In this document: in pieces, positions 1 through 64,000 of the stretch | How positions within the stretch are numbered: the stretch's first letter is position 1 | Layout of the letters: each line of letters opens with the position of its first letter | Source: an uncultured Bacteroidales bacterium | Lineage (GTDB): Bacteria > Bacteroidota > Bacteroidia > Bacteroidales > TTA-H9 | DNA: 64,000 bases | Direction of reading: 5' to 3' | Assembly: GCA_964552325.1 (NCBI GenBank) | Contig: CAZKHA010000003.1 | Location: 671-64,670, forward strand | Position numbers and translations under genes: made by a program | The notes under the pieces: generated by a model | Databases searched by the model: none | What the model was told of the DNA's origin: nothing | Seen by the model: only the letters and a program-made list of their open reading frames with translations

Positions 1-1343
1 TTGAACTTGGCATTGGCACCAATATTTTCAGCTTTTCCCGTAAAAATGTTTTGATATGTTCCAATAAAGCTATCTCCATTAAGGGTAACCTCTTGGTTTT
101 TATTACTTAAGTTTAAAACAACCAATACTTTGTTGGTTTCTTTGGTTCTTAAGAAGCTGTAAACGGCTTTTTGGTTATCCGATTGAATTTGTGTGTAGCT
201 ACCACCGAATGAACCGTTCCAAAGGGCTGGATTCTCTTTTTTGGCCATAAACAGTGTTTTATAGAAACCTGCCAACTCATACTTTTTCCAATGGATTGGA
301 TCGCGTTCAAAGAATTTCAATCTTTTCAGGTTTGGCTCTTCTTGTCCGCTGTAAATAAGTGGCATGCCCGGAACTGTAGCACTCAAAACCGCAAATGTTT
401 TAGCCCCTTCTTTGTATTTTTCGTACTCGGTGCCATTCCATGAATTTTCGTCGTGGTTTGTCGTAAAATTCATTTTAAAGGTTCCCTCAGGATATTCGCT
501 TTGCGTTTTGGCAATATATGCAGCTACACTATCAGCATCTTGCTTACCTTCGGCTACGGCCTTTGTAATATTCATAAGTTTCCAGGCATAATCGGCGTCA
601 AAGGCATTTTGCATTAAGGGCAATTCTTCTGCTTCGGCTAGCATGAAGACTGGTTTAACTTTCTGGAGTTCTACCCTGGTGCTATCCCAGAAGGCTACAG
701 GAACCAAGCCGGCCACATCGCAGCGGAATCCATCAATATCGGTGTTTTTTAACCACCAAACCATGGTCTCTGTCATATAGTTACGTAAGGCAGGTTTACT
801 GTAATCCAAGGCAATTACATCGGTCCAATCGTAGGGCGCTACAAAATTTCCTTTGTCGTCTTTTTTGTACCAATCTGCATGATCGGTGGCAAGTTGGTTG
901 TCCCATGCGGTGTGGTTGGCTACCCAATCAATAATTACGTATAAGCCATAATCATGAGCCATTGTAACCAAGGTTTTAAACTCTTCTAGGGTTCCAAACT
1001 CAGGATTTACATCTTTGTAATCTTTAACAGAATAATAGCTTCCGAGCGGCCCTTTGCGGTTTTTTTCGCCAATTGGGTTCACGGGCATAAACCATAAGAT
1101 TTTTACACCCATTTGGCTTAAGCGTTCCAAATCTTTCTGGAAGGCATTAAACGTTCCCTCAAGCGTTGCTTGACGCAAGTTCACCTCGTAAATTACAGCA
1201 TCCTTGGCCCACTCGGGCACTGCTTTTTTGAATGCCACAGAGTCAGAATTGCTGGCTGTTTCTTTGTCTTTTTTGCTTTTACAGGAGAGAAACAAAACTC
1301 CGGAAATTATAAAAGCTACAACAATAAAGATAATTTTATTCAT
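1..1343 (-). CDS. GH13 alpha-amylase, lipoprotein (3' end truncated by window edge)
   Basis: Absent from the ORF track because it runs off the window. Reverse-strand translation from ATG at 1343 gives MNKIIFIVVAFIISGVLFLSCKSKK (lipobox LSC). GH13 conserved regions follow: YVIIDWVANHT (I), DGFRCDVAG (II), MLAEAEE (III), FTTNHDE (IV). Confidence 0.85.
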   Translation of the reverse strand, partial: MNKIIFIVVAFIISGVLFLSCKSKKDKETASNSDSVAFKKAVPEWAKDAVIYEVNLRQATLEGTFNAFQKDLERLSQMGVKILWFMPVNPIGEKNRKGPLGSYYSVKDYKDVNPEFGTLEEFKTLVTMAHDYGLYVIIDWVANHTAWDNQLATDHADWYKKDDKGNFVAPYDWTDVIALDYSKPALRNYMTETMVWWLKNTDIDGFRCDVAGLVPVAFWDSTRVELQKVKPVFMLAEAEELPLMQNAFDADYAWKLMNITKAVAEGKQDADSVAAYIAKTQSEYPEGTFKMNFTTNHDENSWNGTEYEKYKEGAKTFAVLSATVPGMPLIYSGQEEPNLKRLKFFERDPIHWKKYELAGFYKTLFMAKKENPALWNGSFGGSYTQIQSDNQKAVYSFLRTKETNKVLVVLNLSNKNQEVTLNGDSFIGTYQNIFTGKAENIGANAKF

Positions 1344-1359
1344 AAAGTGTATATTAGGG

Positions 1360-2826
1360 TTAATTTTTCGATTCGCGAACAAAGCTCCAGAATACCACTG
1401 AAGTGGTAATAAGCAGGCCACAGAATATGTATAAAAGCTGATAATTTCCCGTCTCTTTAATTACGTTTGCCACACCATTGCTCATCATTTGTGGAAATAC
1501 TACGGCTAAGTTGAATACGCCCATATAAAGGCCCATTTTTGCAGGGTTAACCGTTTCGCTCATGATGGCAAAAACAATAGAGATAACTGCCGACCAGCCT
1601 ATACCAGCGAGGAACATACCAATATAGAAGTCCATTTCAACAGTTCCTAAAAATGCGATGTAAAAGTATCCAATCGCCGAAAAACTGAGTGCGTAAATAT
1701 AGGTTTTAACACGACCTATTTTCTTTGCAATAGATTGCAAGGCAAGTGGGAAAAGGGCACCCACAAAGTTTAGGATCAAGAAACCCAATGACACCATATT
1801 GCCGATGGAAGAATCGGCTGTTTGTGTGATTCCGGTAAGTCTTTCGGCAAACCAATTAGCTGTAATGTTTTCGAGTGCCATGTTGGGCATAAGGCGATTT
1901 TCGATAAAAAAGCCCGACATAATAAACATGCTTTGAAAGGCTACCCAAGTAAAGGAATGGGCCAACATAATCTTATGAAACTCGTTGCGGTTGCTGCGTT
2001 CTTTAAAGCCTTTTAAAATGCTGATTATCCCAATTAATACCGAGTAGGCCAGCGAAAGTATCAAGACCCAATTGTGGTAGGGGGTTAAAACTTCAAAGAA
2101 ATGATTAAAAACGCTAAAAACGCCAAAGGTTAAAAAGCCATACAAGGGGTAAATCTCCTCAAAAATCTGGGCAACTCCATATTTAACTTCAGCTGAGTTG
2201 TTAACTACTTCTAGTTCCCTCTTTTCTTCGATTAAAAGTATTGGAAAAACTGCAGTTGCAAATACTAAAGCAGCTGCAATATAAAGTAGCATTTCGTTGC
2301 CGAACACCATCGACAGGAAATAGGCCAGTACACCAAAAAAGCCAGAGATGATTTGCATCCACACAAAGCCAGCGGTTCGTTTTTTGCCCTCGGGTGTTAA
2401 ATCTGCTATGATAGATCGGGCGGGATTGAAGGTAACATTTACCGAAAGGTCTAAAAATAGGGCAATTATGGAGGCTATAATGGTGATGTCAGTAATTCCG
2501 GTTATGTTTGAAATTTCGGTAATGTAGGGCAGCGAGAGGAAAGCTATGGTGCTTACCATGCCGCCAATCATGATAAAAGGCCGGCGGCGGCCACCCATAA
2601 ACCACACATTATCGCTAATTAAGCCCACGATTACTTGGCCAAAGATGCCCGCTATGGGGCCCGCTAACCAAACGAAGGCTACTTCGTGAATATCGAGGCC
2701 ATATTTTTTGGAAAGTATCCAGCTAAGCGTGGCAATTTGCGTTGATAAGGCAAAGCCTACCGCGGTTGCCGGCAAAGCAAGTACGGCATAAAACGCATTG
2801 GTTAGGTTCTTTTGGATTTTAAGCAT
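1360..2826 (-). CDS. MFS/GPH-type sugar:cation symporter (maltose/maltodextrin-type by context)
   Basis: 488-aa polytopic membrane ORF with about 12 hydrophobic helices. Has a GGRRRPF cytoplasmic loop after TM2, typical of MFS sugar symporters. Sandwiched between two GH13 genes. Confidence 0.7.
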   Translation of the reverse strand: MLKIQKNLTNAFYAVLALPATAVGFALSTQIATLSWILSKKYGLDIHEVAFVWLAGPIAGIFGQVIVGLISDNVWFMGGRRRPFIMIGGMVSTIAFLSLPYITEISNITGITDITIIASIIALFLDLSVNVTFNPARSIIADLTPEGKKRTAGFVWMQIISGFFGVLAYFLSMVFGNEMLLYIAAALVFATAVFPILLIEEKRELEVVNNSAEVKYGVAQIFEEIYPLYGFLTFGVFSVFNHFFEVLTPYHNWVLILSLAYSVLIGIISILKGFKERSNRNEFHKIMLAHSFTWVAFQSMFIMSGFFIENRLMPNMALENITANWFAERLTGITQTADSSIGNMVSLGFLILNFVGALFPLALQSIAKKIGRVKTYIYALSFSAIGYFYIAFLGTVEMDFYIGMFLAGIGWSAVISIVFAIMSETVNPAKMGLYMGVFNLAVVFPQMMSNGVANVIKETGNYQLLYIFCGLLITTSVVFWSFVRESKN

Positions 2827-2843
2827 AAGTAGTTAGTTTATAT

Positions 2844-4700
2844 TTATTTATGAAGTTCTAGGATAAGGGCGGTATGGCCGGGTATGCTTAGTTGTGAAAG
2901 TGTTTCGAACGTTTTCCCCGAAATAATGTCGGTTCCTTTGGTATAGCCCGTTAGTAGCTCAGCAAAACGGCTGGTATTTACGGTTGATGGTGTATTCGAA
3001 AAATTCAGCAATACCATTACTTGTTCATTATCAAGGGTTCGGAAGTAGGTATAAACTTGGTTATCAGGAATGAATTGGGTAAGTTTTCCAAATTGGGCAG
3101 CCTTGGAGGTTTGCCTCCATTGGGCAATTTTTTGTACATATTCAAAGGCTTTTTGCTGTTCGGGAGTTCGGCCTGCTTCAACAAAGCCATTGTTTTTATC
3201 GCCAGCCCAGCCGCCCGGAAAATCTTTACGCATCTTACCATGGCCATCTTGTTCTGAACCAGTTAAAAGCATTTCAGTCCCGTGATAAAACTGTGGAATG
3301 CCCCTGGTTGTAAACAAAAACGCGATACCTAGTTTATATTTTCCAAAGTCTTCACCACAAATGGTGTAAAACTGATGGACATCGTGGTTTGAGAGAAAAG
3401 TAAGGTTGTCTTGTGGACGTTTATAAACAATATCTTGTGCCAAACAATAGTATAAACGTTCGGCACCGGTTTCCCAACCCGTGCGCTCCTGCAAGGCTTG
3501 ACGAATGGCTACAAATAAGGGAAAATCTGTAATGTATTCAAGTTCAGAATTATATCCATCAATGTTGGGTGCATCTTTCATCCAATAAGCATGTAAGGCT
3601 TTGGTTTCGACCCAAAGTTCGCCTACTACATTAAAGTTAGGGTATTCCGAACGCAGTATTCGCCTCCATTCGGCCATAAAATCAGGATCGGCATACATAT
3701 GCGTATCCATTCTAATGCCATCTAAATCAGCAAATTCAATCCACCAAATACTGTTTTGAATTAAGTAGGTAGCTAAATGAGGATTTTTTTGGTTTAAATC
3801 TGGCATTCCAGTATCGAACCATCCATCTTGCAGCAATTTTTTATCGTAAGTGGCTGCGTATGGGTCCATGGCTGCTGGTGCCTTAAAGTTGGAGCGTGTA
3901 AAGTTTGGGAACTGATGAATCCAATCGGCGAACGGCATATCTTTTATAAACCAATGGTTTACACCACAATGATTGAAAACCATATCCATAATGATTTTAA
4001 TCTTTTTTGAATGGGCGTTTGAAACAAGGTTTATAAAATCTTGATTTGTCCCAAGCCTGGGATCGGTTTTATAAAAATTGGTAATGGCATACCCATGATA
4101 GGAGTAGGAAGGCATATCGTTCTCTAAATGGGGGTTAAGCCATAAGGCAGTCATTCCTAGCTTATTAAAATAGTCTAAGTGGCTGTCTATTCCCTTAAGG
4201 TCACCTCCATGGCGTCCATCCGGATTATCACGGTTTGCCCATTCCATCATGCTTGTATCGCTGTCATTGGTTGTATCACCATTGGCAAAGCGGTCGGGCA
4301 TAAGTAAATACACATTGTCAGCTTGGTTAAAACCCGTACGCTCAGCCGAGCCAGGCTTGCGAAGTTTAAGTTCGTAGTTGCACGATGTAACTTCTTCGTC
4401 CTCGAACCGGAGGCTAATCTTGCAAACACCAGCTTGAGTGTTTGGTGCCACATTGAGGTAAATGAAAAGGTAATTGCGGTTGCTGGTTCGGTTTATGCTG
4501 TCAATCTTGAGACCTTTGTATTTTATGACAGGATCAAGTCGTGAGATATTTTTGCCATATAGTAGCAACTGAAGCTTTGGGTTTTGCATGCCCACCCACC
4601 AATTAGGCGGTTCAATCCGGTCTATTTTTGATTGTGCTTGCGAGGTATTAAAAGAGAGCCAAGAAACGAGAATTAGAAAGAGGGTTCCATAGATTTTCAT
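2844..4700 (-). CDS. GH13 cyclomaltodextrinase/neopullulanase-type alpha-amylase (SusA-like), secreted
   Basis: Signal peptide MKIYGTLFLILVSWLSFNTSQAQ, then an N-terminal cyclomaltodextrinase-type domain. GH13 regions: DMVFNHCG (I), DGIRMDTHMY (II), VVGELW (III), FLSNHDV (IV). Confidence 0.85.
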   Translation of the reverse strand: MKIYGTLFLILVSWLSFNTSQAQSKIDRIEPPNWWVGMQNPKLQLLLYGKNISRLDPVIKYKGLKIDSINRTSNRNYLFIYLNVAPNTQAGVCKISLRFEDEEVTSCNYELKLRKPGSAERTGFNQADNVYLLMPDRFANGDTTNDSDTSMMEWANRDNPDGRHGGDLKGIDSHLDYFNKLGMTALWLNPHLENDMPSYSYHGYAITNFYKTDPRLGTNQDFINLVSNAHSKKIKIIMDMVFNHCGVNHWFIKDMPFADWIHQFPNFTRSNFKAPAAMDPYAATYDKKLLQDGWFDTGMPDLNQKNPHLATYLIQNSIWWIEFADLDGIRMDTHMYADPDFMAEWRRILRSEYPNFNVVGELWVETKALHAYWMKDAPNIDGYNSELEYITDFPLFVAIRQALQERTGWETGAERLYYCLAQDIVYKRPQDNLTFLSNHDVHQFYTICGEDFGKYKLGIAFLFTTRGIPQFYHGTEMLLTGSEQDGHGKMRKDFPGGWAGDKNNGFVEAGRTPEQQKAFEYVQKIAQWRQTSKAAQFGKLTQFIPDNQVYTYFRTLDNEQVMVLLNFSNTPSTVNTSRFAELLTGYTKGTDIISGKTFETLSQLSIPGHTALILELHK

Positions 4701-4872
4701 ACAATGCTAAATTAAATCGTGACATTTTCTACCAATGAACCTTTATAGCCAAAGTAGTTAAGCTAAAACAGTGATGTTACCTTAAGGACAATATAAAATT
4801 ATAAAAACATAAGTTATTAATAATCTGTTATATATGCAAAGAATCAAAGCTAAGACAACAACTTGTTTCTTG

Positions 4873-4880
4873 CAAAAATA
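4873..4880 (-). promoter_or_regulatory. Candidate Bacteroidota -7 box (TATTTTTG) upstream of the SusA-like GH13 gene
   Basis: Matches TAnnTTTG on the minus strand, about 170 nt upstream of the ATG at 4700 (long leader). Confidence 0.3.
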
Positions 4881-4997
4881 CAATTTTTTAGGCTTTCATT
4901 TACCCTGCTCCCGACAAAAAAATACTGCTAAGGCCTCCATTACAAATTGGGCCGCAACACTAATGGCATACAAACAGAAAAAGGTGCGAATCCTATT

Positions 4998-6413
4998 TTA
5001 TGTTACAAGCAGATTTCCAATAGCTTCAATTAAATCCTTGCGGTTAATGGGCTTTTCGATAACTAAATTGCAACCTGATTCTTTAAAATCATTGGCTTGG
5101 AAATTAAAGCTATAGGCTGTTTGAAGGATTACGGGAAAAGAAGGATGGCTCTTTTTGATGGCTTTACAAACCTCAATTCCCGATAACAATGGAAGGTTGA
5201 TGTCAACTAGGGCTAGGTCAATGTTGGGGATTGCCTTAAATGTTTGAATGGCTTCGAGCCCATCTTTTGTCCATAATAGCTTGGCTTTGGTAGGTTTAAG
5301 CATAGCGTCAATAACATCAAAGTTGCTGCTTATATCTTCCACAACCAGAATGGTTTTACTAGCCCAATCTGTGTTATTTTGACTAATAATTGGAAGTTTG
5401 GGTGTGTTCTGATTTGCCGATAATGGAACGAGAAGTGTAAAAGTGCTGCCTTTCCCAAGGCTTGAGTTCACTTTTAATGTACCACCGATTATTTTAGTGT
5501 ATTCATTGGCAATGTATAAGCCAATACCGGAACCACCGTAAAAGCGTTTATAGCCTTCTTCTAACTGCCAGAATTTTTGGAAAATGGCTGAGGTTTGATC
5601 GTATGGAATTCCAATGCCGGTATCGGATACATTGAATATCAATAAGTTATCTTTTATATCAATGCTAATGCTAATACTACCCTGTTTTGTAAACTTAAAA
5701 GCATTGTCAATCAGTTGGTTAATTATTTTAAGCAGTTTTTTCTTATCTTGAAAAACATTGTTACTATCATTGTTTTCGGCAACGTTGTTGAGAATAGAAA
5801 ACTGAATGTCATTGGCAGCATTAATAAGTGATGTGTTGTTGTTCTGTATTTCTTTTAGTAAAGTGTTGATTTTTATACTTTCGGCCTCAAATCTAGCTTG
5901 GCCACTTTCAATAATTGAAACATCGATGATATTGTTCATGAGCATCAAAAGATTTTCGCCATTTTGAACAATATGTGAAAGGTAGGTAATTCGTTTTGGC
6001 TCGTTATAGTTGGTGTCTCTAAGAAGTTCAGAAAATCCAAGAATGGCATTCAAAGGGGTTCTTACCTCATGCGATATGTTGGCCAAGAAGGCCGATTTTA
6101 ATCTGTCGGATTCCTCTGACTTTTGTTTGGCTTTATTCAAATCGTTCATAATGTGGTTTATACGTTTTGAATAATTGCGAAGCAGCACAAAAAGCATCAG
6201 GCTGGTCATGGCGATAAAAAACCAACCTTTATAGGTTTGAAGTTGAGTTAGAAAGCTTAGGTTACTGGTAAAGAGAAGCAAAAACCGGTCACTAAACAGA
6301 ATCCATAAGAGCCCTGCTATCAGGTAAATGAAGGTTATCCTGTGTTGTAGGCTCTTTAAAAGCTTGTTATTCATTTGTACTTTTTTTTGATGATACATGG
6401 TGGGATGCACCAA
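4998..6413 (-). CDS. Hybrid sensor histidine kinase (2 TM, HisKA, HATPase, C-terminal receiver)
   Basis: H-box SHEVRTPLNAI. ATPase boxes IDNAFKFT, DTGIGI, GGSGIGL. Receiver ILVVEDISSN...VDINLP. The ORF-track start (6413) is TTG; ATG at 6374 (MNNKLL) is more likely. Confidence 0.85.
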   Translation of the reverse strand: MVHPTMYHQKKVQMNNKLLKSLQHRITFIYLIAGLLWILFSDRFLLLFTSNLSFLTQLQTYKGWFFIAMTSLMLFVLLRNYSKRINHIMNDLNKAKQKSEESDRLKSAFLANISHEVRTPLNAILGFSELLRDTNYNEPKRITYLSHIVQNGENLLMLMNNIIDVSIIESGQARFEAESIKINTLLKEIQNNNTSLINAANDIQFSILNNVAENNDSNNVFQDKKKLLKIINQLIDNAFKFTKQGSISISIDIKDNLLIFNVSDTGIGIPYDQTSAIFQKFWQLEEGYKRFYGGSGIGLYIANEYTKIIGGTLKVNSSLGKGSTFTLLVPLSANQNTPKLPIISQNNTDWASKTILVVEDISSNFDVIDAMLKPTKAKLLWTKDGLEAIQTFKAIPNIDLALVDINLPLLSGIEVCKAIKKSHPSFPVILQTAYSFNFQANDFKESGCNLVIEKPINRKDLIEAIGNLLVT

Positions 6414-6474
6414 AAGAAGCTAGGATTGTAATTGTTAACATTTACAATGAAGGCTTCAGGCCAACTAGGCCCAA

Positions 6475-9453
6475 TCAACTTCCAGGGCCAAGATAGGTTT
6501 TTAATACATCATTAAGGTTTTTAATCCGAATAGGTTTCATAATATAATCATTGCATCCAGCTTCGAGTGCCTTTTGCCTATCGTGAACCATTGCATACGC
6601 CGTTTGGGCAATAATAACAATAGTCTTGTTGAAGGATCTTATTTCTTGAGTAGCCACAATCCCATTCATAATAGGCATTTGCATGTCCATGAGAATTAAA
6701 TCGAAATATGTTTTTTTGCGGCAAAGTTCTACTGCTTCCAATCCGTTTTGTGCCCAATGTGTTTGAACGTTTGACTTCTTTAAAAGTGCATCGAGGAATT
6801 GATAATTGGTTTCAACATCTTCTACAATCAGGATGGTTTTATCGAACCAATTGGGGTAAGTAATTGTAGGTGCAATTTTTAGATTCGTATCAGAAGCTAT
6901 GCTTATTAAGTCGGGGATGGTAAATGCAAAGGAGGCGCCTTGTCCAATTTCTGATTCCACTGAAATTGAACCTCCCATAATTTCAACCATTCCCTTAGCA
7001 ATGGAAAGCCCTAAACCGGCACCACCATATTTGCGCGCCATTCCCTCGCGGGCTTGCCTAAAGCGTTCAAAAATAATGCTTTTCTGTTCAGTGGTTAGCC
7101 CAATTCCCGTATCCGTAACTTTAAAGGTAATAACATTGTTGTCGAGGCGGAAGCAAATCCGAATTTGGCCTTCGTCGGTAAATTTTACTGCATTCGAAAG
7201 AAGCGAATCGAAGACCTTGGTTAGGTTTGATTCATCGCAATAAATTGATAAAGAATCATTTAAATTGTTTTCATTGCATAGTTCAACCGTAAGCTTAGAA
7301 GCCTTTTCAGGGGCAATTTTCGATTTCCATGAATTTGTAAGCTTTGATAAATAGGGCACGACTTTAAACCAAGTTTTATGGTTGTCAACTTGGCCAGAGT
7401 TTAGTCTTGTAATGGTGATGATATTTTCCCAAAGATCAAGCAAGTTAGATGCATTGCGAACGATATGATTTTGAAGTTCAAGTTGTTCTTCATGCTTCAT
7501 ATCATCGTTTTGAAGCAAGTAAATGCCTCCAATAATGGCGTTGATTGGGGTACGTACTTCGTGCGACATATTGGCCAAGAAGCTTGCTTTTAGCTTATCT
7601 GACTCTTCGGCTTTTAGTTTGGCTTGCGTAAGTTCGCCAAGTACTTTTTTACTTGGGCTTAGGTCTATAACAATTCCCAAGGTGCCATAAAATTGCCCAG
7701 AATTATCGTATAATGGCGAAGCCCAAACATGTACATCGATAATGCTGCCTGTTTTTTGAACTAATTGAGTCTCGTAGTTGCTGGTAATCCCTGTACGACG
7801 GCTAGTTGTTTGATCTTTAAACCTGTCAAATTCTTTTAACGGTGAGAGGTCGGCCAAGTTTTTGGTTAAAAGTTCTGTTTCAGAATATCCCAACATGGTG
7901 CATAAAGCGGCATTGGTAAAAATAAAGTTTTCGTTTTCATCAACAATGCCAATGCCTGCAGCTGCAGCTTCTGTTAGTACCCGATATTTTTCTTCGCTTA
8001 TTTTTAGTTTATTGTGTGTTTCTTGCAGTTGTACGCTTAGTTCTTTGGTTGAGATGTTGTCACGGGCCAAAGCTACTTGCTTCTGCTTCGTTCTTTTACG
8101 CCTAAAATATAACAGAATAAAAAAGGTAAGCAAACACGCAATAATTAGCGCATAAGCAATGTTGTGTAAAAGCCCCATTTTTTTACTGTTTTTGTTTTCG
8201 CTGGCTAGGCGCTGTGTTTCGCGTTCATAGTCGTTGAATAGGGTCAACGATATTTTTTTTTCATTCTCACGTAACACGCTGTCGTTCATTGCAATATGTT
8301 CCTGAAGATAGTTGTAGGCTAGCGAGAAGTCCCCCATTTTTGAGTATAATTGGGCAAACTTTTGATAACTCAACATTATGAAACTCCTACTATTTGATTC
8401 TAGGGCATATTGCAGTCCTTTTTTAATGCATTCTTCAGCATTTTTGTATTGCTTAAGTTCGGTATAGTTACCGCCTAAGTTTAGGTACGAACTTGACAAG
8501 AGCGATTTGATTCCGGCCTTTTCGCGTTCTTCAAGGGCTAATTTATTGTATTCAAGGGTTTTTTCCCAGTTTTTGCTCAAGCTGTACACATGGCCAATTT
8601 TGGTATAGGTAGTGCCTTTAAAATTGGCATCGTTTATCATGTTCGAAAGGGCCACCGCCTCATAGTAATAGTATATTGCCGAATCGTTTTTATTAATGCG
8701 CAAGTAGTAGTTTCCCATCAGGCTGTAGCACTTCATCATTTCTGCTTTATTCCCAGCTTTGGTTTGTTGGTCTAAGAAATCGTCGAGGATTTTTTTGCCT
8801 TTGGAAATGGAGTCAGAGTCAATATAGCATGAAGATAATGAAAGCTTTAGATTGATATACTCTTTTCTGTTGGGATAGTCTTTAATAAAAGCTGCGGCAA
8901 TTCTATAAAGTTGTATGGCTTTTGGGTAATCGCGTAGTCGTTCAAACAGATTGCCAAAGGTAAAATATGCTGCAGCAATGCCGGGAATGTGGTTTTTTTT
9001 GTTGTAATAGTGCAAAGCTTTGGTACCCGTTTCGGCCGATTTTTGATACATCTGGCCAATAAGGTATAACCTTGACATGGTATAGTATATATTGCCCAAA
9101 GTGGTGTCGTTTCCGGTGTTTAGGTAGTATTCATAAGCATTTTGTAACATGCCTAGCGATACTTCCATATTGTTGAGCTCATAATTGATGAGGCCTATAT
9201 TGTAATGGGAATAGGCTATTAATTCGGGATCTTTCAGGGCGTTGGCAGCCTCAAGCATCTTGATGCTATATTTGAGTGCGGTGTTTTTGTCGTGCAAATA
9301 AAAAAGCTGGCTCAGGTTTTTGTAAATCTCATACTTCTCGCTTTCAGAGGCTTTGCCTAGGCTTGAAAGCATCGTATCTTCCTTATTACCTACTGCCAAT
9401 GTAATAATCGAAGCAAAGAATAGTACTAAAACCGGTTTAAGTAGTTTGATCAT
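6475..9453 (-). CDS. TPR-repeat / PAS hybrid sensor histidine kinase with receiver domain
   Basis: N-terminal signal/anchor, about 350 aa of TPR-like repeats, and a TM helix (IAYALIIACLLTFFILLYF). Then a PAS domain, H-box SHEVRTPINAI, HATPase (DTGIGL, GGAGLGLSI) and receiver (ILIVEDVETN...DMQMP). Confidence 0.85.
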   Translation of the reverse strand: MIKLLKPVLVLFFASIITLAVGNKEDTMLSSLGKASESEKYEIYKNLSQLFYLHDKNTALKYSIKMLEAANALKDPELIAYSHYNIGLINYELNNMEVSLGMLQNAYEYYLNTGNDTTLGNIYYTMSRLYLIGQMYQKSAETGTKALHYYNKKNHIPGIAAAYFTFGNLFERLRDYPKAIQLYRIAAAFIKDYPNRKEYINLKLSLSSCYIDSDSISKGKKILDDFLDQQTKAGNKAEMMKCYSLMGNYYLRINKNDSAIYYYYEAVALSNMINDANFKGTTYTKIGHVYSLSKNWEKTLEYNKLALEEREKAGIKSLLSSSYLNLGGNYTELKQYKNAEECIKKGLQYALESNSRSFIMLSYQKFAQLYSKMGDFSLAYNYLQEHIAMNDSVLRENEKKISLTLFNDYERETQRLASENKNSKKMGLLHNIAYALIIACLLTFFILLYFRRKRTKQKQVALARDNISTKELSVQLQETHNKLKISEEKYRVLTEAAAAGIGIVDENENFIFTNAALCTMLGYSETELLTKNLADLSPLKEFDRFKDQTTSRRTGITSNYETQLVQKTGSIIDVHVWASPLYDNSGQFYGTLGIVIDLSPSKKVLGELTQAKLKAEESDKLKASFLANMSHEVRTPINAIIGGIYLLQNDDMKHEEQLELQNHIVRNASNLLDLWENIITITRLNSGQVDNHKTWFKVVPYLSKLTNSWKSKIAPEKASKLTVELCNENNLNDSLSIYCDESNLTKVFDSLLSNAVKFTDEGQIRICFRLDNNVITFKVTDTGIGLTTEQKSIIFERFRQAREGMARKYGGAGLGLSIAKGMVEIMGGSISVESEIGQGASFAFTIPDLISIASDTNLKIAPTITYPNWFDKTILIVEDVETNYQFLDALLKKSNVQTHWAQNGLEAVELCRKKTYFDLILMDMQMPIMNGIVATQEIRSFNKTIVIIAQTAYAMVHDRQKALEAGCNDYIMKPIRIKNLNDVLKTYLGPGS

Positions 9454-9473
9454 AAGACCTTAAAAAATCTTCT

Positions 9474-9481
9474 CAAAAATA
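9474..9481 (-). promoter_or_regulatory. Candidate -7 box (TATTTTTG) for the TPR/PAS hybrid kinase
   Basis: TAnnTTTG match, 21 nt upstream of the ATG at 9453. Confidence 0.4.
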
Positions 9482-9698
9482 AGCATTTAGCTGACATTTT
9501 GTAATAATTGGCAGAACTTTTTTCTCGTGTTTTTATTACTTTATATTTAAGATATTGATTTTCAGCAATTTTATACTTAATATTTTTTAGTAGGGGTATG
9601 TAAAGTTGAATCTCCTCCGAAAAGTACTTTTTTCGCCACCAAAACACCAAACCACCAAGAAGCACCAAGTACAAATAATTGATTTTAAACTTGTTGAT

Positions 9699-9728
9699 AT
9701 TAGTTTAGTATTAGAACGCTAAACTAAT
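9699..9728 (-). terminator. Perfect 10-bp-stem hairpin downstream of dinB (possible terminator, no U-tract)
   Basis: ATTAGTTTAG-N10-CTAAACTAAT, 55 nt after the dinB stop. Confidence 0.3.
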
Positions 9729-9782
9729 CATTAGAATTTCGACTTTTCGGAGTAGTCTCAAAGTTTGTTTCGTTTCAGGGTG

Positions 9783-10961
9783 TTATTCGTTGCCCGAGTA
9801 AAAGCAATTGGCTCGTCTTATTGCTTTTGGGCCATATCGTAAGCGGATTTTATCCATGGCTTGGCAAAGATTTATAAGTTCTGGGGTGTCTTCAAACAAA
9901 TCAAGTTGTTGTACGCCATTAACCAAATGGCTGAACCTTAATCCAATAAGCCTTATGAGCATTCGGCGTTGGTAGAGCCTGTCAAATAGTTCGAGCGAAG
10001 TGGCAATAAGTTGATGGTCGAGCGAAGTGTAGGGCAGTTGTTTTTGTAGGGTGTGGGTATCGAAGTTTGAATAGCGTATTTTTACGGTAATACAAGATGT
10101 TAGCTTTTCTTCCTTGCGTAGCTGAAAGGCAAGTTTTTCGGCCATGTGCGAAATGATGTCCTTCATACGGCTTACGTTGGTGGTATCTTGTTCAAAAGTG
10201 GTTTCATGGCTCATCGATTTTTGTTCGGAGTAGGGGACAACCGGCGTAAGATCAATGCCATTGGCCTTTTTCCAGAGCATTAGGCCGTTTTTGCCCATCA
10301 GGCGTTCCATCATTTCGGGTGGGATGTCGCTTAGCAATTCAATAGTTGTGATGCCCATCGAGCGCAGTGTCTGGAAGGTTTTTTCGCCTATCATGGGTAT
10401 CTTGCGAATAGAAAGCGGTGATAAAAAGGGCTTTACATTTGGCTGAGGAACTTCTTTCTCGCCATTGGGCTTGGCTTCGCCCGTGGCTATCTTGGCCACG
10501 GTTTTATTAATGGAAAGTCCAAATGAAATGGGCAAGCCCGTGTTTTTTATAATGGTCTCCCTTAGCTCATGGGTCCATTTGTAGCACCCAAAAAAACGAT
10601 CCATGCCTGTTATGTCAAGGTAATGCTCATCAATGGACGCTTTTTCGTAAACCGGTGCTTTTTCGGCCACTATATCGGTTACGGTTTTCGACAACCGACT
10701 GTAAAGCTCCATATCGCCACGTATATATACCGCCTCTGGGCAAAGCAATTTGGCTGTTTTTATGGGCATGGCCGAGTGTACGCCAAAATTCCTCGCCTCG
10801 TAACTGCAACTCGATACCACCCCGCGGTCGCCCATACCTCCAATTACCACGGGCTTATTCTTTAAGCTGCTGTTTATTAGCCGCTCAGCCGAAACAAAGA
10901 AGGTGTCCAAATCAAAGTGTACAATGGTGCGCCCTGATTGTTGATACGGGTTTTTGAACAT
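9783..10961 (-). CDS. dinB: DNA polymerase IV (Y-family translesion polymerase)
   Basis: IVHFDLDTFFVSAE catalytic motif. SCSYEARNFGVHSAMP and the palm/thumb/little-finger length (392 aa) are typical of DinB. Confidence 0.9.
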   Translation of the reverse strand: MFKNPYQQSGRTIVHFDLDTFFVSAERLINSSLKNKPVVIGGMGDRGVVSSCSYEARNFGVHSAMPIKTAKLLCPEAVYIRGDMELYSRLSKTVTDIVAEKAPVYEKASIDEHYLDITGMDRFFGCYKWTHELRETIIKNTGLPISFGLSINKTVAKIATGEAKPNGEKEVPQPNVKPFLSPLSIRKIPMIGEKTFQTLRSMGITTIELLSDIPPEMMERLMGKNGLMLWKKANGIDLTPVVPYSEQKSMSHETTFEQDTTNVSRMKDIISHMAEKLAFQLRKEEKLTSCITVKIRYSNFDTHTLQKQLPYTSLDHQLIATSLELFDRLYQRRMLIRLIGLRFSHLVNGVQQLDLFEDTPELINLCQAMDKIRLRYGPKAIRRANCFYSGNE

Positions 10962-10997
10962 AAGTTTTGTGTTTTAAGAGCCGGTATGACTAAAATT

Positions 10998-11015
10998 TAA
11001 TCAAAAATTTGATTA
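10998..11015. promoter_or_regulatory. Inverted repeat TAATCAAA-aa-TTTGATTA between dinB and the LexA-like gene (candidate operator)
   Basis: 8-bp perfect arms with a 2-nt spacer. Lies 30 nt upstream of the -7 box of the LexA-like gene and 37 nt from the dinB ATG. Confidence 0.35.
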
Positions 11016-11044
11016 CAATATAGTCGTTTTTGCCAAAACTTGTG

Positions 11045-11052
11045 TATATTTG
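11045..11052 (+). promoter_or_regulatory. Candidate -7 box (TATATTTG) for the LexA-like gene
   Basis: TAnnTTTG match with a TTTG about 17 nt upstream (11028-11031). Lies 49 nt before the ATG at 11101. Confidence 0.45.
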
Positions 11053-11100
11053 CAGTGAAAAATTTTGCGAGAATTGTATAACTTTAATTGTCAGTAGTAT

Positions 11101-11904
11101 ATGTTTTTTGCCCAAAACATCAAGTTGTTGCGCAAGCGCAGGAACCGAACACAAGACGATGTGGCTCAAGCCATCGACATGAAACGATCAACCGTAAGTG
11201 GATACGAAAACGGGGTTGCGGAGCCTGGCATGATGGCTTTGGTAGCCTTCTCAGAATACTTCAAGATAGCAGTTGATACATTAATAAGAGTAGATCTTTC
11301 GTTGCTGCCCGAAAGTCAAATGTCGCAATTGGAACGTGGGTACGATATTTTTATAAAAGGCAGCAGCCTGAGGGTATTGGCAACCACGGTCAATTCGCAG
11401 AACAACGAAAATGTGGAGTTGGTCAGCGAAAAAGCCAAGGCGGGATATCGCACCGGATATGCCGATCCTGAGTATGTTAGCATACTTCCCACCTTTAGCC
11501 TTCCCTTTCTGTCGCGCGAAAAGAAATACCGCTCGTTCCAAATCAGTGGCGATTCAATGTTGCCAATACCCGATGGGGCCTTTGTTACAGGCGAATACGT
11601 GCAAAACTGGAATATGATTCGCAGCCGCCAAGCCTATATCATCCTTACGCTTGACGATGGCATCGTTTTTAAAGTCGTTGAAAACAGGATAAATACCGAT
11701 TACCGACTCAAACTCTATTCCCTTAATCCACGCTATGAACCCTACGAAATTGATATAAAAGATGTTAGAGAGGTTTGGCGGTTTATTCATTACATTTCGG
11801 ATGAGCTTCCCGAACCCGATAAAATGGCCGATGACCTAGCTGGTTCTATCCGTGAACTACGCCGCGATATAAAAGCCATTCAAACCAAGCTCAATTTAGA
11901 CTAA
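11101..11904 (+). CDS. LexA-like repressor: XRE-type HTH fused to S24 peptidase
   Basis: HTH NIKLLRKRRNRTQDDVAQAIDMKRSTVSGYENG. The linker has Ala-Gly (EKAKAGYR). S24 Ser in ISGDSMLP and Lys in IVFKVVEN. Divergent from dinB. Confidence 0.75.
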   Translation: MFFAQNIKLLRKRRNRTQDDVAQAIDMKRSTVSGYENGVAEPGMMALVAFSEYFKIAVDTLIRVDLSLLPESQMSQLERGYDIFIKGSSLRVLATTVNSQNNENVELVSEKAKAGYRTGYADPEYVSILPTFSLPFLSREKKYRSFQISGDSMLPIPDGAFVTGEYVQNWNMIRSRQAYIILTLDDGIVFKVVENRINTDYRLKLYSLNPRYEPYEIDIKDVREVWRFIHYISDELPEPDKMADDLAGSIRELRRDIKAIQTKLNLD

Positions 11905-11922
11905 GCTAAAAATCAGCGCGTA

Positions 11923-13269
11923 GTGTATTCTATAGTTGATATTGAGACCACAGGCACCAGTGCGCCTGGTGAGAAAATTACCGAGATAGCCATTTTTGTG
12001 TTTGATGGCGAACGTATTGTTGATGAGTTTGTTACGCTTATCAACCCTGAGAAGAAGATACCCTACCGCATAACACAGCTAACGGGTATAACCGATAAGA
12101 TGGTTGAAGATGCACCCCGGTTTTGCGAAGTGGCCCGTAAGATTGTTGAAATAACCGAAAACACCGTATTTGTGGCCCACAACGTGGGGTTCGATTATGG
12201 TTTTGTGCGAAATGAGTTCAAAAGCCTGGGTTATGAATACCAACGCGAAAAACTTTGTACGGTGCGGCTGAGCCGAAAACTTGTGCCAGGACTAGCGTCC
12301 TATAGCTTGGGCAATTTGTGCCAATCGCTCGATATCAACATTAAAAACCGCCACCGTGCTGCAGGCGATGCACTTGCCACCGTAAAACTGTTCCAGCATC
12401 TTTTAGCTATCGATAGCCGTCCAATGCAGGTAAACCTTAAGGGAACCAATTCGTCTCTTAACCCTGACATTGTGCATAAACTGCCCGAAGAACCAGGGGT
12501 TTATTACTTTCATAATAAAGAAGGTGCGGTTATTTACATTGGCAAAAGCCTTTGCATCCGCGATAGGATAAAACAACATTTGATAAATGAAACTACGCAG
12601 AAGGCCCTTGAGATGAAATATGCCGTTCAGGATGTTTCGTATGAGCTTACAGGTAGCGATCTTGTAGCTCAATTGCTTGAATCGGAAGAAATTAAAAACC
12701 ATATGCCTGTTTATAACCGGGCTCAGCGACGCATTGGCTTTAATCTCGGTTTGTATTTGCATGTAGCTCCTACGGGCTATCACCACCTTCGTATCGAAAA
12801 GTTGGATAATGCCAAACAAGCCATTACCTCGTTCAATTCAATGGCCGCTGCCAAACGATACCTATTCGACCTGTGTGAACAACATAGTCTCTGCCAAAAA
12901 CTATGTGGATTGTATAAAACCGAAGGCGCTTGTTTTCAGCATACTATTGGCAGTTGCTTGGGTGCTTGCTTGGGCTTGGAGCCACCCGAAACCTATAATG
13001 CCAGGGTAGAGGCGGCTTTGGCTCCCATCCGGTTCGATAACGATAATTTCTTCATCATCGATAAAGGTAGGCGGTTTAACGAACGTTCTGTTGTTCAGGT
13101 ACATGGTGGATGCTATGTGGGTTATGGTTATATTGATATGGATACAGGCTATGGCACCATAAATGATTTACAGGAATGCATAAGGCCGCATCAAGATACC
13201 CGCGATATCCGGCAGATTATTCGTTCGTATCTTAGGTTTCACAAATACCAAAAGTTTATAGCTTATTAA
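11923..13269 (+). CDS. DEDDh 3'-5' exonuclease (DnaQ-like) fused to GIY-YIG nuclease domain
   Basis: GTG start. Exo motifs IVDIETTG, FVAHNVGFDYGF, HRAAGDALAT. GIY-YIG motif PGVYYFHNKEGAVIYIGKS...IRDRIKQH. Starts 19 nt after the LexA-like gene. Confidence 0.8.
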   Translation: MYSIVDIETTGTSAPGEKITEIAIFVFDGERIVDEFVTLINPEKKIPYRITQLTGITDKMVEDAPRFCEVARKIVEITENTVFVAHNVGFDYGFVRNEFKSLGYEYQREKLCTVRLSRKLVPGLASYSLGNLCQSLDINIKNRHRAAGDALATVKLFQHLLAIDSRPMQVNLKGTNSSLNPDIVHKLPEEPGVYYFHNKEGAVIYIGKSLCIRDRIKQHLINETTQKALEMKYAVQDVSYELTGSDLVAQLLESEEIKNHMPVYNRAQRRIGFNLGLYLHVAPTGYHHLRIEKLDNAKQAITSFNSMAAAKRYLFDLCEQHSLCQKLCGLYKTEGACFQHTIGSCLGACLGLEPPETYNARVEAALAPIRFDNDNFFIIDKGRRFNERSVVQVHGGCYVGYGYIDMDTGYGTINDLQECIRPHQDTRDIRQIIRSYLRFHKYQKFIAY

Positions 13270-13323
13270 TGTTCGAAGTGTGTTGATAGCTTAGCGATGT
13301 TTTACTCTTTCGGGAGAAAAACT

Positions 13324-13331
13324 TAATTTTG
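13324..13331 (+). promoter_or_regulatory. Candidate -7 box (TAATTTTG) for the NPP gene
   Basis: TAnnTTTG match, 17 nt before the ATG at 13348. Confidence 0.45.
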
Positions 13332-13347
13332 CCCAAAACATTTCCTC

Positions 13348-14610
13348 ATGACAAAAAATACCAAGCGCATTGTACTTGCTTTCTTCGTTGTTGCCATTGC
13401 TGGCATTGCCATTTTCTTTTGTGCTCAAAACAAGGATAAAGCTTCACAAAATCAGCCTTATTTGGTTGTTCTTTCATTGGATGGCTTTCGTTGGGATTAT
13501 GCTTCATCATTTTCGTTGCCCAATTTAGGCCAAATGGCGCAAGAAGGTGTTTCGGCAGATGCCCTTATCCCATCCTTCCCTACCAAAACATTTCCAAACC
13601 ATTACAGCATGGCCACGGGACTTTATCCTGATAATCATGGTATTATATTGAATAATTTTTTCAATACCAGCCTCAATAAGCAATTTGTGGCCGGCGACCC
13701 TGCCAGTGTTGGTGATGCAAACTTTTTTGGTGGCGAGCCAATTTGGGCAACTGCCGAAAAACAAAATTTACGGACAGCTAATTATTTTTGGGTTGGCTCC
13801 GAAGCCCCTACGGGCGGTGTTTCGCCCTCCATTTGGAAAAAATATGATCATAACATGCCATTTACGGCTCGAATAGATTCAGTAATTAGCTGGTTGCAAT
13901 TGCCTGATAGCAAAAGGCCACATCTTATCATGTGGTATATGCACGAACCTGATGCCATAGGGCATGCAAATGGCCCAAGGGGAGAGCAAACCAAAAAAAC
14001 GGTTGTTTATCTCGATTCTTTGATAGGGGTTTTTCGTGCTAAATTAAAGGAATTGCCTATTGGAGAGCAAGTTAATTTTATGGTTGTTTCTGATCATGGA
14101 ATGGGCGAAATTGCGCCAGAGCGCACCTTATACCTTGATGAATTGGTTCCACGCTACTGGTTAGGACGTTGCAATGCAGAAAGTGTTATAATGAACCTGA
14201 GTGCCATTGATGCCTATAAAGATTCATTATACAATCGCTTACAAAAAGTAGAACACCTTAAGGTTTGGAAAAAGGAAGAAGTACCTGCAAGGCTGCATTA
14301 TGGCAAAAACCCCAACCTGGTCGATTTGGTTGTGGTTGCTGATAGCGCATGGAACATTTTGGTTACTAACGATCAAAATCAACTCTATTCAAAAGGTGCC
14401 CATGGCTATGATAATCAGAATAAAGATATGCATGGCATCTTTTATGCCGTTGGGCCAGCCTTCAAAAAAGGATACAAACAAACTGCGTTTGAAAACGTAA
14501 ACCTTTATCCCTTATTTGCGAAAATTTTGGGTGTAACTCCCGCCAAGGTTGATGGAACCTTAGAGCCAGTTCAAGGTATGCTTGTTGAACCAGAGGAAGT
14601 TAAAAAATAA
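13348..14610 (+). CDS. Ectonucleotide pyrophosphatase/phosphodiesterase (NPP, alkaline-phosphatase superfamily), membrane-anchored or secreted
   Basis: N-terminal TM/signal. LVVLSLDGFRWDY and FPTKTFPNHYSMATGLYPDNHGI (nucleophile Thr motif). HEPDAIGH and VSDHGM metal ligands. Confidence 0.8.
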   Translation: MTKNTKRIVLAFFVVAIAGIAIFFCAQNKDKASQNQPYLVVLSLDGFRWDYASSFSLPNLGQMAQEGVSADALIPSFPTKTFPNHYSMATGLYPDNHGIILNNFFNTSLNKQFVAGDPASVGDANFFGGEPIWATAEKQNLRTANYFWVGSEAPTGGVSPSIWKKYDHNMPFTARIDSVISWLQLPDSKRPHLIMWYMHEPDAIGHANGPRGEQTKKTVVYLDSLIGVFRAKLKELPIGEQVNFMVVSDHGMGEIAPERTLYLDELVPRYWLGRCNAESVIMNLSAIDAYKDSLYNRLQKVEHLKVWKKEEVPARLHYGKNPNLVDLVVVADSAWNILVTNDQNQLYSKGAHGYDNQNKDMHGIFYAVGPAFKKGYKQTAFENVNLYPLFAKILGVTPAKVDGTLEPVQGMLVEPEEVKK

Positions 14611-15361
14611 AGACATCGGGAGGATACTCCACATTCTCTAAAAAAAGACCCTGTGCTGGCACCGACATACCTGCCTCGCAGCGGTCTTTTTTATTGATTA
14701 AGGTTTGGAAGTGTTCTAGACTTAGTTGTTTTTGGCCAACTTTCCAGAGCGTACCCACGATGGCACGTACCATGTTTCGTAAAAATCTATCTGCCTTAAT
14801 GTTAAAGGTAAGCAAATCGCCTTCTTGTTGCCAATACGCTTCAACCACGTTACAATTATTGGTGGCCGTTTGGGTGTGAAGTTTCGAAAAGCTCGTGAAA
14901 TCAGTAGTCTGCAGCAAGATTTTGCAGGCTTGTTCCATTAAGTCAATATCGGGCTGTTTGGGTTGCTGCCAGGCATAACCACGGTTAAAGGGGTTTTTGG
15001 CCAACTGAATATAATACGTATAACTCCGCCATTGTGCGCTAAAACGCGCATGGGCTTCCTTATTAACGCGTTTTATGTTGTAAATGGAAATATCGTTGGG
15101 CAGAAATCTGTTCAGGCGGTGTGAAAGTTGTGCAAGTTGCACATCGTCTTGGGGCCGATAGTTGAAATGCGCATAAAAATTTCGGGCATGAACACCCGTA
15201 TCGGTTCTTCCACAACCTGTTATGGATATTTGAGTACTCGTAAGCAGGCTTATTGCTTCTTCAATTTTTTGCTGTACGGTAATGGCGTTGTTTTGTACTT
15301 GCCACCCGTAATAAGCAGTGCCATCATACGAAAGGTGAATGAAATACCTTTCTGTGTCCAC
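14600..15361 (-). CDS. truA: tRNA pseudouridine(38-40) synthase
   Basis: YDGTAYYGWQVQ and catalytic GRTDTGVHA motifs; 253 aa. The 3' end overlaps the convergent NPP gene by 11 nt. Confidence 0.9.
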   Translation of the reverse strand: MDTERYFIHLSYDGTAYYGWQVQNNAITVQQKIEEAISLLTSTQISITGCGRTDTGVHARNFYAHFNYRPQDDVQLAQLSHRLNRFLPNDISIYNIKRVNKEAHARFSAQWRSYTYYIQLAKNPFNRGYAWQQPKQPDIDLMEQACKILLQTTDFTSFSKLHTQTATNNCNVVEAYWQQEGDLLTFNIKADRFLRNMVRAIVGTLWKVGQKQLSLEHFQTLINKKDRCEAGMSVPAQGLFLENVEYPPDVFIF

Positions 15362-15378
15362 TTGATTTATTGTAAAGG

Positions 15379-15633
15379 TTATTGGAAAATCATTTTTTGA
15401 ACTTCAACTCCCGGCAAGTTCCTCAATTCTTTTTCAAGAAGATCCATTTCTGTTTCAAGGCCTAGTAATTCCAGTAAAATAATGCCTTCGGGGCTGCAAT
15501 TATCTTCTACAACTTCATGTAGGCCTAATCGTGTCTTAATGGTACAACCATATTTTGTAAGGATGTTCTGTACGCTTTGGTTAACCTGGCTACGGTTGCT
15601 GATACGAATCCCTAAAATCCTTATTTCGCTCAT
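15379..15633 (-). CDS. Small ACT-like protein resembling the TM1266 'iron-only hydrogenase system regulator' family
   Basis: 84 aa. The pattern ILGIRISNRS...VNQSVQNILTKYGCTIKTRLGLH...GIILLELLG...LEKELRNLPGVEVQKM matches my recollection of TM1266-type beta-alpha-beta-beta-alpha-beta proteins. Sits 17 nt upstream of truA on the same strand. Confidence 0.4.
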   Translation of the reverse strand: MSEIRILGIRISNRSQVNQSVQNILTKYGCTIKTRLGLHEVVEDNCSPEGIILLELLGLETEMDLLEKELRNLPGVEVQKMIFQ

Positions 15634-15687
15634 AATGTTTGTGTTAAAGAGTTATTGGTTTATAATCACAAAAAAGGCAGTTGCTTA

Positions 15688-15695
15688 CAAAAGTA
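15688..15695 (-). promoter_or_regulatory. Candidate -7 box (TACTTTTG) for the ACT-like gene / truA operon
   Basis: TAnnTTTG match on the minus strand, about 55 nt upstream of the ATG at 15633. Confidence 0.35.
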
Positions 15696-15821
15696 CGTAA
15701 AAAGAAGAATCAGCTTCGCATGGGTGCGAAATATAATGAAGACGGTAAGCTGTTCTGATTAGGTTTTGCAATAACTTATTACCTTCAAATGGGTTAGGGT
15801 TTTTGATAGCAAATAAAGCAC

Positions 15822-15850
15822 AAAAAAAGGGCATTGCTCCCGCAGTGCCC
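15822..15850 (-). terminator. Rho-independent terminator after the PH-like gene
   Basis: Minus-strand RNA reads GGGCACUGC-GGGA-GCAAUGCCC followed by UUUUUUU. Confidence 0.6.
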
Positions 15851-15919
15851 TTTCTCCAATTACCATTGTAATTTCAAATAATCCAGATGATAAATCTACT
15901 CTAATCTATATTAAATGCT

Positions 15920-16228
15920 CTAACACATTTTCGCTATCATTTCGCCCCAATTCTCACGGGTCTTTAACAAGAATTTTAGCTCTTTGCCACATTTGGTTAC
16001 AATTGATAATCCATTGTTTGAAAACCAACCTGTTTTAAAATACATTACGTCTTGTATCTCATTGGGAAGTACTTCAATATCAAAGCAATCTTCGGCTGAA
16101 GCATTCTTTTTGAAATAAATCCGTTGATTCGTTAGTATTAGTTTGCCAGGTGTAGTTACAACATCGGTCAAATGGCTTGAATCGCCAGCCTTAAGTACAA
16201 CTTCATTTGGTTTCAATTTAACAAACAT
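15920..16228 (-). CDS. Small GRAM/bacterial PH-like domain protein
   Basis: 102 aa. GKLILTNQRIYFKK is typical of GRAM/PH-like folds. Followed by a good intrinsic terminator. Confidence 0.4.
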   Translation of the reverse strand: MFVKLKPNEVVLKAGDSSHLTDVVTTPGKLILTNQRIYFKKNASAEDCFDIEVLPNEIQDVMYFKTGWFSNNGLSIVTKCGKELKFLLKTRENWGEMIAKMC

Positions 16229-16568
16229 GACAATCTGTTTAGCTGTGAAAATCAGGACATAACCACTTACTAAAACATTATGCCAAAAAAGCTATTGTAT
16301 TTATAATAAGCTATTTGTGAAATTGTTAACACTTTTTAACCCCCCAAAATGTTCGGATATGTGCTATTTGTGTTCGGTTTTATGGCAATTGTAGGCTCTT
16401 TTGCGCCTAGTTGTACAGTTTTAGGTTTGAATTGTGTTTGTTTGAACCTCTTTTGTTGTGTTTTTTAGGGATTATAATGCAATGTTTAACAAAAGTTTAA
16501 CATTTTAGGGTTTCAAGTCGGTTGCATTATGCGTTTTGCGACGATGGTTTTATTTAGCTATTTTTGGC

Positions 16569-16576
16569 AACCTTTT
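16569..16576 (+). promoter_or_regulatory. Candidate -7 box (TATTTTTG) for the LpxR-like lipoprotein gene
   Basis: TAnnTTTG match, 31 nt before the ATG at 16607. Confidence 0.4.
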
Positions 16577-16606
16577 ACCAACCTATCCGTTAAACGAGAT
16601 TTAGTA

Positions 16607-18190
16607 ATGCCTCGGCCATTGAAAAATAGCCTCTTGCTTGTGTTTTTTAGTGCTTTTTTGCTTTCATCTTGCCAACAAGAAGAAAAAGTTAAAAGGTCAA
16701 CAAAGCCCTTGCTCGTTCAAAGCGAGGCTATGGTGTTTTATTATCCTGATTCATTGGCAGTTGATTCGCTAAAAGCATTAGTTTCGGAACACTATTTTGT
16801 TGTTTTAGATAGCCTTACACATAAAAATAGCCAACTTCGCAGCCTTTGCACAACCCAAAAATTACGAGCAGTTTCAACGGATGAGCCTCTGCTACTTTTT
16901 GAAGTTAAGCCAGGAGTAAAGGTAAGTATTGACACACGCAAACTGCCTGATATTGCTGGTGTTATAGCCTTTAAACCTGGTAGTTATCCACTGGTTTTGA
17001 GTTGTAAGGGTTTTCAGAACCAAGTTAATAGCTACTTTAATTGGGACGATACCTTAACGCGTGTGCCTGAGCCTAAAACACTTTCAAGATTAAAGAAACC
17101 AAAAATTCATAGACAAGTAGATTTAGATACAAGCTCAATCCAGCTAGGTGATTCAACCAAAGAGTTTGCAAGGCAAGCAGATAGCATCGGTTGGATGCAA
17201 CGATTGTTTAGCAAGTTTTTCACATTATTAAAACCGGAAGTAAACCGAACTTCCACACCCATACCAAAAGTGGCGGCCAATATGGCATTTGTAAGTCAAA
17301 AGCAGGTACTAGAGGTTTTTTTAGAAAACGATATTTTTTTTGGAACCGATATATGGTATTCTAATGGTGTGAACATTAATATTGTAAGCCCAATTTGGCA
17401 AGCCTCGCCGGTGGCTAAGGTGTTAATTCCTTATAAAGGCAAATCCCTTAATTTTTATGGGCTTTCTATCCTACAAACCATGTTTACGCCCAAATATCCA
17501 ACATGGGAGGGTATCCAATACGATGATCGTCCATTTGGTTCTTATTTAATGCTGGGGCACTCAAAGTTAAGTACTATTCCTGATCACAAGTTACGCATAT
17601 CGAGCTGTTTCTATCTTGGTGTAATTGGAAAATACGCGTTGGGTGGCGATATTCAAAGCTTTTTGCATGGAGCCGAAAAACGCCCAATTGGTTGGGCAAA
17701 TCAAATAGCCAACGACTTACTTATTAATTATAATGTTGAGGTTGAGAAAGCCTTGTTCTCAAGCGAAAAGTCGGCTATAAGCCTACTTTCTGGTATAAAA
17801 GCAGGCAGTTTGCACACCAATGCTTCGCTTGGTTTTCGGTACCAATGGGCCAACTTAACTGATTATTTTTATGATCCCTATCCAAGTTCTACATCGCAAG
17901 ATTCTTGGAATCAAATCCTTAAAAAGCTTAAGTATTCCTTTGTTATCTCCTCTACTATTACAGGTGTGGCTTACGATGCTTCCTTACAAGGCGGAATGTT
18001 TAACAAAACAAGTCCTTATGTTATTGGCGATGATCGTTTAAAGCGTTTTATTTCAGCTTCATCAATAGGAGTGGGGCTTGCTTACAAGCAGTTTGCTTTT
18101 GATATGAGTGGCTTTATGATAAGCCCTGAATTTGATCCTCAAAAGCGTTGGCATAAGTGGGCACGGCTACAAGTAACATATGCTTTTTGA
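16607..18190 (+). CDS. Lipoprotein with C-terminal LpxR-like (lipid A 3'-O-deacylase family) beta-barrel domain and unknown N-terminal domain
   Basis: ATG at 16607 gives MPRPLKNSLLLVFFSAFLLSSCQQ (lipobox). A -7 box at 16569-16576 lies inside the longer ORF-track version. The C-terminal ~290 aa start LENDIFFGTDIWYSNG, as in LpxR/DUF2219 family proteins. Confidence 0.5.
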   Translation: MPRPLKNSLLLVFFSAFLLSSCQQEEKVKRSTKPLLVQSEAMVFYYPDSLAVDSLKALVSEHYFVVLDSLTHKNSQLRSLCTTQKLRAVSTDEPLLLFEVKPGVKVSIDTRKLPDIAGVIAFKPGSYPLVLSCKGFQNQVNSYFNWDDTLTRVPEPKTLSRLKKPKIHRQVDLDTSSIQLGDSTKEFARQADSIGWMQRLFSKFFTLLKPEVNRTSTPIPKVAANMAFVSQKQVLEVFLENDIFFGTDIWYSNGVNINIVSPIWQASPVAKVLIPYKGKSLNFYGLSILQTMFTPKYPTWEGIQYDDRPFGSYLMLGHSKLSTIPDHKLRISSCFYLGVIGKYALGGDIQSFLHGAEKRPIGWANQIANDLLINYNVEVEKALFSSEKSAISLLSGIKAGSLHTNASLGFRYQWANLTDYFYDPYPSSTSQDSWNQILKKLKYSFVISSTITGVAYDASLQGGMFNKTSPYVIGDDRLKRFISASSIGVGLAYKQFAFDMSGFMISPEFDPQKRWHKWARLQVTYAF

Positions 18191-18274
18191 AGTTAAAATA
18201 TTTATTATATGCAATTTATATAAAAGTTGCGGACTGTTTAACGTAGTTTGTGATTGCTTTTTGTACAGAAACAG

Positions 18275-18282
18275 TATTTTTG
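18275..18282 (+). promoter_or_regulatory. Candidate -7 box (TATTTTTG) for treS
   Basis: TAnnTTTG match, 23 nt before the ATG at 18305. Confidence 0.45.
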
Positions 18283-18304
18283 TGGATTAAATAGAACACT
18301 GCCT

Positions 18305-20014
18305 ATGACTGACCTTAACACCCTCAAGAAGCTTTTTCTTGAATTATATCCTAATGAAGGGATTGAAAAGATTGATCAATTCTTGAGCGAGATAGAAACC
18401 ATCAGAACACAATTTCCTATCGTCAATACGGATACAGAATGGTATAAAGATGCCGTTGTTTATTCGTTGTATGTCGATTTGTTTAACAGTGATTTTCAAG
18501 GCTTAATCGAAAAGTTGCCCTATTTAGAGAACTTGGGTGTCACCTGCCTTTGGTTATTGCCTATTCTTGATTCGCCCATGCGCGATGCTGGCTTCGATAT
18601 CCGGAATTATGACCGTATCAGGCGTGAGTTGTTCGGTTTACCCCAATCGGCAGATATTGAAGAGGAAAGAGAACTGTTTCGTAAGTTTTTGAACAAGGCG
18701 CATGCACATGGCATCAAGGTGATTTTTGATATTGCCATGAATCATACCAGCAATACGAATCCATGGTTTTTAGAAGCCAAAAAAGGCCCTGGCAATCCAT
18801 ACTATAATTACTTCATTTGGAATAAAGATACCAATAAATATACAGAAACCCGCTTGTTATTCAAGGGAATGTGCCCAAGCAATTGGGAGCCTTGTGGTGA
18901 TGAATACTATTTCCATCGTTTTTTTGAGTTCCAGCCCGATTTGAATTATCGCAACCCCGAGGTTTTACTTGCTATGGGCCGTATTTTGCTGTTTTGGCTT
19001 TCGCAAGGCGTTGATGGGTTTAGGGCCGATGCCATTCCATATATATGGAAAACAGAGGGAACTGATTGTGAAAATCTTCCTGAAGCCCATACCATAATTC
19101 GGTTTTGGCGAGCTATGCTTGATGCTGTAAAGCCTGGCACACTGCTACTTGCCGAAGCCTGCCAACCGCCCAACGAGGTTGTAAAATACTTTGGTGATGC
19201 CAACGAATGCCATGCTGGATATCATTTCCCACTCATGCCCCAGCTTTTTATTGCCATGGGCAAAGGCGATGCACAGCCCATAAAAGATGTTCTAAGCCAT
19301 GCCATCACTCCCGAAATACCATCCGCTTGCCAGTGGTTTACGTTCCTGCGTTGCCACGATGAGCTCACGCTTGAAATGGTTACTCCCGAAGAACGTGTGG
19401 TTATGAATACTTTATACCGCCACGATGACCGATGGAATTTTAGGGAGGGCGAAGGAATAGCAGCGCGTCTTTCGAATTTGATGAAGTTTGATGAACGCAG
19501 AGTGTTGCTGGCTTTCTCTATTATGCTGAGTCTTCCTGGTACACCTGTGTTGTACTATGGCGATGAGTTTGGTAAACAGAATGATGAATCGTATTTTGAT
19601 AAAGTTTCATCTGAAACTGGTTATAGCGATACTCGCTACTTTGTTCGTGGCCCAGTTGATTGGGACCTGACCAATAAAAGACTTGCCGATCCATCCACTT
19701 TTGAAGCAAAGGTATTTTTTGGACTTAAGAAAATGTTATCTGTTCGTAAAGATTGGTTGGCATTTGGGCGCGGGGGACTTGAATTTATGGAAGTTAAATC
19801 TACTTCAGGCGGCCAAACAAATGGTGTTTTAGCCTTTATTAGGAAATACAATAATGAGAAACTATTGTTAGTTCATAACTTGACAGACAAGCCTGTTGAA
19901 GTTGATCTTTCAGCCTATCTTTCTAGTGATCCAACGTATTTAATTCATTCAAATTTGGGTAATTATTCAAAATATAAGCTTGAACCGTTTATGTACAACT
20001 GGTTAGCGATATGA
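18305..20014 (+). CDS. treS: Trehalose synthase-like GH13 (maltose alpha-D-glucosyltransferase)
   Basis: EWYKDAVVYSLYV, LLPILDSPMRDAGFDIRNY, FDIAMNHTS, FQPDLNYRNPEV, VDGFRADAIPYIWKTEGTDCENLPE, LLAEA and FLRCHDELTLE all parallel characterised TreS enzymes. ATG at 18305 is preferred (-7 box at 18275-18282). Confidence 0.75.
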   Translation: MTDLNTLKKLFLELYPNEGIEKIDQFLSEIETIRTQFPIVNTDTEWYKDAVVYSLYVDLFNSDFQGLIEKLPYLENLGVTCLWLLPILDSPMRDAGFDIRNYDRIRRELFGLPQSADIEEERELFRKFLNKAHAHGIKVIFDIAMNHTSNTNPWFLEAKKGPGNPYYNYFIWNKDTNKYTETRLLFKGMCPSNWEPCGDEYYFHRFFEFQPDLNYRNPEVLLAMGRILLFWLSQGVDGFRADAIPYIWKTEGTDCENLPEAHTIIRFWRAMLDAVKPGTLLLAEACQPPNEVVKYFGDANECHAGYHFPLMPQLFIAMGKGDAQPIKDVLSHAITPEIPSACQWFTFLRCHDELTLEMVTPEERVVMNTLYRHDDRWNFREGEGIAARLSNLMKFDERRVLLAFSIMLSLPGTPVLYYGDEFGKQNDESYFDKVSSETGYSDTRYFVRGPVDWDLTNKRLADPSTFEAKVFFGLKKMLSVRKDWLAFGRGGLEFMEVKSTSGGQTNGVLAFIRKYNNEKLLLVHNLTDKPVEVDLSAYLSSDPTYLIHSNLGNYSKYKLEPFMYNWLAI

Positions 20015-21279
20015 GCGATCAAAACGTACTAATGCTTTTGCCCGAAGCTTTCGGGGAGCTAAACGAGAAGGATTTAGCCCTTATCCGATCCATGGAAGAC
20101 GCAATCATTCGGCAGCGTAGTCTTCCTGAGTTAATGGATACCATTTGGGAATTGACAATCAATATTATACCACACGACCGTATTGGACTGGCCTTTATTG
20201 ATGATGACCAACAACGTATTGTAGCTCAATATTCAAAGTCGGTTTACAGTCCACTGCTACTCGAGGGTGGTTTTTCATCCGGATTGGCTAACTCAACCTT
20301 ACAACCCATGCTCGAAACGGGTATGGGGCGCATAATCAATAATCTAGAAGAATATTTTTCATCTAACCCTGATTCTGTTTCAACGCAACTATTAGTCCTA
20401 GAAGGTGTCAGAAGCAATCTAACCTTGCCTTTGCGTGTAGATGGAAGGCATATTGGATTTGTGTTTTTCAGTTCACGCCAAACATCCGCTTTTTGTATGC
20501 GGCATGGTGCATTGTTGTTCGCTTTGCTTCAAGTTATGTCGGCTGGAATTGAGAAAGCCTGGCTAATCAATAGGTTACAACAAGCTAATCTTGATTATTC
20601 TACTTTAATGGGATTTGTTTCGCATGAGTTAAAAAGTCCTCTTTCAACCATGATGATGCTTGGCCATACCTATGTTGAAGGATATTTGGGCCCTGTAGAT
20701 CCTTTAGCTGAGGATACGGTAAACAAAATGCTTCGTATATCAGGTTATTTGGTTAATATGATTTCCAATTATTTAGGGCTATCGAGCTTAGAATCGGGTG
20801 AATTGAAATATGCCCCACTGCTCAATGTTGATTTTGAAGATGATGTGTTAAATTTTTCCATTGAAACAATCCAAGCCCGCATTAAAGAACATCAAGTTAG
20901 CCTTAATGTTGAAAGCAGTGGAGAAAAGTTTATTTTAGATGCTGATTCAGAATTACTTAGATTGGTTGTTGTGAACCTGCTCGACAACGCGGTAAAATAT
21001 GGCGAAAAGAACTCGCTTGTCCATATCACCTGTGAATATACCCAAGCCAGTTTCGTTTTTAAGGTTCGCAATAAAGGTGTTGGGTTTACCAAAGAACAAT
21101 CGCTTAAATTATTCAAGCGCTTCAGCCGACTTCGCCAAAAAGGCCTTGAAGATAGAAAAGGAAGCGGTTTGGGGCTTTACCTAAGCTGGTGGATAATCCA
21201 AAAGCATAAAGGTAAGATATATGCTAATTCACAACCTGGTGAGTGGGCTGAATTTTCTTTTGAATTGCCTGTATTTTAA
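20011..21279 (+). CDS. Cytoplasmic GAF-domain sensor histidine kinase
   Basis: No TM segments. GAF-like N-terminal half. H-box SHELKSPLST. HATPase boxes DNAVKYG and GSGLGLYLS. The start codon overlaps the treS stop (ATGA at 20011-20014). Confidence 0.85.
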   Translation: MSDQNVLMLLPEAFGELNEKDLALIRSMEDAIIRQRSLPELMDTIWELTINIIPHDRIGLAFIDDDQQRIVAQYSKSVYSPLLLEGGFSSGLANSTLQPMLETGMGRIINNLEEYFSSNPDSVSTQLLVLEGVRSNLTLPLRVDGRHIGFVFFSSRQTSAFCMRHGALLFALLQVMSAGIEKAWLINRLQQANLDYSTLMGFVSHELKSPLSTMMMLGHTYVEGYLGPVDPLAEDTVNKMLRISGYLVNMISNYLGLSSLESGELKYAPLLNVDFEDDVLNFSIETIQARIKEHQVSLNVESSGEKFILDADSELLRLVVVNLLDNAVKYGEKNSLVHITCEYTQASFVFKVRNKGVGFTKEQSLKLFKRFSRLRQKGLEDRKGSGLGLYLSWWIIQKHKGKIYANSQPGEWAEFSFELPVF

Positions 21280-21365
21280 TATTTTAAGACTATAGTGGCT
21301 GAAATGTAAAGAACCATAATCAGCTAATTTTGCTTTCAGATTTGGAAATATGATTGTTTTTTAAA

Positions 21366-21373
21366 TAATTTTG
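21366..21373 (+). promoter_or_regulatory. Candidate -7 box (TAATTTTG) for the geranylgeranyl-reductase-like gene
   Basis: TAnnTTTG match, 21 nt before the ATG at 21394. Confidence 0.45.
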
Positions 21374-21393
21374 GCTTTTCTAAACTATCAACC

Positions 21394-22626
21394 ATGCCCG
21401 ATGACCTAGCTGATGTGATAATTGTTGGGGCTGGCCCCGCCGGAGTTGCTTGTGCTTTGGGTTTGGCTGGTTCGGGCCTCAATGTTTTATTGCTTGACAA
21501 AGATCAATTCCCACGTGAAAAAGTATGTGGTGGTGGGTTATGGTTACGTTCAGTACGGGTACTCAATGACTTACTGCCCAATGTTGGCTCTAATTTACAG
21601 TCATATAGCAATAAAACGGCGCTTTGTGGTATTTCGGTATGTACTCCCGAGGGTTCAAATTTTGTTTATAAATCCAATTTTCAAGGCGAGGAACGCAAAA
21701 CCTTGGGCTACACGGTAAACCGTGATGATTTTGATGAATGGATGGTAAATCAAGCAACCAAGGCATCTGAAATAAGGTTTTTTCCCACTTCACAAGTTAC
21801 CGAGGTTAAATCAACTAATTCGGGTATTCGGGTACTAGGCGAAGGGTTTGATTATCAGGCGAAGATGCTTGTTTTTGCGGATGGGGCTCAGGCTTTAGCC
21901 TCAAGTGGGCTAAGTGGAACGCAATTCAACCGTACAGCCGATGCCTTAGCTATTAGGGCCTATTTTAGGGGTGTAAACATGATTTCAGACGACAAAGTTT
22001 TGGAATTCTGTTTTTTAAAAGAAGTTTATCCAGGTTATTTGTGGCTCTTTCCGCTTAACGACGACACGGTAAACGTTGGACTATATCTACCATTAAAGTA
22101 TCTCGGTAAACAAAAGGCAAACCTAAAAAATGCCTTATTTGAGCTTATTCAAGAAAATTCATCGCTGGCATGCCGTTTTCAGGATGCAACCTTAGTTGGA
22201 AGCATACGCGGGGGTTTGCTTCCTTTGGGCAAAAGCAAGGTAGTGCTATCAGGTGATCGCTATCTTATTGCTGGTGATGCCGCTTCGTTGGTAGATCCTC
22301 TTGGCGGCGAAGGAATTGGCAATGCCCTTTATAGTGGACAACTCGCTGCAGCTCATATCTTGAAATGTTTTGATGCTGGTAATTTCTCAGCTACTTTCAA
22401 CCAAGCTTACGATCAGCAAATCCATAAATCTATTCTCAACGACTTTGGCTTCAGGCATTGGCTAATTGGATTTATGAAAAAACACCCCAGCCTGTTCAAT
22501 TACAGCGTAAAAAAGGTTAGTTCAAACATGGCATTTCGCAAAATGCTTGCCAATGCATTGGCTTCAGGCGAAATCAGAAAGGAAATGATGTCGTTTCGCT
22601 TCTTCAAGAATATGTTAGTTAAATAG
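21394..22626 (+). CDS. FAD-dependent oxidoreductase, geranylgeranyl reductase family
   Basis: VIIVGAGPAGVACALGLAGSGLNVLLLDK...EKVCGGGL dinucleotide fold. GDAASLVDPLGGEGI second FAD motif. Confidence 0.75.
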   Translation: MPDDLADVIIVGAGPAGVACALGLAGSGLNVLLLDKDQFPREKVCGGGLWLRSVRVLNDLLPNVGSNLQSYSNKTALCGISVCTPEGSNFVYKSNFQGEERKTLGYTVNRDDFDEWMVNQATKASEIRFFPTSQVTEVKSTNSGIRVLGEGFDYQAKMLVFADGAQALASSGLSGTQFNRTADALAIRAYFRGVNMISDDKVLEFCFLKEVYPGYLWLFPLNDDTVNVGLYLPLKYLGKQKANLKNALFELIQENSSLACRFQDATLVGSIRGGLLPLGKSKVVLSGDRYLIAGDAASLVDPLGGEGIGNALYSGQLAAAHILKCFDAGNFSATFNQAYDQQIHKSILNDFGFRHWLIGFMKKHPSLFNYSVKKVSSNMAFRKMLANALASGEIRKEMMSFRFFKNMLVK

Positions 22627-22631
22627 TTTTG
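22624..22631 (+). promoter_or_regulatory. Candidate -7 box (TAGTTTTG) for the DUF2851 gene
   Basis: TAnnTTTG match overlapping the upstream stop codon, 31 nt before the ATG at 22662. Confidence 0.4.
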
Positions 22632-22661
22632 ACGTTATTCGGTTTGTTAAATCAATAGATT

Positions 22662-23927
22662 ATGAACGAAGCATTTATAAGCTATTTGTGGTACAATAGG
22701 TTGCTTAAACCGCCCTTATTAACCATCGAAGGACAAGCTATCCAAATTATTAGCCCGGGAGAACCAAATTCAGATGCTGGACCAGATTTTGCCAATGCGC
22801 GTCTTAAAATAGGTGATGAGCTATGGGCTGGCAATGTTGAGATACATGTTCGCGAGTCGGATTGGTACAAGCATAATCATGCAGATGTTGAGGATTATAA
22901 AACAATAATCCTCCACGTGGTACATGATTGTGATGTGTTGGATACTGCTTTAGGCCATTTTCCGACCCTGAAAATAAAAGATTGCTACGACCCGCAACTT
23001 TATTTTAAGTATGAAGCTTTTATGTATGCCAAAACATGGATACCCTGTGCCGCTTCGTTTGCAATGAGTTCAAGTATAGCGAGGCTAAGTATGGCCGAGA
23101 AGTGTATTTACGAGCGTATTCACCGCAAAGCTTCTGAAATTGAAAAGCTTGTTTCTTTTACAATCAATAATCAAGAAGAATCATTCTATATATTATTAGC
23201 ACGGTGTTTTGGGCTAAAAATTAATAGCCAAGCCTTTGAAATGCTTGCCCGCTCTTTGCCACTGAAAATACTATTGAAGCATCGCAATCAGTTGAACCAA
23301 CTAGAAGCGCTGCTGTTTGGCCAATCTGGTTTATTGGCGAATGATCCACGCGATGAGTATGAATATGAGCTAAAGAGGGAATATTCTTTTTTGCGCAAAA
23401 AGTATAACCTTGTGCCTATTCCATCGCACTTATGGAAGTTTATGCGTTTAATGCCCGCTTCGTTTCCAACTATCCGTATTGCCCAATTTGCAAGTTTGCT
23501 ACATAGCACTTCCCATTTATTGGCAAAGGTTCTCGCCTGCGATACAGCAGAAACCATTGTTGAGGCCTTACGGTGCGTAGCTTCACCTTACTGGGATACG
23601 CACTACCATTTTGGCGTACTTGCGAAAGAACACGTTAAAAAGCCAAGTGATGATTTTTATAATTTGTTGATAATTAATGCTATAGTTCCTTATTTGTTTT
23701 TGCAGGGCAACGTATTCGACAATCATGAACTTAAAGAAAAAGCCATTAGATTGCTAGAACACATTGCTGCAGAGAATAATGCAATAACACGTGCTTGGAA
23801 AGATTTGGGTTTAGAGTTAAAAGATGCATTTAATAGTCAGGCCTTTAATGAGTTAAAAACGAAATATTGCAATCAAAAGCGGTGCTTGGAATGTAGGATA
23901 GGGCATAACATTTTAGGTAAAGATTAG
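22662..23927 (+). CDS. DUF2851 family protein
   Basis: The N-terminus (ISYLWYNRLL...GEPNSDAGPDFANARLKIGDELWAGNVEIHVRESDWYKHNH) and C-terminal CxxC (KRCLECRIG) fit my recollection of the Bacteroidota DUF2851 family. Confidence 0.55.
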   Translation: MNEAFISYLWYNRLLKPPLLTIEGQAIQIISPGEPNSDAGPDFANARLKIGDELWAGNVEIHVRESDWYKHNHADVEDYKTIILHVVHDCDVLDTALGHFPTLKIKDCYDPQLYFKYEAFMYAKTWIPCAASFAMSSSIARLSMAEKCIYERIHRKASEIEKLVSFTINNQEESFYILLARCFGLKINSQAFEMLARSLPLKILLKHRNQLNQLEALLFGQSGLLANDPRDEYEYELKREYSFLRKKYNLVPIPSHLWKFMRLMPASFPTIRIAQFASLLHSTSHLLAKVLACDTAETIVEALRCVASPYWDTHYHFGVLAKEHVKKPSDDFYNLLIINAIVPYLFLQGNVFDNHELKEKAIRLLEHIAAENNAITRAWKDLGLELKDAFNSQAFNELKTKYCNQKRCLECRIGHNILGKD

Positions 23928-23995
23928 TGGAGCACATTTTTTTTATAATTTAGGTGTCTCAAATCACTAGCTGTTTTTAACCAAAATCTGGTTCT

Positions 23996-25837
23996 ATGAA
24001 ACAAAATAAAATTGTAAATGCTGTTGCTACCGAAGCATGGGGCTCAAGGGTAGGCCTTGTGTTGGCAATGGCCGGCAATGCCGTTGGTTTTGGAAACTTC
24101 CTTCGTTTTCCGGTACAGGCAGTCCAAAATGGTGGGGGGGCATTTATTATACCTTATTTGGTCAGTTTGGTCATTTTAGGTCTTCCTCTATTGTTAATTG
24201 AATGGTCATCAGGACGTTATGGTGGGCAATTCGGTCATCATTCCACGCCCTTTATCATGCATAGTCTAAGCAAAAAAGCAATCTGGAAGTATGTTGGGGT
24301 TTTTGGTTTGTTCTGCAATATCGCCATTGCGGCCTATTATTGCTATATGGAAAGCTGGACAATGTCGTATATGTATCATTCAATAGTAGGCACTTTCGAT
24401 GGTATGTCGCAATATCAAGTTGCCAATTTTTTCGAGGGTTATGTTGACATCACTCATTCTACCTCCGGCATTCCTTACGAGGCTGTAGTGTTTTTTGTAT
24501 TGTGTATAGCTCTTAATACGTGGATATTAAGCAAAGGACTAAGCGGTGGAGTTGAAAAAGCTGCCAAAATTGGGGTTCCTTTGCTGATAGTGTTCGGTAT
24601 CTTCCTTGCATATAAGGGCGTAACATTAAAGTCGGGCATCGATGGGGCTAAGTTTGATGGTACCTTGGGGCTCTCTTTTTTATGGACACCTGAATACAGC
24701 TCACTAACAAACCCTAAAGTATGGCTTGCTGCTGCCGGCCAGATTTTTTTCACCCTATCGGTAGGCATGGGATCCATACAGTGTTATGCATCTTATCTTA
24801 AGAAGAACGAAGATATAGCCTGCAACGCCATGTCAGCAGGGTTTATGAATGAATTTGTTGAGATAGTGCTTGGTAGCTCTATCATTATACCAATTGCCAT
24901 TGGCTATTTAGGTATTGAAAAGGTAACGGATTTAGTTGGCTTGGGCGGTTTAGGACTCGCATTTAAAACCATGCCTTATTTATTTGCGCAATGGGGAGCT
25001 ATTTTATCAGCACTGGCTGGGGTTGCCTTTTTTGGGCTATTGTTTTTTGCCGGAATTACCAGTTCATTGGCTATGGGCACTCCTATAATGGGTTTTTTAA
25101 AGGACGAGTTTAAATGGGGTCAAAAATCTTCTGCATTAGCATTCGGAATTATCGTATTGTTGTTAGGCTTGCCTACCGTGCTGTTTTTCAACATGGGCGT
25201 TTTTGATGAGTACGATTATTGGGCTGGTACAGTGTCATTATTTGTTTTTGCAATGCTCGAAGCTATTGCTTTTGCATGGTTTTTTGGAGTTGATAAAGGA
25301 TGGAAAGAGATAACAAGGGGTGCAGATATTAAGCTCCCGATTGTATTCAAGTTTTTACTGAAGTATGTAACTCCAGTAGTGCTTATTGTTGTTTTTGTTG
25401 CCTCGCTTATACGCCCAGCCAATGATGATTGGTCTCAAATTAGTTTTAGAGGCTGGCCGGTTCATGAAGGAAGCATTATTGGACAGATTACACATAAGGG
25501 CATTGGCCCTAATAAAACGTATTTTTCTGATACTTTTTTCGCTGAAAACAAAGGGATTGTTGATTCGATTTATACGGATAGAAACCAAGGCTTTGTTAGG
25601 GTAACACCCGAAGGTAAAGAAGGAACGTTGGGTAAAGTGTACAATACAAAGAAGTACGAAGTACAAGTTACTGTAGGGCAACGCGTTGATGTTGGTCAAC
25701 CATTATACAAAGGTGAAATCACTAATCGCATTTTTTACCTCGATTTATCTCGGATTGGGCTTTTACTTGTGTTTGCCATTATCTCGCTATTGGTTTACAT
25801 TGCATATCATAAGCGTAAGCGCGAAGGCACTATTTAA
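23996..25837 (+). CDS. Neurotransmitter:sodium symporter (NSS/SLC6) family transporter
   Basis: NSS signature WGSRVGLVLAMAGNAVGFGNFLRFP. Polytopic membrane protein of 613 aa with an extra C-terminal soluble segment and a final TM. Confidence 0.85.
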   Translation: MKQNKIVNAVATEAWGSRVGLVLAMAGNAVGFGNFLRFPVQAVQNGGGAFIIPYLVSLVILGLPLLLIEWSSGRYGGQFGHHSTPFIMHSLSKKAIWKYVGVFGLFCNIAIAAYYCYMESWTMSYMYHSIVGTFDGMSQYQVANFFEGYVDITHSTSGIPYEAVVFFVLCIALNTWILSKGLSGGVEKAAKIGVPLLIVFGIFLAYKGVTLKSGIDGAKFDGTLGLSFLWTPEYSSLTNPKVWLAAAGQIFFTLSVGMGSIQCYASYLKKNEDIACNAMSAGFMNEFVEIVLGSSIIIPIAIGYLGIEKVTDLVGLGGLGLAFKTMPYLFAQWGAILSALAGVAFFGLLFFAGITSSLAMGTPIMGFLKDEFKWGQKSSALAFGIIVLLLGLPTVLFFNMGVFDEYDYWAGTVSLFVFAMLEAIAFAWFFGVDKGWKEITRGADIKLPIVFKFLLKYVTPVVLIVVFVASLIRPANDDWSQISFRGWPVHEGSIIGQITHKGIGPNKTYFSDTFFAENKGIVDSIYTDRNQGFVRVTPEGKEGTLGKVYNTKKYEVQVTVGQRVDVGQPLYKGEITNRIFYLDLSRIGLLLVFAIISLLVYIAYHKRKREGTI

Positions 25838-25878
25838 GTTATTGTTTTGTTGTTTATTATGATTAACTCAGTTTGTAT

Positions 25879-26019
25879 ATGAATACCTCAGCACTCATCC
25901 TCATTATACTAGTATGGTCAATCGTAACCGGTTTGACAGGCTATTTTTTTTATGTGGTTTTAAAAGCTCCTCCCAAACCTGAGCCCGATAGTTTTACGGA
26001 TAACGACCCTGAAGAATAA
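25879..26019 (+). CDS. 46-aa single-TM micro-protein, probable MetS-like NSS transporter small subunit (not in ORF track)
   Basis: ATG 25879 to TAA 26017-26019 encodes MNTSALILIILVWSIVTGLTGYFFYVVLKAPPKPEPDSFTDNDPEE. That is one TM helix plus an acidic tail. It starts 42 nt after the NSS transporter stop on the same strand. Confidence 0.5.
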   Translation: MNTSALILIILVWSIVTGLTGYFFYVVLKAPPKPEPDSFTDNDPEE

Positions 26020-26240
26020 CTTAGTATTCTTTCTTCTTATCAATTTGACTTATAATGGACTACGATTGAATTGACTTTTTAGCGGCAAGTCTATATTGGT
26101 GTTGTTTTGATGTTTAGCTAGGCAAATCGCTACTTGGCAATTCTTACAATGAATTTGCAAGGCAAGTATCGAAAAGTAGGCTTACTAGATTCGGTTATGA
26201 ATTTTTCGGTTTAGTTAGTCTTTTTCCGATGAGGCTTACA

Positions 26241-29200
26241 TTATCCCCTGTCAACAGACCTTAGGTATTTGCTGATTTTATAATTTAACTCACTGGGATT
26301 AAATGGTTTGGTAATAAAATCGTCCATTCCGGTAGCCTTTATGTTGTTTTTTACTTCAATTAAAGCCGATGCCGTTAAAGCAATGATTGGAACATGTGCT
26401 AAACCGTTCTTGTTTTCATAATCCCGTATTATGTTGGTAGCTTTGTAGCCATCAAGTTCTGGCATTTGTAAGTCCATTAAAACCAGTTTATAATCCTTTG
26501 TTTGGACTAAGTCAACAGCAATTTTACCATTCTCGGCAGTTTCAACGTTCAAATTCCATTTGGTCAAGAATTTTTTGGCAACAATCAAGTTTATTTGATT
26601 GTCGTCAACCACAAGTACCGTTTCACCATTAAAGAATGAGAAGGTTTCGGGTAGGTTCTCTTGGTTGGCATCGTTTGTTTTATCGCTAATGCGGTAGTTA
26701 AGATGAACAGTAAAAGTTGCTCCACGGTTTAACACACTATCTACGTATATTCTACCACCTTGCAATTCAACAAGCTTTTTGGTAATGGATAGCCCAAGGC
26801 CTGTACCGCCAAATTTCCGGGTAATTTCCAGGCTAGCTTGCGTAAAGCTATCAAAAATGCTCGAAATCTTGTCGCTTGCAATTCCTATGCCTGTATCAAT
26901 AATTTTGAATACCAAAGCGCAGTCGGTTGGGCTTTTACTTTTTACTTCAACCTTAATCGTAACTTGCCCTTTGTCTGTAAATTTTACTGCGTTGCCAGCC
27001 AAATTAAAGAGAATTTGGTTTAAGCGTGTAGGGTCACCAATTAAATACTCGGGTAATGCTGGGTCAATATCACTTATAACCTTAACTCCTTTTTCATCGG
27101 CTTTTACCTTAACAACCTGAATTACACTGTTTATTTTGTCTCTCAAGTCAAAATCGGCATCTTCAAAGGTTATTTTGCCAGCATCAATTTTGCTAAAGTC
27201 AAGGATATCATTTATTAAGGCCATAAGGTTTTCTGCCGAAAACTTAAGCGTTTGTAGGTTCTCAACTTGGTCGGGTTTTGGGTTTTCGTTGAGCAAAATA
27301 TAGGTCATTCCTATCACGGCATTCATCGGTGTACGTAGTTCATGACTCATGGTTGACAGGAATTGCGACTTAGCCATACCAAGTTTTTCGGCCTTTTCTT
27401 TAGCCAGAACCAATTCGTGGTTTGTTAGTTCTAATTCTTGGTTTTTGCTAAGGATGTAGTTATTCTGGTTGCTAATCTGTTTGTTCTGGTCGCTAATTTC
27501 TTTGGTACGTTCATAGATTATGCGTTCAAGTTTTGCTTGTTCTTTTTTAAGCTTTGTTCGTTGATACCGGAGCAATAGATAAATTGCACAAATTAAAATG
27601 CTAATAAACAGTGATATAACCCACCATTTTTCGAACCAAACACGTGTTACCCCAAAGCTAAAATCGGTTGGGCGGCTCCACGAAAAGTTGCCTTCTTTTT
27701 TGCATCTAATTTGCAATTTGTATTTACCTGTTTTAAAATCGGTTAGGTAGTACTCCACTTGATTCGTGCAGGCTTTCCATTCTGTGGTGTCTTTACCATT
27801 TAACTGTCTGATTTGGAAGCTAATGGCGCTACCAGGGTAGGAGGGGACATTTACTAAAATCTTAAGGATACTTTTATTATTAAAGCGGTACTTGTTTGTG
27901 GAATCAATTGATTTTCCGTTTCTTAGTATCCTCCAGAGCACTGGTTTTGGGGTAAGTACTGCAGGCAGGTTGTTGCCAGAATGTCCAAGCCCAGCAATAG
28001 TTCCTAGCCAGAGCTGATTGGTGCTATCAATAACTAAAGATCTATATGTACTTGTTTTAGAGGGTATTCCGTCTTTTTCTGAAAAAAAGTAGCGGTCTCC
28101 TTGAGCAACTTTTATAAGGCCTGTACTAGCAGTGGCCCATAAATCGCCATTTATATCAATAGCAATACTTTTTATCGTGCTCTCTGTTTCCAAGCCTAGA
28201 TCAATTCTTTCAAGTTGTTTACCATCAAATTTCAATACCCCGAATGTAGTGGCTAACAATATTTGGCCATCCTTATCAAAGCACATATCGTTAACTGCAA
28301 TTGGTACATTATGATTGAAAGGAAGCTTGGCGCTTAGATTTGTTAGTTTGTCGGTTTTGCTATCATAACTATATAAATAAGCATCATCAGAAGTGCCGCC
28401 AAAATAAAGGAGCTGGTTCTGAGGATGGTACTTAATACAGATAATTTTAGATTTTAATTGGTTGTTGAATGATGGAGCGCATTGTTTACCAGATTTATCC
28501 AAGTACCTTATGCCCTTTACTCCATCCTGACAGTACCATAGGCGGTGAAGATTGTCGGATTCCATAATAAAAATGGCTCCTTTCTGGCTTTGTGGAAACG
28601 TTTTTTTGATAACGCCATCAACCAATGCATAAATTACGCCTTCGCCATCGGCCAACCACAAGGTGTCGTGTATAGGCAAAAGTTTAAGTATGCTTGATTT
28701 AGGCGATGTATAGATTGTATGTATGTAGTGCTCGTTGTTTTTATGTTCAACTTGATAAACGGTGGTTCCGTTGCTTACAACCACAGCTCCATCCGGTTTA
28801 AGCCGTATATCTTGGATATAACCTAAAATATTGTTTTGCCCTAACGAGCAGAAAAACATTGCTTGCATCAATACCAAGCCGTTGTCAGTAGAAAGCCAAA
28901 GATTGTTTTCAAAGTCCTTGTTAATATGGTTCGCGTTGCTGAATTGAAATTCACTAATCCTATTAAAGCGGTATTCTGCGCTATCTGATTTGAGTTCATA
29001 AATACCATCTGACCAAGTAGTACCTATTATAGTTGAGCTGTTTAGCATCTCCAACCACGAAAATTCTATTTTAGCCAATATCAGTTTTGCATCAATTACA
29101 CCTTGCTTATTTGTAGTTAATCTGCTAAGTCCTTGATTACCACATACTAATATTTCACCTTGTTTGAAGCTTGCAGCATAATGGAATTTGGTATCGGTAA

Positions 29201-29822
29201 GTTTGGTTAAAACTGGCATAAAGGCTTTCCTTTTTTCATCTAGCTTATACACACCTCCTGATTCAAAGAAAGCAAAAAGATTACCATATCCATCAGAAGT
29301 TAATATAAATGAGCGTTGTACGTTCTCTGGGATTTTCGTGATCCCTGTTTTGTAAGGTTTAAGTTTATTATCTTCATACGCATAAATATCATTATTATCA
29401 GTTAGCCAAACCCTTTTAAGGTCGTCTTCAAAAATAAGTTTCGGATACCAAAAGGTGTTAGGCTGTTTGTGAACGCTGCCCTTTCGCAGAAGTGAGCTTT
29501 TGGTTTGATCTTTATTTGGATAAATAATGCTAACCCCTTGGTCATCACTTACTAAAAGGCCGGAAGCGATGGTTCGTTTAATGTGCTTGATGTAGCGGCT
29601 GGTGGTTAGGTTTGGATAGGGTGTAAAGTTGGTGCCATCAAAAGTGGCTAATCCATTATCCGTGGCTACAAATACAAACCCTTCATTATCAATAGCCGAT
29701 GCTTTAACCAAATCGCTAGGCAAGCCGTCGTTTGAGTTGTAATAGGTGAAATGATATTTTTGACCCAACAACGAATTTGTTAGCATCAAGAGTAAACCGA
29801 CTGTTATAGTTATCCATTTCAT
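26241..29822 (-). CDS. Hybrid sensor histidine kinase with periplasmic beta-propeller/Y_Y_Y sensor region and receiver (no HTH output)
   Basis: Signal peptide, then a ~700-aa repeat-rich periplasmic region of the two-component-regulator-propeller type. TM (WWVISLFISILICAIYLLL), H-box SHELRTPMNAV, HATPase (DTGIGI, GGTGLGLSI), receiver (VLVVDDNQIN...DLQMPELDG). ATG at 29822 is preferred; the -7 box at 29847-29854 overlaps the ORF-track start. Confidence 0.85.
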   Translation of the reverse strand: MKWITITVGLLLMLTNSLLGQKYHFTYYNSNDGLPSDLVKASAIDNEGFVFVATDNGLATFDGTNFTPYPNLTTSRYIKHIKRTIASGLLVSDDQGVSIIYPNKDQTKSSLLRKGSVHKQPNTFWYPKLIFEDDLKRVWLTDNNDIYAYEDNKLKPYKTGITKIPENVQRSFILTSDGYGNLFAFFESGGVYKLDEKRKAFMPVLTKLTDTKFHYAASFKQGEILVCGNQGLSRLTTNKQGVIDAKLILAKIEFSWLEMLNSSTIIGTTWSDGIYELKSDSAEYRFNRISEFQFSNANHINKDFENNLWLSTDNGLVLMQAMFFCSLGQNNILGYIQDIRLKPDGAVVVSNGTTVYQVEHKNNEHYIHTIYTSPKSSILKLLPIHDTLWLADGEGVIYALVDGVIKKTFPQSQKGAIFIMESDNLHRLWYCQDGVKGIRYLDKSGKQCAPSFNNQLKSKIICIKYHPQNQLLYFGGTSDDAYLYSYDSKTDKLTNLSAKLPFNHNVPIAVNDMCFDKDGQILLATTFGVLKFDGKQLERIDLGLETESTIKSIAIDINGDLWATASTGLIKVAQGDRYFFSEKDGIPSKTSTYRSLVIDSTNQLWLGTIAGLGHSGNNLPAVLTPKPVLWRILRNGKSIDSTNKYRFNNKSILKILVNVPSYPGSAISFQIRQLNGKDTTEWKACTNQVEYYLTDFKTGKYKLQIRCKKEGNFSWSRPTDFSFGVTRVWFEKWWVISLFISILICAIYLLLRYQRTKLKKEQAKLERIIYERTKEISDQNKQISNQNNYILSKNQELELTNHELVLAKEKAEKLGMAKSQFLSTMSHELRTPMNAVIGMTYILLNENPKPDQVENLQTLKFSAENLMALINDILDFSKIDAGKITFEDADFDLRDKINSVIQVVKVKADEKGVKVISDIDPALPEYLIGDPTRLNQILFNLAGNAVKFTDKGQVTIKVEVKSKSPTDCALVFKIIDTGIGIASDKISSIFDSFTQASLEITRKFGGTGLGLSITKKLVELQGGRIYVDSVLNRGATFTVHLNYRISDKTNDANQENLPETFSFFNGETVLVVDDNQINLIVAKKFLTKWNLNVETAENGKIAVDLVQTKDYKLVLMDLQMPELDGYKATNIIRDYENKNGLAHVPIIALTASALIEVKNNIKATGMDDFITKPFNPSELNYKISKYLRSVDRG

Positions 29823-29846
29823 AATTTCCACACTACATGCGTATAA

Positions 29847-29854
29847 CAAAATTA
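29847..29854 (-). promoter_or_regulatory. Candidate -7 box (TAATTTTG) for the propeller hybrid kinase
   Basis: TAnnTTTG match on the minus strand, 25 nt upstream of the ATG at 29822. Confidence 0.45.
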
Positions 29855-29893
29855 CGAAAAACTAGCTATGCACCTTGGTAAAAGAAAAAATAT

Positions 29894-29901
29894 TAAGTTT
29901 G
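29894..29901 (+). promoter_or_regulatory. Candidate -7 box (TAAGTTTG) for the SBP-domain kinase
   Basis: TAnnTTTG match, 19 nt before the ATG at 29920. Together with 29847-29854 it forms a back-to-back divergent promoter pair. Confidence 0.45.
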
Positions 29902-29919
29902 TATGCTGGCAATTGAAGA

Positions 29920-31620
29920 ATGATAAATCAAGAATCAATAGTTAAATTATTAGTATTCAGTATATTGCTGATTGTAGTACCCTGCAGTTCAATTTTGGCT
30001 CAGGCTGAAAATGGGATGCAACCGAAGGTTCTGCGTGTTGGCTACGATGAGGCATATCCTCCATTTCAGTTTACTGATAATAATGGAAGAGCAAGTGGCT
30101 TTGACATCGACATTATAAAGGCTGTGGCTCAGGTTATGGGCTATCAAGTGTATTTTGAGGCTGGAAGTTGGTTCGAGATTAAGGATAAGCTAGACCGAGG
30201 AGAAATTGATGTAATACCAGGCGTATATATTAACCCAGGCCGTAAACTAAATTTTGAGGTAACCGTTCCTTTTATTGTTACGTTTCATCAGTTCTTTGTC
30301 CGCAAGAGTTCTCTTATTACTTCATTAAGTGATTTAAAATCGGACACTTCATTGCAGATTATCATTCAAAATAATCAAGTTTTAACCGATTATTTAACCG
30401 AACTCAACCCAAACATCAAGCTTAAGTATGTTGAAAATATTCAAGAAGGTCTTCGCATACTTAGCTCAGGTGAGGGTGATGCCATACTAATACCGCAGCG
30501 TTCAGGTCAGTTTTATATTCAATTTTTTAGGTTAAATAACCTTAAACCTGTTTTTAAGCCCGTACTACCTCGCGAATATGCTGTAGGAGTGAAGGCCAGT
30601 GATAGTGCTATTTTGCAAACCATTAACAGTGGCTTGGGCATAATTGAGAACACCGGTGCCTATAAGGAAGTCTATAACAAGTGGTTTGCTGTTTATGAAG
30701 AAACTAGTTTTTTTGGCAAATACTATCTGTGGATAATTGGGTTATTTGCTATATCACTCCTTACTATTGTATTTATATTGTTCTGGAATAGGATGTTGAC
30801 AAAGATTGTTAAGCAAAAAACAAGGGAATTAAGAGAACAATTGATTCAAATGGAAGAAACAGAGCACCGTCTTCGCATCGAAACAGCGCGGGCTCAAGAG
30901 TCAGATCAATTAAAATCAGCATTTTTAGCTAATATGTCGCACGAGATTCGAACACCTATGAACGCTATCATTGGGTTTTCTGAATTATTGGCCGAACCTG
31001 ATTTAACCGATGGTGACCGTACCTTCTACTACGAACTTATAAACTCCAATAGCTATGCCCTGCTAAACCTCATAAACGACATAATTGATGTTGCCAAAAT
31101 AGAATCGGGCCAAATAGTTACGGTTAAGCACCGTTTTGAGGTGAATAGACTCTTGTATGAATTGTTTGAGGTGTTTCAAGTACAGCTGCGCAGAAATGAT
31201 AAAAAGACCGCTAAGCTGGATTGTGACCCTTTTTATACAACTGAATTTTATCTAAATTCCGACGAAATGCGTATTAAACAGGTGCTAACCAACCTAATAG
31301 GCAATGCTTTAAAATTTACTGACAATGGCTTTGTAAAATATGGCTATGACATTTTAGATTCAAAAGTGCGGTTTTTCGTACAGGATAATGGGATTGGTAT
31401 TCCTGCTGATAAACAGGATGTTATATTCAATAGGTTTAGACAAGCTGATGAAGGCCTTGCTCGGTCATTCGGTGGAGCTGGGCTAGGTTTATATATTTCT
31501 AAGCATTTGGTAGAAATACTGGGGGGCAGCATTTGGCTCGAGTCAAAAGAGCAAATCGGGACAACATTTTATTTTACCTTGCCATTGAATGATTTACCAG
31601 ATGCTAAAAAGATTGGCTGA
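29920..31620 (+). CDS. Sensor histidine kinase with periplasmic solute-binding (SBP family 3) domain
   Basis: Signal peptide. LRVGYDEAYPPFQFTDNNGRASGFDIDIIKAV is typical of amino-acid-type SBP_bac_3. TM, H-box SHEIRTPMNAI, HATPase (DNGIGI, GGAGLGLYIS). Confidence 0.85.
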   Translation: MINQESIVKLLVFSILLIVVPCSSILAQAENGMQPKVLRVGYDEAYPPFQFTDNNGRASGFDIDIIKAVAQVMGYQVYFEAGSWFEIKDKLDRGEIDVIPGVYINPGRKLNFEVTVPFIVTFHQFFVRKSSLITSLSDLKSDTSLQIIIQNNQVLTDYLTELNPNIKLKYVENIQEGLRILSSGEGDAILIPQRSGQFYIQFFRLNNLKPVFKPVLPREYAVGVKASDSAILQTINSGLGIIENTGAYKEVYNKWFAVYEETSFFGKYYLWIIGLFAISLLTIVFILFWNRMLTKIVKQKTRELREQLIQMEETEHRLRIETARAQESDQLKSAFLANMSHEIRTPMNAIIGFSELLAEPDLTDGDRTFYYELINSNSYALLNLINDIIDVAKIESGQIVTVKHRFEVNRLLYELFEVFQVQLRRNDKKTAKLDCDPFYTTEFYLNSDEMRIKQVLTNLIGNALKFTDNGFVKYGYDILDSKVRFFVQDNGIGIPADKQDVIFNRFRQADEGLARSFGGAGLGLYISKHLVEILGGSIWLESKEQIGTTFYFTLPLNDLPDAKKIG

Positions 31621-31622
31621 GG

Positions 31623-33491
31623 CTAATTAGTATCCAGGGCTTCAAATTCGCTGTTTTGGCTAATAAATTCAGGTACAAGTAATTTCATTCGTTTTATTGC
31701 CTCCGTGGGATTTCCAATCAAAGATTCGTTTTCGATAGCGGTTATCGCTTCCAGAGCTAATGAATATTCATAGCTTCTTACCTTGCCGATTTTTATCTTT
31801 GGATGATGTGTTGGAAGGATGGATTCCTTGTCGTTGAGCAATTCCTCGTAAAGTTTTTCACCTGGACGCATGCCCGTAAAAACGATTTGAATATCACGGC
31901 CTAATTCTAAGCCCGAAAGCTTGATCATTTTTTTGGCAAGTTCAATAATCTTTACCGATTCGCCCATGTCAAAAACAAATATCTCGCCTCCTTTTCCCAT
32001 GGTGCCTGCCTCAAGCACCAAACTGCAAGCTTCGGGTATGGTCATAAAATAACGTGTAACATCAGGGTGGGTAATGGTTATGGGGCCACCATTATTTAAC
32101 TGGTTTTTAAATAATGTTACCACCGAGCCATTAGAACCTAGCACATTTCCAAACCTGGTGGTTATAAACCTTGTTTTGCCTTTAGCATGGAGCGATTGCA
32201 CATAAATCTCAGCTATTCGCTTACTGGCACCCATTATATTAGTAGGATTTACGGCCTTATCGGTTGATACCATTACAAATTGCTCTACGCCATTATTTAG
32301 CGAACAATCAGCCAAAAGCCTTGTGCCAGTTATGTTTGTACGTATCGCTTCCATTGGGTTTCGTTCCATCATCGGAACATGCTTATAGGCCGCTGCATGA
32401 AAAACAACCTGTGGCCTATATTTTTGAAAAATGTCGTTGAGGTTCTTTTCGGCCCTTATGTCACCTAAAACAATTGTAAAGGATTGACCTTTAAACTTTT
32501 CACTAAGTTCCAGTTCAAGAAAAAATAAAGGGGTTTCAGCATTATCTAACAATACCAACATTTTAGGCCTATGTGCTAAAACACTCCTGGCCAATTCGCT
32601 ACCAATAGATCCAGCAGCCCCCGTAATCAGAATTGTTTTGTTTGTTAACGATTCTTTGACTTTATGCTCATCAATATGGATGATTTCGCGCTCCAATAGA
32701 TCTTCAATTCTAATATTGCGGATTTGCCCGAAGCTTAATTGCCCGTTTATCCATTGATTGACTGGTGGAACGTTGAGTACTTTTACCTGATACTCTAAAG
32801 CTGTTTCAATAATCAGCTTTTTGCGTTCTGGCGTAATTTGTTGTACGGCCAATATCAAGTATAAGACTTCATTATTGGCCAAGAGTTCAGTTAAGTCGTT
32901 TGACTTATAGATTTTTATACCATCAATCTGTTTGCCAATTTTGGTTGGGTCGTCATCCACAAAGGCTATGATGTTGTAGAATACAGATGGATCTCTTTGT
33001 AAGGCGTTTTTTGTGATTAAGCCAGCCTCGCCTGCTCCAAATATAATAACAGTGGCTTTTTCCTTTTGCTTGTTTTGAAGTTCCATGAAGGTAAGTTTGG
33101 CGATAAGCCGCATAATGATCATGGATACTGAAGTTACTAAAAACTCTATAATAATGATGGAGAACGGGATGTTAAACCGTTCATTAATAAAATAGTAGGT
33201 TGTAAGGTTTGTAACTACCAGAAACATACTGGCAATTACATTTATAATGAATATGCGTGAAGCATCCGCCAAGCTAGTAAATCGCATCATTCCAGCGTAC
33301 GTTTTTCCTAGGAAAAAAGATATACTCCTGATAATTAGGATATACGTGAGAATGGCAGGCACAGGTTTCATTTCGTTTGGTGGTATATCGAAATTAAACC
33401 GAAGCATAAAGGCAACCAATACGGAGGCAGCCGTTATAAAAATATCGGAAAATATGACAACTGGGCGAGGTATGGAAGTTGGAAAACGCAT
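31623..33491 (-). CDS. CapD/WbpM/PglF-type membrane-anchored nucleotide-sugar 4,6-dehydratase
   Basis: Four N-terminal TM helices and two Rossmann regions (VIIFGAGEAG; ILITGAAGSIGSEL). VFHAAAYKHVP catalytic YxxxK. ATG at 33491 (MRFPTS) is preferred; the ORF-track start is TTG and a -7 box lies at 33519-33526. Confidence 0.85.
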   Translation of the reverse strand: MRFPTSIPRPVVIFSDIFITAASVLVAFMLRFNFDIPPNEMKPVPAILTYILIIRSISFFLGKTYAGMMRFTSLADASRIFIINVIASMFLVVTNLTTYYFINERFNIPFSIIIIEFLVTSVSMIIMRLIAKLTFMELQNKQKEKATVIIFGAGEAGLITKNALQRDPSVFYNIIAFVDDDPTKIGKQIDGIKIYKSNDLTELLANNEVLYLILAVQQITPERKKLIIETALEYQVKVLNVPPVNQWINGQLSFGQIRNIRIEDLLEREIIHIDEHKVKESLTNKTILITGAAGSIGSELARSVLAHRPKMLVLLDNAETPLFFLELELSEKFKGQSFTIVLGDIRAEKNLNDIFQKYRPQVVFHAAAYKHVPMMERNPMEAIRTNITGTRLLADCSLNNGVEQFVMVSTDKAVNPTNIMGASKRIAEIYVQSLHAKGKTRFITTRFGNVLGSNGSVVTLFKNQLNNGGPITITHPDVTRYFMTIPEACSLVLEAGTMGKGGEIFVFDMGESVKIIELAKKMIKLSGLELGRDIQIVFTGMRPGEKLYEELLNDKESILPTHHPKIKIGKVRSYEYSLALEAITAIENESLIGNPTEAIKRMKLLVPEFISQNSEFEALDTN

Positions 33492-33518
33492 AAACAACGT
33501 TCTTTTATTAATTGGGTG

Positions 33519-33526
33519 CAAATATA
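33519..33526 (-). promoter_or_regulatory. Candidate -7 box (TATATTTG) for the CapD-like gene
   Basis: TAnnTTTG match on the minus strand, 28 nt upstream of the ATG at 33491. Confidence 0.4.
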
Positions 33527-33862
33527 CACGGCTTAGGCTAAAGAACACCAAAAGAGCTATGCGAATCAATATGTAACTAGCTTTAGCGGCTGGCCTAATC
33601 AAAGCTTATAAAGACTGCCATAGCTCTGTTTTTTAATACATTGGATAATTTGGTTCGTGAGGTACTGTATGCAAATTCAACTTAGCAATTTATCGTACTA
33701 GCAATATAAACAACTGATTTTATGTCTGTTGAGAAGTGCATTTGCTGTATTTTTTTTTGAATGAACCTTTACCATCCTTGAAAAGGATTTATTGCACCAA
33801 CTGCAAAGGATTTTGTTTTGGCAAGGTTGTAAGTTTATCATAAGGACTTGTGCCTTAAAAGT

Positions 33863-33898
33863 AAAGCGAAGGCTCTATATGAAGAGTTCCTTCGCTTT
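33863..33898 (-). terminator. Hairpin terminator after the SSS / small-membrane-protein operon
   Basis: AAAGCGAAGG...CCTTCGCTTT gives an 8-10 bp stem, 48 nt downstream of the stop at 33946. Flanked by A/T runs on both sides. Confidence 0.45.
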
Positions 33899-33945
33899 AA
33901 TTTCTCTGAGCAAAAATAGCTGTTAATTGGCTAAACGCGCTTTTG

Positions 33946-34149
33946 TTAGTGTTTCTTTTTAGATAGTTTTACTGCCAACAACATAATGACGCCAAAAACT
34001 AAGAGTATAGTACCAGAAACAAGGTTGATGTTTATTTCTAGCGATTTGCGATACATTTGCTCATCACCCATGGTTAGTACGCCAAATATTAATAATATGG
34101 CTCCTAATATAGTGAATAATAGACCTATAGGGATACGAATATCTAACAT
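33946..34149 (-). CDS. Small two-TM membrane protein co-transcribed with the SSS transporter
   Basis: 67 aa with two hydrophobic helices (IPIGLLFTILGAILLIFGVL; LVSGTILLVFGVIMLLAV) and a basic tail KLSKKKH. Starts 12 nt after the SSS stop. A hairpin terminator follows. Confidence 0.45.
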   Translation of the reverse strand: MLDIRIPIGLLFTILGAILLIFGVLTMGDEQMYRKSLEININLVSGTILLVFGVIMLLAVKLSKKKH

Positions 34150-34161
34150 AATGATTCCTCC

Positions 34162-35886
34162 TTACCAGAAAATGATTGATAAAATTACAACGAGTCCAAT
34201 TACTAAGGTAGCAAAAGCAGTAGGGGTGTAATACCATTTTGTTGCTTCCGCTTTTTCATGTTTAGTCAGTGAATATACGAGGCCTGTTAAATCGGTATCT
34301 GATTTAAGTTGCTTAGTACTTAAACTAACTGTTACTGTTAGAATTACGCTTGTAGAAAAGGAGAAAATGGCAGTCCAAAAAGCCTGCGCCATATCCACTG
34401 GATACGTGTGAACCACACCTAGCCAGCCGCCCCTGAAAATGGTATCAGAGCCCGCTGGTTCAGTTAAGCCATGATGTAAGAGCGCAACTAATAGTCCTCC
34501 TAGAATCCCAGAAAATGCAGCATGACCTGTTGCCCGTTTCCAGAACATACCCAAGAAAATAACTGCAAAGAGTGGAGCATTGATCATGGAGAATATTGCT
34601 TGCAAAAAATCCATGATATTGTTGAACTTTGTGGCAATGTAAGCAGCTGCTATGCTAACAAGGACACCAAAAACGGTGGCAAGCCTACCAACCATTAAAT
34701 AATGCTTGTCATCATTTTCTTTGTTTCCGCTTGAGGGCCTGATGTAGCTCTGGTAAATATCATAGGTCCAAACAGTATTAAAGGCCGATACATTACCAGC
34801 CATACCTGACATAAATGAGGCTAAAAGGGCCGTAATCCCCAGGCCTAGAACGCCTGCGGGCAAATAGTGTTGCAGTAGGGCAATTATGGTGTAATCATAA
34901 TTAATATCCCCACTTCCAGGTTTGGTAGGCAGGTTAAAAGAAGCTTCGGGTGTATTCATCAATACCATGGCAATGATGCCAGGCACAATTATTAGAAAGG
35001 GGATGAACATTTTAGGAATGGCACCAATGAGGGGTGTTTTAATGGCAGCCAATTTCGATTCGGCAGCCATGGCCCGTTGAACAATTAAAAAGTTTGTGCA
35101 CCAATATCCAAACGAGAGTACAATTCCCAACCCCATAAATATGCCAAACCACTCAAGGCCCATGGGGTTGCTGGCTGCACTTCCCGTATATTTCCATGTG
35201 GTGGTCCAGGTGTCTGGGGCATATTGTTGTGGCGTTACAGCAGCTAATTTGGTTTCAAGTCCACCCCAGCCGCCAACTTCGGTCAATCCTAAGTAAACCA
35301 AAGGGAATAAACCTAAAATGATGATGAAAAACTGCAAAACCTCATTATAGATTGCAGAGGATAGCCCACCAAGGTAGGTATAGGCCAATACAATTAAGGC
35401 TGAGGCCCAAAGACAAAGGTTGAAATCCCATCCAAGCACGTTTTCGAGTAAGATTGCAAGGGCATACATTGATATCCCGGAAGCCATAATAGTCATAATG
35501 GCAAATAGAATAGCATTGATGGCGCGGGTTTTCTCATCATACCTTAGTTTTAAGAACTCAGGTACCGAGCGTGCTTTCGAGCCATAGTAAAAGGGCATCA
35601 TAAAGATGGCTAAAAATACCATGGCGGGTATGGCGCCAATCCAATAAAAATGGGTGGTAAGCATACCATACTTGGCTCCCGAACCTGTCATTCCCATAAC
35701 TTCCAAGGCGCCTAAATTGGTGCTAATAAAGGCCAAACCTGCAACCCATGCTGGCATCGAACGGCCTGCTTCAAGAAATGCGGAGGCATCTTTCATGTAC
35801 TTTTTTAAAGCCCATCCAATGCCCAAAACAAAAATGAAATAGATGATCATGATAGCATAATCAATCCATTGAAGGTTAAACTGCAT
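34162..35886 (-). CDS. Sodium:solute symporter (SSS/SGLT-like) family transporter
   Basis: 574-aa polytopic protein with about 14 TM. The N-terminal region (LEAGRSMPAWVAGLAFISTNLGALEVMG) is typical of the SSS family. Confidence 0.85.
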   Translation of the reverse strand: MQFNLQWIDYAIMIIYFIFVLGIGWALKKYMKDASAFLEAGRSMPAWVAGLAFISTNLGALEVMGMTGSGAKYGMLTTHFYWIGAIPAMVFLAIFMMPFYYGSKARSVPEFLKLRYDEKTRAINAILFAIMTIMASGISMYALAILLENVLGWDFNLCLWASALIVLAYTYLGGLSSAIYNEVLQFFIIILGLFPLVYLGLTEVGGWGGLETKLAAVTPQQYAPDTWTTTWKYTGSAASNPMGLEWFGIFMGLGIVLSFGYWCTNFLIVQRAMAAESKLAAIKTPLIGAIPKMFIPFLIIVPGIIAMVLMNTPEASFNLPTKPGSGDINYDYTIIALLQHYLPAGVLGLGITALLASFMSGMAGNVSAFNTVWTYDIYQSYIRPSSGNKENDDKHYLMVGRLATVFGVLVSIAAAYIATKFNNIMDFLQAIFSMINAPLFAVIFLGMFWKRATGHAAFSGILGGLLVALLHHGLTEPAGSDTIFRGGWLGVVHTYPVDMAQAFWTAIFSFSTSVILTVTVSLSTKQLKSDTDLTGLVYSLTKHEKAEATKWYYTPTAFATLVIGLVVILSIIFW

Positions 35887-35938
35887 ACAACAATAATTTA
35901 GGTTAACAATGATTTAATAAGCGAAAACCCAAAGGGTA

Positions 35939-35946
35939 CAAAGCTA
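35939..35946 (-). promoter_or_regulatory. Candidate -7 box (TAGCTTTG) for the SSS transporter operon
   Basis: TAnnTTTG match on the minus strand, 53 nt upstream of the ATG at 35886. Confidence 0.35.
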
Positions 35947-36089
35947 CGGTAGGTTATGCCAAAAAAGCCAAACTTGATACCGGCTTTGCGAGTCCAAACT
36001 TACGCAAAAACTTTGAAGTTGTAAAATGATTTTGCTGCTCTCAATATTATTTGTACTTTAGTGCATTCTTTCACGTCAATAGTATATGT

Positions 36090-36470
36090 ATGCCTGAAGT
36101 CGTTAAATCTGGAAAAACTGTCTTAGTTGTTGAAGACGATGATAATAACATGCTTTTTTATAGAGAGCTTTTCAAAAGAACCAAATACCCAATGCTTTAT
36201 GCAAAAAATGGTGTTGAAGCCCTACAAACGGTTATTGATCATGATGAAATTGGATTGGTATTAATGGATATAAAAATGCCTTTTATGGGTGGATATGAGG
36301 CTTTTACTGAAATAAGGAAAATAAGGAACCTACCAATTATAGCTCATACGGCTTATGCCCTTTCTGGCGATAAAGAGAAAGCTACTGCATTTGGATTTAC
36401 CGATTATTATACCAAACCCATTAATAAGGAAGCCTTGCTAAAAAAGATTGATTCTTTAATACTTGTATAA
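36090..36470 (+). CDS. Stand-alone response-regulator receiver (CheY-like)
   Basis: VLVVEDDDNN, LVLMDIKMPFMGG, IIAHTAYA and TKP motifs; no output domain. The ORF-track start (36051) is TTG; ATG at 36090 is preferred. Confidence 0.85.
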   Translation: MPEVVKSGKTVLVVEDDDNNMLFYRELFKRTKYPMLYAKNGVEALQTVIDHDEIGLVLMDIKMPFMGGYEAFTEIRKIRNLPIIAHTAYALSGDKEKATAFGFTDYYTKPINKEALLKKIDSLILV

Positions 36471-36513
36471 TAGGTATTTGTAATTTTTAGTTGTGTTTGC
36501 TAACAACATTGGT

Positions 36514-36521
36514 TATATTTG
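36514..36521 (+). promoter_or_regulatory. Candidate -7 box (TATATTTG) for the Cache/PAS kinase
   Basis: TAnnTTTG match, 98 nt before the ATG at 36619. Confidence 0.3.
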
Positions 36522-36618
36522 TATAGGCAATTCATTGGTCAAAACAAAAGTCTAGGTTCATCCAATCATTTGGGTCAATGCGGCCCTAAGGTTAAATTTA
36601 AGGTTTAAATACTGGTAT

Positions 36619-39399
36619 ATGGGCAAATCACGACCAATATCGTGGGTAATTATTAAGGCTGTATTGGTCCTTATAACCATGTCGTTTATACTTCTGGCTA
36701 TCATTTCAGTGATTCACGAGTTAGTACAATTCAACAAGCAGGTAGCATTGCTACAAGATGAAATGTACGCTGAACAAAAAGATTTGATTGCCAGGCAGGT
36801 ACAACATACAATTGGGTTTATTGAATTCTCCCAGAAAAATATTGAGGACAAGCTGATAAAAGACTTGCAGCTTGAAGTCGAAAACATTGAGGCGAACTTG
36901 AAAGACGTAATGGCAGCCACGAATGATCAAACCAACAATAAAGCACTTATAGGGAGGTTATCCCTTTATCTTCATTCAACTAACAAATTTGGGGATAAGT
37001 TGTTGTCAATTAAATTGTTAGATGGTGAGGAGATTGTAACATTTTTTCCAAAAAATGATAGTTTGGCGTTGCTATACAAAGCATACATTTATAACAAGAA
37101 GCATACTTTAAATGAGTTGGAGTTGCTGAAGAAAGGTGAAAAGAATATTTTGTATCAAGTAGTAAATTCTTCAGATTCAATTGATAAAGCCTTCGTAACT
37201 ACCTTAACATACCTCAAAGCTATCAAGCCTTTAAATCTTTACATTAGTTTACAAACCCGTTTACCTGATTATCTAAGTTCAGATAAGCCTTTGTTTATTG
37301 ATTATTTGAGTGTTGCATACAATAAGGCCACATTCACGCCAGTTTTGTGTAGTAGCAAAGGTTTGCTGCTAACGGGCAGTATGTTTGGCAATAAACCACC
37401 CTTCTCCTTAGTCGATATAGTTGATTCTTATGGTGTTGGAATTTTTAGTGAGATTAATAAGGTAGCCTGGGATCAAAATGGAGGATTTGTACAGTTTTAC
37501 AATCCATTAAATCATGGTGGACAACCCGAAGAAATACTTGGATACTTTAAAGCCCTGCCCGACTGGAATTGGATTGTAGGCGCTTACACGAATTTGCGAG
37601 CCATTGATGCAAAAATTGCCAAGCAAGCTAAAGATAAGCGTAGGGATTTGGCTGTAAGGGTTTTTCAGATTATTGTAATCCTACTAATTTCATACCTTGG
37701 TATCGTGTTTGCCATGGCCTATATCTCTAAAAAGTTCACTCCTGAATTAAGTAAGTTTCAAGATGAAGTTAAAAAAGCAGTGGGCAATCATACTGAAATT
37801 AACCTTGATGGCCTAAAAATTACGGAGCTAAAAGAAATGGGGCTCCTCTTAAACGAAGTGTTAAATGTTCATTTTCAGATTCTTTATGTTTTAGAAAACA
37901 AAGAAGAAATGTATAGGTTAATTACCGAAAATTCAAATGACGCAATTTTTACGGTTAATGAACATGGTCGTTTTTTGTTTGTAACCTCTTCAATTCAGAA
38001 ACTTTTAGGATATGAAGCAGATTACTTAATTGGGAAACGGGTTTTGCATTTCCTTTCACATCAGTCACGCAAAGAATTGTTAAATAGAGTAAAGCAGAAT
38101 GAGTTGAAATTTCATAACTTTTTGAGTCATGTTATTGATTTTGAAATAGTTAATAGTGTAGGACGATTGTTAATAGTTGAAGTAAGCTTACGTTGTGTAC
38201 GCACGCCAGAAGGTGAGTTTATGTTTTATTCGGGTATGGCACGAAATGTTACACAATCGCGCATCGACCGTCAAGCACTAGTTGAAAGCGAAATGAAGTA
38301 TAAACTGTTGGCCGACAATATAAATGATGTTATCTGGACTTCAGATCTTAATTTGAATACAACTTATATTAGCCCATCGGTCTATCGTTTAGAAGGTTAT
38401 AAACCTGAAGAACGTAAAACATTAAGTATTGATAAAATTTTGACTCCCAGAAGTTTGCAGTATGTTAATGAACTGATGAATCGGATACTGCTTGAATATG
38501 CCGAAGGTTTGAGGGATTTTAAAGAATCCTCAGAGCTTTTTGATATTGAAATCATTCGAAAAGATGGTTCAAAGTTTTGGGCTGAAGTTAACGCGAGTCT
38601 AATGTTTGATACAGAAGGAAATGTGGTGGGAATTAGCGGCGTAACACGCGATATAAGTGATCGGAAAAAGATAGAAAACGCCTTAAAGGCCTCCGAAAAA
38701 AAACTTTTGGAGTTGAATGCCACAAAGGACAAATTCTTCTCCATTTTGGCTCATGACCTTAAAAATCCGTTTAATTCAATCCTTGGATTCTCGAATGAGT
38801 TGGTGCAAAACTACAACACGTACAACGATGAAGAACGCAAACAGTTTGTTTCTACTATTCAATCCTCAGCTCAGGGAGCCTACCAGTTGCTGGGTAATTT
38901 ATTGGAATGGTCAACCTTACAAACAGGACGCTTAAGTGTAAGTAAAACAAGTTTTTTTATGTTTGACCTGGTAAAGGAAGTGTTGTACGAAGTAACTGCG
39001 CAAGTTCTTGCGAAAAATATAGTACTTGAAAATCAAGTAAATAAAGAATTACAAGTTTATGCAGATCGCAAAATGATTGCCACCGTTATCCGAAACCTAA
39101 TCAGTAATGCAATTAAATTTACGGAAAAAAGTGGCTTTATCGCTATAAATTCTTCCATTTCAGGAGATATTGCAACAGTATCCGTTAAAGACTCTGGGAA
39201 GGGTATGAAACCGGAGCTGGTAATAAAATTGTTTAAAATTCAAGAGAAACTATCCACTGTTGGCACGGCTGGCGAAAAAGGTACCGGACTAGGGCTTATC
39301 CTTTGTAAGGAATTTGTTGAGCAGAACGGTGGAAAAATCTGGGTCAGCTCCAAATGGCAGGAGGGAAGCACCTTCTTTTTTACCCTTCAGAAAGTGTAA
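36619..39399 (+). CDS. Cache-domain / tandem PAS sensor histidine kinase
   Basis: TM, then a ~300-aa extracytoplasmic Cache-like region (ends ...LPDWNWIVGAYTNL), then a second TM. Two PAS domains, H-box AHDLKNPFNSI, HATPase (SNAIKFT, DSGKGM, GTGLGLILCKE). Confidence 0.85.
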   Translation: MGKSRPISWVIIKAVLVLITMSFILLAIISVIHELVQFNKQVALLQDEMYAEQKDLIARQVQHTIGFIEFSQKNIEDKLIKDLQLEVENIEANLKDVMAATNDQTNNKALIGRLSLYLHSTNKFGDKLLSIKLLDGEEIVTFFPKNDSLALLYKAYIYNKKHTLNELELLKKGEKNILYQVVNSSDSIDKAFVTTLTYLKAIKPLNLYISLQTRLPDYLSSDKPLFIDYLSVAYNKATFTPVLCSSKGLLLTGSMFGNKPPFSLVDIVDSYGVGIFSEINKVAWDQNGGFVQFYNPLNHGGQPEEILGYFKALPDWNWIVGAYTNLRAIDAKIAKQAKDKRRDLAVRVFQIIVILLISYLGIVFAMAYISKKFTPELSKFQDEVKKAVGNHTEINLDGLKITELKEMGLLLNEVLNVHFQILYVLENKEEMYRLITENSNDAIFTVNEHGRFLFVTSSIQKLLGYEADYLIGKRVLHFLSHQSRKELLNRVKQNELKFHNFLSHVIDFEIVNSVGRLLIVEVSLRCVRTPEGEFMFYSGMARNVTQSRIDRQALVESEMKYKLLADNINDVIWTSDLNLNTTYISPSVYRLEGYKPEERKTLSIDKILTPRSLQYVNELMNRILLEYAEGLRDFKESSELFDIEIIRKDGSKFWAEVNASLMFDTEGNVVGISGVTRDISDRKKIENALKASEKKLLELNATKDKFFSILAHDLKNPFNSILGFSNELVQNYNTYNDEERKQFVSTIQSSAQGAYQLLGNLLEWSTLQTGRLSVSKTSFFMFDLVKEVLYEVTAQVLAKNIVLENQVNKELQVYADRKMIATVIRNLISNAIKFTEKSGFIAINSSISGDIATVSVKDSGKGMKPELVIKLFKIQEKLSTVGTAGEKGTGLGLILCKEFVEQNGGKIWVSSKWQEGSTFFFTLQKV

Positions 39400-39401
39400 A
39401 C

Positions 39402-40430
39402 CTAATGTAACCACTTTTCGCGTTTAAACCAAGCAATGCTTTCTTTAAGTCCAGTTTCAAGGTCGAGCTTAGGTTTGTAGTTTAAATCCTTTATAGTGTC
39501 GCTAATATCACATTTCCAGTTCTTTGCGCGTAAAGTTAGGAATTTGTCGCGGTTAAGGGTTGGCGTGCTGTTAAAAATGCCATATGTGGTTTCTAAAAGC
39601 GAGCTTAAAAAACCAACTAAACCTAGCGGAATGGTAAGCTTGATTGCTTTTTTATTCAATAAGCGTTTGCAAAGGTCCCTATAGAAATCAGCCGTGTAGG
39701 TGTTACCATCCGTAACCAGGTAGGATTTATGGGAGTAAGGACTTTTTAGGGATTGTAATATAACATCAACCAAATCAGTAACATAAACAAACGTTAAGTA
39801 TTGGTCACGAAAACCAATTTTTGGCGCCAAACCTTTCTGTACGGTGCGAAGCATTAAAAAATAGTCTTTCTCTTTGGGTCCATAAACACCTGTAGGTCTG
39901 ATTATCAACCAGTTTAAATTAGTAAACGTTTGAAGATACTTTTCAGCCAAAAGCTTGCTTTTTCCATATGCTGTATTAGGTGATGGCGCAGAAGCACTTG
40001 TGATGGGAGCTAAGGTTTTTTCATTGCCAGGGCCAAGTGCTGCCAAACTGCTAACAAGCACGAATTTCTTTAGATTTATATTGGCTCCTAACAGTGCATC
40101 AATCAAATTTTTGGTATAAGTATAGTTTACAAGTTCAAATTCACCTACTTTATTGGTTTTGGTAATGCCAGCATTATGAATTACATAGTCAATTTGACCA
40201 TGCGTGCTTAAAAGCTTGGCAAAGATATTTTTGAGTTCATCCACATTCGAAAAATCAACAGTTTCAACATGGCAATTTTGCTCTTTTAACCATTTTGAAT
40301 TGCTATTGGCTCGGGTTAGCGCAATAAGCTGAAATCCATCCTTTAAGGCTTTCTCGGTTATAAAAGAACCTATGAAGCCAGTGGCTCCAGTTAAAATGAT
40401 AATAGGTTTTGCGTTAGGGTTTTGTATCAT
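39402..40430 (-). CDS. NAD-dependent epimerase/dehydratase family protein
   Basis: Rossmann IIILTGATGFIGSF and catalytic YGKSK. I prefer ATG 40430 (MIQNPNAK), which overlaps the miaA 3' end by 17 nt. The ORF track extends to 40496. Confidence 0.8.
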   Translation of the reverse strand: MIQNPNAKPIIILTGATGFIGSFITEKALKDGFQLIALTRANSNSKWLKEQNCHVETVDFSNVDELKNIFAKLLSTHGQIDYVIHNAGITKTNKVGEFELVNYTYTKNLIDALLGANINLKKFVLVSSLAALGPGNEKTLAPITSASAPSPNTAYGKSKLLAEKYLQTFTNLNWLIIRPTGVYGPKEKDYFLMLRTVQKGLAPKIGFRDQYLTFVYVTDLVDVILQSLKSPYSHKSYLVTDGNTYTADFYRDLCKRLLNKKAIKLTIPLGLVGFLSSLLETTYGIFNSTPTLNRDKFLTLRAKNWKCDISDTIKDLNYKPKLDLETGLKESIAWFKREKWLH

Positions 40431-41340
40431 GGAGGCTATGGTCTTTGTACATGCTGGCAATAAGTTCAATTTTTTCATCTTCAGGCTTGTACCCATCTAT
40501 CCAATGGATTACGGTACCGTTTTTTTCCATTCGCCTAAACCAGGTTGTTTGTCGTTTCGCGAATTGATGAATGGCTGTATTTAATGATTCAAATAGCTGG
40601 TTATAAGTTATATTACCTATTAAATAATGCGAGATGTACCGGTATTCAAGGCCATAAAAACCAAGCATCTCAACGGATACGCCTTCGTCAATTAGTTGTT
40701 TTACTTCCTCAACCATACCATTATCGAGCCTTTGCTTAAGACGATTGGTAATACGTTGCCTGATGGTTGAGCGTTCAAACTTTATACCTATCACAATCCC
40801 AGGTATTTCTATGGTTTTTTTTGGTGTATAGGTTTTAAGATAAGTTTGGATTTCGATTGCACGAACAAGTCGATCCAAATCCACACTATCGGTTGTGTTA
40901 TGAATTTCTTTAAAGGACTTAAGCCGTTCGATTAGCTGTTCGTTTGATAGCAAAGCAAGGCTACTTCTAAGTTCTTCATTTATAGGTACCTTAGGCAATT
41001 TGTAACCCTTTAGGGCAGCTTCAAGATACAAACCCGTTCCACCGCAAAGTATAACTTGTTTTGACCTGGAGGTAATGTTGTTATAGGCATTGTAAAAGTG
41101 CTCAAGAAAGTCAAAAACACTAAACTCCGAACCCGGTTCCGCGATGTCGAGTAAGTGATAAGGAATACGGACCCCGTTATAGGTATAATCTTCAATATCC
41201 TTACCGGTTCCAATATCCATACGCCTAAAAACTTGCCTTGAGTCGGCGCTAATAATTTCTGCACCAATACGTGATGCTACGCCTGCTGAAATACGCGTTT
41301 TGCCAGTAGCTGTGGGACCTAGGATGGTTAGCATGCTCAC
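40414..41340 (-). CDS. miaA: tRNA dimethylallyltransferase
   Basis: P-loop ILGPTATGKT, DSRQVFRRMDIGTGK, GGTGLY, and C-terminal AKRQTTWFRR. Confidence 0.9.
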   Translation of the reverse strand: MSMLTILGPTATGKTRISAGVASRIGAEIISADSRQVFRRMDIGTGKDIEDYTYNGVRIPYHLLDIAEPGSEFSVFDFLEHFYNAYNNITSRSKQVILCGGTGLYLEAALKGYKLPKVPINEELRSSLALLSNEQLIERLKSFKEIHNTTDSVDLDRLVRAIEIQTYLKTYTPKKTIEIPGIVIGIKFERSTIRQRITNRLKQRLDNGMVEEVKQLIDEGVSVEMLGFYGLEYRYISHYLIGNITYNQLFESLNTAIHQFAKRQTTWFRRMEKNGTVIHWIDGYKPEDEKIELIASMYKDHSLHDTKP

Positions 41341-42560
41341 AAACTTGTTAAAGGGTTATTGATGAGAATATTATCTTCAGTTTCAACCAAGAAATCCCTT
41401 AACAAATTTAACTCATTAATGCTTTGTTGTTGAAAATTTAGATTCGTAATTAGTGGATGTTGCTTATTGAAATCATCATAGAATATTGATATAAAATGCT
41501 TTAGGTTGTTCTCATCCTTAGTTGGGTTTACATCTGCACTTGTTTTTAGAAACTGTAGGATTCGCAATGCATCAACCTTTATCCTGCAGGCTTTTACAAA
41601 CGATTCTTCGTTTTTTGAATTCTTTCGCAAAGGAATCCACCATAGCTTATCCTTAAAAATTCTTGCTAAGAAATCATTCATTGGAAAGTCAACATCTGAT
41701 TTGTAAAGTTCAGGAAATGAATCGAATGATTCTTTAACTTGATCGAATAATTGGTAGGGGTAGATGGGATAGCTATTCCAATCGCCTTTAGCGCCTTTAA
41801 TAAGTGCTGGGCCTGTGCCAAAAAACACTCTATCAGAATAACGTGCCGAGGGATAAACTTTACAAGGTGTTGTGCGTAATAAACTTCCTGATTTACAAAG
41901 TTTTAAAATGAAGTAGAAATCCTCACCACTTTTATGGGGCGTTATCCCGTTAACTTTTTTATAGTGTTTTATGGTGCAAGCCATCCCCGAGCCAATGGCA
42001 GTAAATGCATAGGGGTTACCAATCCTAAGCATATTCAATGCATAATTGCGCATATAGAACTCATACCTCAGGATATTTCTGTCAATTGCTTCATCACCAG
42101 TTAGTTTGTGATAATAGGGAATTGAAAGCCCTGAAACATTGGCATGCGTATTAAAGGAATTGACGATGGAACCCAAAAACCCAGGTTCATAAACAGAATC
42201 GGCATCCAGGCTCACGATTAAATCATCTGGTTCACCTTGTTGCGAGGCATAATCCATTGGAACTTTACGTGCCCAACCCACGCCATAATTTTTGTTATCC
42301 CAACCCAAATGCTTCGAAGATCGGTCGAAAACGGTTGATTTAAACGAAAATTTTTTGTTTAATAGATTTATGCACAAGGCATTATCTTCTCCAACCCATT
42401 GCTTTATCGGGTTATCCCAATAAGAATCGGGCTGATTAACACAAAATACCACTTCAAAATTCGGATAGTCCTGTTCGGCTAAACAATCGAGTAGGGCAGG
42501 AAGGTATGCTGATTCGGCCATGATTGGTACTATCGCATAAACCTTTCTTAAATCACTCAT
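41337..42560 (-). CDS. Family 2 glycosyltransferase
   Basis: YAIVPIMAESAYLPALLDCLAEQDYPNFEVVFCVNQ and the SLDADS (DxD-like) motif. The stop overlaps the miaA start (4 nt). Confidence 0.7.
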   Translation of the reverse strand: MSDLRKVYAIVPIMAESAYLPALLDCLAEQDYPNFEVVFCVNQPDSYWDNPIKQWVGEDNALCINLLNKKFSFKSTVFDRSSKHLGWDNKNYGVGWARKVPMDYASQQGEPDDLIVSLDADSVYEPGFLGSIVNSFNTHANVSGLSIPYYHKLTGDEAIDRNILRYEFYMRNYALNMLRIGNPYAFTAIGSGMACTIKHYKKVNGITPHKSGEDFYFILKLCKSGSLLRTTPCKVYPSARYSDRVFFGTGPALIKGAKGDWNSYPIYPYQLFDQVKESFDSFPELYKSDVDFPMNDFLARIFKDKLWWIPLRKNSKNEESFVKACRIKVDALRILQFLKTSADVNPTKDENNLKHFISIFYDDFNKQHPLITNLNFQQQSINELNLLRDFLVETEDNILINNPLTSL

Positions 42561-42609
42561 AATTATTTACTTGGAATGGCCTATATAAAGCTTTAGGTTT
42601 TATGAAAAA

Positions 42610-43005
42610 TTACTGGATGCTTGTGTTAACTATCATTATTGGCGGATCTTGGATTGTTTTCTTTACTGCGCAAAGCTCAGCCACCTTAACTAATGATTCT
42701 TTATATTTATCAGGAAATGTGGCTGGTAATTGTATTGTGATCGTAATTTGGCCCATTTTTTTGGCTACAGCGTCCCATTCCATTGTTTGGTCAAGGCTTA
42801 TTCCATCCGTAGAAATGCCTCTTTGGTCGCAAAAGGATTTAACATAAATACCTGCACAGGTGCCTAGTGAAGCCAAAAAAAGATCATAAGGAGCTGGGGC
42901 TGTATTTTCACCTCCCGAATGGCTGGGTTGGTCGGTTTTTATTACATGGCCATTTACATGGGCATTTATCTTCTTGTTTCCCTCGAAAGTGATTTTAATA
43001 TTCAT
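42610..43005 (-). CDS. OsmC family protein
   Basis: 131 aa with GGENTAPAPYDLFLASLGTCAGI and VAELCAV cysteine motifs typical of OsmC/Ohr-like proteins. Confidence 0.8.
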   Translation of the reverse strand: MNIKITFEGNKKINAHVNGHVIKTDQPSHSGGENTAPAPYDLFLASLGTCAGIYVKSFCDQRGISTDGISLDQTMEWDAVAKKMGQITITIQLPATFPDKYKESLVKVAELCAVKKTIQDPPIMIVNTSIQ

Positions 43006-43091
43006 TTTAAGTATTGATTATATGTTATATATATGGCTTATCTTATTTCATGCTTTAAGTAAAATCCGACGGAAGTGTGACAGTATGTTGG

Positions 43092-43691
43092 TCAATTTCC
43101 TTTAAACAGTAGCTTCGAAATCTTTGATAAGGTTCCTCTTGGCATCGATTTTAGGTAAACCCTCCGACGCGTTACGAGGTCTTTCAATTCATTGAGCATA
43201 TCAGCATTAACTTCTTTTGCTAAAGGGAAAACATATTTCTCGGTTTCATCCAAATAACTGATCATTCTATCATAACCCTTTGCATCTAAATGCAAATCAG
43301 TTAGATTGCTAATTCTATCAGCACACTTTAGGATTTTGGCCTCTTTTGATCCTTCGTTAAGAATTCGGTTGTAAAACTCAATTTTTGACTCACCAGGGCG
43401 TTGTGATACTTCTAATACCAATTTCACGACTTTTTCTTCATCGCCATCATGTATTTTAATGATATCCTCAGTGGAAGCAGCTTCAAAATCTTCGATTAGA
43501 TCGTGAATGGTGGCAGCTTTAAGTAACACTGAATCAATATAATGGTAATCAATAAGAATTACCATGGTTGCCATACAATGCCGGAATTGATTTCCTCCAA
43601 TTTTGCGTTTAACACCTACCAGAGCCCAGGCTTTTTGAATGTAAGGGGCTAGCACTACGGCCGAAAGCTTGTCTTTTTCAGAATTATCCAT
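43092..43691 (-). CDS. HD-domain hydrolase resembling small (p)ppGpp hydrolases (SpoT/Mesh1-type HD)
   Basis: FRHCMATMVIL...AATIHDLIED (H...HD) and KCADRISNL, resembling the KxADRLHNL motif of RelA/SpoT hydrolase domains. 199 aa, with no synthetase domain. Confidence 0.55.
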   Translation of the reverse strand: MDNSEKDKLSAVVLAPYIQKAWALVGVKRKIGGNQFRHCMATMVILIDYHYIDSVLLKAATIHDLIEDFEAASTEDIIKIHDGDEEKVVKLVLEVSQRPGESKIEFYNRILNEGSKEAKILKCADRISNLTDLHLDAKGYDRMISYLDETEKYVFPLAKEVNADMLNELKDLVTRRRVYLKSMPRGTLSKISKLLFKGN

Positions 43692-43713
43692 ACAGTTGAT
43701 TGATTTGGATTAG

Positions 43714-43721
43714 CAAAGTTA
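43714..43721 (-). promoter_or_regulatory. Candidate -7 box (TAACTTTG) for the HD hydrolase gene
   Basis: TAnnTTTG match on the minus strand, 23 nt upstream of the ATG at 43691. Confidence 0.4.
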
Positions 43722-43816
43722 CTGCTTCCAAGTGTATGAAGAGCTCAGAAAATGGCAAAACGAGAATATTTTTTCGTTTATATGAACGATAAGAACATGC
43801 CTTATTTGATAGATGT

Positions 43817-45190
43817 TTATAAGCTCCTGAAAATCAATTTTCCTTGCATTGTATTATCGGGTAAATGATTGTTATTCACAAATTTACCATTAACAACACT
43901 GTGTAGGGGCAAGCCTTGGCTTTCGAAGCCTTCATAAATTGATGTGTCACATGATGATACCTGGTTTTTGGCTGAAATTATTTGGGTTTTGTTGAAGTCC
44001 CATATCACCAAATCTGCATCATACCCAGGGGCTATTCTACCTTTTGAAGTGAGTCCAAAGATGGAAGAAGGGTTTGTGGCCACTAATGCAACTAATTGGT
44101 TTATAGTTATTTTATTGGTTACTACCCCATATTTGTACATTAATTGGATTCGATTTTCAATACCTCCAGCACCATTAGGAATCAAGGTAAAATTGTTGCT
44201 GCCTTTATCTTTTTGGCCCACAAGGTTAAATGGGCAATGGTCAGTGGCAAGGGTTTGGATGGTTTGGTTTTGTATTCCCTTCCACAATGCTTCACTATGC
44301 TCCGAGCTTCGTATAGGCGGGCTAATTACATAAGGCGCTGCTTTAATAAATTCTTGATTATAAACATCTTCGTTCAGCAACAAATACTGAGGGCAAGTTT
44401 CGGAAAATACTTTAATTCCTTTCAATTGAGCATCTTTAATTAAGTCAACTGAACCTTTGGTAGATGTATGGACTATATATACTCGGCAGTTCGTTCGTTT
44501 GGCCAAATCAATTACACGTTCAACGGCAATTGATTCAACTTCGGGTGGCCTGCTCAGCGCATGGTACATAGGTGAGGTTTTGCCCTGACTTAAAAAACGA
44601 TGTTGCAGTCGTTCTATTTCATCACCCTCTTCAGCATGAACTGTAACTACACCACCATGATAACCAACTACCTGCATAATTTTTTCAAGATCAGGAATGC
44701 TTATTCCAATCGAGTTTTTATATGCAAGGTACACTTTAAACGAAGTAATTCCTTCATTTATAATGCAATGCTCAATTTCGAGCTTCAGTTTAGCATCCCA
44801 CCAAGTTACGCCCATATGGAAGCTGTAATCAATTATACTTGCTTGTGCCTCCTGTTTTCTTAACCGCAGGGCTTCGAGCAGCGATTGCCCTTTATTTGGG
44901 GTTACAAAGTCAATTATTGCGGTAGTACCTCCTGCAAGTGCAGCCTTACTACCATTTAAAAAGTCATCACATGAATATCCAGCCGGCGTAGGAAGGTGAA
45001 AATGCACATGTGGGTCAACCCCACCCGGAAGAACCGTAAAACCTGAGGCGTCAACTATTTCAATATCAGATGGTAATTGGCTCCCTAATGGTAACAAATC
45101 CAAAATTTTGCCACCAGAAAGATGTATATGTGCATTTTGGGTACAATCTGCGTTTACAACTAATGCATTGGTTATAATTAAGTTATCCAT
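43817..45190 (-). CDS. hyuA: D-hydantoinase/dihydropyrimidinase-type cyclic amidohydrolase (E. coli HyuA/YgeZ-like)
   Basis: GGVDPHVHFHLP metal motif, SFKVYLAY (carbamylated Lys region), VTVHAE, YIVHTST, ATDHCPF. By eye it is collinear with E. coli HyuA. The start overlaps ssnA by 8 nt. Confidence 0.85.
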   Translation of the reverse strand: MDNLIITNALVVNADCTQNAHIHLSGGKILDLLPLGSQLPSDIEIVDASGFTVLPGGVDPHVHFHLPTPAGYSCDDFLNGSKAALAGGTTAIIDFVTPNKGQSLLEALRLRKQEAQASIIDYSFHMGVTWWDAKLKLEIEHCIINEGITSFKVYLAYKNSIGISIPDLEKIMQVVGYHGGVVTVHAEEGDEIERLQHRFLSQGKTSPMYHALSRPPEVESIAVERVIDLAKRTNCRVYIVHTSTKGSVDLIKDAQLKGIKVFSETCPQYLLLNEDVYNQEFIKAAPYVISPPIRSSEHSEALWKGIQNQTIQTLATDHCPFNLVGQKDKGSNNFTLIPNGAGGIENRIQLMYKYGVVTNKITINQLVALVATNPSSIFGLTSKGRIAPGYDADLVIWDFNKTQIISAKNQVSSCDTSIYEGFESQGLPLHSVVNGKFVNNNHLPDNTMQGKLIFRSL

Positions 45191-46460
45191 TTTGCTGCAT
45201 CAATTTCCAAAGCTTCGTCGAAAGCTTCCTTGATTCCTGGAGTATTACAGTCTCATCAATTTTGGTGGCAACATAATTCTCAACAATTAACTTACCACTT
45301 GAAATAACATGTTGTATATGTCTAGATTCCAGTCCATAAAATACATGACCAACAAAATTGGCACTCGTAACCTCGGTCGGAGAATCATAGTCGAGTACAA
45401 TAAGGTTGTTATCTCCATCACCTATAAAGCCATTTTGGTTAATGTAATGATGCACATTTCGTAACCATTGATAAACCGTAGGCAGTTGGATACCATTTTG
45501 TGCATTTTGCTCGAGCCAAGTAATTCGAGCACTTCTCAGCATATCGCTATGCATTCCATCGGTACCAAGCATTATTTTTTGGCCGATGCCAGTTGGGTTA
45601 AACGAACCAACGCGATTGTTAAGATTACTGTCGGTGTTGATGGCTACATACGTATTTGATAAGCTAATTAGCTCTTTTTCAGTATCTGAAAGATGCAGGC
45701 AATGTGCAAAGATGTTTTTATTGAGTTCAAAAGCGCCAGCATTATAGAGCCGTTCACCTACGCTTTGTTTGTAGTTTTTTTGTGCATCATATTGATCAAC
45801 AGTATCTTCGGCAACATGGATATGGATTCCAGTCTGAAGTTTTGAAGCTAATTCAACTGCATTTTTCAAGGTTTCGTCACCAACCGTAAAGGATGCATGG
45901 AGCCCAACCAGCACTTGATTAATAGCTGAATACGCACGAGTTTCATCAAAAGCTTCCTGGGTTTTGGCATTGCCATACCTATCAGTGATTTCGTAGCACA
46001 ATAAGTGACTAACACCAACTAAATCAAATGCTTGTGCGATAATTTCGAGAGAGCCTTTTAAATAGTTTGGTGAAGCATGATGATCAATAACAAAGGTGCA
46101 TCCCCTTTTAGCACAAGCAATTGCGGTTGTAAGCGCACTTAATTGCACCATTTCGCGTGTTAGGCTTTTATCCAATGGCCACCAAATGTATTTTAAGGTT
46201 TCTTCAAAGTTGCTTGGGGCGATTTTGGGAGGTGTCATTCCTCTAGCCAATGAACTGTAAACATGGTGATGTCCATTGCCAAATGATTTGGTAATGAGCT
46301 TTCCGGTGCAATCAATAATTTGCAAGTTTTTTACAAACTGCAGGTTCTGAGGCTTTTCGAAGAGGATTTTTCCATTCGGGCCTTCCTCAACAAATACGTC
46401 AGCAGTTTTAAACTCCAAAGTTTTCCAGTCAATAAATGTTCCGTTTTTTAAGTGTATCAT
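45183..46460 (-). CDS. ssnA: SsnA-type aminohydrolase (chlorohydrolase/deaminase superfamily)
   Basis: GNGHHHVYSSLARGM, WWPLDKSL, FVIDHHASPNYLKGSL, HIHVAEDTVD and LGTDGMHSDM closely parallel E. coli SsnA. The start overlaps the hydroxylase stop (4 nt). Confidence 0.85.
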   Translation of the reverse strand: MIHLKNGTFIDWKTLEFKTADVFVEEGPNGKILFEKPQNLQFVKNLQIIDCTGKLITKSFGNGHHHVYSSLARGMTPPKIAPSNFEETLKYIWWPLDKSLTREMVQLSALTTAIACAKRGCTFVIDHHASPNYLKGSLEIIAQAFDLVGVSHLLCYEITDRYGNAKTQEAFDETRAYSAINQVLVGLHASFTVGDETLKNAVELASKLQTGIHIHVAEDTVDQYDAQKNYKQSVGERLYNAGAFELNKNIFAHCLHLSDTEKELISLSNTYVAINTDSNLNNRVGSFNPTGIGQKIMLGTDGMHSDMLRSARITWLEQNAQNGIQLPTVYQWLRNVHHYINQNGFIGDGDNNLIVLDYDSPTEVTSANFVGHVFYGLESRHIQHVISSGKLIVENYVATKIDETVILQESRKLSTKLWKLMQQNG

Positions 46461-49000
46461 TTTGTGCGTTTTAAAGGTAATTTATAACGACGAATTCCAT
46501 CATAATTGCATAATGCGTTTGCCACAGCAGCCGCAGTTGGTACTAATCCAATCTCGCCAAGACCTTTTGCTCCATACGGACCAATAGGATCGGCTACTTC
46601 AACGGGAAGTACGTTAATTTCTGGGGTTTCATGGGCTTTCAGAATACCGCAATCTTTTAGTTTTGTGCTCATTAAAAAGCCATTCTCCATTTCAAGGTCT
46701 TCAGTTAGTGCATAACCTAGGCCCATATGCACGGCGCCTTCTATTTGCCCCTCATAAAACACTGGGTTAATGATTTTACCTGCATCATGGGCTGCAACAA
46801 CTTTTTCGATGTTTCCTTGCTCATCCAACACCACTAATTGAGCGGCATAGCCATATGAATAGTGGGTAATTGATTCTTTGGTGAGGTCGCCGGGTTTAGT
46901 GGATTGATCGAACTGCCATCGCGCTTGGTATTTTTTCCCAATTAAGCCTGAAAGCGACTGGTTTTTAAGGTCTTCTTTGAAGGGTATGCAAGCTTCTTTT
47001 ATCGCATTGCCCAATAAAACGGTTGCTCTTGATGATGTCGTCATTCCGGTTTTTATGCCTGAAGCGGTATCTGTTTTAACTTCAATAAGTTGGGGGTCAA
47101 GCCCGGTTTCATGGCACAGGAACTGGATAGCCATGGTGTAGATTCCTTGTCCCATTTCGGTCCAGCCTTGGTGCAAAATAATCTTGGTTTCGGATTCAAT
47201 TTCAATGATAACATCCGAATAATCAATCATTCCATTACCAATACCACTATTTTTAATTCCGCAGGCTAATCCTGAGAAAGTGGCGTCAAGATAAAAGGGT
47301 TTCAGGGCATCTAGGCAAGCACGTATCCCAGCACCTTGCACTTTTTGGCCTGTGGCTGTTGTCAATCCATCCACCAATGCATTATCGTATCGGAATTGCC
47401 AATGATCGAAGCCTCCTTTTTTACAAAGTTCGTCCACGCAGCCTTCCAATGCAAAAGCAACTTGGTTAGCACCAAATCCGCGCATTGCTCCTGATGGAAT
47501 ATTGTTGGTATAAACGGTTAAGGCCTCCAAATCAATAACTGGTACATAATAGCCTCCTGTAGCATGTCCTGCAACACGTTCCATAACTTTTGTACCTACC
47601 GATGCATACGCGCCCGTATCGCCTATTGCCCTTAATTTAAGAGCAGTAAGCTTACCATTTAAATCACAGCTTAAAGTAATATCCATCCAAACTGGATGGC
47701 GTTTTGGATGCATACGAATGGATTCGGGCCGTGAGAGCGTTACCTTGACAGCTTGTTTAAGGGTAAAAGCGAACATAGCTGCATGTCCTTGAACACTCAA
47801 ATCTTCTTTACCACCAAAACCTCCGCCATTTGGCACAAGTATAACACGAATATTTGTTTCGGCAATGCCCAAAAGGCTTGCCAATTGTCGTTTATCTTCA
47901 TAAATGCCTTGTCCAGAAGAATATAACAAAATACCATCGGCCTCAGGCATTGCCACAGCCGATTCTGTTTCCATAAAGGCATGTTCAATTCGTTGGGTTT
48001 GGTATGATCCCGTTGCAACAAAAGCAGAGGATTTGATGGCACTAGCAGCATCACCTTTCCTCAAAATGCAGCTATCAAGTAAGTTGGCATGGTGATTATG
48101 CACTTGAATAGCATCCTTTTTGAGTGCAGCATGTACATCTGTAACAGCTTCAAGTACCTCATAATCAACTTTTATAAGGGAAACAGCCAATCTAGCTACT
48201 TTTTCGGTACTGGCTACCACACCAGCCAAAACATCGCCAATATAGTTGGTTATTTCGCCCGGTGCAATCATCAATGGCCAGTCATCGTATATTAAACCTG
48301 TGGTACGTTTTCCGGGTACATCCTTGGCTGTAAATACCTTAACAACTCCTTCAAGTTTTAACGCTTCTGAATAATCAATTGATATTACTTTTGCCCTTGG
48401 ATAATCGCTGAATTTTAGCGCACCATAAAGCATATTGTTGAATTTAAGGTCGTTAACAAACCTGCGTTTCCCTAAAGCTGTTTCAAAGGCTTCGTATTTT
48501 GGGTAGAAATTACCAACATTAGCGGCAGTAGTTTTATGTGGTTGAGCATCTCCTTTTGCCAATACTACCACCGATTCTTCAATCTTTTTGTAACCCGTGC
48601 ATCGGCAAAGATGTGACTTCATCGATGCCCTAATCTGATCGAGATTGGGGTTTGGATTGGTTTGCAATAAGTTCCTAATTCGCATGATGAAACCGGGAGT
48701 GCAAAATCCACATTGCACAGCGCCTTTTTCTACCATTACCCTGGCAATTTCATTCTTGATAGGGTCTGGAATTCCTTCAAGCGTAAACACCTCAGCGTTA
48801 TGTAACTTTTTAAGCGGCGTAACACAGCTTAAAGTCGGTTTGCCGTTAATCTCAACCGTGCAAGCACCACAGGCAGCTTGTGCTGAGCAGCCATCCTTTG
48901 CGGCAATTAAGTCCTTTTCTTCCCGTATAAATGACAAAAGGCTGATGGATTCATCACCTTCGTAGGTAATGGTTTCGCCATTGAGTCTAAAACTAATCAT
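46457..49000 (-). CDS. Single-chain molybdenum hydroxylase: 2x[2Fe-2S] fused to a xanthine-dehydrogenase/aldehyde-oxidase molybdopterin domain (XdhD / 'Se-dependent Mo hydroxylase 1'-like), no FAD domain
   Basis: CSAQAACGACTV and CGFCTPG...CRCTGY Fe-S motifs. a/b-hammerhead region, GGGFGGKE, and C-terminal MoCo-binding region (GLGEIG). 847 aa with an architecture like D. gigas aldehyde oxidoreductase. Confidence 0.85.
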   Translation of the reverse strand: MISFRLNGETITYEGDESISLLSFIREEKDLIAAKDGCSAQAACGACTVEINGKPTLSCVTPLKKLHNAEVFTLEGIPDPIKNEIARVMVEKGAVQCGFCTPGFIMRIRNLLQTNPNPNLDQIRASMKSHLCRCTGYKKIEESVVVLAKGDAQPHKTTAANVGNFYPKYEAFETALGKRRFVNDLKFNNMLYGALKFSDYPRAKVISIDYSEALKLEGVVKVFTAKDVPGKRTTGLIYDDWPLMIAPGEITNYIGDVLAGVVASTEKVARLAVSLIKVDYEVLEAVTDVHAALKKDAIQVHNHHANLLDSCILRKGDAASAIKSSAFVATGSYQTQRIEHAFMETESAVAMPEADGILLYSSGQGIYEDKRQLASLLGIAETNIRVILVPNGGGFGGKEDLSVQGHAAMFAFTLKQAVKVTLSRPESIRMHPKRHPVWMDITLSCDLNGKLTALKLRAIGDTGAYASVGTKVMERVAGHATGGYYVPVIDLEALTVYTNNIPSGAMRGFGANQVAFALEGCVDELCKKGGFDHWQFRYDNALVDGLTTATGQKVQGAGIRACLDALKPFYLDATFSGLACGIKNSGIGNGMIDYSDVIIEIESETKIILHQGWTEMGQGIYTMAIQFLCHETGLDPQLIEVKTDTASGIKTGMTTSSRATVLLGNAIKEACIPFKEDLKNQSLSGLIGKKYQARWQFDQSTKPGDLTKESITHYSYGYAAQLVVLDEQGNIEKVVAAHDAGKIINPVFYEGQIEGAVHMGLGYALTEDLEMENGFLMSTKLKDCGILKAHETPEINVLPVEVADPIGPYGAKGLGEIGLVPTAAAVANALCNYDGIRRYKLPLKRTK

Positions 49001-50238
49001 AAGAGGCTGTATTGTAAGTAATTATCAAGTGCGGTTGGAGTTGGTTCAATGGGTTCGGGTAGTTTAACTGCATTTAAAGCGGTCTTGAGGTCTTTTAATC
49101 CACTGCCTGTTAATAGTACAAGAGCACGAGAACCGTCTTTAAGTTGATTTTCGGTTTTGAACTTTAAAAAGCCCGCGTATGCTGCTGATGCAGCAGGCTC
49201 TGCAAATATGCCAGTGGTTTTGGCTAACAAACTCGAAGCTATAACTATTTCATGATCAGAAACATTAATTGCTTCTCCATTGTATGTCAGCAAGAATTTC
49301 TTAGCCATAAGGAAGTTCCTTGGAATATCAACCGAAATAGAATCTGCAAGGGTGGTTGCTGGTTCGTAAGCGAATGAATTACGTGTTAAATTGGTGTTCA
49401 AGTTGCAGCTTTGCGCAGATTGAACAGACACTATAGTCGGAATTTTTGATATTACACCAAGCTTCAATAAGTCTTCAAAGCCTTTATAAACACCTGCAAT
49501 AATTACTCCATCTCCCACAGGTACAAATATATAGTCGGGCAAATGCTCGCCAAAACGGTCGAAAATCTCAAAAGCAACGGTTTTTTTTCCTTCGATTGTA
49601 AACGGATTGTAAGCAGTGTTACGGTTATGCCAGCCAAAAATTTCGGTTGCCTTTAAACTAAGGTCGAATGCCCTGTCATAATTTCCTTTAACAAGCACAG
49701 GAATAGCTCCATACATAATTATTTGGACCAGTTTGGCCGACGGCACATTTTCTGGAACAATTATCACGGCTTTTTGACTTTGAGAGGCGCAAATACCTGC
49801 CAAAGAAGAACCGGCATTGCCTGTGGAAGCAGCAACTAAAATGTTGAGATCGTTTTCTTTGGCATAAGCTGAAACCAGCGCAGAAGCCCTGTCCTTAAAC
49901 GAGAAAGTTGGGTTTTGCGAATCGTCTTTAATAAAAAGTTCCACATTGGTGGATGCATCAATACTATAAACAGGGGTTTGTCCAACCCTAAGGTAACCAA
50001 AACTTTGCAATGATTGAATCGGCAATAAGTCGATAAACCCAGCTTGCTTTAACGAATTCCAGGTACTGGTTTGGTTTAAGGCTTTGATTTTATTGTAATT
50101 ATATACAGTTTTGAGTACACCAGCCGGAGGTTGGCCGTCTTTGTTCAGAGCAGCACATTTGGGGCAGAGGTACAAAAAGTTATCCGTATAAACTGCACCA
50201 CAATCTGTGCATTCAAAATGGTACTTAAGGCTGGGCAT
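48997..50238 (-). CDS. Threonine-synthase-like fold-type-II PLP enzyme with N-terminal zinc ribbon (function unassigned)
   Basis: CTDCG...CPKC ribbon, PLP-lysine motif FSFKDRAS, glycine loop ASTGNAGSSLAG. 413 aa. The stop overlaps the hydroxylase start (ATGA). Confidence 0.7.
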   Translation of the reverse strand: MPSLKYHFECTDCGAVYTDNFLYLCPKCAALNKDGQPPAGVLKTVYNYNKIKALNQTSTWNSLKQAGFIDLLPIQSLQSFGYLRVGQTPVYSIDASTNVELFIKDDSQNPTFSFKDRASALVSAYAKENDLNILVAASTGNAGSSLAGICASQSQKAVIIVPENVPSAKLVQIIMYGAIPVLVKGNYDRAFDLSLKATEIFGWHNRNTAYNPFTIEGKKTVAFEIFDRFGEHLPDYIFVPVGDGVIIAGVYKGFEDLLKLGVISKIPTIVSVQSAQSCNLNTNLTRNSFAYEPATTLADSISVDIPRNFLMAKKFLLTYNGEAINVSDHEIVIASSLLAKTTGIFAEPAASAAYAGFLKFKTENQLKDGSRALVLLTGSGLKDLKTALNAVKLPEPIEPTPTALDNYLQYSLL

Positions 50239-50249
50239 AACAAAAAGGT

Positions 50250-51716
50250 TTAGCTTAGTACGTCTGCATTAAAGGCTTCTATAAGCTCATCCCATCTGGC
50301 GGCTTGATTAAATAAACTAGGCCAAATGTTTTCGTCATACCATAATTGATTGATTTCATCTACCGTTTTGCCTTGTTGTTCAACCCATGTAAAGTATTTT
50401 AGGTTGTGTATTGCTTTACGGTCTTGATAACTAAGCTCTTTCATGTAATCAATTCCTGTTCCAAGCAGGCAGCGTTCATGGTCTTTACCGGCTTGCATCA
50501 AGGTATAGGTACCATTTTGTTCGCTAAGTTCGCTTAATCTTGATTGATACATTTCCATGCTGTCGGTAGCAATGGTTATTAGTACATCATTTTCATTCAA
50601 TTCAAAATACTTCGCTTGTTTTATGGCTCCAAGCAGGTTGGCCACGCCCGAGATTCCAATTTGAGCTAGGCTCTTGATGTATTCAGGTTCTAAGCCGCAC
50701 TCTGTCAGGTATTTAATGCCTTCAGGTTCGTTAAATAGTCGGATAATGCGCATGCAGTCCTCATCATCGATGGCAGTAACCAAATCGGTATTTTTAATAT
50801 TGTGCACCCAAGGTATATGCTTATCACCAATACCTTCGATACGGTGAGCACCAAAGCCGTTTTGCAATAAGGTCGGGCATTGCAAGGCTTCGGAAGCTGT
50901 TACTTTTATGTGAGGGAATTTCGTTTTTAGATAATCACCTGCGGCAATTGTACCAGCTGAACCAGTGTTGGATACAAAGCCAGCGAAGCGGCTAGAGGGT
51001 GTGCGCAATAGGTTGTAAATATCCTCGATGGCAGGGCCTGTTACATTATAATGCCAAACAGGGTTACCAAATTCGTCAAACTGGTTCAAAATGATGCAAT
51101 CAGGCCTTGTAGCCCGCATATGGTTACATTCGTCATAAATCTCCTTTACATTCGATTCACAACCTGGTGTTGCAATAATTTCAGAACCAATGCTTTTAAG
51201 CCATTCAAAACGTTCACGGCTCATTTCTTGCGGCAAGATGGCCACTGCCGTTACACCCATCAAATAGGAGTCAAAAGCTCCACCACGGCAATAATTGCCT
51301 GTTGATGGCCAAACTGCTTTATGATAGGTTGGATCGAAACCGCCTGTAATAATGCGTGGAGCCAAGCAACCATAGGCTGCACCTACTTTGTGAGCACCTG
51401 TAGGGAACCATTTTCCAAGCATCAATACAATCCGAGCCTTAACACCACTAATCGCTTCAGGAATTTCGATGTAATTTCCATTGCCATATAATCCCCCAAA
51501 GGGTTTGGCTTCATTTTTCCATGAGATTCGGAATAGGTTTGCAGGGTCTCTATCCCATAAACCTGTGGTTTTGAGTTTGTTTTTGATGGATTCAGGTATC
51601 AGTTCTGGGTTGCGCATTTGAGCAAAGGTAGGGAGCAGAATTCCCTTTTCTTTGAAACGTTTTACGGCTTTACTTCTGATTTCGTTATTAATAACGTGGT
51701 CAATTGTGGTTATCAT
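50250..51716 (-). CDS. Fold-type-II PLP-dependent enzyme (TrpB/CysK superfamily) with long C-terminal extension (function unassigned)
   Basis: The FPTGAHKVGAA lysine motif resembles the TrpB HTGAHK motif. STGNYCRGGA and NTGSAGTIAAG loops. 488 aa. Sits 12 nt after ygfK and 11 nt before the ThrC-like gene. Confidence 0.6.
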   Translation of the reverse strand: MITTIDHVINNEIRSKAVKRFKEKGILLPTFAQMRNPELIPESIKNKLKTTGLWDRDPANLFRISWKNEAKPFGGLYGNGNYIEIPEAISGVKARIVLMLGKWFPTGAHKVGAAYGCLAPRIITGGFDPTYHKAVWPSTGNYCRGGAFDSYLMGVTAVAILPQEMSRERFEWLKSIGSEIIATPGCESNVKEIYDECNHMRATRPDCIILNQFDEFGNPVWHYNVTGPAIEDIYNLLRTPSSRFAGFVSNTGSAGTIAAGDYLKTKFPHIKVTASEALQCPTLLQNGFGAHRIEGIGDKHIPWVHNIKNTDLVTAIDDEDCMRIIRLFNEPEGIKYLTECGLEPEYIKSLAQIGISGVANLLGAIKQAKYFELNENDVLITIATDSMEMYQSRLSELSEQNGTYTLMQAGKDHERCLLGTGIDYMKELSYQDRKAIHNLKYFTWVEQQGKTVDEINQLWYDENIWPSLFNQAARWDELIEAFNADVLS

Positions 51717-51728
51717 TGTTGTAAGAAA

Positions 51729-54700
51729 TTAGTTTTTACTTTCGTGGATATAAAGATGTTGCATACCTTCGAGCAGGACCATCAAGGTGGCTGCATTTTC
51801 AAAAAAGGCTGTTTTTACACATGGAACGCGTATTTCTACGGTTTTTAAGGAAAAATCGTTGCTGTGGAATTTTGCCAAAACCTCCTCGGTCTCATAGATG
51901 TATTCGTCTTTTTGTAAAGTCAAGGTTGTAAATCGCTCCTTATTTTTTTGGATAATGGTAGTTTTGCTCGGCAAGGTACTTATAAAGTAACCATTAGTAG
52001 CGTTGTTAAAGGATTTAATGCTCAGGAAAAAGTGTGGTTTTTCTTTGTAAGGAGCTGAATTACTGGGGCAAAATGTATTGCAATTCCCACATTCGTTGCA
52101 GAAATCGGCCAAATGGGCAATTTGGTGGTCTTGTTTAACTTCAAAGTGTTTATCGAAGCTAAGTACAATTTCATCTCCTTTTTTCTCGGCCTTTTGCAAT
52201 GCGATGGATCTTGTGGGTAATTGATAGGAATAATTGGCAAAGTTAGGGCAAACACTCACACATACATTACAGATTTTGTGGCAAAGCAAACAGCGGGATG
52301 CTTCGCTCATGGCCTCTGCTTGGGTGTTAATTACGGGCACTTGCTCGTCAATTTTTTTGTTAGCTACCATTAACGGACTTGTTCCCCGTTTGGCTTTTTT
52401 TATCAATAGATCTTGAACATCAATGTTGTAGTCAAATTTTATTGGCTGATTTAGGGTTAATCCAGCGGCTTGTTGTATTTGTTTAGCTGCTTTGCGTCCA
52501 TCGGCTATTGCCGAAATAATGTTGGATGCACCTTTACGTGCGTCGCCACCAATAAACACTCGGCTGAGCTTGGTTGCGTAGGTATCTTTTTCGGTAAGTA
52601 GTTGAGTATTATCAATAAAATTTATCGCAACTTCTTGGCCAATAGCGGGGAATACCAAATCTGCTTCTCGTACAAATTCAGAGCCTTCAATGGGCAGTGT
52701 GAGCAAACGTTTTTGTTGATAACTTCCAGAGGCTTGCATTTTGATGAACTTTAATCCGCTTACTTCACCAGATTTTGTAAGGATCTCGGTAGGGCTTACC
52801 ATTTCAATAAGATCTATCCCTTCAGCTAAGGCTGCCAAAATTTCTTCCGGTTCGGCAGGCATATCTTGTTTACGCCTTCTATAGGCTATGGTTACCTTGG
52901 CATCGGGTTGTGCGTATTTTTTAGCGGTTCGGGCCACATCCATGGCAGTGTTTCCACCACCAATTATAATAATCTGTTTGGCAGTTAATTGATAAGGATT
53001 TTCTTTGATTTTACTCAAAAAATCGAGTGGGTCCATTATCCCTTTTGCATCTTCGTTTGCTAAATTAAGTTTTCGTGTAATTGTAGCACCCGTAGCAATG
53101 TAAATGTAACTACCTGATTCATATACTGTTTTAAATAGTTGTGAATCTACCGTAACGCCATATTGTATTTTTACACCGCTTGCCATTATCCGATCTAAGT
53201 CGAGTTGAGTTTGTGCTTTACCGATTCTAAATGAGGGAATTACCTCAGCTACCATTCCACCGGCAAATGTTTTTTGTTCAAGAACCGTAACATCGAATCC
53301 AGCTAGGCGCATAAAGTAGGCACACGACAAACCCGAGGGACCTGCACCAATCACAGTTACTTGTCCTTTTGTAAAATCTTGATTGTATTTTTGAGGGGTA
53401 TGTTTTTGGTTTTCAGCAACAAAGCGTTTAACTTCACGAATGGCCAAAGCATTATCATAGTTAATGCGTGTACATTTCGATTGGCACTCGTGATCACATA
53501 CATTGCCCGTAATGATGGGTAATGGATTGGTTTGCAAAATTACCTCGTAGGCTTTCTGAAAATCTCCTTGAGCCGTATAATACATATAATCAGGGATGCC
53601 TTGATGCGAAGGACAGGTTGAAACACAGGGAGCGTGTATGCAATCGAAATAGTCGAGAGGTCTATTTACTTTAATATCAGGTTCTTTAAAGGCTTTTTGA
53701 TAATAAGGGTCATTACAAACAGCAGTACTGTAAGCATCTAAATTGCTTAGGTGGTTTTGGGATATGAACTGTGATAAGTTTTCACATTTTTGTTCATCAA
53801 GGGTTTGGTAAATGGCTTCAATATATTGATGTATTCTTGCGTAGCCACCGGGCTTTAAAAGATCGGAACAAACGGTTACAGGCGAGAGACCACACGATAG
53901 CACTTTGGAGATGTTTTGATAATCAATGCCAGCCGAAAAAGATATAGATAAGCTTTCTTTTATATCGTTGGAAATTTTATTGGCAACTGCAATTGATATT
54001 GGATGTAAAGACCTGCCACTCATATACATGTGTGGTTCGCTTTCTGGCAAAATATCCTTGTTGTTTAAACTTTCAAGCGTATTGGTAAGCTTTATGCCAA
54101 ATTCAACCCCTTCATTTTGCGCCAATAACCTTAAGCGGTTAAGAATTCCAATGGCATCCGCGTATTTTAAATCATGTTCAAAGGCAATATCCGGTACTTC
54201 GGTCTTGAAACCCAGCTTGTTGTTTAAGATTTCGGTAAGTTTTTCTTTACCCAGTAGGGTAGGGTTAAGTTTGATAACAGTATGCAGATTTTTAGTCGCA
54301 ATCAAATACTGCCCAATGCGTTCAATTTCATCGGGTGGACAACCGTGCATGGTTGAAAGCGTAATGTTATTTGAAATACGATCTGGAATAGTAATTTGCT
54401 CAATTTCTGGTACTAAATGCTTAATCTCCTTGATTTTGGCATCCTTCTCTGACTTGCAATCCTTCATTTTCTCAAAAAACCATTGCACATTTTGGTTTAG
54501 AATGCCTTCGAGGTTATACCCCACACTCATATTAAAAATTGTACCAATGGGCACATTGTTGTTTTTATTGAACCTAAAGTTCAGAATATGAATAATAATC
54601 CACGCATTTAGATACTGCTCAAACGATTCGTGTATTTTTAACTCTTGTGACCATTCGCAATTATAACCCTCATCCTGCATGTCGATACAAGGTTTCGTAA

Positions 54701-54977
54701 CATTCAATTCATCAAGGGTTTGAACGGTTTTAAGTTCAATAAAGCGGGCGCCACATAACCATGCCCCAACAATGTTTTGGGCAAGTTGCGAGTGGGGTCC
54801 GGCTGCAACACCTATTGGAGTATGCAAAGCTTGCTTAAAGTGCGTAGTAAATAACCTTGGGTCGTTTTGGGTAAAGAATCTTTCCGAAGGAATCCCAAAA
54901 TAAGTTCCGTTTTTCAATTGATTTAGTATTAAACCAAGTAAACGGTCGAGTGGTATTATTGAAAATGAATCAGTCAT
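51729..54977 (-). CDS. ygfK: YgfK-type large flavo-iron-sulfur oxidoreductase ('putative selenate reductase subunit YgfK' family)
   Basis: 1082 aa. N-terminal DHOD/DPD-like TIM-barrel region, Cys clusters (CIHAPCVSTCP; CDHECQSKCTR), GltD-like VTVIGAGPSGLSCAY and IIIIGGGNTAMDVA Rossmann folds. C-terminal 2x[4Fe-4S] ferredoxin (CLLCHKICNVCVSVCP; CNECGNCNTFCP). Confidence 0.85.
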   Translation of the reverse strand: MTDSFSIIPLDRLLGLILNQLKNGTYFGIPSERFFTQNDPRLFTTHFKQALHTPIGVAAGPHSQLAQNIVGAWLCGARFIELKTVQTLDELNVTKPCIDMQDEGYNCEWSQELKIHESFEQYLNAWIIIHILNFRFNKNNNVPIGTIFNMSVGYNLEGILNQNVQWFFEKMKDCKSEKDAKIKEIKHLVPEIEQITIPDRISNNITLSTMHGCPPDEIERIGQYLIATKNLHTVIKLNPTLLGKEKLTEILNNKLGFKTEVPDIAFEHDLKYADAIGILNRLRLLAQNEGVEFGIKLTNTLESLNNKDILPESEPHMYMSGRSLHPISIAVANKISNDIKESLSISFSAGIDYQNISKVLSCGLSPVTVCSDLLKPGGYARIHQYIEAIYQTLDEQKCENLSQFISQNHLSNLDAYSTAVCNDPYYQKAFKEPDIKVNRPLDYFDCIHAPCVSTCPSHQGIPDYMYYTAQGDFQKAYEVILQTNPLPIITGNVCDHECQSKCTRINYDNALAIREVKRFVAENQKHTPQKYNQDFTKGQVTVIGAGPSGLSCAYFMRLAGFDVTVLEQKTFAGGMVAEVIPSFRIGKAQTQLDLDRIMASGVKIQYGVTVDSQLFKTVYESGSYIYIATGATITRKLNLANEDAKGIMDPLDFLSKIKENPYQLTAKQIIIIGGGNTAMDVARTAKKYAQPDAKVTIAYRRRKQDMPAEPEEILAALAEGIDLIEMVSPTEILTKSGEVSGLKFIKMQASGSYQQKRLLTLPIEGSEFVREADLVFPAIGQEVAINFIDNTQLLTEKDTYATKLSRVFIGGDARKGASNIISAIADGRKAAKQIQQAAGLTLNQPIKFDYNIDVQDLLIKKAKRGTSPLMVANKKIDEQVPVINTQAEAMSEASRCLLCHKICNVCVSVCPNFANYSYQLPTRSIALQKAEKKGDEIVLSFDKHFEVKQDHQIAHLADFCNECGNCNTFCPSNSAPYKEKPHFFLSIKSFNNATNGYFISTLPSKTTIIQKNKERFTTLTLQKDEYIYETEEVLAKFHSNDFSLKTVEIRVPCVKTAFFENAATLMVLLEGMQHLYIHESKN

Positions 54978-55034
54978 GAAGTATTTGTTAAATAAAAGGC
55001 CAGTTTGTAAGGTGAATTTAGGCTAAAATTGTGT

Positions 55035-55072
55035 CCGAATACGTACTTTTGAAGTTTGCAATTCGGTTTTTT
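55035..55072 (+). other. Terminator-like hairpin plus T6 in the ygfK/mocA divergent intergenic region
   Basis: CCGAAT...(inner ACTT/AAGT)...ATTCGG followed by TTTTTT on the plus strand. No plus-strand gene lies upstream of it. Confidence 0.3.
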
Positions 55073-55145
55073 AAGCATTATCTTATAGGCGATTGAGATT
55101 GTAATGTGACGTCAAAACTTTTGTATGTGTTTAATTGTAAGTTAA

Positions 55146-55802
55146 ATGATAGAATATATGGAGAACTTTTCCACCGCTACAAAGCATTTGAATGCGGATA
55201 ATAGTGCAGTGCTTGTGTTGGCAGCTGGTAGGAGCCAACGGATGGGAAGCCCCAAATTTGCCTTGCAATTTACAAATAAACAGTCTTTTTTAGAGCGTAT
55301 TATCACTATTTACAGTAGTTTGCGTTTTGGGCAGATACTGGTTGTTATAAATTCTGATGATTGCAAGCATTCAATCTTATCGCATATCAAAGAACACTAT
55401 GGGCATATCCAAATTGTTGTAAATGAATATCCTGAAAAGGGTAGGCTTTATTCTGTTCAATTGGGTCTGTGCCAACTGACCAAACCTTTTTGCTTCGTAC
55501 AAAATGTTGATAATCCATTTATTAGCGAAAACGTGTTGAACAAGCTATTGGTTGAAAGCAACCCGTTCAGAATAGTAATGCCATGTTTTCAGGATAAAAA
55601 TGGTCATCCGATAGTTATTCCTGAACGTTATCACCAAGGTATTGTTAATGAATTAGCTACAGAAACTACGCTTAAAAAATGCCTTTCAGGCTTTCAAAAG
55701 CAACAGATAGAAGTGGATGACGAAAGTATTCTGCTAAACTTGAATACCCCAATGGATTATCAGCACTATTTTGGCCATCCACCCCTTCCTTGCATTGGAT
55801 AA
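55146..55802 (+). CDS. mocA: MobA-like NTP transferase, probable molybdenum cofactor cytidylyltransferase (MocA/YgfJ-like)
   Basis: VLAAGRSQRMGSPKFAL nucleotide-binding motif; ~200 aa. It is the only plus-strand gene inside the island. The start could be 55146 or the ATG at 55158 (MENFS). Confidence 0.65.
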   Translation: MIEYMENFSTATKHLNADNSAVLVLAAGRSQRMGSPKFALQFTNKQSFLERIITIYSSLRFGQILVVINSDDCKHSILSHIKEHYGHIQIVVNEYPEKGRLYSVQLGLCQLTKPFCFVQNVDNPFISENVLNKLLVESNPFRIVMPCFQDKNGHPIVIPERYHQGIVNELATETTLKKCLSGFQKQQIEVDDESILLNLNTPMDYQHYFGHPPLPCIG

Positions 55803-55814
55803 TTAATTGAATCG

Positions 55815-57005
55815 TTATTTTTTAACCCGTTGTATATTAGCGGCTTTTAAACGCGATAATAAATCGGCGGGGTTTTGGAAACGATTTGTAAGCATCATCG
55901 CAGCAATGATATATGGTTTATAACCAGCTTCTTTATAAGTTGCAATGCGATATTGTTCAAACACTTCGGCTGAAACCTCACCTTTTTTGCACGAAACATC
56001 TGTAATATCGGCAGGCAAGCAGTGCATATAAAGCGCTTTTCCGTGTTTGGTAAGGTTCATTTTTGTGCGGTCGCATTCCCAGTTTTGGTAGCGTGCATTA
56101 TTTGCAAGGCATTCTTTTTCGAGGCTCTTTAAACCATCTCGGTCGCTATTCTTCAAGAGTTCGGTCCTGCGTTCCATAACATGGAAGGGTGCCCAACTTT
56201 TAGGGTAAACAATGTCAGCGCCGTTAAAAGCTTCTTCCATCGAATTGACCACATTAAAGCTGCCACCGTATTGTTTTGCATGATTTTGAGCAACTTGTGT
56301 TATTTCTGGGATTAAGCCATACCCTTCGGGATAAGCCAGCGAAACATCCATACCCATGCGGGTCATCAATGTAATAATGCCTTGAGGAACCGATAGCGGC
56401 TTCCCATAACTGGGTGAATAGGCCCATGTCATCGCAATTTTCTTTCCTCTTAAAGCTTCCAACGACCCGAATTCATTGCGCAAATGCAATAAATCGGCCA
56501 TGGCTTGGGTGGGGTGATCTTGATCGCACTGCAAGTTTACGATACCCGGACGTTGTGGCAAAACACCGTTTGCAAATCCGTCTTCTAAAGCATCGGCAAC
56601 TTCTAGCATATACGAATGCCCTGCACCAAGGTACATGTCGTCGCGAATCCCGATTATTTCGGTTAAAAACGAAATCATGTTGGCTGTTTCGCGCACTGTT
56701 TCGCCATGCGAAATTTGTGACTTTTCTTCGTCCATGTCCTGAACCGTGAGCCCTAATAGATTGGAAGCGAATGCAAACGAGAAGCGTGTGCGGGTGGAGT
56801 TATCACGGAATTGAGAAACGGCTAAGCCAGATTCAAAGCACTTGGCTGAAATGTTCTGAGCATATAGAAACTTCAATGCTTCAGCAACCTGCATAACAAG
56901 CTCTAACTCTTGTTGTGTTTTATCCCAAGTTAACAGAAAGTCTTTATTAAAAAGATTGGCGTTTGTAGCTTCTATGTTTTGAATAAGCTGTTTGAAATCT
57001 TGCAT
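55815..57005 (-). CDS. ygeW: Knotted carbamoyltransferase YgeW
   Basis: 396 aa. FRDNSTRTRFSF, SQISHGETVRETANMISF, LQCDQDHPTQAMADL, WAYSPSYGKPLSVPQG and YMHCLPAD are nearly collinear with E. coli YgeW as I recall it. Confidence 0.9.
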   Translation of the reverse strand: MQDFKQLIQNIEATNANLFNKDFLLTWDKTQQELELVMQVAEALKFLYAQNISAKCFESGLAVSQFRDNSTRTRFSFAFASNLLGLTVQDMDEEKSQISHGETVRETANMISFLTEIIGIRDDMYLGAGHSYMLEVADALEDGFANGVLPQRPGIVNLQCDQDHPTQAMADLLHLRNEFGSLEALRGKKIAMTWAYSPSYGKPLSVPQGIITLMTRMGMDVSLAYPEGYGLIPEITQVAQNHAKQYGGSFNVVNSMEEAFNGADIVYPKSWAPFHVMERRTELLKNSDRDGLKSLEKECLANNARYQNWECDRTKMNLTKHGKALYMHCLPADITDVSCKKGEVSAEVFEQYRIATYKEAGYKPYIIAAMMLTNRFQNPADLLSRLKAANIQRVKK

Positions 57006-57038
57006 AATTATAGGTTTTATTCTGTGTGATTGTTAGTT

Positions 57039-58244
57039 TTATGATTCGTTGCTTAGTGAAAATGCAAACATGGTATAAAATGCCGATGCTACAACTAAGT
57101 CGTTTACAGGGACTTTTTCGTTGGGGGCATGGGCCATTACTTCGTTGCCGGGACCAAAACCAATAGTTGGTATTTTATGCATGCCATTTATGGCGACTCC
57201 GTTGGTTGAAAAGGTCCATTTATCAACTCTGGGCGCAGCACTATATAATAATGTATAGGCTTCAATACCTTTTTGAACTATTTCTGATGACTCTTCAATT
57301 TTCCAAGTAGGATAATACTTTTCCATACCATAATTCAAGCCTGTAAAGGCCTTTCCTTCGTAATACAGTACGCTAGCTTCGGCGTCGCTGCCAATTAGTT
57401 GGCTTACTTCATCCAAGGCACTTTGTTTGGTTTCGCCCCAGGTGAGCCTACGGTCAAGGTGCAAACGTGCAAAATCGGCCACAGCACAAAGTGATGGGCT
57501 GCCCGAAACAAATTCGGAAATCGTAACCGAGCCCTTGCCTAAGAAATCATCGTGTTTAAGTCGCTCGTTCAACTTTTCTACTTCCAAGGCAGCTTTTGAT
57601 GCGCTGTAAATGGCGTTTTTGCCACGTTCGGGTGCTGAACCATGTGCTGAAATACCCTTAAATGAAACGCTAATCTCCATGCGACCACGATGTCCGCGAT
57701 ACAATCCGAGATTGGTAGGTTCTGTGCTAATTACAAAGTGGGGCACAATTTTCTCTTCTTCAATAATATACTTCCAGCAAAGGCCATCACAATCTTCCTC
57801 CATAACGCTTGCTACAAAATATATTGTTAAGTCATTGGGGACGCCCAATTCTTTGATGATTTTACCGGCAGTTATAAATGAGGCTATGCCACCTTTTTGG
57901 TCAACTGTTCCGCGGCCATGTACAAATCCATCCGAGATTGCGCCCGAAAACGGATCAGAAGTCCAATTGGTAATATTCCCTACATCCACCGTGTCAATAT
58001 GACCATCGATAGCTAGGATTGTTTTTCCACTGCCAATGCGCCCGATTACATTTCCCAGGCCATCCATTCTAACTTCATCAAAACCAGCTTCTTTCATAAG
58101 TTGCATGGCTAATGCTTGTACGTTGGCCTCTTCGCCGCTGAGCGATTTTACTTTTACAAGTTCCGAAAGGTTTTTTGCAGTGTAATCTCTATAAAGCTTA
58201 GATAACTCATTTATTTTTAATGCAATAGAAGTTTTAATATCCAT
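57039..58244 (-). CDS. ygeY: YgeY-type M20/DapE-family metallohydrolase ('putative selenium metabolism hydrolase')
   Basis: 401 aa. DGHIDTV, RGTVDQKGG, EEDCDGLCWKYIIEE, YRGHRGRMEI, HGSAPERGKNAI, DRRLTWGE, KWTFSTNG and AHAPNE parallel E. coli YgeY. Confidence 0.9.
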   Translation of the reverse strand: MDIKTSIALKINELSKLYRDYTAKNLSELVKVKSLSGEEANVQALAMQLMKEAGFDEVRMDGLGNVIGRIGSGKTILAIDGHIDTVDVGNITNWTSDPFSGAISDGFVHGRGTVDQKGGIASFITAGKIIKELGVPNDLTIYFVASVMEEDCDGLCWKYIIEEEKIVPHFVISTEPTNLGLYRGHRGRMEISVSFKGISAHGSAPERGKNAIYSASKAALEVEKLNERLKHDDFLGKGSVTISEFVSGSPSLCAVADFARLHLDRRLTWGETKQSALDEVSQLIGSDAEASVLYYEGKAFTGLNYGMEKYYPTWKIEESSEIVQKGIEAYTLLYSAAPRVDKWTFSTNGVAINGMHKIPTIGFGPGNEVMAHAPNEKVPVNDLVVASAFYTMFAFSLSNES

Positions 58245-58294
58245 TATTAAGTGGTTTTAGGTGCTTGATTCAAAATTTTTTAGAAAAAGGACAC

Positions 58295-58302
58295 CAAAGT
58301 TA
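58295..58302 (-). promoter_or_regulatory. Candidate -7 box (TAACTTTG) for ygeY-ygeW
   Basis: TAnnTTTG match on the minus strand, 51 nt upstream of the ATG at 58244. Confidence 0.4.
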
Positions 58303-58362
58303 CGGACTTTATTCGCAGAATGTTTTTTTTGCAAAAACTTGTTGTGCAATTGGGTTTGTTCC

Positions 58363-58370
58363 TACATTTG
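58363..58370 (+). promoter_or_regulatory. Candidate -7 box (TACATTTG) for the adhesin-like gene
   Basis: TAnnTTTG match only 9 nt before the ATG at 58379, implying a very short or absent leader. Confidence 0.3.
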
Positions 58371-58378
58371 TTCGACCT

Positions 58379-60175
58379 ATGAAGCATCCCCGTTTTATAT
58401 ATAAATCTTTGGTTATTATTGTATTATGGTTAATACTGCCAGTACATTTATATAGCCAAACCGATAGTGTTTTTTGGTTTGTTGCACCGGAGGTTTCAAA
58501 GAATGGGGGCTCCAACTTTGATATACCTGTTTATTTGCGGTTGTCAAATTATAGCAGTCCAGTTAATGTGGTAGTTTCGATGCCCGCCAATCTTTCTTTT
58601 GTGCCTATAAGTGTTTCTATCCCTGCTAATGGAGCGCAAACAATTGATTTATCAGCTTTTGTAGAGGTTATAGAGAATAAGCCGGCCGATGCTATTCTAA
58701 ACAAAGGTTTGCTAATTGAGTCAACGGGACCTATCACAGCCTATTATGAGGTAGCAAGTACCTATTGCATGTGTAATCCAGAAATTTTTGCCTTGAAAGG
58801 GAAGAATGCCCTTGGTACACAATTCCTTTTGCCTGGTCAAACCCATTTTAATAATTCTGGGGGCTATAATCCAGTACCTTATAATACATTTGATGTTGTA
58901 GCAACGGTTAATAATACTGTTGTAACAATTACACCAAAAAAAGCTATTCTTGGTCATGCTGCTGGGGTTACCTTTAGCTTTACGCTTAATAAAGGCGAAA
59001 CATGGTGTGGCAAGGCCAACTCGCAACTAGCTTCTGAACATTTGCATGGTACCGAAATAAGCAGCAATTACCCAATTGCAGTAACCTTAACGGATGATTT
59101 GCTGCATGGTATAAGTGGCTGCGCCGATTTAGCTGGTGATCAGGCTATCCCCGTTTCATTGGCAGGCAATGAATATATTGCTGTTAAAGGATTTCTTACC
59201 AATGGGGGAGAGCGAGCATTTATTTTAGGGCTAAATAACAATACCGATGTATGGCTCGATGGATCGGCTAGTCCAGTTACATTAAACAAGCAACAAGTTT
59301 ACAACCATGTCATTACAGATAATTCTACCTATATCAATAGCAATAAGCCCGTTTTAGTATATCAAACCACTGGGTTTGGTTGCGAACTTGGTTCGGCGGT
59401 TTTGCCACCCATAGCATGTACGGGATCATCAAGCGTAACCTTTACGCGAACAACCAACCAGCAGTTGGGATTGATAATTTTTACTCGGCAAGGCAATGAG
59501 GGGGGATTTTTATTAAATGGTAACGCTACTTTTATCAAACCTTCTGATTTTCAATCTGTGATAGGCACTATGGGGCAGTGGATGGCCGCTCGAATCACTT
59601 TTACAACCACCCAGATCCCTATGGGTACTACTTGCTTGGTAACTAATAGTTTAGGTCTTTTTCACATGGGCGTTATTATTGGCGATTACGGTGGCGGTTG
59701 CTCTTATGGGTTCTTTTCGGGTTTCGCATCCTTAAGCCTTGGCCCTGATGTTTCAATTTGCAATGGCGATAGCATTTTGCTTGATGCAGGCCCAGGCATG
59801 AACTCCTATATTTGGAACAATGGAAGTTCTTCATCATCAATTTATGCAAAGGATGCGGGTTGGTATTGGGTGCAGGCATCCAATGGTATGTGTTTGCTAA
59901 GCGATTCTGTTTATGTATCGCATTATCCTGATAATCAGATAAATTTGGGAAATGATACCCTCTTTTGCGCGGGTAATAGTTTGCTTTTAGATGCCGGTAC
60001 AGGCTATCAAACGTATATGTGGCAACCCGGTAATGTTCCTGGACAATCGTTAACCATAACGGCACCAGGGACTTACTATATAACTGTTTCGGATGATAAT
60101 GAATGTGTTTATATGGATGAGATTACCGTTACACAGCTGCCCTTACCTGTGCAGGTTCCAATAAAGCACAATTGA
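58379..60175 (+). CDS. Secreted beta-rich adhesin-like protein with two C-terminal ~65-aa Cys-containing repeats
   Basis: ATG at 58379 gives the signal peptide MKHPRFIYKSLVIIVLWLILPVHLYSQ. The central region resembles IgGFc-binding-type N-terminal domains. Tandem repeats are ICNGDSILLDAGPGMNSYIWNNG... and FCAGNSLLLDAGTGYQTYMWQPG.... No recognisable T9SS C-terminal domain. Confidence 0.5.
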   Translation: MKHPRFIYKSLVIIVLWLILPVHLYSQTDSVFWFVAPEVSKNGGSNFDIPVYLRLSNYSSPVNVVVSMPANLSFVPISVSIPANGAQTIDLSAFVEVIENKPADAILNKGLLIESTGPITAYYEVASTYCMCNPEIFALKGKNALGTQFLLPGQTHFNNSGGYNPVPYNTFDVVATVNNTVVTITPKKAILGHAAGVTFSFTLNKGETWCGKANSQLASEHLHGTEISSNYPIAVTLTDDLLHGISGCADLAGDQAIPVSLAGNEYIAVKGFLTNGGERAFILGLNNNTDVWLDGSASPVTLNKQQVYNHVITDNSTYINSNKPVLVYQTTGFGCELGSAVLPPIACTGSSSVTFTRTTNQQLGLIIFTRQGNEGGFLLNGNATFIKPSDFQSVIGTMGQWMAARITFTTTQIPMGTTCLVTNSLGLFHMGVIIGDYGGGCSYGFFSGFASLSLGPDVSICNGDSILLDAGPGMNSYIWNNGSSSSSIYAKDAGWYWVQASNGMCLLSDSVYVSHYPDNQINLGNDTLFCAGNSLLLDAGTGYQTYMWQPGNVPGQSLTITAPGTYYITVSDDNECVYMDEITVTQLPLPVQVPIKHN

Positions 60176-60399
60176 CATGGATGTTCTGGTTTAAGTGGTA
60201 GTTTATTGATAATACGAGTGATATAGTTTTAGTGAAACAAGCTTGGCAATAAAAATGCTAGCTACCATTATCAGCTTATTAAGTTAATTTATCGTTATGA
60301 TGCCTTGTAGATTAGGGTCGAAAAGGCGTCATGCCTTGCATAATGTGAAAACTGTTTAGATTTAACAGGGGGCTTGGTTTGGCATTTTCAAAGAAATTG

Positions 60400-60407
60400 T
60401 ATCTTTG
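60400..60407 (+). promoter_or_regulatory. Candidate -7 box (TATCTTTG) for tRNA-Arg
   Basis: TAnnTTTG match 21 nt before the tRNA 5' end, with a TTTG at 60378-60381. Confidence 0.5.
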
Positions 60408-60427
60408 CACCCCTGAATTTTTAATCG

Positions 60428-60501
60428 GGTCCGGTAGCTCAGTTGGATAGAGCAGCAGCCTTCTAAGCTGCGGGTCGTGGGTTCGAATCCCGCCCGGATC
60501 A
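60428..60501 (+). tRNA. tRNA-Arg (anticodon TCT)
   Basis: Hand-folded cloverleaf of 74 nt. Acceptor GGTCCGG/CCGGATC, D-arm GCTC-AGTTGGATA-GAGC, anticodon arm GCAGC-CTTCTAA-GCTGC, variable GGGTC, T-arm GTGGG-TTCGAAT-CCCGC, discriminator A. Confidence 0.9.
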
Positions 60502-60507
60502 CTGGCG

Positions 60508-60546
60508 ACACCTCTTTTAAAGTCATTTAGGGAGGTGTTTTCTGTT
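60508..60546 (+). terminator. Possible terminator after tRNA-Arg
   Basis: ACACCTC...GAGGTGT is a 7-bp stem with a large 17-nt loop, followed by TTTCTGTTTT. Confidence 0.35.
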
Positions 60547-60737
60547 TTATCGGCCTTATTTATCGCGGACTCGCTTACATAAAATTGTGATGATAATGCT
60601 TCGTATCGTGATTATAAATGTTTGAAATTTAAGTTTATACACTTTACTTTTAAGTTATTAACAATCAAGTTTAGTAAAATTACGCAGGTTTGCGATGTAA
60701 AAAGTAGTGCCCTCTATGCAGTTAAGCTAAAAAATGC

Positions 60738-60745
60738 TATTTTTG
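60738..60745 (+). promoter_or_regulatory. Candidate -7 box (TATTTTTG) for the TPR gene
   Basis: TAnnTTTG match, 21 nt before the ATG at 60766. Confidence 0.5.
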
Positions 60746-60765
60746 CACCCTTAAAAAATTACCTC

Positions 60766-61455
60766 ATGGCTAAGAAAATTGAAAATGCTGATGAAAAGAT
60801 TGTAGCTGTTGAAGAAGCCCTCAGCAGGAGCGAAATGTTTATTGAAAAAAACCAAAAGATTATTATTATTGCACTTGCTGCAATAGTTATCGTTGTGTTA
60901 GGGTTTTTGGGTTATCGGAAGTTTATATCAGAGCCCCGCGAAATCAAAGCTAATAACGAGATTTTCAGTGCGCAAGGGTATTTTGAGCAAGATTCACTTG
61001 ATAAAGCCCTGAATGGCGATGGTCAAAATGCTGGCTTTATTGACATTATTAACGATTATGGTTCAACCAAAGCTGGTAATCTTGCCAAGTATTATGCTGG
61101 TGTTAGCTACCTGAAAAAAGGCGAGTTCCAAAAAGCAGTTGAGTATCTTGAAGGTTTCAGCACCGAAGACCCATTAGTTGGACCCATGGCCATTGGTGCC
61201 TTAGGAGATGCTTACCTTGAACTGGGCAAAAACGAAAAAGCAGTAGCTCAATATATGAAGGCTTCATCTGCCAGTGACAATGAATTAACTTCGCCTGTAT
61301 TTTTGATGAAAGCCGGAATGACCTACGAATTGCTAGGCACCTACGATAAAGCCCTTGAGGTTTATAAAACCATCAAAACCAATTATCCAAGGAGTTTTGA
61401 AGGAAGGGATATCGATAAATATATTGCACGCGCCGAAGGTTTCATTACCAAGTAA
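60766..61455 (+). CDS. Membrane-anchored TPR-like protein (YfgM-like architecture)
   Basis: ATG at 60766 (MAKKIENADEK), preceded by a -7 box at 60738-60745. One TM (IIIIALAAIVIVVLGFLGY) then TPR-like helices. Strong terminator downstream. The ORF-track N-terminal extension is rejected. Confidence 0.6.
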   Translation: MAKKIENADEKIVAVEEALSRSEMFIEKNQKIIIIALAAIVIVVLGFLGYRKFISEPREIKANNEIFSAQGYFEQDSLDKALNGDGQNAGFIDIINDYGSTKAGNLAKYYAGVSYLKKGEFQKAVEYLEGFSTEDPLVGPMAIGALGDAYLELGKNEKAVAQYMKASSASDNELTSPVFLMKAGMTYELLGTYDKALEVYKTIKTNYPRSFEGRDIDKYIARAEGFITK

Positions 61456-61474
61456 AAATATTCTCATCTTTGTA

Positions 61475-61501
61475 CCTGACCATTTGGTCAGGTTTTTTTT
61501 T
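61475..61501 (+). terminator. Rho-independent terminator after the TPR gene
   Basis: CCTGACC-ATTT-GGTCAGG followed by a run of nine T. Confidence 0.75.
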
Positions 61502-61509
61502 GCACTAAA

Positions 61510-62478
61510 ATGACCCAAAAAAGTTTACGTATCGTTTATATGGGAACTCCCGAATTTGCGGTAGAACCTTTAAAAGTATTGGTTGATAACGGTTTAGATA
61601 TAGCCGCAGTGGTAACTGTTCCCGATAAACCTGCAGGAAGAGGGCAAGTCTTACGTGAAAGCCCTGTTAAACAGTATGCCACAAGCATGCAACTAAGGGT
61701 TCTTCAGCCCGAGAAGCTAAGGCAACAATCATTTATTGATGAACTTATTGAATTAAATGCCGATTTGTTTATTGTTGTGGCTTTTAGGATGTTGCCTCAA
61801 GCAGTTTGGAGTTTGCCAAGATTAGGCACTTTTAACCTACATGCTTCCTTATTGCCTAACTATAGGGGCGCTGCTCCCATAAATCATGCAATTATTAATG
61901 GTGAAACCGAAACCGGAATAAGCACTTTTTTCATCAATGAAACCATTGATACAGGTGCAATTATTTTACAGCAAAGGGTTGATATTAAGCCTACAGAAAC
62001 GGCTGGAACACTACATGATACGTTAATGTTTGAGGGAGGAAAACTAGTATTGGATACCGTAAAACTAATTGTAGCCGGGAATCAAGTTCCCGTAGAACAA
62101 ACTCAATTAGAAAATTTAAGTACCCGAATCCTACCCGCACCAAAGATCTTTAAGGAAGATTGTAAGGTCAATTTTCACCAAACAGCACAACGAGTTCATA
62201 ACTTAATACGGGGTTTAAGCCCTTACCCGGCGGCCTTTTGTACCATGAGCCATCCAACGGCAGGTGATGTTGTAATTAAAATATTTGAATCGAGTATTAG
62301 CCCTAGTATGGGCCAAGCCCCAGGAACAGTGTGCACCGATGGAAAAACATACCTGCGAGTTCAGTGCATAGATTCTTGTATAGATTTGATTGATATACAA
62401 TTAAGTGGAAAGCGCAGGTTGAGTGTTACTGATTTTTTGCGAGGTTTCCATCATCCTGACTTGCTAAAAAACGCCTAA
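61510..62478 (+). CDS. fmt: Methionyl-tRNA formyltransferase
   Basis: IVYMGTPEFAV and HASLLPNYRGAAPINHAIINGE motifs, plus a C-terminal Fmt domain. Confidence 0.9.
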   Translation: MTQKSLRIVYMGTPEFAVEPLKVLVDNGLDIAAVVTVPDKPAGRGQVLRESPVKQYATSMQLRVLQPEKLRQQSFIDELIELNADLFIVVAFRMLPQAVWSLPRLGTFNLHASLLPNYRGAAPINHAIINGETETGISTFFINETIDTGAIILQQRVDIKPTETAGTLHDTLMFEGGKLVLDTVKLIVAGNQVPVEQTQLENLSTRILPAPKIFKEDCKVNFHQTAQRVHNLIRGLSPYPAAFCTMSHPTAGDVVIKIFESSISPSMGQAPGTVCTDGKTYLRVQCIDSCIDLIDIQLSGKRRLSVTDFLRGFHHPDLLKNA

Positions 62479-62601
62479 TTCAGTATTCATGCACTATAAT
62501 AGCTGAACCTTAGAAAGATAGGAGTTATAAACAATTTTACTATTTTATTAACAAAATGCCTCTGAACTCTATATACTACTTGCTTTTTATGGTTTTTAAT
62601 A

Positions 62602-62609
62602 TATATTTG
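62602..62609 (+). promoter_or_regulatory. Candidate -7 box (TATATTTG) for hup
   Basis: TAnnTTTG match, 41 nt before the ATG at 62650. Confidence 0.5.
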
Positions 62610-62649
62610 CACGAACATTCAGATCTTTACTTTTAAAACCACTTTAAAA

Positions 62650-62922
62650 ATGAACAAAGCAGATTTAATCAGTGCAATGGCTGAAAATGCCGGAATTACT
62701 AAAGCCAAAGCTAAGAAAGCCCTCGATGCTTTTATTGGAACTACTACAGCTTCTTTAAAAGAAGGACAAAGAGTATCATTAATCGGTTTCGGAACTTTTA
62801 GCGTTTCAAAACGTTCAGCACGTACAGGCAGAAACCCTAAAACCCAACAAACTATGCAAATTGCTGCTAAAAAAGTAGTAAAATTTAAACCAGGTGCTGA
62901 ATTGGCCGGAGAAATCAAATAA
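62650..62922 (+). CDS. hup: HU family DNA-binding protein
   Basis: 90 aa: MNKADLISAMAE...GFGTFSVSKRSARTGRNPKTQQTMQIAAKKVVKFKPG. A canonical terminator follows. Confidence 0.9.
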   Translation: MNKADLISAMAENAGITKAKAKKALDAFIGTTTASLKEGQRVSLIGFGTFSVSKRSARTGRNPKTQQTMQIAAKKVVKFKPGAELAGEIK

Positions 62923-62943
62923 CGCCAGCCATAAACTTTTGTA

Positions 62944-62969
62944 CCCAGACATTTTGTCTGGGTTTTTTT
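62944..62969 (+). terminator. Rho-independent terminator after hup
   Basis: CCCAGAC-ATTTT-GTCTGGG followed by TTTTTTT. Confidence 0.8.
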
Positions 62970-63083
62970 ATGCCGTTTTGTTTACTTTTTAAACAGTTGG
63001 TATATAAGGTAATGTACTATTTTGAGCAAGATTATCAACCATATGGCAGCGTTTTCATGTCATGGCATGCTTTTTGGTTAAAG

Positions 63084-63115
63084 ATGGAAACTAAATAAAC
63101 TAAAATAGTTTCCAT
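63084..63115. promoter_or_regulatory. Inverted repeat ATGGAAACTA-N12-TAGTTTCCAT abutting the TetR start codon (candidate operator or translation-occluding hairpin)
   Basis: 10-bp perfect arms. The right arm ends 2 nt before the ATG at 63117. Confidence 0.35.
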
Positions 63116-63116
63116 T

Positions 63117-63752
63117 ATGAAGAACGAATCCACCTACACGAATCGTATTGTTGATGTCAGCCGTACCTTGTTTTTTAGATATGGCTATAGTCGCGTATCA
63201 GTTGATGAAATTGCTGCCGAATTGAGTATTAGTAAAAAGACTATTTATCAGCATTTTAAGGGTAAAAAAGAAATCCTACTGGCCATTTTAAACATACTGA
63301 AGGAAAACCTGAACAACGACATTGACCAAGTTATAAATGATCCAAACTTGTCGTTTACCCAAAAATTAAAGCAAAATTTGGCCATTATTGGGGTGCATAT
63401 CTCGAGCGTTGACAGGCAGTTTTTAGAAGATATGCGAAAAAGTGTTCCCGAAGCCTGGAAGGTATGGGAGGATTATAAACGCTTTGCAGCCAACCAACAC
63501 TTTAGGCGCTTACTTGATGAAGGGATTCGCAATGGGCTAATAAATCCAGCCATTAATGCCGATATGGCTGTAATAGTTTACCTTGGTACTATTAGCAGCG
63601 TTTTTGATCCATTGTTCATCAATCAGTTACCCACCGATTTGGTTGAAAAGCTTCCTAATTCGCCCATCGAAAGCTTCAACCAATTCATCAAGATTTTGTA
63701 TATGGGTATTCTATCACCAGAGGCAGTTCACGAATTTCAAAACAATGATTAA
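63117..63752 (+). CDS. TetR/AcrR family transcriptional regulator
   Basis: N-terminal HTH: FFRYGYSRVSVDEIAAELSISKKTIYQHFKGKKEIL. 211 aa. Confidence 0.8.
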   Translation: MKNESTYTNRIVDVSRTLFFRYGYSRVSVDEIAAELSISKKTIYQHFKGKKEILLAILNILKENLNNDIDQVINDPNLSFTQKLKQNLAIIGVHISSVDRQFLEDMRKSVPEAWKVWEDYKRFAANQHFRRLLDEGIRNGLINPAINADMAVIVYLGTISSVFDPLFINQLPTDLVEKLPNSPIESFNQFIKILYMGILSPEAVHEFQNND

Positions 63753-63755
63753 ACT

Positions 63756-64000
63756 ATGCGATATATTAATGATTTTACTGTGTTTATAGTATTGATATAC
63801 TGTTTATTAGCTAATAGTCCGGTACAAGCCCAAGAAACGCTTTCACGGCGTAGCCTTGCGCAACGAGCCATTAACGAAAGCTTTGTGGTAAAAAACCAAA
63901 AGAACCAGATGCGCATAACGCAAATTGACAAGCGCAAGCTTTACCAAACCTATCTTCCGAACGTAAGTTTCAATATGAGTTATACCCGATTAAACGATGA
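63756..64000 (+). CDS. TolC-like outer-membrane efflux protein (5' part only, runs off window)
   Basis: ATG at 63756 gives MRYINDFTVFIVLIYCLLANSPVQAQETLSRRSLAQRAINESFVVKNQKNQ.... This has a signal peptide and the LS...A..N start typical of OEP/TolC family proteins. Sits 3 nt after the TetR stop. Confidence 0.55.
   Translation, partial: MRYINDFTVFIVLIYCLLANSPVQAQETLSRRSLAQRAINESFVVKNQKNQMRITQIDKRKLYQTYLPNVSFNMSYTRLND

Follow-up and report, generated by a model that had tools for sequence, protein, structure and literature searches.

Every step of the 2,8-dioxopurine, or reductive uric acid, pathway has now been reconstituted by Liu et al. (bioRxiv 10.1101/2025.04.24.650524) and Li et al. (Life Metab 2025, PMC12507026), which makes the statement in the first-pass annotation of this DNA, that most individual steps are incompletely assigned, outdated. 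The E. coli genes are arranged as ygeW-ygeX-ygeY-hyuA-yqeA ... mocA-ygfK-ssnA-ygfM-xdhD (Li et al. 2025, PMC12507026). In C. sporogenes, where selenium dependence of the pathway has been shown, XdhAC is the 2,8-dioxopurine dehydrogenase (DOPDH), with YgfK as the 2,8-dioxopurine oxidoreductase (DOPOR) (Liu et al. 2025, bioRxiv 10.1101/2025.04.24.650524). An overlapping set of markers, ygeW, ygeY, ygfK, ssnA, ygfJ/mocA and TIGR03311, describes the neighbourhood of selenium-dependent molybdenum hydroxylases, whose defining accessory genes are selD, yqeB and yqeC (Haft and Self 2008, PMC2276186). In published screens urate use was not seen in gut Bacteroides or Bacteroidetes, and the taxa screened excluded bearers of the cluster described here.

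The window, by which we mean the whole 64-kb stretch of DNA analysed, contains a 14.4-kb block (43817-58244) of nine ORFs, eight on the minus strand and one on the plus strand. Its features are as follows.

43817-45190, minus: hyuA, 457 aa, final gene of a six-gene unit
45183-46460, minus: SsnA-like protein, 425 aa
46457-49000, minus: Mo hydroxylase, 847 aa
48997-50238, minus: PLP413, 413 aa
50250-51716, minus: PLP488, 488 aa
51729-54977, minus: ygfK, 1082 aa, start of the six-gene unit
54978-55145: divergent intergenic region between ygfK and the mocA-like gene, 168 nt, presumed promoters
55146-55802, plus: MobA/MocA-like NTP transferase, 218 aa, divergent from ygfK
55815-57005, minus: ygeW, 396 aa
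57039-58244, minus: ygeY, 401 aa
58295-58302, minus: TAACTTTG, candidate Bacteroidota -7 promoter element of ygeY-ygeW, a consensus match only

The nine ORFs, their strands, and the 8-, 4- and 4-nt overlaps and 11- and 12-nt gaps within the six-gene unit were as first annotated and match the ORF list; such tight spacing suggests translational coupling. Opposite-strand ORFs at 43944-44333, 48645-48965, 53926-54591, 56414-56749 and 57610-58002 all lie inside coding genes and were set aside as shadows. The block would be read as three transcription units, ygeY-ygeW, the mocA-like gene, and ygfK-PLP488-PLP413-xdh-ssnA-hyuA. The promoter motifs considered typical of Bacteroidota in the first-pass annotation are a weaker guide than was supposed: TAnnTTTG does precede ygeY (TAACTTTG, 51-58 nt upstream of the start) and the mocA-like gene (TACTTTTG at 55044-55051 on the plus strand, ~95 nt ahead of the ATG), but the motif occurs 87 times in the window against 90 expected and is not over-represented. 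The 54978-55145 region has no perfect TAnnTTTG on the ygfK strand and no Rfam match.

Like the E. coli cluster, the block groups YgeW, YgeY, HyuA, YgfK, an SsnA-type and a MocA-type protein with a fused Fe-S/Moco hydroxylase. It differs in gene order, in the family of its hydroxylase (TIGR03311) and in two added PLP enzymes, and several E. coli features are missing from the 64-kb window: YgeX (diaminopropionate ammonia-lyase), the carbamate kinase YqeA or any other carbamate kinase, the FAD subunit YgfM, YqeB and YqeC, permeases (no purine or urate transporter was found), and the sigma-54 regulator YgeV. The likeness to C. sporogenes extends to the described domain make-up of XdhAC, which has Fe-S and Moco domains only and no FAD partner, to the families of the remaining hydrolases and carbamoyltransferase, and to a carbamate kinase that there too can lie outside the cluster; the clostridial pathway nevertheless includes YgeX, and neither PLP413 nor PLP488 is described there. 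The neighbourhood markers of Haft and Self (2008, PMC2276186) are likewise shared, in contrast to their accessory genes, since SelD, like YqeB and YqeC, is absent from the window.

We consider it likely that the locus encodes the reductive 2,8-dioxopurine pathway in a version native to Bacteroidales, by which uric acid would be fermented to pyruvate, with ammonia, CO2 and carbamoyl phosphate as the other products; here the families come from our analysis and the catalytic roles from biochemical work published in 2025 on E. coli, C. difficile and C. sporogenes. The original reading, that a Bacteroidota genome here carries genes for anaerobic urate/purine catabolism, is supported: family models, synteny among Bacteroidales and the literature agree. 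Five of the seven families that had been named pass their NCBIfam cut-offs in profile searches (YgeW, YgeY, YgfK, the hydantoinase and the hydroxylase), whereas the SsnA-like and MocA-like proteins fall short. The similarity to E. coli, described as high, is so for YgeW (67% identity) and YgeY (50%) but not for HyuA (38%), YgfK (36% across 1043 aa), the SsnA-like protein (31%), the hydroxylase (24% to XdhD) or the MocA-like protein (23%). Motifs with presumed catalytic or cofactor residues are kept in the hydroxylase, the SsnA-like protein, HyuA, PLP413 and PLP488.

The hydroxylase had been called xdhD-type, a label that its profile scores contradict: it scores 852.4 against TIGR03311 (cut-off 830.45) and only 197.9 against the XdhD model TIGR03313 (cut-off 1101.9). 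Its Pfam domains are Fer2_2, Ald_Xan_dh_C, MoCoBD_1 and MoCoBD_2, and its cysteines fall in the patterns C-x5-C-x2-C-x11-C (C38/44/47/59) and C-x2-C-x31-C-x-C (C97/100/132/134), making it a single-chain 2x[2Fe-2S] and Moco enzyme with neither an FAD domain nor an FAD subunit. By analogy it is a candidate 2,8-dioxopurine dehydrogenase (urate 6-dehydroxylase), although a comparison of residues did not separate DOPDH from xanthine dehydrogenase (XDH); the alignment around XdhD Glu606 was unreliable. At the outset of the proposed pathway this 847-aa protein would take the 6-oxo group off urate to yield 2,8-dioxopurine. Its cofactor would presumably be finished by the divergent MocA-like protein, a presumed Moco nucleotidyl (cytidylyl) transferase that matches PF12804 with 91 bits, scores 100.5 against TIGR03310 (cut-off 186) and has as its best NCBIfam match the DVU_1551 NTP transferase model (112, under the cut-off of 315); 11 Bacteroidota loci and Lentimicrobium L6 have a homologue placed divergently in the same way. 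YgfK (TIGR03315, 891.4 against a cut-off of 835.3; Fer4_20 and Pyr_redox_2 domains) would then reduce the purine ring with NAD(P)H, in keeping with the literature role of this Fe-S flavoprotein as DOPOR. The ring of dihydro-2,8-dioxopurine would be opened to ureidomethyl-hydantoin by the SsnA-like amidohydrolase, for which SsnA is the best match, nearly full length and with aligned His/Asp-containing motifs, at scores under the cut-offs (NF005540, 335.9 against 444; TIGR03314, 297.8 against 455.5). HyuA, which passes the D-hydantoinase/dihydropyrimidinase model TIGR02033 (473.6 against 393.25) and aligns with E. coli HyuA at the DPHVHF, SFKVY, VHAE, IVH and TDH motifs, would open the hydantoin ring to give 2,3-diureidopropionate.

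YgeW passes both of its models (NF005538, 682 against 453; TIGR03316, 638 against 500), as does YgeY (NF009555, 501.5 against 321; TIGR03526, 484.7 against 321.5). From its published role, the former would be a knotted carbamoyltransferase that phosphorolyses one ureido group of 2,3-diureidopropionate to carbamoyl phosphate, from which ATP might be generated by a carbamate kinase whose gene lies elsewhere in the genome. The latter, an M20 metallohydrolase, would hydrolyse the remaining ureido group to leave 2,3-diaminopropionate, as assigned by Liu et al. and Li et al. (2025). In E. coli YgeX carries out the last deamination, which yields pyruvate; here this step probably falls to PLP413, a protein apparently derived from threonine synthase (ThrC).

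PLP413 just misses the ThrC model TIGR00260 (154 against 167), and its best PDB and fold matches are ThrC structures (for example 6CGQ and 1UIM) at 30-32% identity. It shares with ThrC the fold, the PLP lysine motif SFKDR and the ASTGN loop, and differs in its purine-catabolic setting, an additional N-terminal CxxC...CxxC zinc ribbon, and two substitutions. In T. thermophilus ThrC, we take Arg160 and Asn188 to be phosphate ligands; in the alignment these positions are occupied by Thr214 and Asp243 of PLP413. Of 48 aligned homologues, 44 have Thr at the Arg160 equivalent and four, of Planctomycete type, have Leu there; all 48 have Asp at the Asn188 equivalent. PLP413 and YgeX were never found together: across 162 non-redundant loci, 80 have only PLP413, six only YgeX and none both (Fisher p = 0.028), and for loci with at least two core genes the counts are 58, four and none (p = 0.003), statistics that rest on six YgeX loci and on loci that are not phylogenetically independent. 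We propose that PLP413 is probably a non-orthologous replacement of YgeX.

PLP488 has a PALP domain only and scores 106 against the CysK model TIGR01139 (cut-off 351); its best PDB matches are O-acetylserine sulfhydrylases. Its core fold is that of CysK, CBS and beta-cyanoalanine synthase, with which it also has in common the PLP lysine (K110), the carboxylate-binding Asn loop (S138-T139-G140-N141), the Gln (Q212) and a Ser expected to face the pyridine N; K110, the loop and Q212 are invariant in the family, as are six cysteines. In contrast to those enzymes, to which it is ~25% identical, it carries the six cysteines, has conserved extensions of ~70-90 aa at both its N- and C-terminal ends, which lack a Pfam match and are absent from CysK, and is associated with purine catabolism. 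The family is 55-75% identical across more than 15 phyla and in most loci lies within purine clusters, and PLP413 directly adjoins it in 37 of 84 genome-set loci. In other architectures PLP488 adjoins YgeY, YgeW and carbamate kinase, with PLP413 in the same run of lower-pathway genes. We propose that it is a CysK/CBS-fold enzyme acting on an alpha-amino-acid intermediate, diaminopropionate or 3-ureidoalanine, on which it could serve as a beta-lyase, a beta-replacement enzyme or a racemase.

Other readings of these genes deserve consideration. The source annotations, "threonine synthase" and "cysteine synthase", and the nearest solved structures, ThrC and CysK, would fit ordinary biosynthetic genes placed in the operon by chance; this is highly improbable, given that both proteins fall under every equivalog cut-off, that PLP413 lacks both phosphate-ligand residues in all aligned cluster homologues, that PLP488 has terminal extensions foreign to CysK, and that the pair is retained inside purine clusters across many phyla. 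A more specific idea is that PLP488 is a maturation factor, a CysK-like enzyme that cleaves cysteine or selenocysteine to supply the labile S or Se ligand of the hydroxylase in place of the SelD/YqeB/YqeC route. Its invariant cysteines and unusually high conservation, the presence of an H2S-producing enzyme among CysK-fold relatives, and its location, in several phyla, beside the hydroxylase-SsnA block are compatible with such a role, as is the rarity of the usual factors: among 164 related loci YqeB occurs in one, from the genome set, and YqeC in none, neither being labelled in the 80 metagenome loci. We nevertheless regard it as unlikely, because the most constant partner of PLP488 is PLP413 and not the hydroxylase, because PLP488 often adjoins YgeW, YgeY and carbamate kinase without a hydroxylase in the vicinity, and because it also occurs alone in unrelated contexts.

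It is equally doubtful, in our judgement, that the same enzyme families serve a related but distinct pathway, for another N-heterocycle or with xanthine entering through a true xanthine dehydrogenase, in which a divergent SsnA-like enzyme would yield a different ring-opened product to be processed by the two PLP enzymes. The SsnA-like protein does belong to a below-cut-off clade that recurs in six of seven other clusters tested, the hydroxylase model TIGR03311 bears the name xanthine dehydrogenase, and the solved pathway contains nothing equivalent to the two PLP enzymes. Against this, YgfK, HyuA, YgeW and YgeY are equivalog-level matches to enzymes of that pathway, SsnA remains the best match of its divergent relative, and some clusters with PLP488 (for example L061 and L106) hold the complete canonical set, YgeX included.

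A last alternative concerns origin. The block has a tRNA-Arg gene 2.2 kb to its right, and the pathway was earlier reported chiefly from other phyla, as might be expected of a genomic island recently acquired from Firmicutes or Proteobacteria. Such an acquisition is very unlikely: GC content is 0.406 in the block against 0.392 in the remaining window, its GC3 and tetranucleotide distance are within the range of other windows, a search for flanking repeats and mobility genes found none, identity to the E. coli proteins is just 23-67%, and both the nearest homologues and this particular gene order extend across Bacteroidota. Dozens of genomes from Bacteroidota, Lentimicrobium sp. L6 among them, share the order ygfK-PLP488-PLP413-xdh-ssnA-hyuA, and the same operon is in at least 40 species-level genomes of the phylum; in Bacteroidota loci PLP488 has YgfK directly upstream in 29 of 35 cases, and in 34 of 37 the gene directly downstream is PLP413. 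Both Lentimicrobium sp. L6 and the closest relative (L002) carry all nine genes. Neighbours at other loci, a second three-subunit XDH, XdhC, a CDA-type deaminase, a xanthine/uracil permease and carbamate kinase, fit with purine catabolism. The locus is very probably native to Bacteroidales and not a foreign island.

The first-pass annotation allowed that the cluster might prove common and already functionally assigned in Bacteroidota; common it is, while no functional assignment was found in the literature searched. That literature also holds no report of the absence of YgeX and carbamate kinase, of the exclusivity of PLP413 and YgeX, or of PLP488 travelling with the cluster. What our analysis adds is an account of the two PLP genes, previously left unexplained, and of the missing YgeX and carbamate kinase, which had escaped notice. 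Among long loci from outside Bacteroidota, an appreciable minority have PLP488 with no pathway gene within 10 kb, and its role may therefore be broader than the urate pathway. The version of the cluster described here is common in environmental Bacteroidales.

The cluster at 43817-58244 consists of exactly the nine genes that the first-pass annotation had claimed, and the junctions within its six-gene minus-strand unit measure 12, 11, -4, -4 and -8 nt, again as described there. Antisense ORFs internal to the cluster genes were taken as shadows of the coding genes.

Genes of the cluster, from the ORF list
57039-58244, minus strand, ygeY
55815-57005, minus strand, ygeW
55146-55802, plus strand, mocA-like gene
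51729-54977, minus strand, ygfK
50250-51716, minus strand, gene for PLP488, a 488-aa PLP protein of the CysK/CBS fold
48997-50238, minus strand, gene for PLP413, a 413-aa threonine-synthase-like PLP protein
46457-49000, minus strand, hydroxylase, 847 aa
45183-46460, minus strand, SsnA-like gene
43817-45190, minus strand, hyuA

Family membership was judged by whole-protein score against the curated NCBIfam cut-off, with Pfam domains in addition. YgeW (NF005538, 682.2 vs 453; TIGR03316, 638 vs 500) and YgeY (NF009555, 501.5 vs 321; TIGR03526, 484.7 vs 321.5) lie above their thresholds, as do YgfK (TIGR03315, 891.4 vs 835.3), which also carries Pfam Fer4_20 and pyridine-nucleotide oxidoreductase domains, and HyuA when scored as a D-hydantoinase/dihydropyrimidinase (TIGR02033, 473.6 vs 393.25). 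The amidohydrolase motifs of HyuA (HxH, Lys, two His, Asp) align with those of E. coli HyuA; we take these residues to be metal ligands, the Lys presumably carboxylated. The hydroxylase narrowly passes TIGR03311, the selenium-dependent xanthine dehydrogenase type (852.4 vs 830.45), and is a single chain with eight Cys in the two expected 2Fe-2S patterns and with Pfam Moco domains. It is not the XdhD-type enzyme proposed earlier, falling far below the cut-off for that family (TIGR03313, 197.9 vs 1101.9) and sharing only 24% identity with E. coli XdhD. A choice between DOPDH and XDH from the position of XdhD Glu606 was abandoned, since XdhD has an insertion that makes the alignment there unreliable. 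The family assignments of the first-pass annotation therefore stand for YgeW, YgeY, YgfK, the hydantoinase and the hydroxylase (as TIGR03311), and fail for SsnA (NF005540, 335.9 vs 444; TIGR03314, 297.8 vs 455.5) and MocA (Moco cytidylyltransferase TIGR03310, 100.5 vs 186.45, with only the Pfam NTP_transf_3 domain satisfied). For both of these proteins the SsnA or MocA models are still the best or near-best match over nearly the full length; SsnA is the top family of the former, and its motifs align with E. coli SsnA. The product of 45183-46460 is accordingly filed as an SsnA-like protein. The impression of high similarity to E. coli K-12 is borne out for YgeW (67%) and YgeY (50%) and not for the other five of seven proteins, which range from 23 to 38% (HyuA 38%, YgfK 36%, SsnA 31%, XdhD 24%, MocA 23%). 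Motifs with the presumed metal and cofactor ligands are present: the hydroxylase has its eight Cys, the SsnA-like protein and HyuA have their amidohydrolase motifs, and each PLP protein has its PLP lysine.

The earlier statement that most steps of the pathway are unassigned is outdated, as Liu et al. (10.1101/2025.04.24.650524) and Li et al. (PMC12507026) established the step sequence in 2025. Urate is converted to 2,8-dioxopurine by XdhAC (DOPDH) or XdhD-YgfM, 2,8-dioxopurine to its dihydro form by YgfK (DOPOR), the dihydro form to ureidomethyl-hydantoin by SsnA, and the latter to 2,3-diureidopropionate by HyuA; YgeW then yields a mono-ureido intermediate and carbamoyl phosphate, with ATP formed via YqeA, YgeY yields 2,3-diaminopropionate, and YgeX releases pyruvate and ammonia (10.1101/2025.04.24.650524; PMC12507026). 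As these two studies define the pathway cluster, UacY can stand in for YgeW. The window holds six of eight components of the 2,8-dioxopurine cluster, SsnA being only SsnA-like, and lacks YgeX and carbamate kinase. Family scans of the remaining ORFs, and nineteen E. coli proteins used as tblastn queries, found no YgeX, carbamate kinase (YqeA), YgfM FAD subunit, YqeB, YqeC, purine/urate permease or guanine deaminase in the 64-kb window, and family scans gave no match to SelD among its scanned ORFs. Carbamate kinase is likewise outside the cluster of C. sporogenes, and XdhAC of that organism, described as an Fe-S and Moco enzyme that does not use NAD(P)H (10.1101/2025.04.24.650524), has the same Fe-S and Moco domain make-up as the window hydroxylase. 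In seven other Bacteroidota loci (L029, L039, L041, L043, L046, L093, L096) a second xanthine-dehydrogenase set with separate Fe-S and Mo subunits, and in some a detectable FAD subunit, lies just upstream of ygfK; these loci parallel the XDH and DOPDH pair of C. sporogenes, whereas the window has the single-chain enzyme only.

Neither PLP protein matches the YgeX models NF006058 and TIGR01747, and E. coli YgeX aligns to the window by tblastn with just 26% identity over 101 aa. The best PDB match of PLP413 is B. subtilis ThrC (E = 2e-47), ThrC structures head its fold search (AF2 model pLDDT 81), and it carries an N-terminal CxxC...CxxC ribbon, yet it lies below all ThrC cut-offs (TIGR00260, 154.1 vs 167.1). 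Arg160 and Asn188 of T. thermophilus ThrC, which we take to be phosphate ligands, are kept in all four solved ThrCs and correspond in a HMMER alignment to Thr214 and Asp243 of PLP413. Among 48 PLP413 homologues from clusters of many phyla, the Asn188 position is Asp in every one and the Arg160 position is Thr in 44, the other four, of Planctomycete type, having Leu. Given its failure at the ThrC cut-offs and the replacement of Arg160 and Asn188, PLP413 cannot be classed as a threonine synthase. The acidic residue now found at the Asn188 site would suit a cationic beta-amino substituent. In 162 non-redundant loci pooled from the genome and metagenome scans, PLP413 occurs without YgeX in 80, a bona fide YgeX without PLP413 in six, and the two together in none; the true YgeX proteins of other loci score 395-438 against the NF006058 cut-off of 276. 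This exclusivity (Fisher p = 0.028 overall, 0.003 where two or more core genes of the pathway are present) is suggestive and short of proof, because the loci are phylogenetically non-independent. The simplest reading of these comparisons is that PLP413 would be a non-orthologous replacement of YgeX, and we regard it as a probable YgeX analogue.

PLP488 has a CysK/CBS fold core (best PDB sequence match E = 2e-24; target-normalised TM-score about 0.78; AF2 model pLDDT 71) and falls below the CysK cut-off (TIGR01139, 105.9 vs 350.95). It conserves the PLP lysine, the Asn loop, a Gln, six invariant Cys and one Ser, the last expected to face the pyridine nitrogen, and its N- and C-terminal extensions, also conserved, match no Pfam domain. 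At 55-75% identity across more than 15 phyla it roughly matches YgeW and YgeY in conservation and exceeds the other cluster proteins. It occurs with PLP413-type and with YgeX-type clusters, next to YgfK and PLP413 in Bacteroidota, to SsnA and HyuA in Clostridia, Aminicenantes and Spirochaetes, and to YgeW, YgeY and carbamate kinase in other metagenomic loci. Five metagenomic loci (L135, L137, L139, L149, L154) have the order FAD subunit, Mo subunit, PLP488, YgeY, divergent YgeW-like protein (about 40% identical), carbamate kinase and PLP413, so that the two PLP genes bracket those for ureido cleavage. We conclude that the substrate of PLP488 is probably an alpha-amino acid carrying a beta leaving group, and that the enzyme probably works in the lower part of the pathway. 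A role in cofactor maturation is a possible alternative. A sizeable minority of long non-Bacteroidota PLP488 loci have no pathway gene within 10 kb, and in Elusimicrobia (L062, L070, L073, L081) PLP488 sits in a conserved, non-purine setting with a ~320-aa protein, a CpXC protein, a poly(A)-polymerase-family protein and a PAS/GAF hybrid kinase; the Elusimicrobia context suggests that its substrate extends beyond purine breakdown. The database labels 'threonine synthase' for PLP413 and 'cysteine synthase' for PLP488 are mis-annotations.

Composition, repeats and integrase content all speak against a foreign genomic island. Its GC content is 0.406 against 0.392 for the rest of the window, its GC3 and tetranucleotide distance are within the spread of other 14.4-kb windows, and we found no integrase, no flanking direct or inverted repeats above chance and no compositional shift. 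A 199-aa gene that is weakly HD-like, OsmC, a GT2 transferase, MiaA and an SDR protein are on the left, and an IgGFc-binding-domain protein, tRNA-Arg, a TPR protein, Fmt and a TetR regulator on the right, with SusG-type amylases, LpxR and a Reg_prop/Y_Y_Y hybrid sensor kinase farther out; the flanks are ordinary Bacteroidota chromosome. A leftward extension of the cluster that would take in YgeX or carbamate kinase was rejected, the 308-aa and 407-aa ORFs there being MiaA and the GT2 glycosyltransferase and the 131-aa ORF OsmC.

The tRNA-Arg gene (anticodon TCT; 60428-60502, plus strand) lies 2.2 kb right of the cluster without an associated integrase or repeats. The IgGFc-binding ORF (58265-60175, plus strand, 636 aa) is called from a TTG just 20 nt from the ygeY start codon and encloses the candidate ygeY promoter element; its homologue in the closest relative has 598 aa and the alignment begins at residue 64, and the real start is probably some 40-60 codons downstream of the called TTG. 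The SDR/epimerase ORF (39402-40496) and miaA (40414-41340, GTG start), which run in the same direction, share 83 nt (40414-40496), and one of the two start codons is probably over-called. The genes at 9783-13269 may form a damage-response cassette: those for a Y-family polymerase (IMS, minus strand) and for an HTH-XRE/peptidase-S24 LexA-like repressor point away from each other, and next comes a fusion of a DnaQ-type exonuclease with a GIY-YIG domain. Six sensor kinases or hybrid two-component proteins and a stand-alone receiver (4998-9453, 20011-21279, 26241-31620, 36051-39399) are unusually dense for 64 kb, and include a 1202-aa Reg_prop/Y_Y_Y hybrid, a Bacteroidota-typical protein.

The Bacteroidota motif TAnnTTTG precedes ygeY by 51-58 nt and mocA by about 95 nt; it also occurs between hyuA and the next gene, which is consistent with an operon end at hyuA, and ygfK has no perfect copy. 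With 87 copies found against 90 expected, the window shows no enrichment of the motif, and scans for sigma-70 promoters and terminators gave sites no more numerous than in shuffled sequence. No riboswitch or other RNA element was detected in the cluster or the ygfK/mocA intergenic region. A regulator of the Lrp/AsnC family is encoded near the cluster in eight other Bacteroidota loci of the genome set, and none near that of the window.

Studies of 2022-23 placed urate consumers in Actinobacteria, Firmicutes, Fusobacteria and Proteobacteria and described them as 'notably absent in Bacteroidetes', and the first-pass annotation represents these studies accurately; all six Bacteroides strains tried failed to grow on urate. 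In published surveys the pathway falls mainly in Bacillota, Pseudomonadota, Fusobacteriota and Actinomycetota, and gut Bacteroidetes are reported to lack it. The 2025 pathway papers, the published version, the commentary, the bioinformatic papers of 2008 and 2013 and the 2022 preprints contain neither a Bacteroidota version nor the extra PLP enzymes, the available Liu et al. supplements, a set that may be incomplete, hold no Bacteroidota entries, and the literature searched yielded no functional assignment of the cluster in Bacteroidota. A Bacteroidota setting is thus unusual in that literature, as had been supposed, but not in genome databases. Commonness together with a functional assignment in Bacteroidota had been named beforehand as counting against the claim, and the cluster is common there: the loci compared include 44 from Bacteroidota, and a scan of one genome per GTDB species with a PLP488 alignment gave at least 584 carriers, among them OY764079.1, OY782882.1 and GCA_013166655.1. 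About half of the best 80 of these belong to Bacteroidales, Lentimicrobiaceae, Prolixibacteraceae, Rikenellaceae, Salinivirgaceae or Saprospiraceae. Where the contig allows, YgfK is directly upstream of PLP488 in 29 of 35 Bacteroidota loci and PLP413 directly downstream in 34 of 37. The closest relative among the matches listed, GCA_964550695.1, has the same nine genes and flanks, with PLP488 84% identical; an exact-sequence look-up of the window's PLP488 gave no record. Lentimicrobium sp. L6 (Bacteroidales) carries all of the genes in the same arrangement, WP_172346222.1 being one of its two PLP proteins. An IS110-family transposase (locus L001, 8829-9833) separates ygfK from the PLP488 gene in the otherwise intact operon of a 3.75-Mb Bacteroidales genome.

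The SsnA-like proteins of six of seven sister clusters, from several phyla, also score below the SsnA cut-offs, and the hydroxylases of those clusters pass TIGR03311. A survey that uses the SsnA family as marker would probably miss this version of the cluster, because its SsnA is below the family threshold, and counts of 'YgeX' based on PF00291 would miscall it, because PLP413 and PLP488 both carry that domain. The SsnA family IPR017700 is presumably the same as TIGR03314. If so, an SsnA-like clade below the TIGR03314 cut-off would explain why Bacteroidota are missing from the survey of Li et al., which was built on IPR017700 (PMC12507026).

On this evidence the cluster is genuine, intact and native, and it most likely encodes the anaerobic urate pathway whose steps are now assigned. 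The variant is typical of its lineage; what is new in it are the PLP413/PLP488 pair and the divergent SsnA clade. A joint reading, which we put forward tentatively and stop short of favoring, is that the pair constitutes an undescribed lower branch of anaerobic purine breakdown in hundreds of species of more than 15 phyla, PLP413 being a diaminopropionate ammonia-lyase derived from threonine synthase that displaced the non-orthologous YgeX, and PLP488 a new enzyme with D/L-diaminopropionate or 3-ureidoalanine as substrate. PLP488 might then, for example, racemise its substrate, split off urea or ammonia, or catalyse a beta-replacement that sends the purine C3 unit to serine or cysteine. If true, this would bear on the order of ureido cleavage and on the stereochemistry, two questions listed by the field itself.

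The two PLP enzymes are concrete and cheaply testable candidates, and PLP488 is among the most conserved proteins of the cluster. Bacterial anaerobic urate degradation affects host urate balance, and with it gout, as well as the way nitrogen is recycled by uricotelic animals and in sediments, and a complete-looking version of the pathway is carried by many environmental Bacteroidales and by other phyla.

Follow-up and report, generated by a model that had tools for sequence, protein, structure and literature searches.

The cluster described here lies in a 64-kb window (the whole stretch of DNA that was analysed) and is laid out as ygeY-ygeW / mocA / ygfK-PLP488-PLP413-XDH-ssnA-hyuA, where PLP488 and PLP413 are two fold-type-II PLP proteins named after their lengths. 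With the curated NCBIfam family cut-offs as a yardstick for the flanking genes and for both PLP proteins, the following features were identified:

43817..45190, minus strand: hyuA, D-hydantoinase/dihydropyrimidinase (TIGR02033, 474 bits; cut-off 393)
45183..46460, minus strand: SsnA-like amidohydrolase, ring opening (NF005540, 336 bits; cut-off of 444 not reached)
46457..49000, minus strand: fused Fe-S/Mo selenium-dependent XDH-type hydroxylase (TIGR03311, 852 bits; cut-off 830)
48997..50238, minus strand: PLP413, PF00291 fold-type-II PLP protein of 413 aa
50250..51716, minus strand: PLP488, PF00291 fold-type-II PLP protein of 488 aa
51729..54977, minus strand: ygfK, homologue of the 2,8-dioxopurine (yanthine) reductase, with which the operon starts (TIGR03315, 891 bits; cut-off 835)
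55146..55802, plus strand: mocA/ygfJ-like gene for a molybdenum cofactor cytidylyltransferase, pointing away from ygfK (TIGR03310, 100 bits; cut-off of 186 not reached)
55815..57005, minus strand: ygeW, knotted carbamoyltransferase (NF005538, 682 bits; cut-off 453)
57039..58244, minus strand: ygeY, M20 ureido-hydrolase (NF009555, 501 bits; cut-off 321)

Both PLP reading frames are exactly those of a preliminary description of this DNA, and so are the motifs that it singled out: FPTGAHKVGAA at residues 104-114 of PLP488 and, in PLP413, the CxxC...CxxC zinc ribbon (C10xxC13...C25xxC28) and FSFKDRAS at residues 112-119. The tight junctions that it pointed out can likewise be read from the sequence: 12 nt separate the ygfK stop from the PLP488 ATG, 11 nt separate the PLP488 stop from the PLP413 ATG, and the hydroxylase start overlaps the PLP413 stop by ATGA, all four genes being on the same strand. 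A tblastn search of the 64-kb window with the E. coli proteins found no YgeX, YqeA, YqeB, YqeC or YgfM, in agreement with the earlier reading that YgeX and carbamate kinase are missing from it; the sole YgeX signal was PLP413 itself, as a local match of 26% over 101 aa.

The reductive (2,8-dioxopurine) urate pathway was published in 2025 (Li et al., PMC12507026; Liu et al., bioRxiv 10.1101/2025.04.24.650524), with an E. coli/Clostridium cluster that comprises xdhD-ygfM or xdhAC, ygfK or uacX, ssnA, hyuA, ygeW (with yqeA) or uacY, ygeY and ygeX. The published route ends with the conversion of 2,3-diaminopropionate (DAP) into pyruvate through YgeX, and DAP accumulates in ygeX mutants. The intermediates are proposed to be D (R) configured, and albizziin as one of them is disputed between the two papers. 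The window has in common with this cluster YgfK, the Mo hydroxylase, an SsnA-like protein, HyuA, YgeW, YgeY and MocA, most of them above curated cut-offs, and identity to the E. coli proteins is 66% for YgeW, 50% for YgeY, 36% for YgfK (~1040 aa) and 31% for the SsnA-like product. It differs in being without YgeX, YqeA, YgfM and YqeB/C, in a hydroxylase of the TIGR03311 type that is only 24% identical to XdhD, in the two additional PLP enzymes placed between ygfK and the hydroxylase, and in its Bacteroidota host. Judged by its genes, the cluster is a Bacteroidota version of the reductive urate pathway, equipped with two unassigned PLP enzyme families. Bacteroidota are discussed in neither of the two pathway papers, and urate consumption has been reported absent among Bacteroidota gut isolates. 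Also, Li et al. scored 'YgeX' neighbours by PF00291, a criterion that cannot tell PLP488 or PLP413 from YgeX.

Do the two PLP enzymes belong to the island, as the preliminary description had supposed from their spacing? In a set of 79 genome loci with a full-length PLP488, from Bacteroidota and one genome labelled Ignavibacterium, PLP413 was found within two genes of PLP488 in 57 cases, ygfK, whose co-occurrence had been suggested as a check, in 53 and XDH in 39. Dozens of Bacteroidota genomes keep the order ygfK-PLP488-PLP413-XDH-ssnA-hyuA, and purine clusters from other lineages, among them E. coli-like ones without ygeX, contain the pair as well, which upholds the membership of both enzymes; in KSB3, for instance, ygeY, an aminotransferase gene, PLP413, hyuA, ygeW and PLP488 are consecutive. 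The divergent mocA-ygfK layout also recurs in many loci. Four metagenomic purine clusters (L095, L096, L103 and L119) carry YgeW, YgeY, XDH and SsnA; where the fetched stretch extends far enough, they also have HyuA and a reductase of the YgfK or UacX type. Within the fetched 8-kb flanks, none of the four has a PALP enzyme other than the PLP pair. In L119, PLP488 and PLP413 are located between XDH and ygeY, within the stretch from ygeW to ygeY that houses ygeX in E. coli. Among 74 metagenome loci of PLP488 homologues (55-63% identity), 48 are without recognisable purine genes, many of the contigs being short.

PLP413 (PF00291, 207 bits) has the threonine-synthase fold with an N-terminal Cys4 zinc ribbon, and its best Foldseek matches are ThrC of Aquifex, Thermus, Bacillus and Mycobacterium. 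With threonine synthases of class I and zinc-ribbon type (TIGR00260, NF006050; PDB 1UIM, 2ZSJ, 6CGQ, 2D1F) it shares 30-32% identity, the fold, the SFKDR PLP lysine motif, the STGN loop and the EGxKT motif. However, it remains under every ThrC cut-off (TIGR00260, 154.1 against 167.1 bits; NF006050, 191 against 303), it stands in a catabolic rather than a thr-operon context, and its pocket is different. T88, R160 and N188 of T. thermophilus ThrC, which we take to be ligands of the substrate phosphate, correspond to A142, T214 and D243, and two acidic residues, Asp299 and Asp304, are added; where four solved ThrCs read STGNT, NPxR(L/I)EGQKT and PVGNAGN, PLP413 has STGNAG, NPFTIEGKKT and PVGDG. 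All 77 family members that were checked keep A142 and D243, and none of the 77 has Arg at position 214, which is T, M or L among them.

In public databases, homologues of the two proteins are labelled threonine synthase and cysteine synthase. These labels, and the PLP413 orthologues of KSB3 and pattern A that pass TIGR00260 (177.5 and 181.7 against 167.1), would fit two plain housekeeping enzymes, a threonine synthase and a cysteine synthase, that have landed in the island by chance, an outcome already considered in the preliminary description. We judge it highly improbable, since the window proteins are below all curated cut-offs, the presumed phosphate-ligand positions are altered in all 77 PLP413 members checked, PLP488 is only 23-26% identical to CysK and carries ~170 additional conserved residues, and the genes conserved around the pair serve purine and ureide catabolism, with thrA/thrB or cysE never among them. 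PLP488 and PLP413 are not housekeeping genes.

YgeX/DpaL, the 2,3-diaminopropionate ammonia-lyase (NF006058, TIGR03528), is likewise a fold-type-II PLP enzyme and closes the same pathway, but neither PLP413 nor PLP488 matches the YgeX family models, and Asp120 and Asp189 of YgeX have T139 and N207 as their counterparts in PLP413. In three loci (L040, L071 and L075) PLP413 is absent and its position is occupied by a true YgeX, which passes the DAP-ammonia-lyase model NF006058 with 414-454 bits (cut-off 276) and adjoins PLP488 or shares its tight operon. No genome locus holds both PLP413 and YgeX (60 with the former, 3 with the latter, 0 with both); in L127, PLP413, PLP488 and YgeX are consecutive, so that the two are not strictly exclusive. 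Because true YgeX stands in for it in three loci, alternating with it at the same operon position, PLP413 is most likely an analogue of the 2,3-diaminopropionate ammonia-lyase. PLP488 is retained in those three loci and, since it accompanies either enzyme, has a role separate from that of PLP413 and YgeX. Hence, the earlier idea that the PLP enzymes replace YgeX non-orthologously has good support in the case of PLP413, also from the four metagenomic clusters in which no other PALP enzyme was found within the fetched flanks. In that simple form it does not hold for PLP488, which persists alongside YgeX and, in L127, alongside both.

PLP488 (PF00291, 57 bits) consists of a CysK-like core, approximately residues 90-392, between a conserved N-extension of ~75-90 aa (residue 1 to ~75-90) and a conserved C-extension of ~95 aa (~395-488), which had been put at ~130 aa; neither extension has a significant PDB sequence match. 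Its best NCBIfam match is cysK, with 106 bits against a cut-off of 351. CysK and beta-cyanoalanine synthase are its closest PDB matches in sequence and fold (21-26% identity, TM ~0.53 on the query) and are also matched by its AlphaFold model (pLDDT 83, pTM 0.88), and the core superposes on that of OAS sulfhydrylase, beta-cyanoalanine synthase and CBS (TIGR01139; PDB 4AEC, 3VBE, 8SRT). Thus, the TrpB likeness first noted holds for the TGAHK lysine motif, whereas the remainder resembles CysK, CBS and beta-cyanoalanine synthase. With CysK-type structures it shares the Lys, the Asn loop, the Gln, the Gly-rich phosphate loop and the Ser facing the pyridine N; K110, S138-T139-G140-N141, Q212, G252-S-A-G-T256 and S356 are invariant in 35 homologues, and all CysK cofactor- and carboxylate-binding elements are retained. 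R144 and D298-K299-H300 are further invariant polar or cationic residues. PLP488 differs from CysK-type enzymes in its Asn loop, STGNYCRGG, in having GDKH where those have the GAGF lid, and in the two extensions, which are peculiar to the family. Among 1.84 billion representative proteins, only 344 clusters (50% identity) match it at E<=1e-30.

We propose, as a reading with about an even chance of being right, that PLP488 and PLP413 form a conserved two-enzyme PLP module for the C3 amino-acid end of a variant reductive urate/purine degradation pathway. Going by the E. coli and Clostridium orthologues, purine reduction would fall to the XDH-type hydroxylase and YgfK, the opening of both rings to 2,3-diureidopropionate to SsnA and HyuA, and the removal of the carbamoyl groups to YgeW and YgeY. 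PLP413, with three changed ThrC positions and acidic residues gained in its distal pocket, would then do the job of YgeX, holding 2,3-diaminopropionate by its alpha-amine and eliminating the beta-ammonium via an aminoacrylate intermediate to yield pyruvate and ammonia. PLP488, whose aminoacrylate-forming active site is intact and CysK-like, may catalyse another beta-elimination, or a beta-replacement, with a beta-N-substituted alanine not taken by YgeX or PLP413 as its substrate; our guess is a beta-lyase acting on a ureido-amino acid intermediate, the likeliest substrate being (D-)albizziin or the other stereoisomer. The pair, found mostly where YgeX is missing, would probably perform the final steps of the pathway in a new way. 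As counterpoints, one lyase is enough for DAP, which leaves the need for PLP488 unexplained, and, regarding albizziin, urea leaves poorly and the cluster already has, in YgeY, a hydrolase for this compound.

The pair might instead divert the pathway to a different product, or act as a two-step or heteromeric unit, for example by turning DAP or albizziin into serine or cysteine through beta-replacement by PLP488, followed by deamination by PLP413, or by combining a racemase with a stereospecific lyase for D-configured intermediates. Indeed, the two genes are adjacent in several lineages, in either order and sometimes with only a GT2 gene between them, and in L090 a distant PLP488-like gene again has a ThrC-type neighbour, while in L088 the neighbour is another PALP protein. 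Beta-replacement is typical of CysK-type enzymes; ThrC and CysK families use L-substrates, whereas the intermediates are proposed to be D, and CuyB/CuyA is a precedent for a racemase-plus-D-lyase logic. Nevertheless, PLP488 persists in L075 together with a YgeX homologue that keeps Asp120 and Asp189 and should thus take both DAP enantiomers, so that a racemase is not needed there; a DAP-serine-pyruvate route has no evident advantage, and the known fold-type-II racemases are in the threonine-dehydratase branch and not in the CysK branch. We consider such a diversion or unit unlikely.

Could PLP488, rather than working in amino-acid catabolism, be an accessory or partner protein at the front end of the pathway, for the hydroxylase and the ring reductase (as a scaffold, as a regulatory subunit after the manner of CysK moonlighting complexes, or as a sulfur/selenium helper for the Mo cofactor), with PLP413 alone replacing YgeX? 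In Bacteroidota, ygfK and PLP488 stay together even where the remaining cluster genes lie elsewhere (L021, L045, L060), and distant members adjoin other heterocycle reductases and Mo hydroxylases: in L092 a DHO_dh/Fer4 protein resembling UacX, along with a Se-XDH-like protein, and in Alphaproteobacteria an F420-dependent LLM with a divergent Mo hydroxylase. A member in L085 is beside a MoaA-like radical SAM protein. The L092 member cannot be a normal PLP catalyst, because its Schiff-base lysine (K to Q) and Asn loop are lost, and, according to a pathway review, the hydroxylase still lacks an identified accessory protein or electron donor. We regard this role as quite unlikely, because in the wider 55-63% clade PLP413 (21 loci) and hydantoinase (10) are the most frequent neighbours, against 3 loci with reductases, and because the Bacteroidota and alphaproteobacterial clades keep the full catalytic set and are strongly conserved, at 77% mean column identity. 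Moreover, Mo=S or Mo=Se insertion is usually performed by fold-type-I desulfurases or by SelD with YqeB/C, and neither YgfK nor XDH showed a conserved partner C-terminal tail.

As regards carbamate kinase, its absence, true of the window, had been noted as a departure from the canonical cluster and is not diagnostic. C. sporogenes and Collinsella are documented cases of a carbamate kinase encoded away from the cluster, and in at least 8 metagenomic loci the PLP pair shares its locus with a carbamate kinase, usually adjoining an OTC-like carbamoyltransferase.

The island in the window is a version of the reductive urate, or 2,8-dioxopurine, degradation cluster. In this pathway urate is converted to 2,8-dioxopurine by XdhD/XdhAC and the ring is then reduced by YgfK or UacX; SsnA and HyuA open the rings to give 2,3-diureidopropionate; 2,3-diaminopropionate (DAP) is formed by YgeW (with the carbamate kinase YqeA) or UacY, plus YgeY, and the DAP ammonia-lyase YgeX converts DAP into pyruvate (Li et al. 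2025, PMC12507026; Liu et al. 2025, bioRxiv 10.1101/2025.04.24.650524). Like the known cluster, the window brings together YgfK, an XDH-family hydroxylase, an SsnA-like protein, HyuA, YgeW and YgeY, but it lacks the terminal YgeX and carries instead two fold-type-II PLP enzymes, referred to here as PLP488 and PLP413.

Cluster proteins of the window, with scores and cut-offs of curated family models.
50250..51716, minus strand: PLP488, 488 aa
48997..50238, minus strand: PLP413, 413 aa
45183-46460, minus strand: SsnA-like amidohydrolase, NF005540, score 336, cut-off 444 (below)
YgfK: TIGR03315, score 891, cut-off 835
Hydroxylase of the Se-dependent XDH type: TIGR03311, score 852, cut-off 830
YgeW: NF005538, score 682, cut-off 453
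YgeY: NF009555, score 501, cut-off 321
D-hydantoinase (HyuA): TIGR02033, score 474, cut-off 393
MocA-like protein: TIGR03310, score 100, cut-off 186 (below)

The two PLP genes agree with their preliminary description. The translation of PLP488 contains FPTGAHKVGAA at residues 104-114, that of PLP413 contains C10xxC13...C25xxC28 and FSFKDRAS, and both proteins match PF00291. On the minus strand, the TAA of ygfK is followed after 12 nt by the ATG of PLP488, whose own TAA precedes the ATG of PLP413 by 11 nt; PLP413 and the hydroxylase gene overlap by ATGA. Because of these short junctions, and of further overlaps at XDH/ssnA and ssnA/hyuA, ygfK to hyuA form by spacing a single tightly packed transcription unit. 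A consensus scan of the operon for promoters and terminators gave the same counts as shuffled controls, this kind of scan being ill-suited to Bacteroidota promoters. The SsnA-like protein, 31% identical to E. coli SsnA, also stays below TIGR03314 (298, cut-off 455.5), so that the ring-opening enzyme of the window is likewise divergent. With the E. coli K-12 proteins as tblastn queries, neither YgeX nor YqeA was found in the 64 kb, as had been noticed before, and YqeB, YqeC and YgfM had no match anywhere in it either. Among the remaining large ORFs, family scans recognised sensor kinases, glycosidases, DNA-repair genes and similar functions, and no carbamate kinase.

Are the PLP genes members of the pathway, as their tight spacing had suggested? 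PLP488 was searched against 185,579 species genomes, which gave 80 loci at 67-75% identity, all from Bacteroidota-type MAGs except one labelled Ignavibacterium; the closest genomic relatives are Bacteroidales MAGs, with PLP488 at 75% identity. The cluster proteins of the window were mapped onto these loci. In the 79 that have PLP488 at full length, PLP413 was found no more than two genes from it in 57 of 79, ygfK in 53/79 and XDH in 39/79; where the flanks extend far enough, ssnA, hyuA, ygeW and ygeY come next. Outside this set, the candidate-division genome KSB3 has a row of ygeY, aminotransferase, PLP413 (42% identical, with the same motifs), hyuA, ygeW and PLP488, beside ygfK and two XDH systems. 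A metagenome scan added a second PLP488 clade, 55-63% identical to the window protein. One metagenomic locus (L119) reads hyuA, ygeW, tetR, XDH, PLP413, PLP488, ygeY, ygfK, ssnA, ssnA, xdhD, its YgeW and YgeY being 65% and 73% identical to those of E. coli; another purine cluster with the pair has a UacX-type reductase (L103), and L095, L096, L116 and L129 are further examples. A second recurrent arrangement, pattern A, consists of an OTC-like carbamoyltransferase, carbamate kinase, a Bmp-type ABC transporter, PLP413, a GT2 glycosyltransferase, PLP488, a protein of ~190 aa and a D-hydantoinase. Since KSB3 and the metagenomic purine and pattern-A clusters carry both genes, the pair is a module that extends well beyond Bacteroidota. 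In the second PLP488 clade, the pair and a carbamate kinase are often encoded at one locus. The conserved pair and its cluster neighbours bear out the argument from spacing, and we consider it very highly probable that both PLP genes belong to the reductive purine-degradation pathway. The two genes are operon members and a conserved pair, in which PLP413 alternates with YgeX, and by the defining features tested neither protein is ThrC, CysK or YgeX.

PLP413 has the fold of threonine synthase with an altered pocket. Its AlphaFold model (pLDDT 89) finds as top Foldseek matches ThrC of Aquifex, Thermus, Bacillus and Mycobacterium, with E ~1e-29, and the PLP lysine, K115, is invariant. Unlike ThrC, however, it falls below all curated cut-offs (TIGR00260, 154.1 against 167.1; NF006050, 191 against 303; NF004170, 193 against 421). 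In an alignment with four solved ThrCs, numbered on the T. thermophilus enzyme, ASTGNT(S/A) of ThrC becomes ASTGNAG in PLP413, NPxR(L/I)EGQKT becomes NPFTIEGKKT and PVGNAGN becomes PVGDGVI. Thus, T88 is replaced by A142, R160 by T214 and N188 by D243, whereas N154 and S155 persist, as N207 and T208. We take these five residues of T. thermophilus ThrC, after Omi et al. 2003, to be the ligands of the O-phosphohomoserine phosphate. Among 77 family members (53 genomic, 23 metagenomic and KSB3), A142, D243 and the PLP lysine do not vary, and position 214 is occupied by T, M or L but in no case by Arg. The zinc ribbon has its first three cysteines throughout, and C, D or H as the fourth residue. The Arg is retained in the nearest ThrC-type family, NF006050 (for example, in the protein of locus L090). 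The window enzyme is therefore not an ordinary threonine synthase, as the scores and the changes at the presumed phosphate ligands in 77 of 77 members indicate.

The preliminary description had also proposed that the two PLP enzymes replace YgeX, and this proposal divides. Neither window protein matched NF006058, TIGR03528 or TIGR01747 (for PLP413, among the best 25 of its 35 matches), and a PLP413 orthologue scored 74 against NF006058, whose cut-off is 276. Three genome loci (L040, L071 and L075) lack PLP413; there, PLP488 is immediately followed by, or shares its overlapping operon with, a protein that exceeds the NF006058 cut-off of 276 (414-454 bits) and has 36-40% identity to E. coli YgeX. 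Across the genome set, 60 loci have PLP413 alone, 3 have YgeX alone and none has both. A strict exclusivity had to be discarded, as one locus, L127, has PLP413, PLP488 and YgeX in a row. In the otherwise complete clusters L095, L096, L103 and L119, the pair represents the only PALP enzymes within the fetched flanks of 8 kb on each side. Because of this, and of the alternation with YgeX, we assign the YgeX role to PLP413, which is a probable non-orthologous replacement of YgeX; we lean, by a little, towards its being a DAP lyase. PLP488 does not fit this part, because it is kept in the cluster beside either PLP413 or YgeX. The catalytic residues of YgeX/DpaL are presumably, after Bisht et al. 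2012, Lys77, Asp120 and Asp189. A convergence of PLP413 on these Asp residues was rejected: in a MAFFT alignment the Lys is conserved, T139 stands at Asp120 and N207 at Asp189.

As a DAP ammonia-lyase analogue, PLP413 would bind DAP through its alpha-amine as an external aldimine; removal of the alpha-proton and loss of the beta-ammonium would then give aminoacrylate, whose release would lead to pyruvate and NH3. A cationic beta-substituent would suit this pocket, because the presumed phosphate-ligand positions are now small or acidic (A142, T214, D243; also D299 and D304).

PLP488 is an extended CysK-like enzyme. Among curated models it matches cysK best, with 106 bits where the cut-off is 351, and it remains far from the CysK/CysM models (TIGR01139, 105.9 against 350.95; TIGR01136, 100.1 against 344.15). 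In sequence and fold searches of the PDB the matches, at 21-26% identity, are CysK, beta-cyanoalanine synthase and the CBS core; they span only the middle of PLP488 (TM ~0.53 on the query). The TrpB-like character first given to it is confined to the lysine motif, the rest being CysK/CBS-like, and the C-terminal extension, put at ~130 aa, measures ~95 aa and is matched by an equally conserved N-terminal one. As in CysK/CysM, K110, S138-T139-G140-N141, Q212, G252-S-A-G-T256 and S356 are invariant (35 sequences), which provides all the elements for binding PLP and the alpha-amino-acid carboxylate and for forming aminoacrylate. In contrast to CysK, the pocket entrance has an Asn loop STGNYCRGG with an invariant R144, and GDKH(I/V)PW for GAGFIP. 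Also, whereas CysK/CysM have ~300-320 aa and no extra domains, the 488 aa of PLP488 include two extensions (1 to ~75-90 and ~395-488) that are as conserved as the core, are kept in relatives down to 35% identity and have no significant PDB match by sequence; and its neighbours are ygfK, PLP413 and hyuA rather than a cys-regulon context. An ordinary cysteine synthase is thus discounted by the defining features tested. The family is compact: at E<=1e-30, a set of 1.84 billion representatives yields 344 clusters at 50% identity. Long representatives that might have hinted at function as gene fusions proved to be frameshifted or chimeric predictions. A CysE-like C-terminal tail on a partner protein was likewise rejected: the tails of YgfK and XDH are not conserved, and a C-terminal Ile is found in only 17 of 53 PLP413 orthologues, as ...FLK(D/G)KI (L005, L012, L020, L029 and others), the window protein ending in ...YSLL. 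That tail recalls the CysE tail inserted into CysK, and is not general. An annotated full-length homologue, 44-46% identical and of 562-571 aa (P0243 / P0510), occurs in the anaerobic eukaryote Aduncisulcus paluster (Metamonada), where it could reflect lateral gene transfer or contamination.

Another role considered for PLP488 was to compensate for a missing carbamate kinase, an idea prompted by its position after ygeW in KSB3 and in the contig of protein P0241. In contrast to the E. coli cluster, the window has no carbamate kinase partner of YgeW, and none is present in any of the 80 related genome loci. This absence loses the distinctive value first given to it, since the enzyme is known as an optional or off-cluster component, encoded away from the cluster in C. 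sporogenes and Collinsella. Moreover, the pair and a carbamate kinase share at least 8 metagenomic loci, where the kinase usually adjoins the OTC-like carbamoyltransferase, and compensation by PLP488 is therefore rejected.

PLP488 might instead perform a second beta-elimination, or a beta-replacement, on a beta-N-substituted alanine. A ureido group would be favoured over ammonium because additional invariant Arg/Lys/His residues fit a polar group. That PLP488 acts on a ureido- or beta-N-substituted alanine is possible, if rather doubtful. The favoured substrate would be the mono-ureido amino acid albizziin, probably in the D form given the R stereochemistry proposed for the pathway intermediates; our commitment to it is weak, because the formation of albizziin is disputed between the two pathway papers and YgeY is present.

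Distant relatives of PLP488 bear on a different reading, kept alive here, in which it is an accessory or partner protein. In Alphaproteobacteria (Hyphomicrobiales; L082:3564-14287, L083:9194-14260 and L084), a homologue of 47% identity lies with GntR, PxpA, CoA-transferase A and B, an F420-dependent LLM protein and a branched-chain-type ABC transporter, adjoining a Mo hydroxylase of the CODH/XDH family; L082 also has the cofC/D/E/GH genes of F420 biosynthesis. This cluster looks like an uncharacterised F420-dependent catabolic pathway for an N-heterocycle or lactam. At L092:4153-9386, a UacX-like DHO_dh/Fer4 reductase and a Se-XDH-like hydroxylase precede a PLP488-like protein (P0276) and an aminotransferase; in P0276, a probable pseudo-enzyme retained in a purine-type context, the Schiff-base lysine is replaced (K->Q) and the S-T-G-N Asn loop is missing. 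Other distant relatives adjoin radical-SAM genes or a second PALP gene. Such N-heterocycle-type contexts are compatible with an accessory role, but in the clades closest to the window the commonest neighbours are PLP413 and hydantoinase. The reading in which the pair comprises two new fold-type-II families dedicated to anaerobic ureide and purine catabolism, PLP413 as a ThrC-derived DAP lyase and PLP488 with a reaction not yet described, we regard as unlikely when taken as a whole. Within it, PLP488 would be, for example, a urea-releasing D-albizziin lyase or a catalytic partner in a heteromer with PLP413.

How do these enzymes appear in the literature and in public records? In the literature library searched we found no description of the pair, of either family, of albizziin lyases or of a Bacteroidota form of the cluster; Bacteroidota and additional PLP enzymes are mentioned in neither 2025 pathway paper, and an earlier screen of human gut isolates reported urate consumption as 'notably absent in Bacteroidetes'. 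Li et al. (PMC12507026) scored the 'YgeX' neighbourhood by PF00291, a Pfam that does not distinguish YgeX from PLP413 or PLP488. Some PLP413 orthologues exceed the TIGR00260 cut-off, which accounts for the public name 'threonine synthase'. Two that pass this equivalog cut-off are devoid of the Arg160 and Thr88 equivalents (L089:6011-7168; L155:5714-6970). In NCBI/JGI records the PLP413 family is widely called 'threonine synthase' and the PLP488 family 'cysteine synthase' (proteins P0124-P0240). This naming is a systematic over-annotation, now exposed as such.

The system is best classed as a variation on a now-known pathway, with two unassigned enzyme families, one of them a probable YgeX replacement. 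Elucidated only in 2025, the reductive urate pathway is already of interest for gout probiotics, and there is still disagreement over its last steps (stereochemistry and the order in which the ureido groups are cleaved). Nor is the last step universal: many, mostly environmental bacteria carry the pair where E. coli and clostridia use YgeX, and surveys by PF00291 counts or YgeX BLAST will misjudge pathway completion. The cluster is also placed now in Bacteroidota, a phylum scored urate-negative among gut isolates. If the new-family reading is true, there would be an unrecognised branch of 2,8-dioxopurine degradation in environmental Bacteroidota, KSB3 and other lineages, with a direct bearing on ureido-cleavage order and stereochemistry. 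Both enzymes are compact, highly conserved and easily expressed targets, and D/L-DAP, albizziin and 3-amino-2-ureidopropanoate are already in hand in two laboratories, which should be of note to specialists in purine catabolism and PLP enzymology.

Several additional genes accompany these clusters. In seven Bacteroidota loci (L023, L027, L028, L063, L066, L073 and L078), ygfK is closely preceded by a gene of ~157 aa with a cytidine/dCMP-deaminase fold (U3/F8), which may encode a guanine deaminase; a similar one is near the alphaproteobacterial cluster (L083:20189-20665). A divergent Lrp/AsnC-type regulator (U4/F10) immediately upstream of PLP488 in L041, L046, L062, L076, L077 and L080 would fit regulation by an amino-acid intermediate. 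Inserted small genes, absent from the window, repeatedly interrupt the Bacteroidota clusters at XDH/ssnA or between the PLP genes (L004-L064; families U1/F6, U2/F7, U5/F14); they are 23S-rRNA-IVP/bAvd-like, Bro-N domain and IS200-type transposase genes. In pattern A, four co-oriented ORFs of ~531, 213, 465 and 402 aa follow the hydantoinase (L155:11473-16303), without any Pfam or NCBIfam match; a run of similar sizes (~531-538, 465-474, 396-402 aa) occurs after hydantoinase in at least 3 loci (L155, L113, L098), and these ORFs may be catabolic enzymes of a new kind.

In the window itself, the genes downstream of hyuA on the same (minus) strand encode a 199-aa protein whose sole match, a faint one, is to an HD domain (43092-43691), an OsmC-like protein (42610-43005) and a GT2 glycosyltransferase (41337-42560). 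A different GT2 gene separates PLP413 and PLP488 in the pattern-A metagenomic clusters (L155:6970-7935), and the conserved small neighbours of ~190-214 aa (F0, F2 and the 199-aa window protein, HD199) are mutually unrelated and have no Pfam match. A 636-aa protein with an IgGFc-binding domain (58265-60175, plus strand) is head-to-head with ygeY, and hybrid sensor histidine kinases are unusually numerous in the window, which has at least 5 large ones (4998-9453, 26241-31620, 36619-39399).
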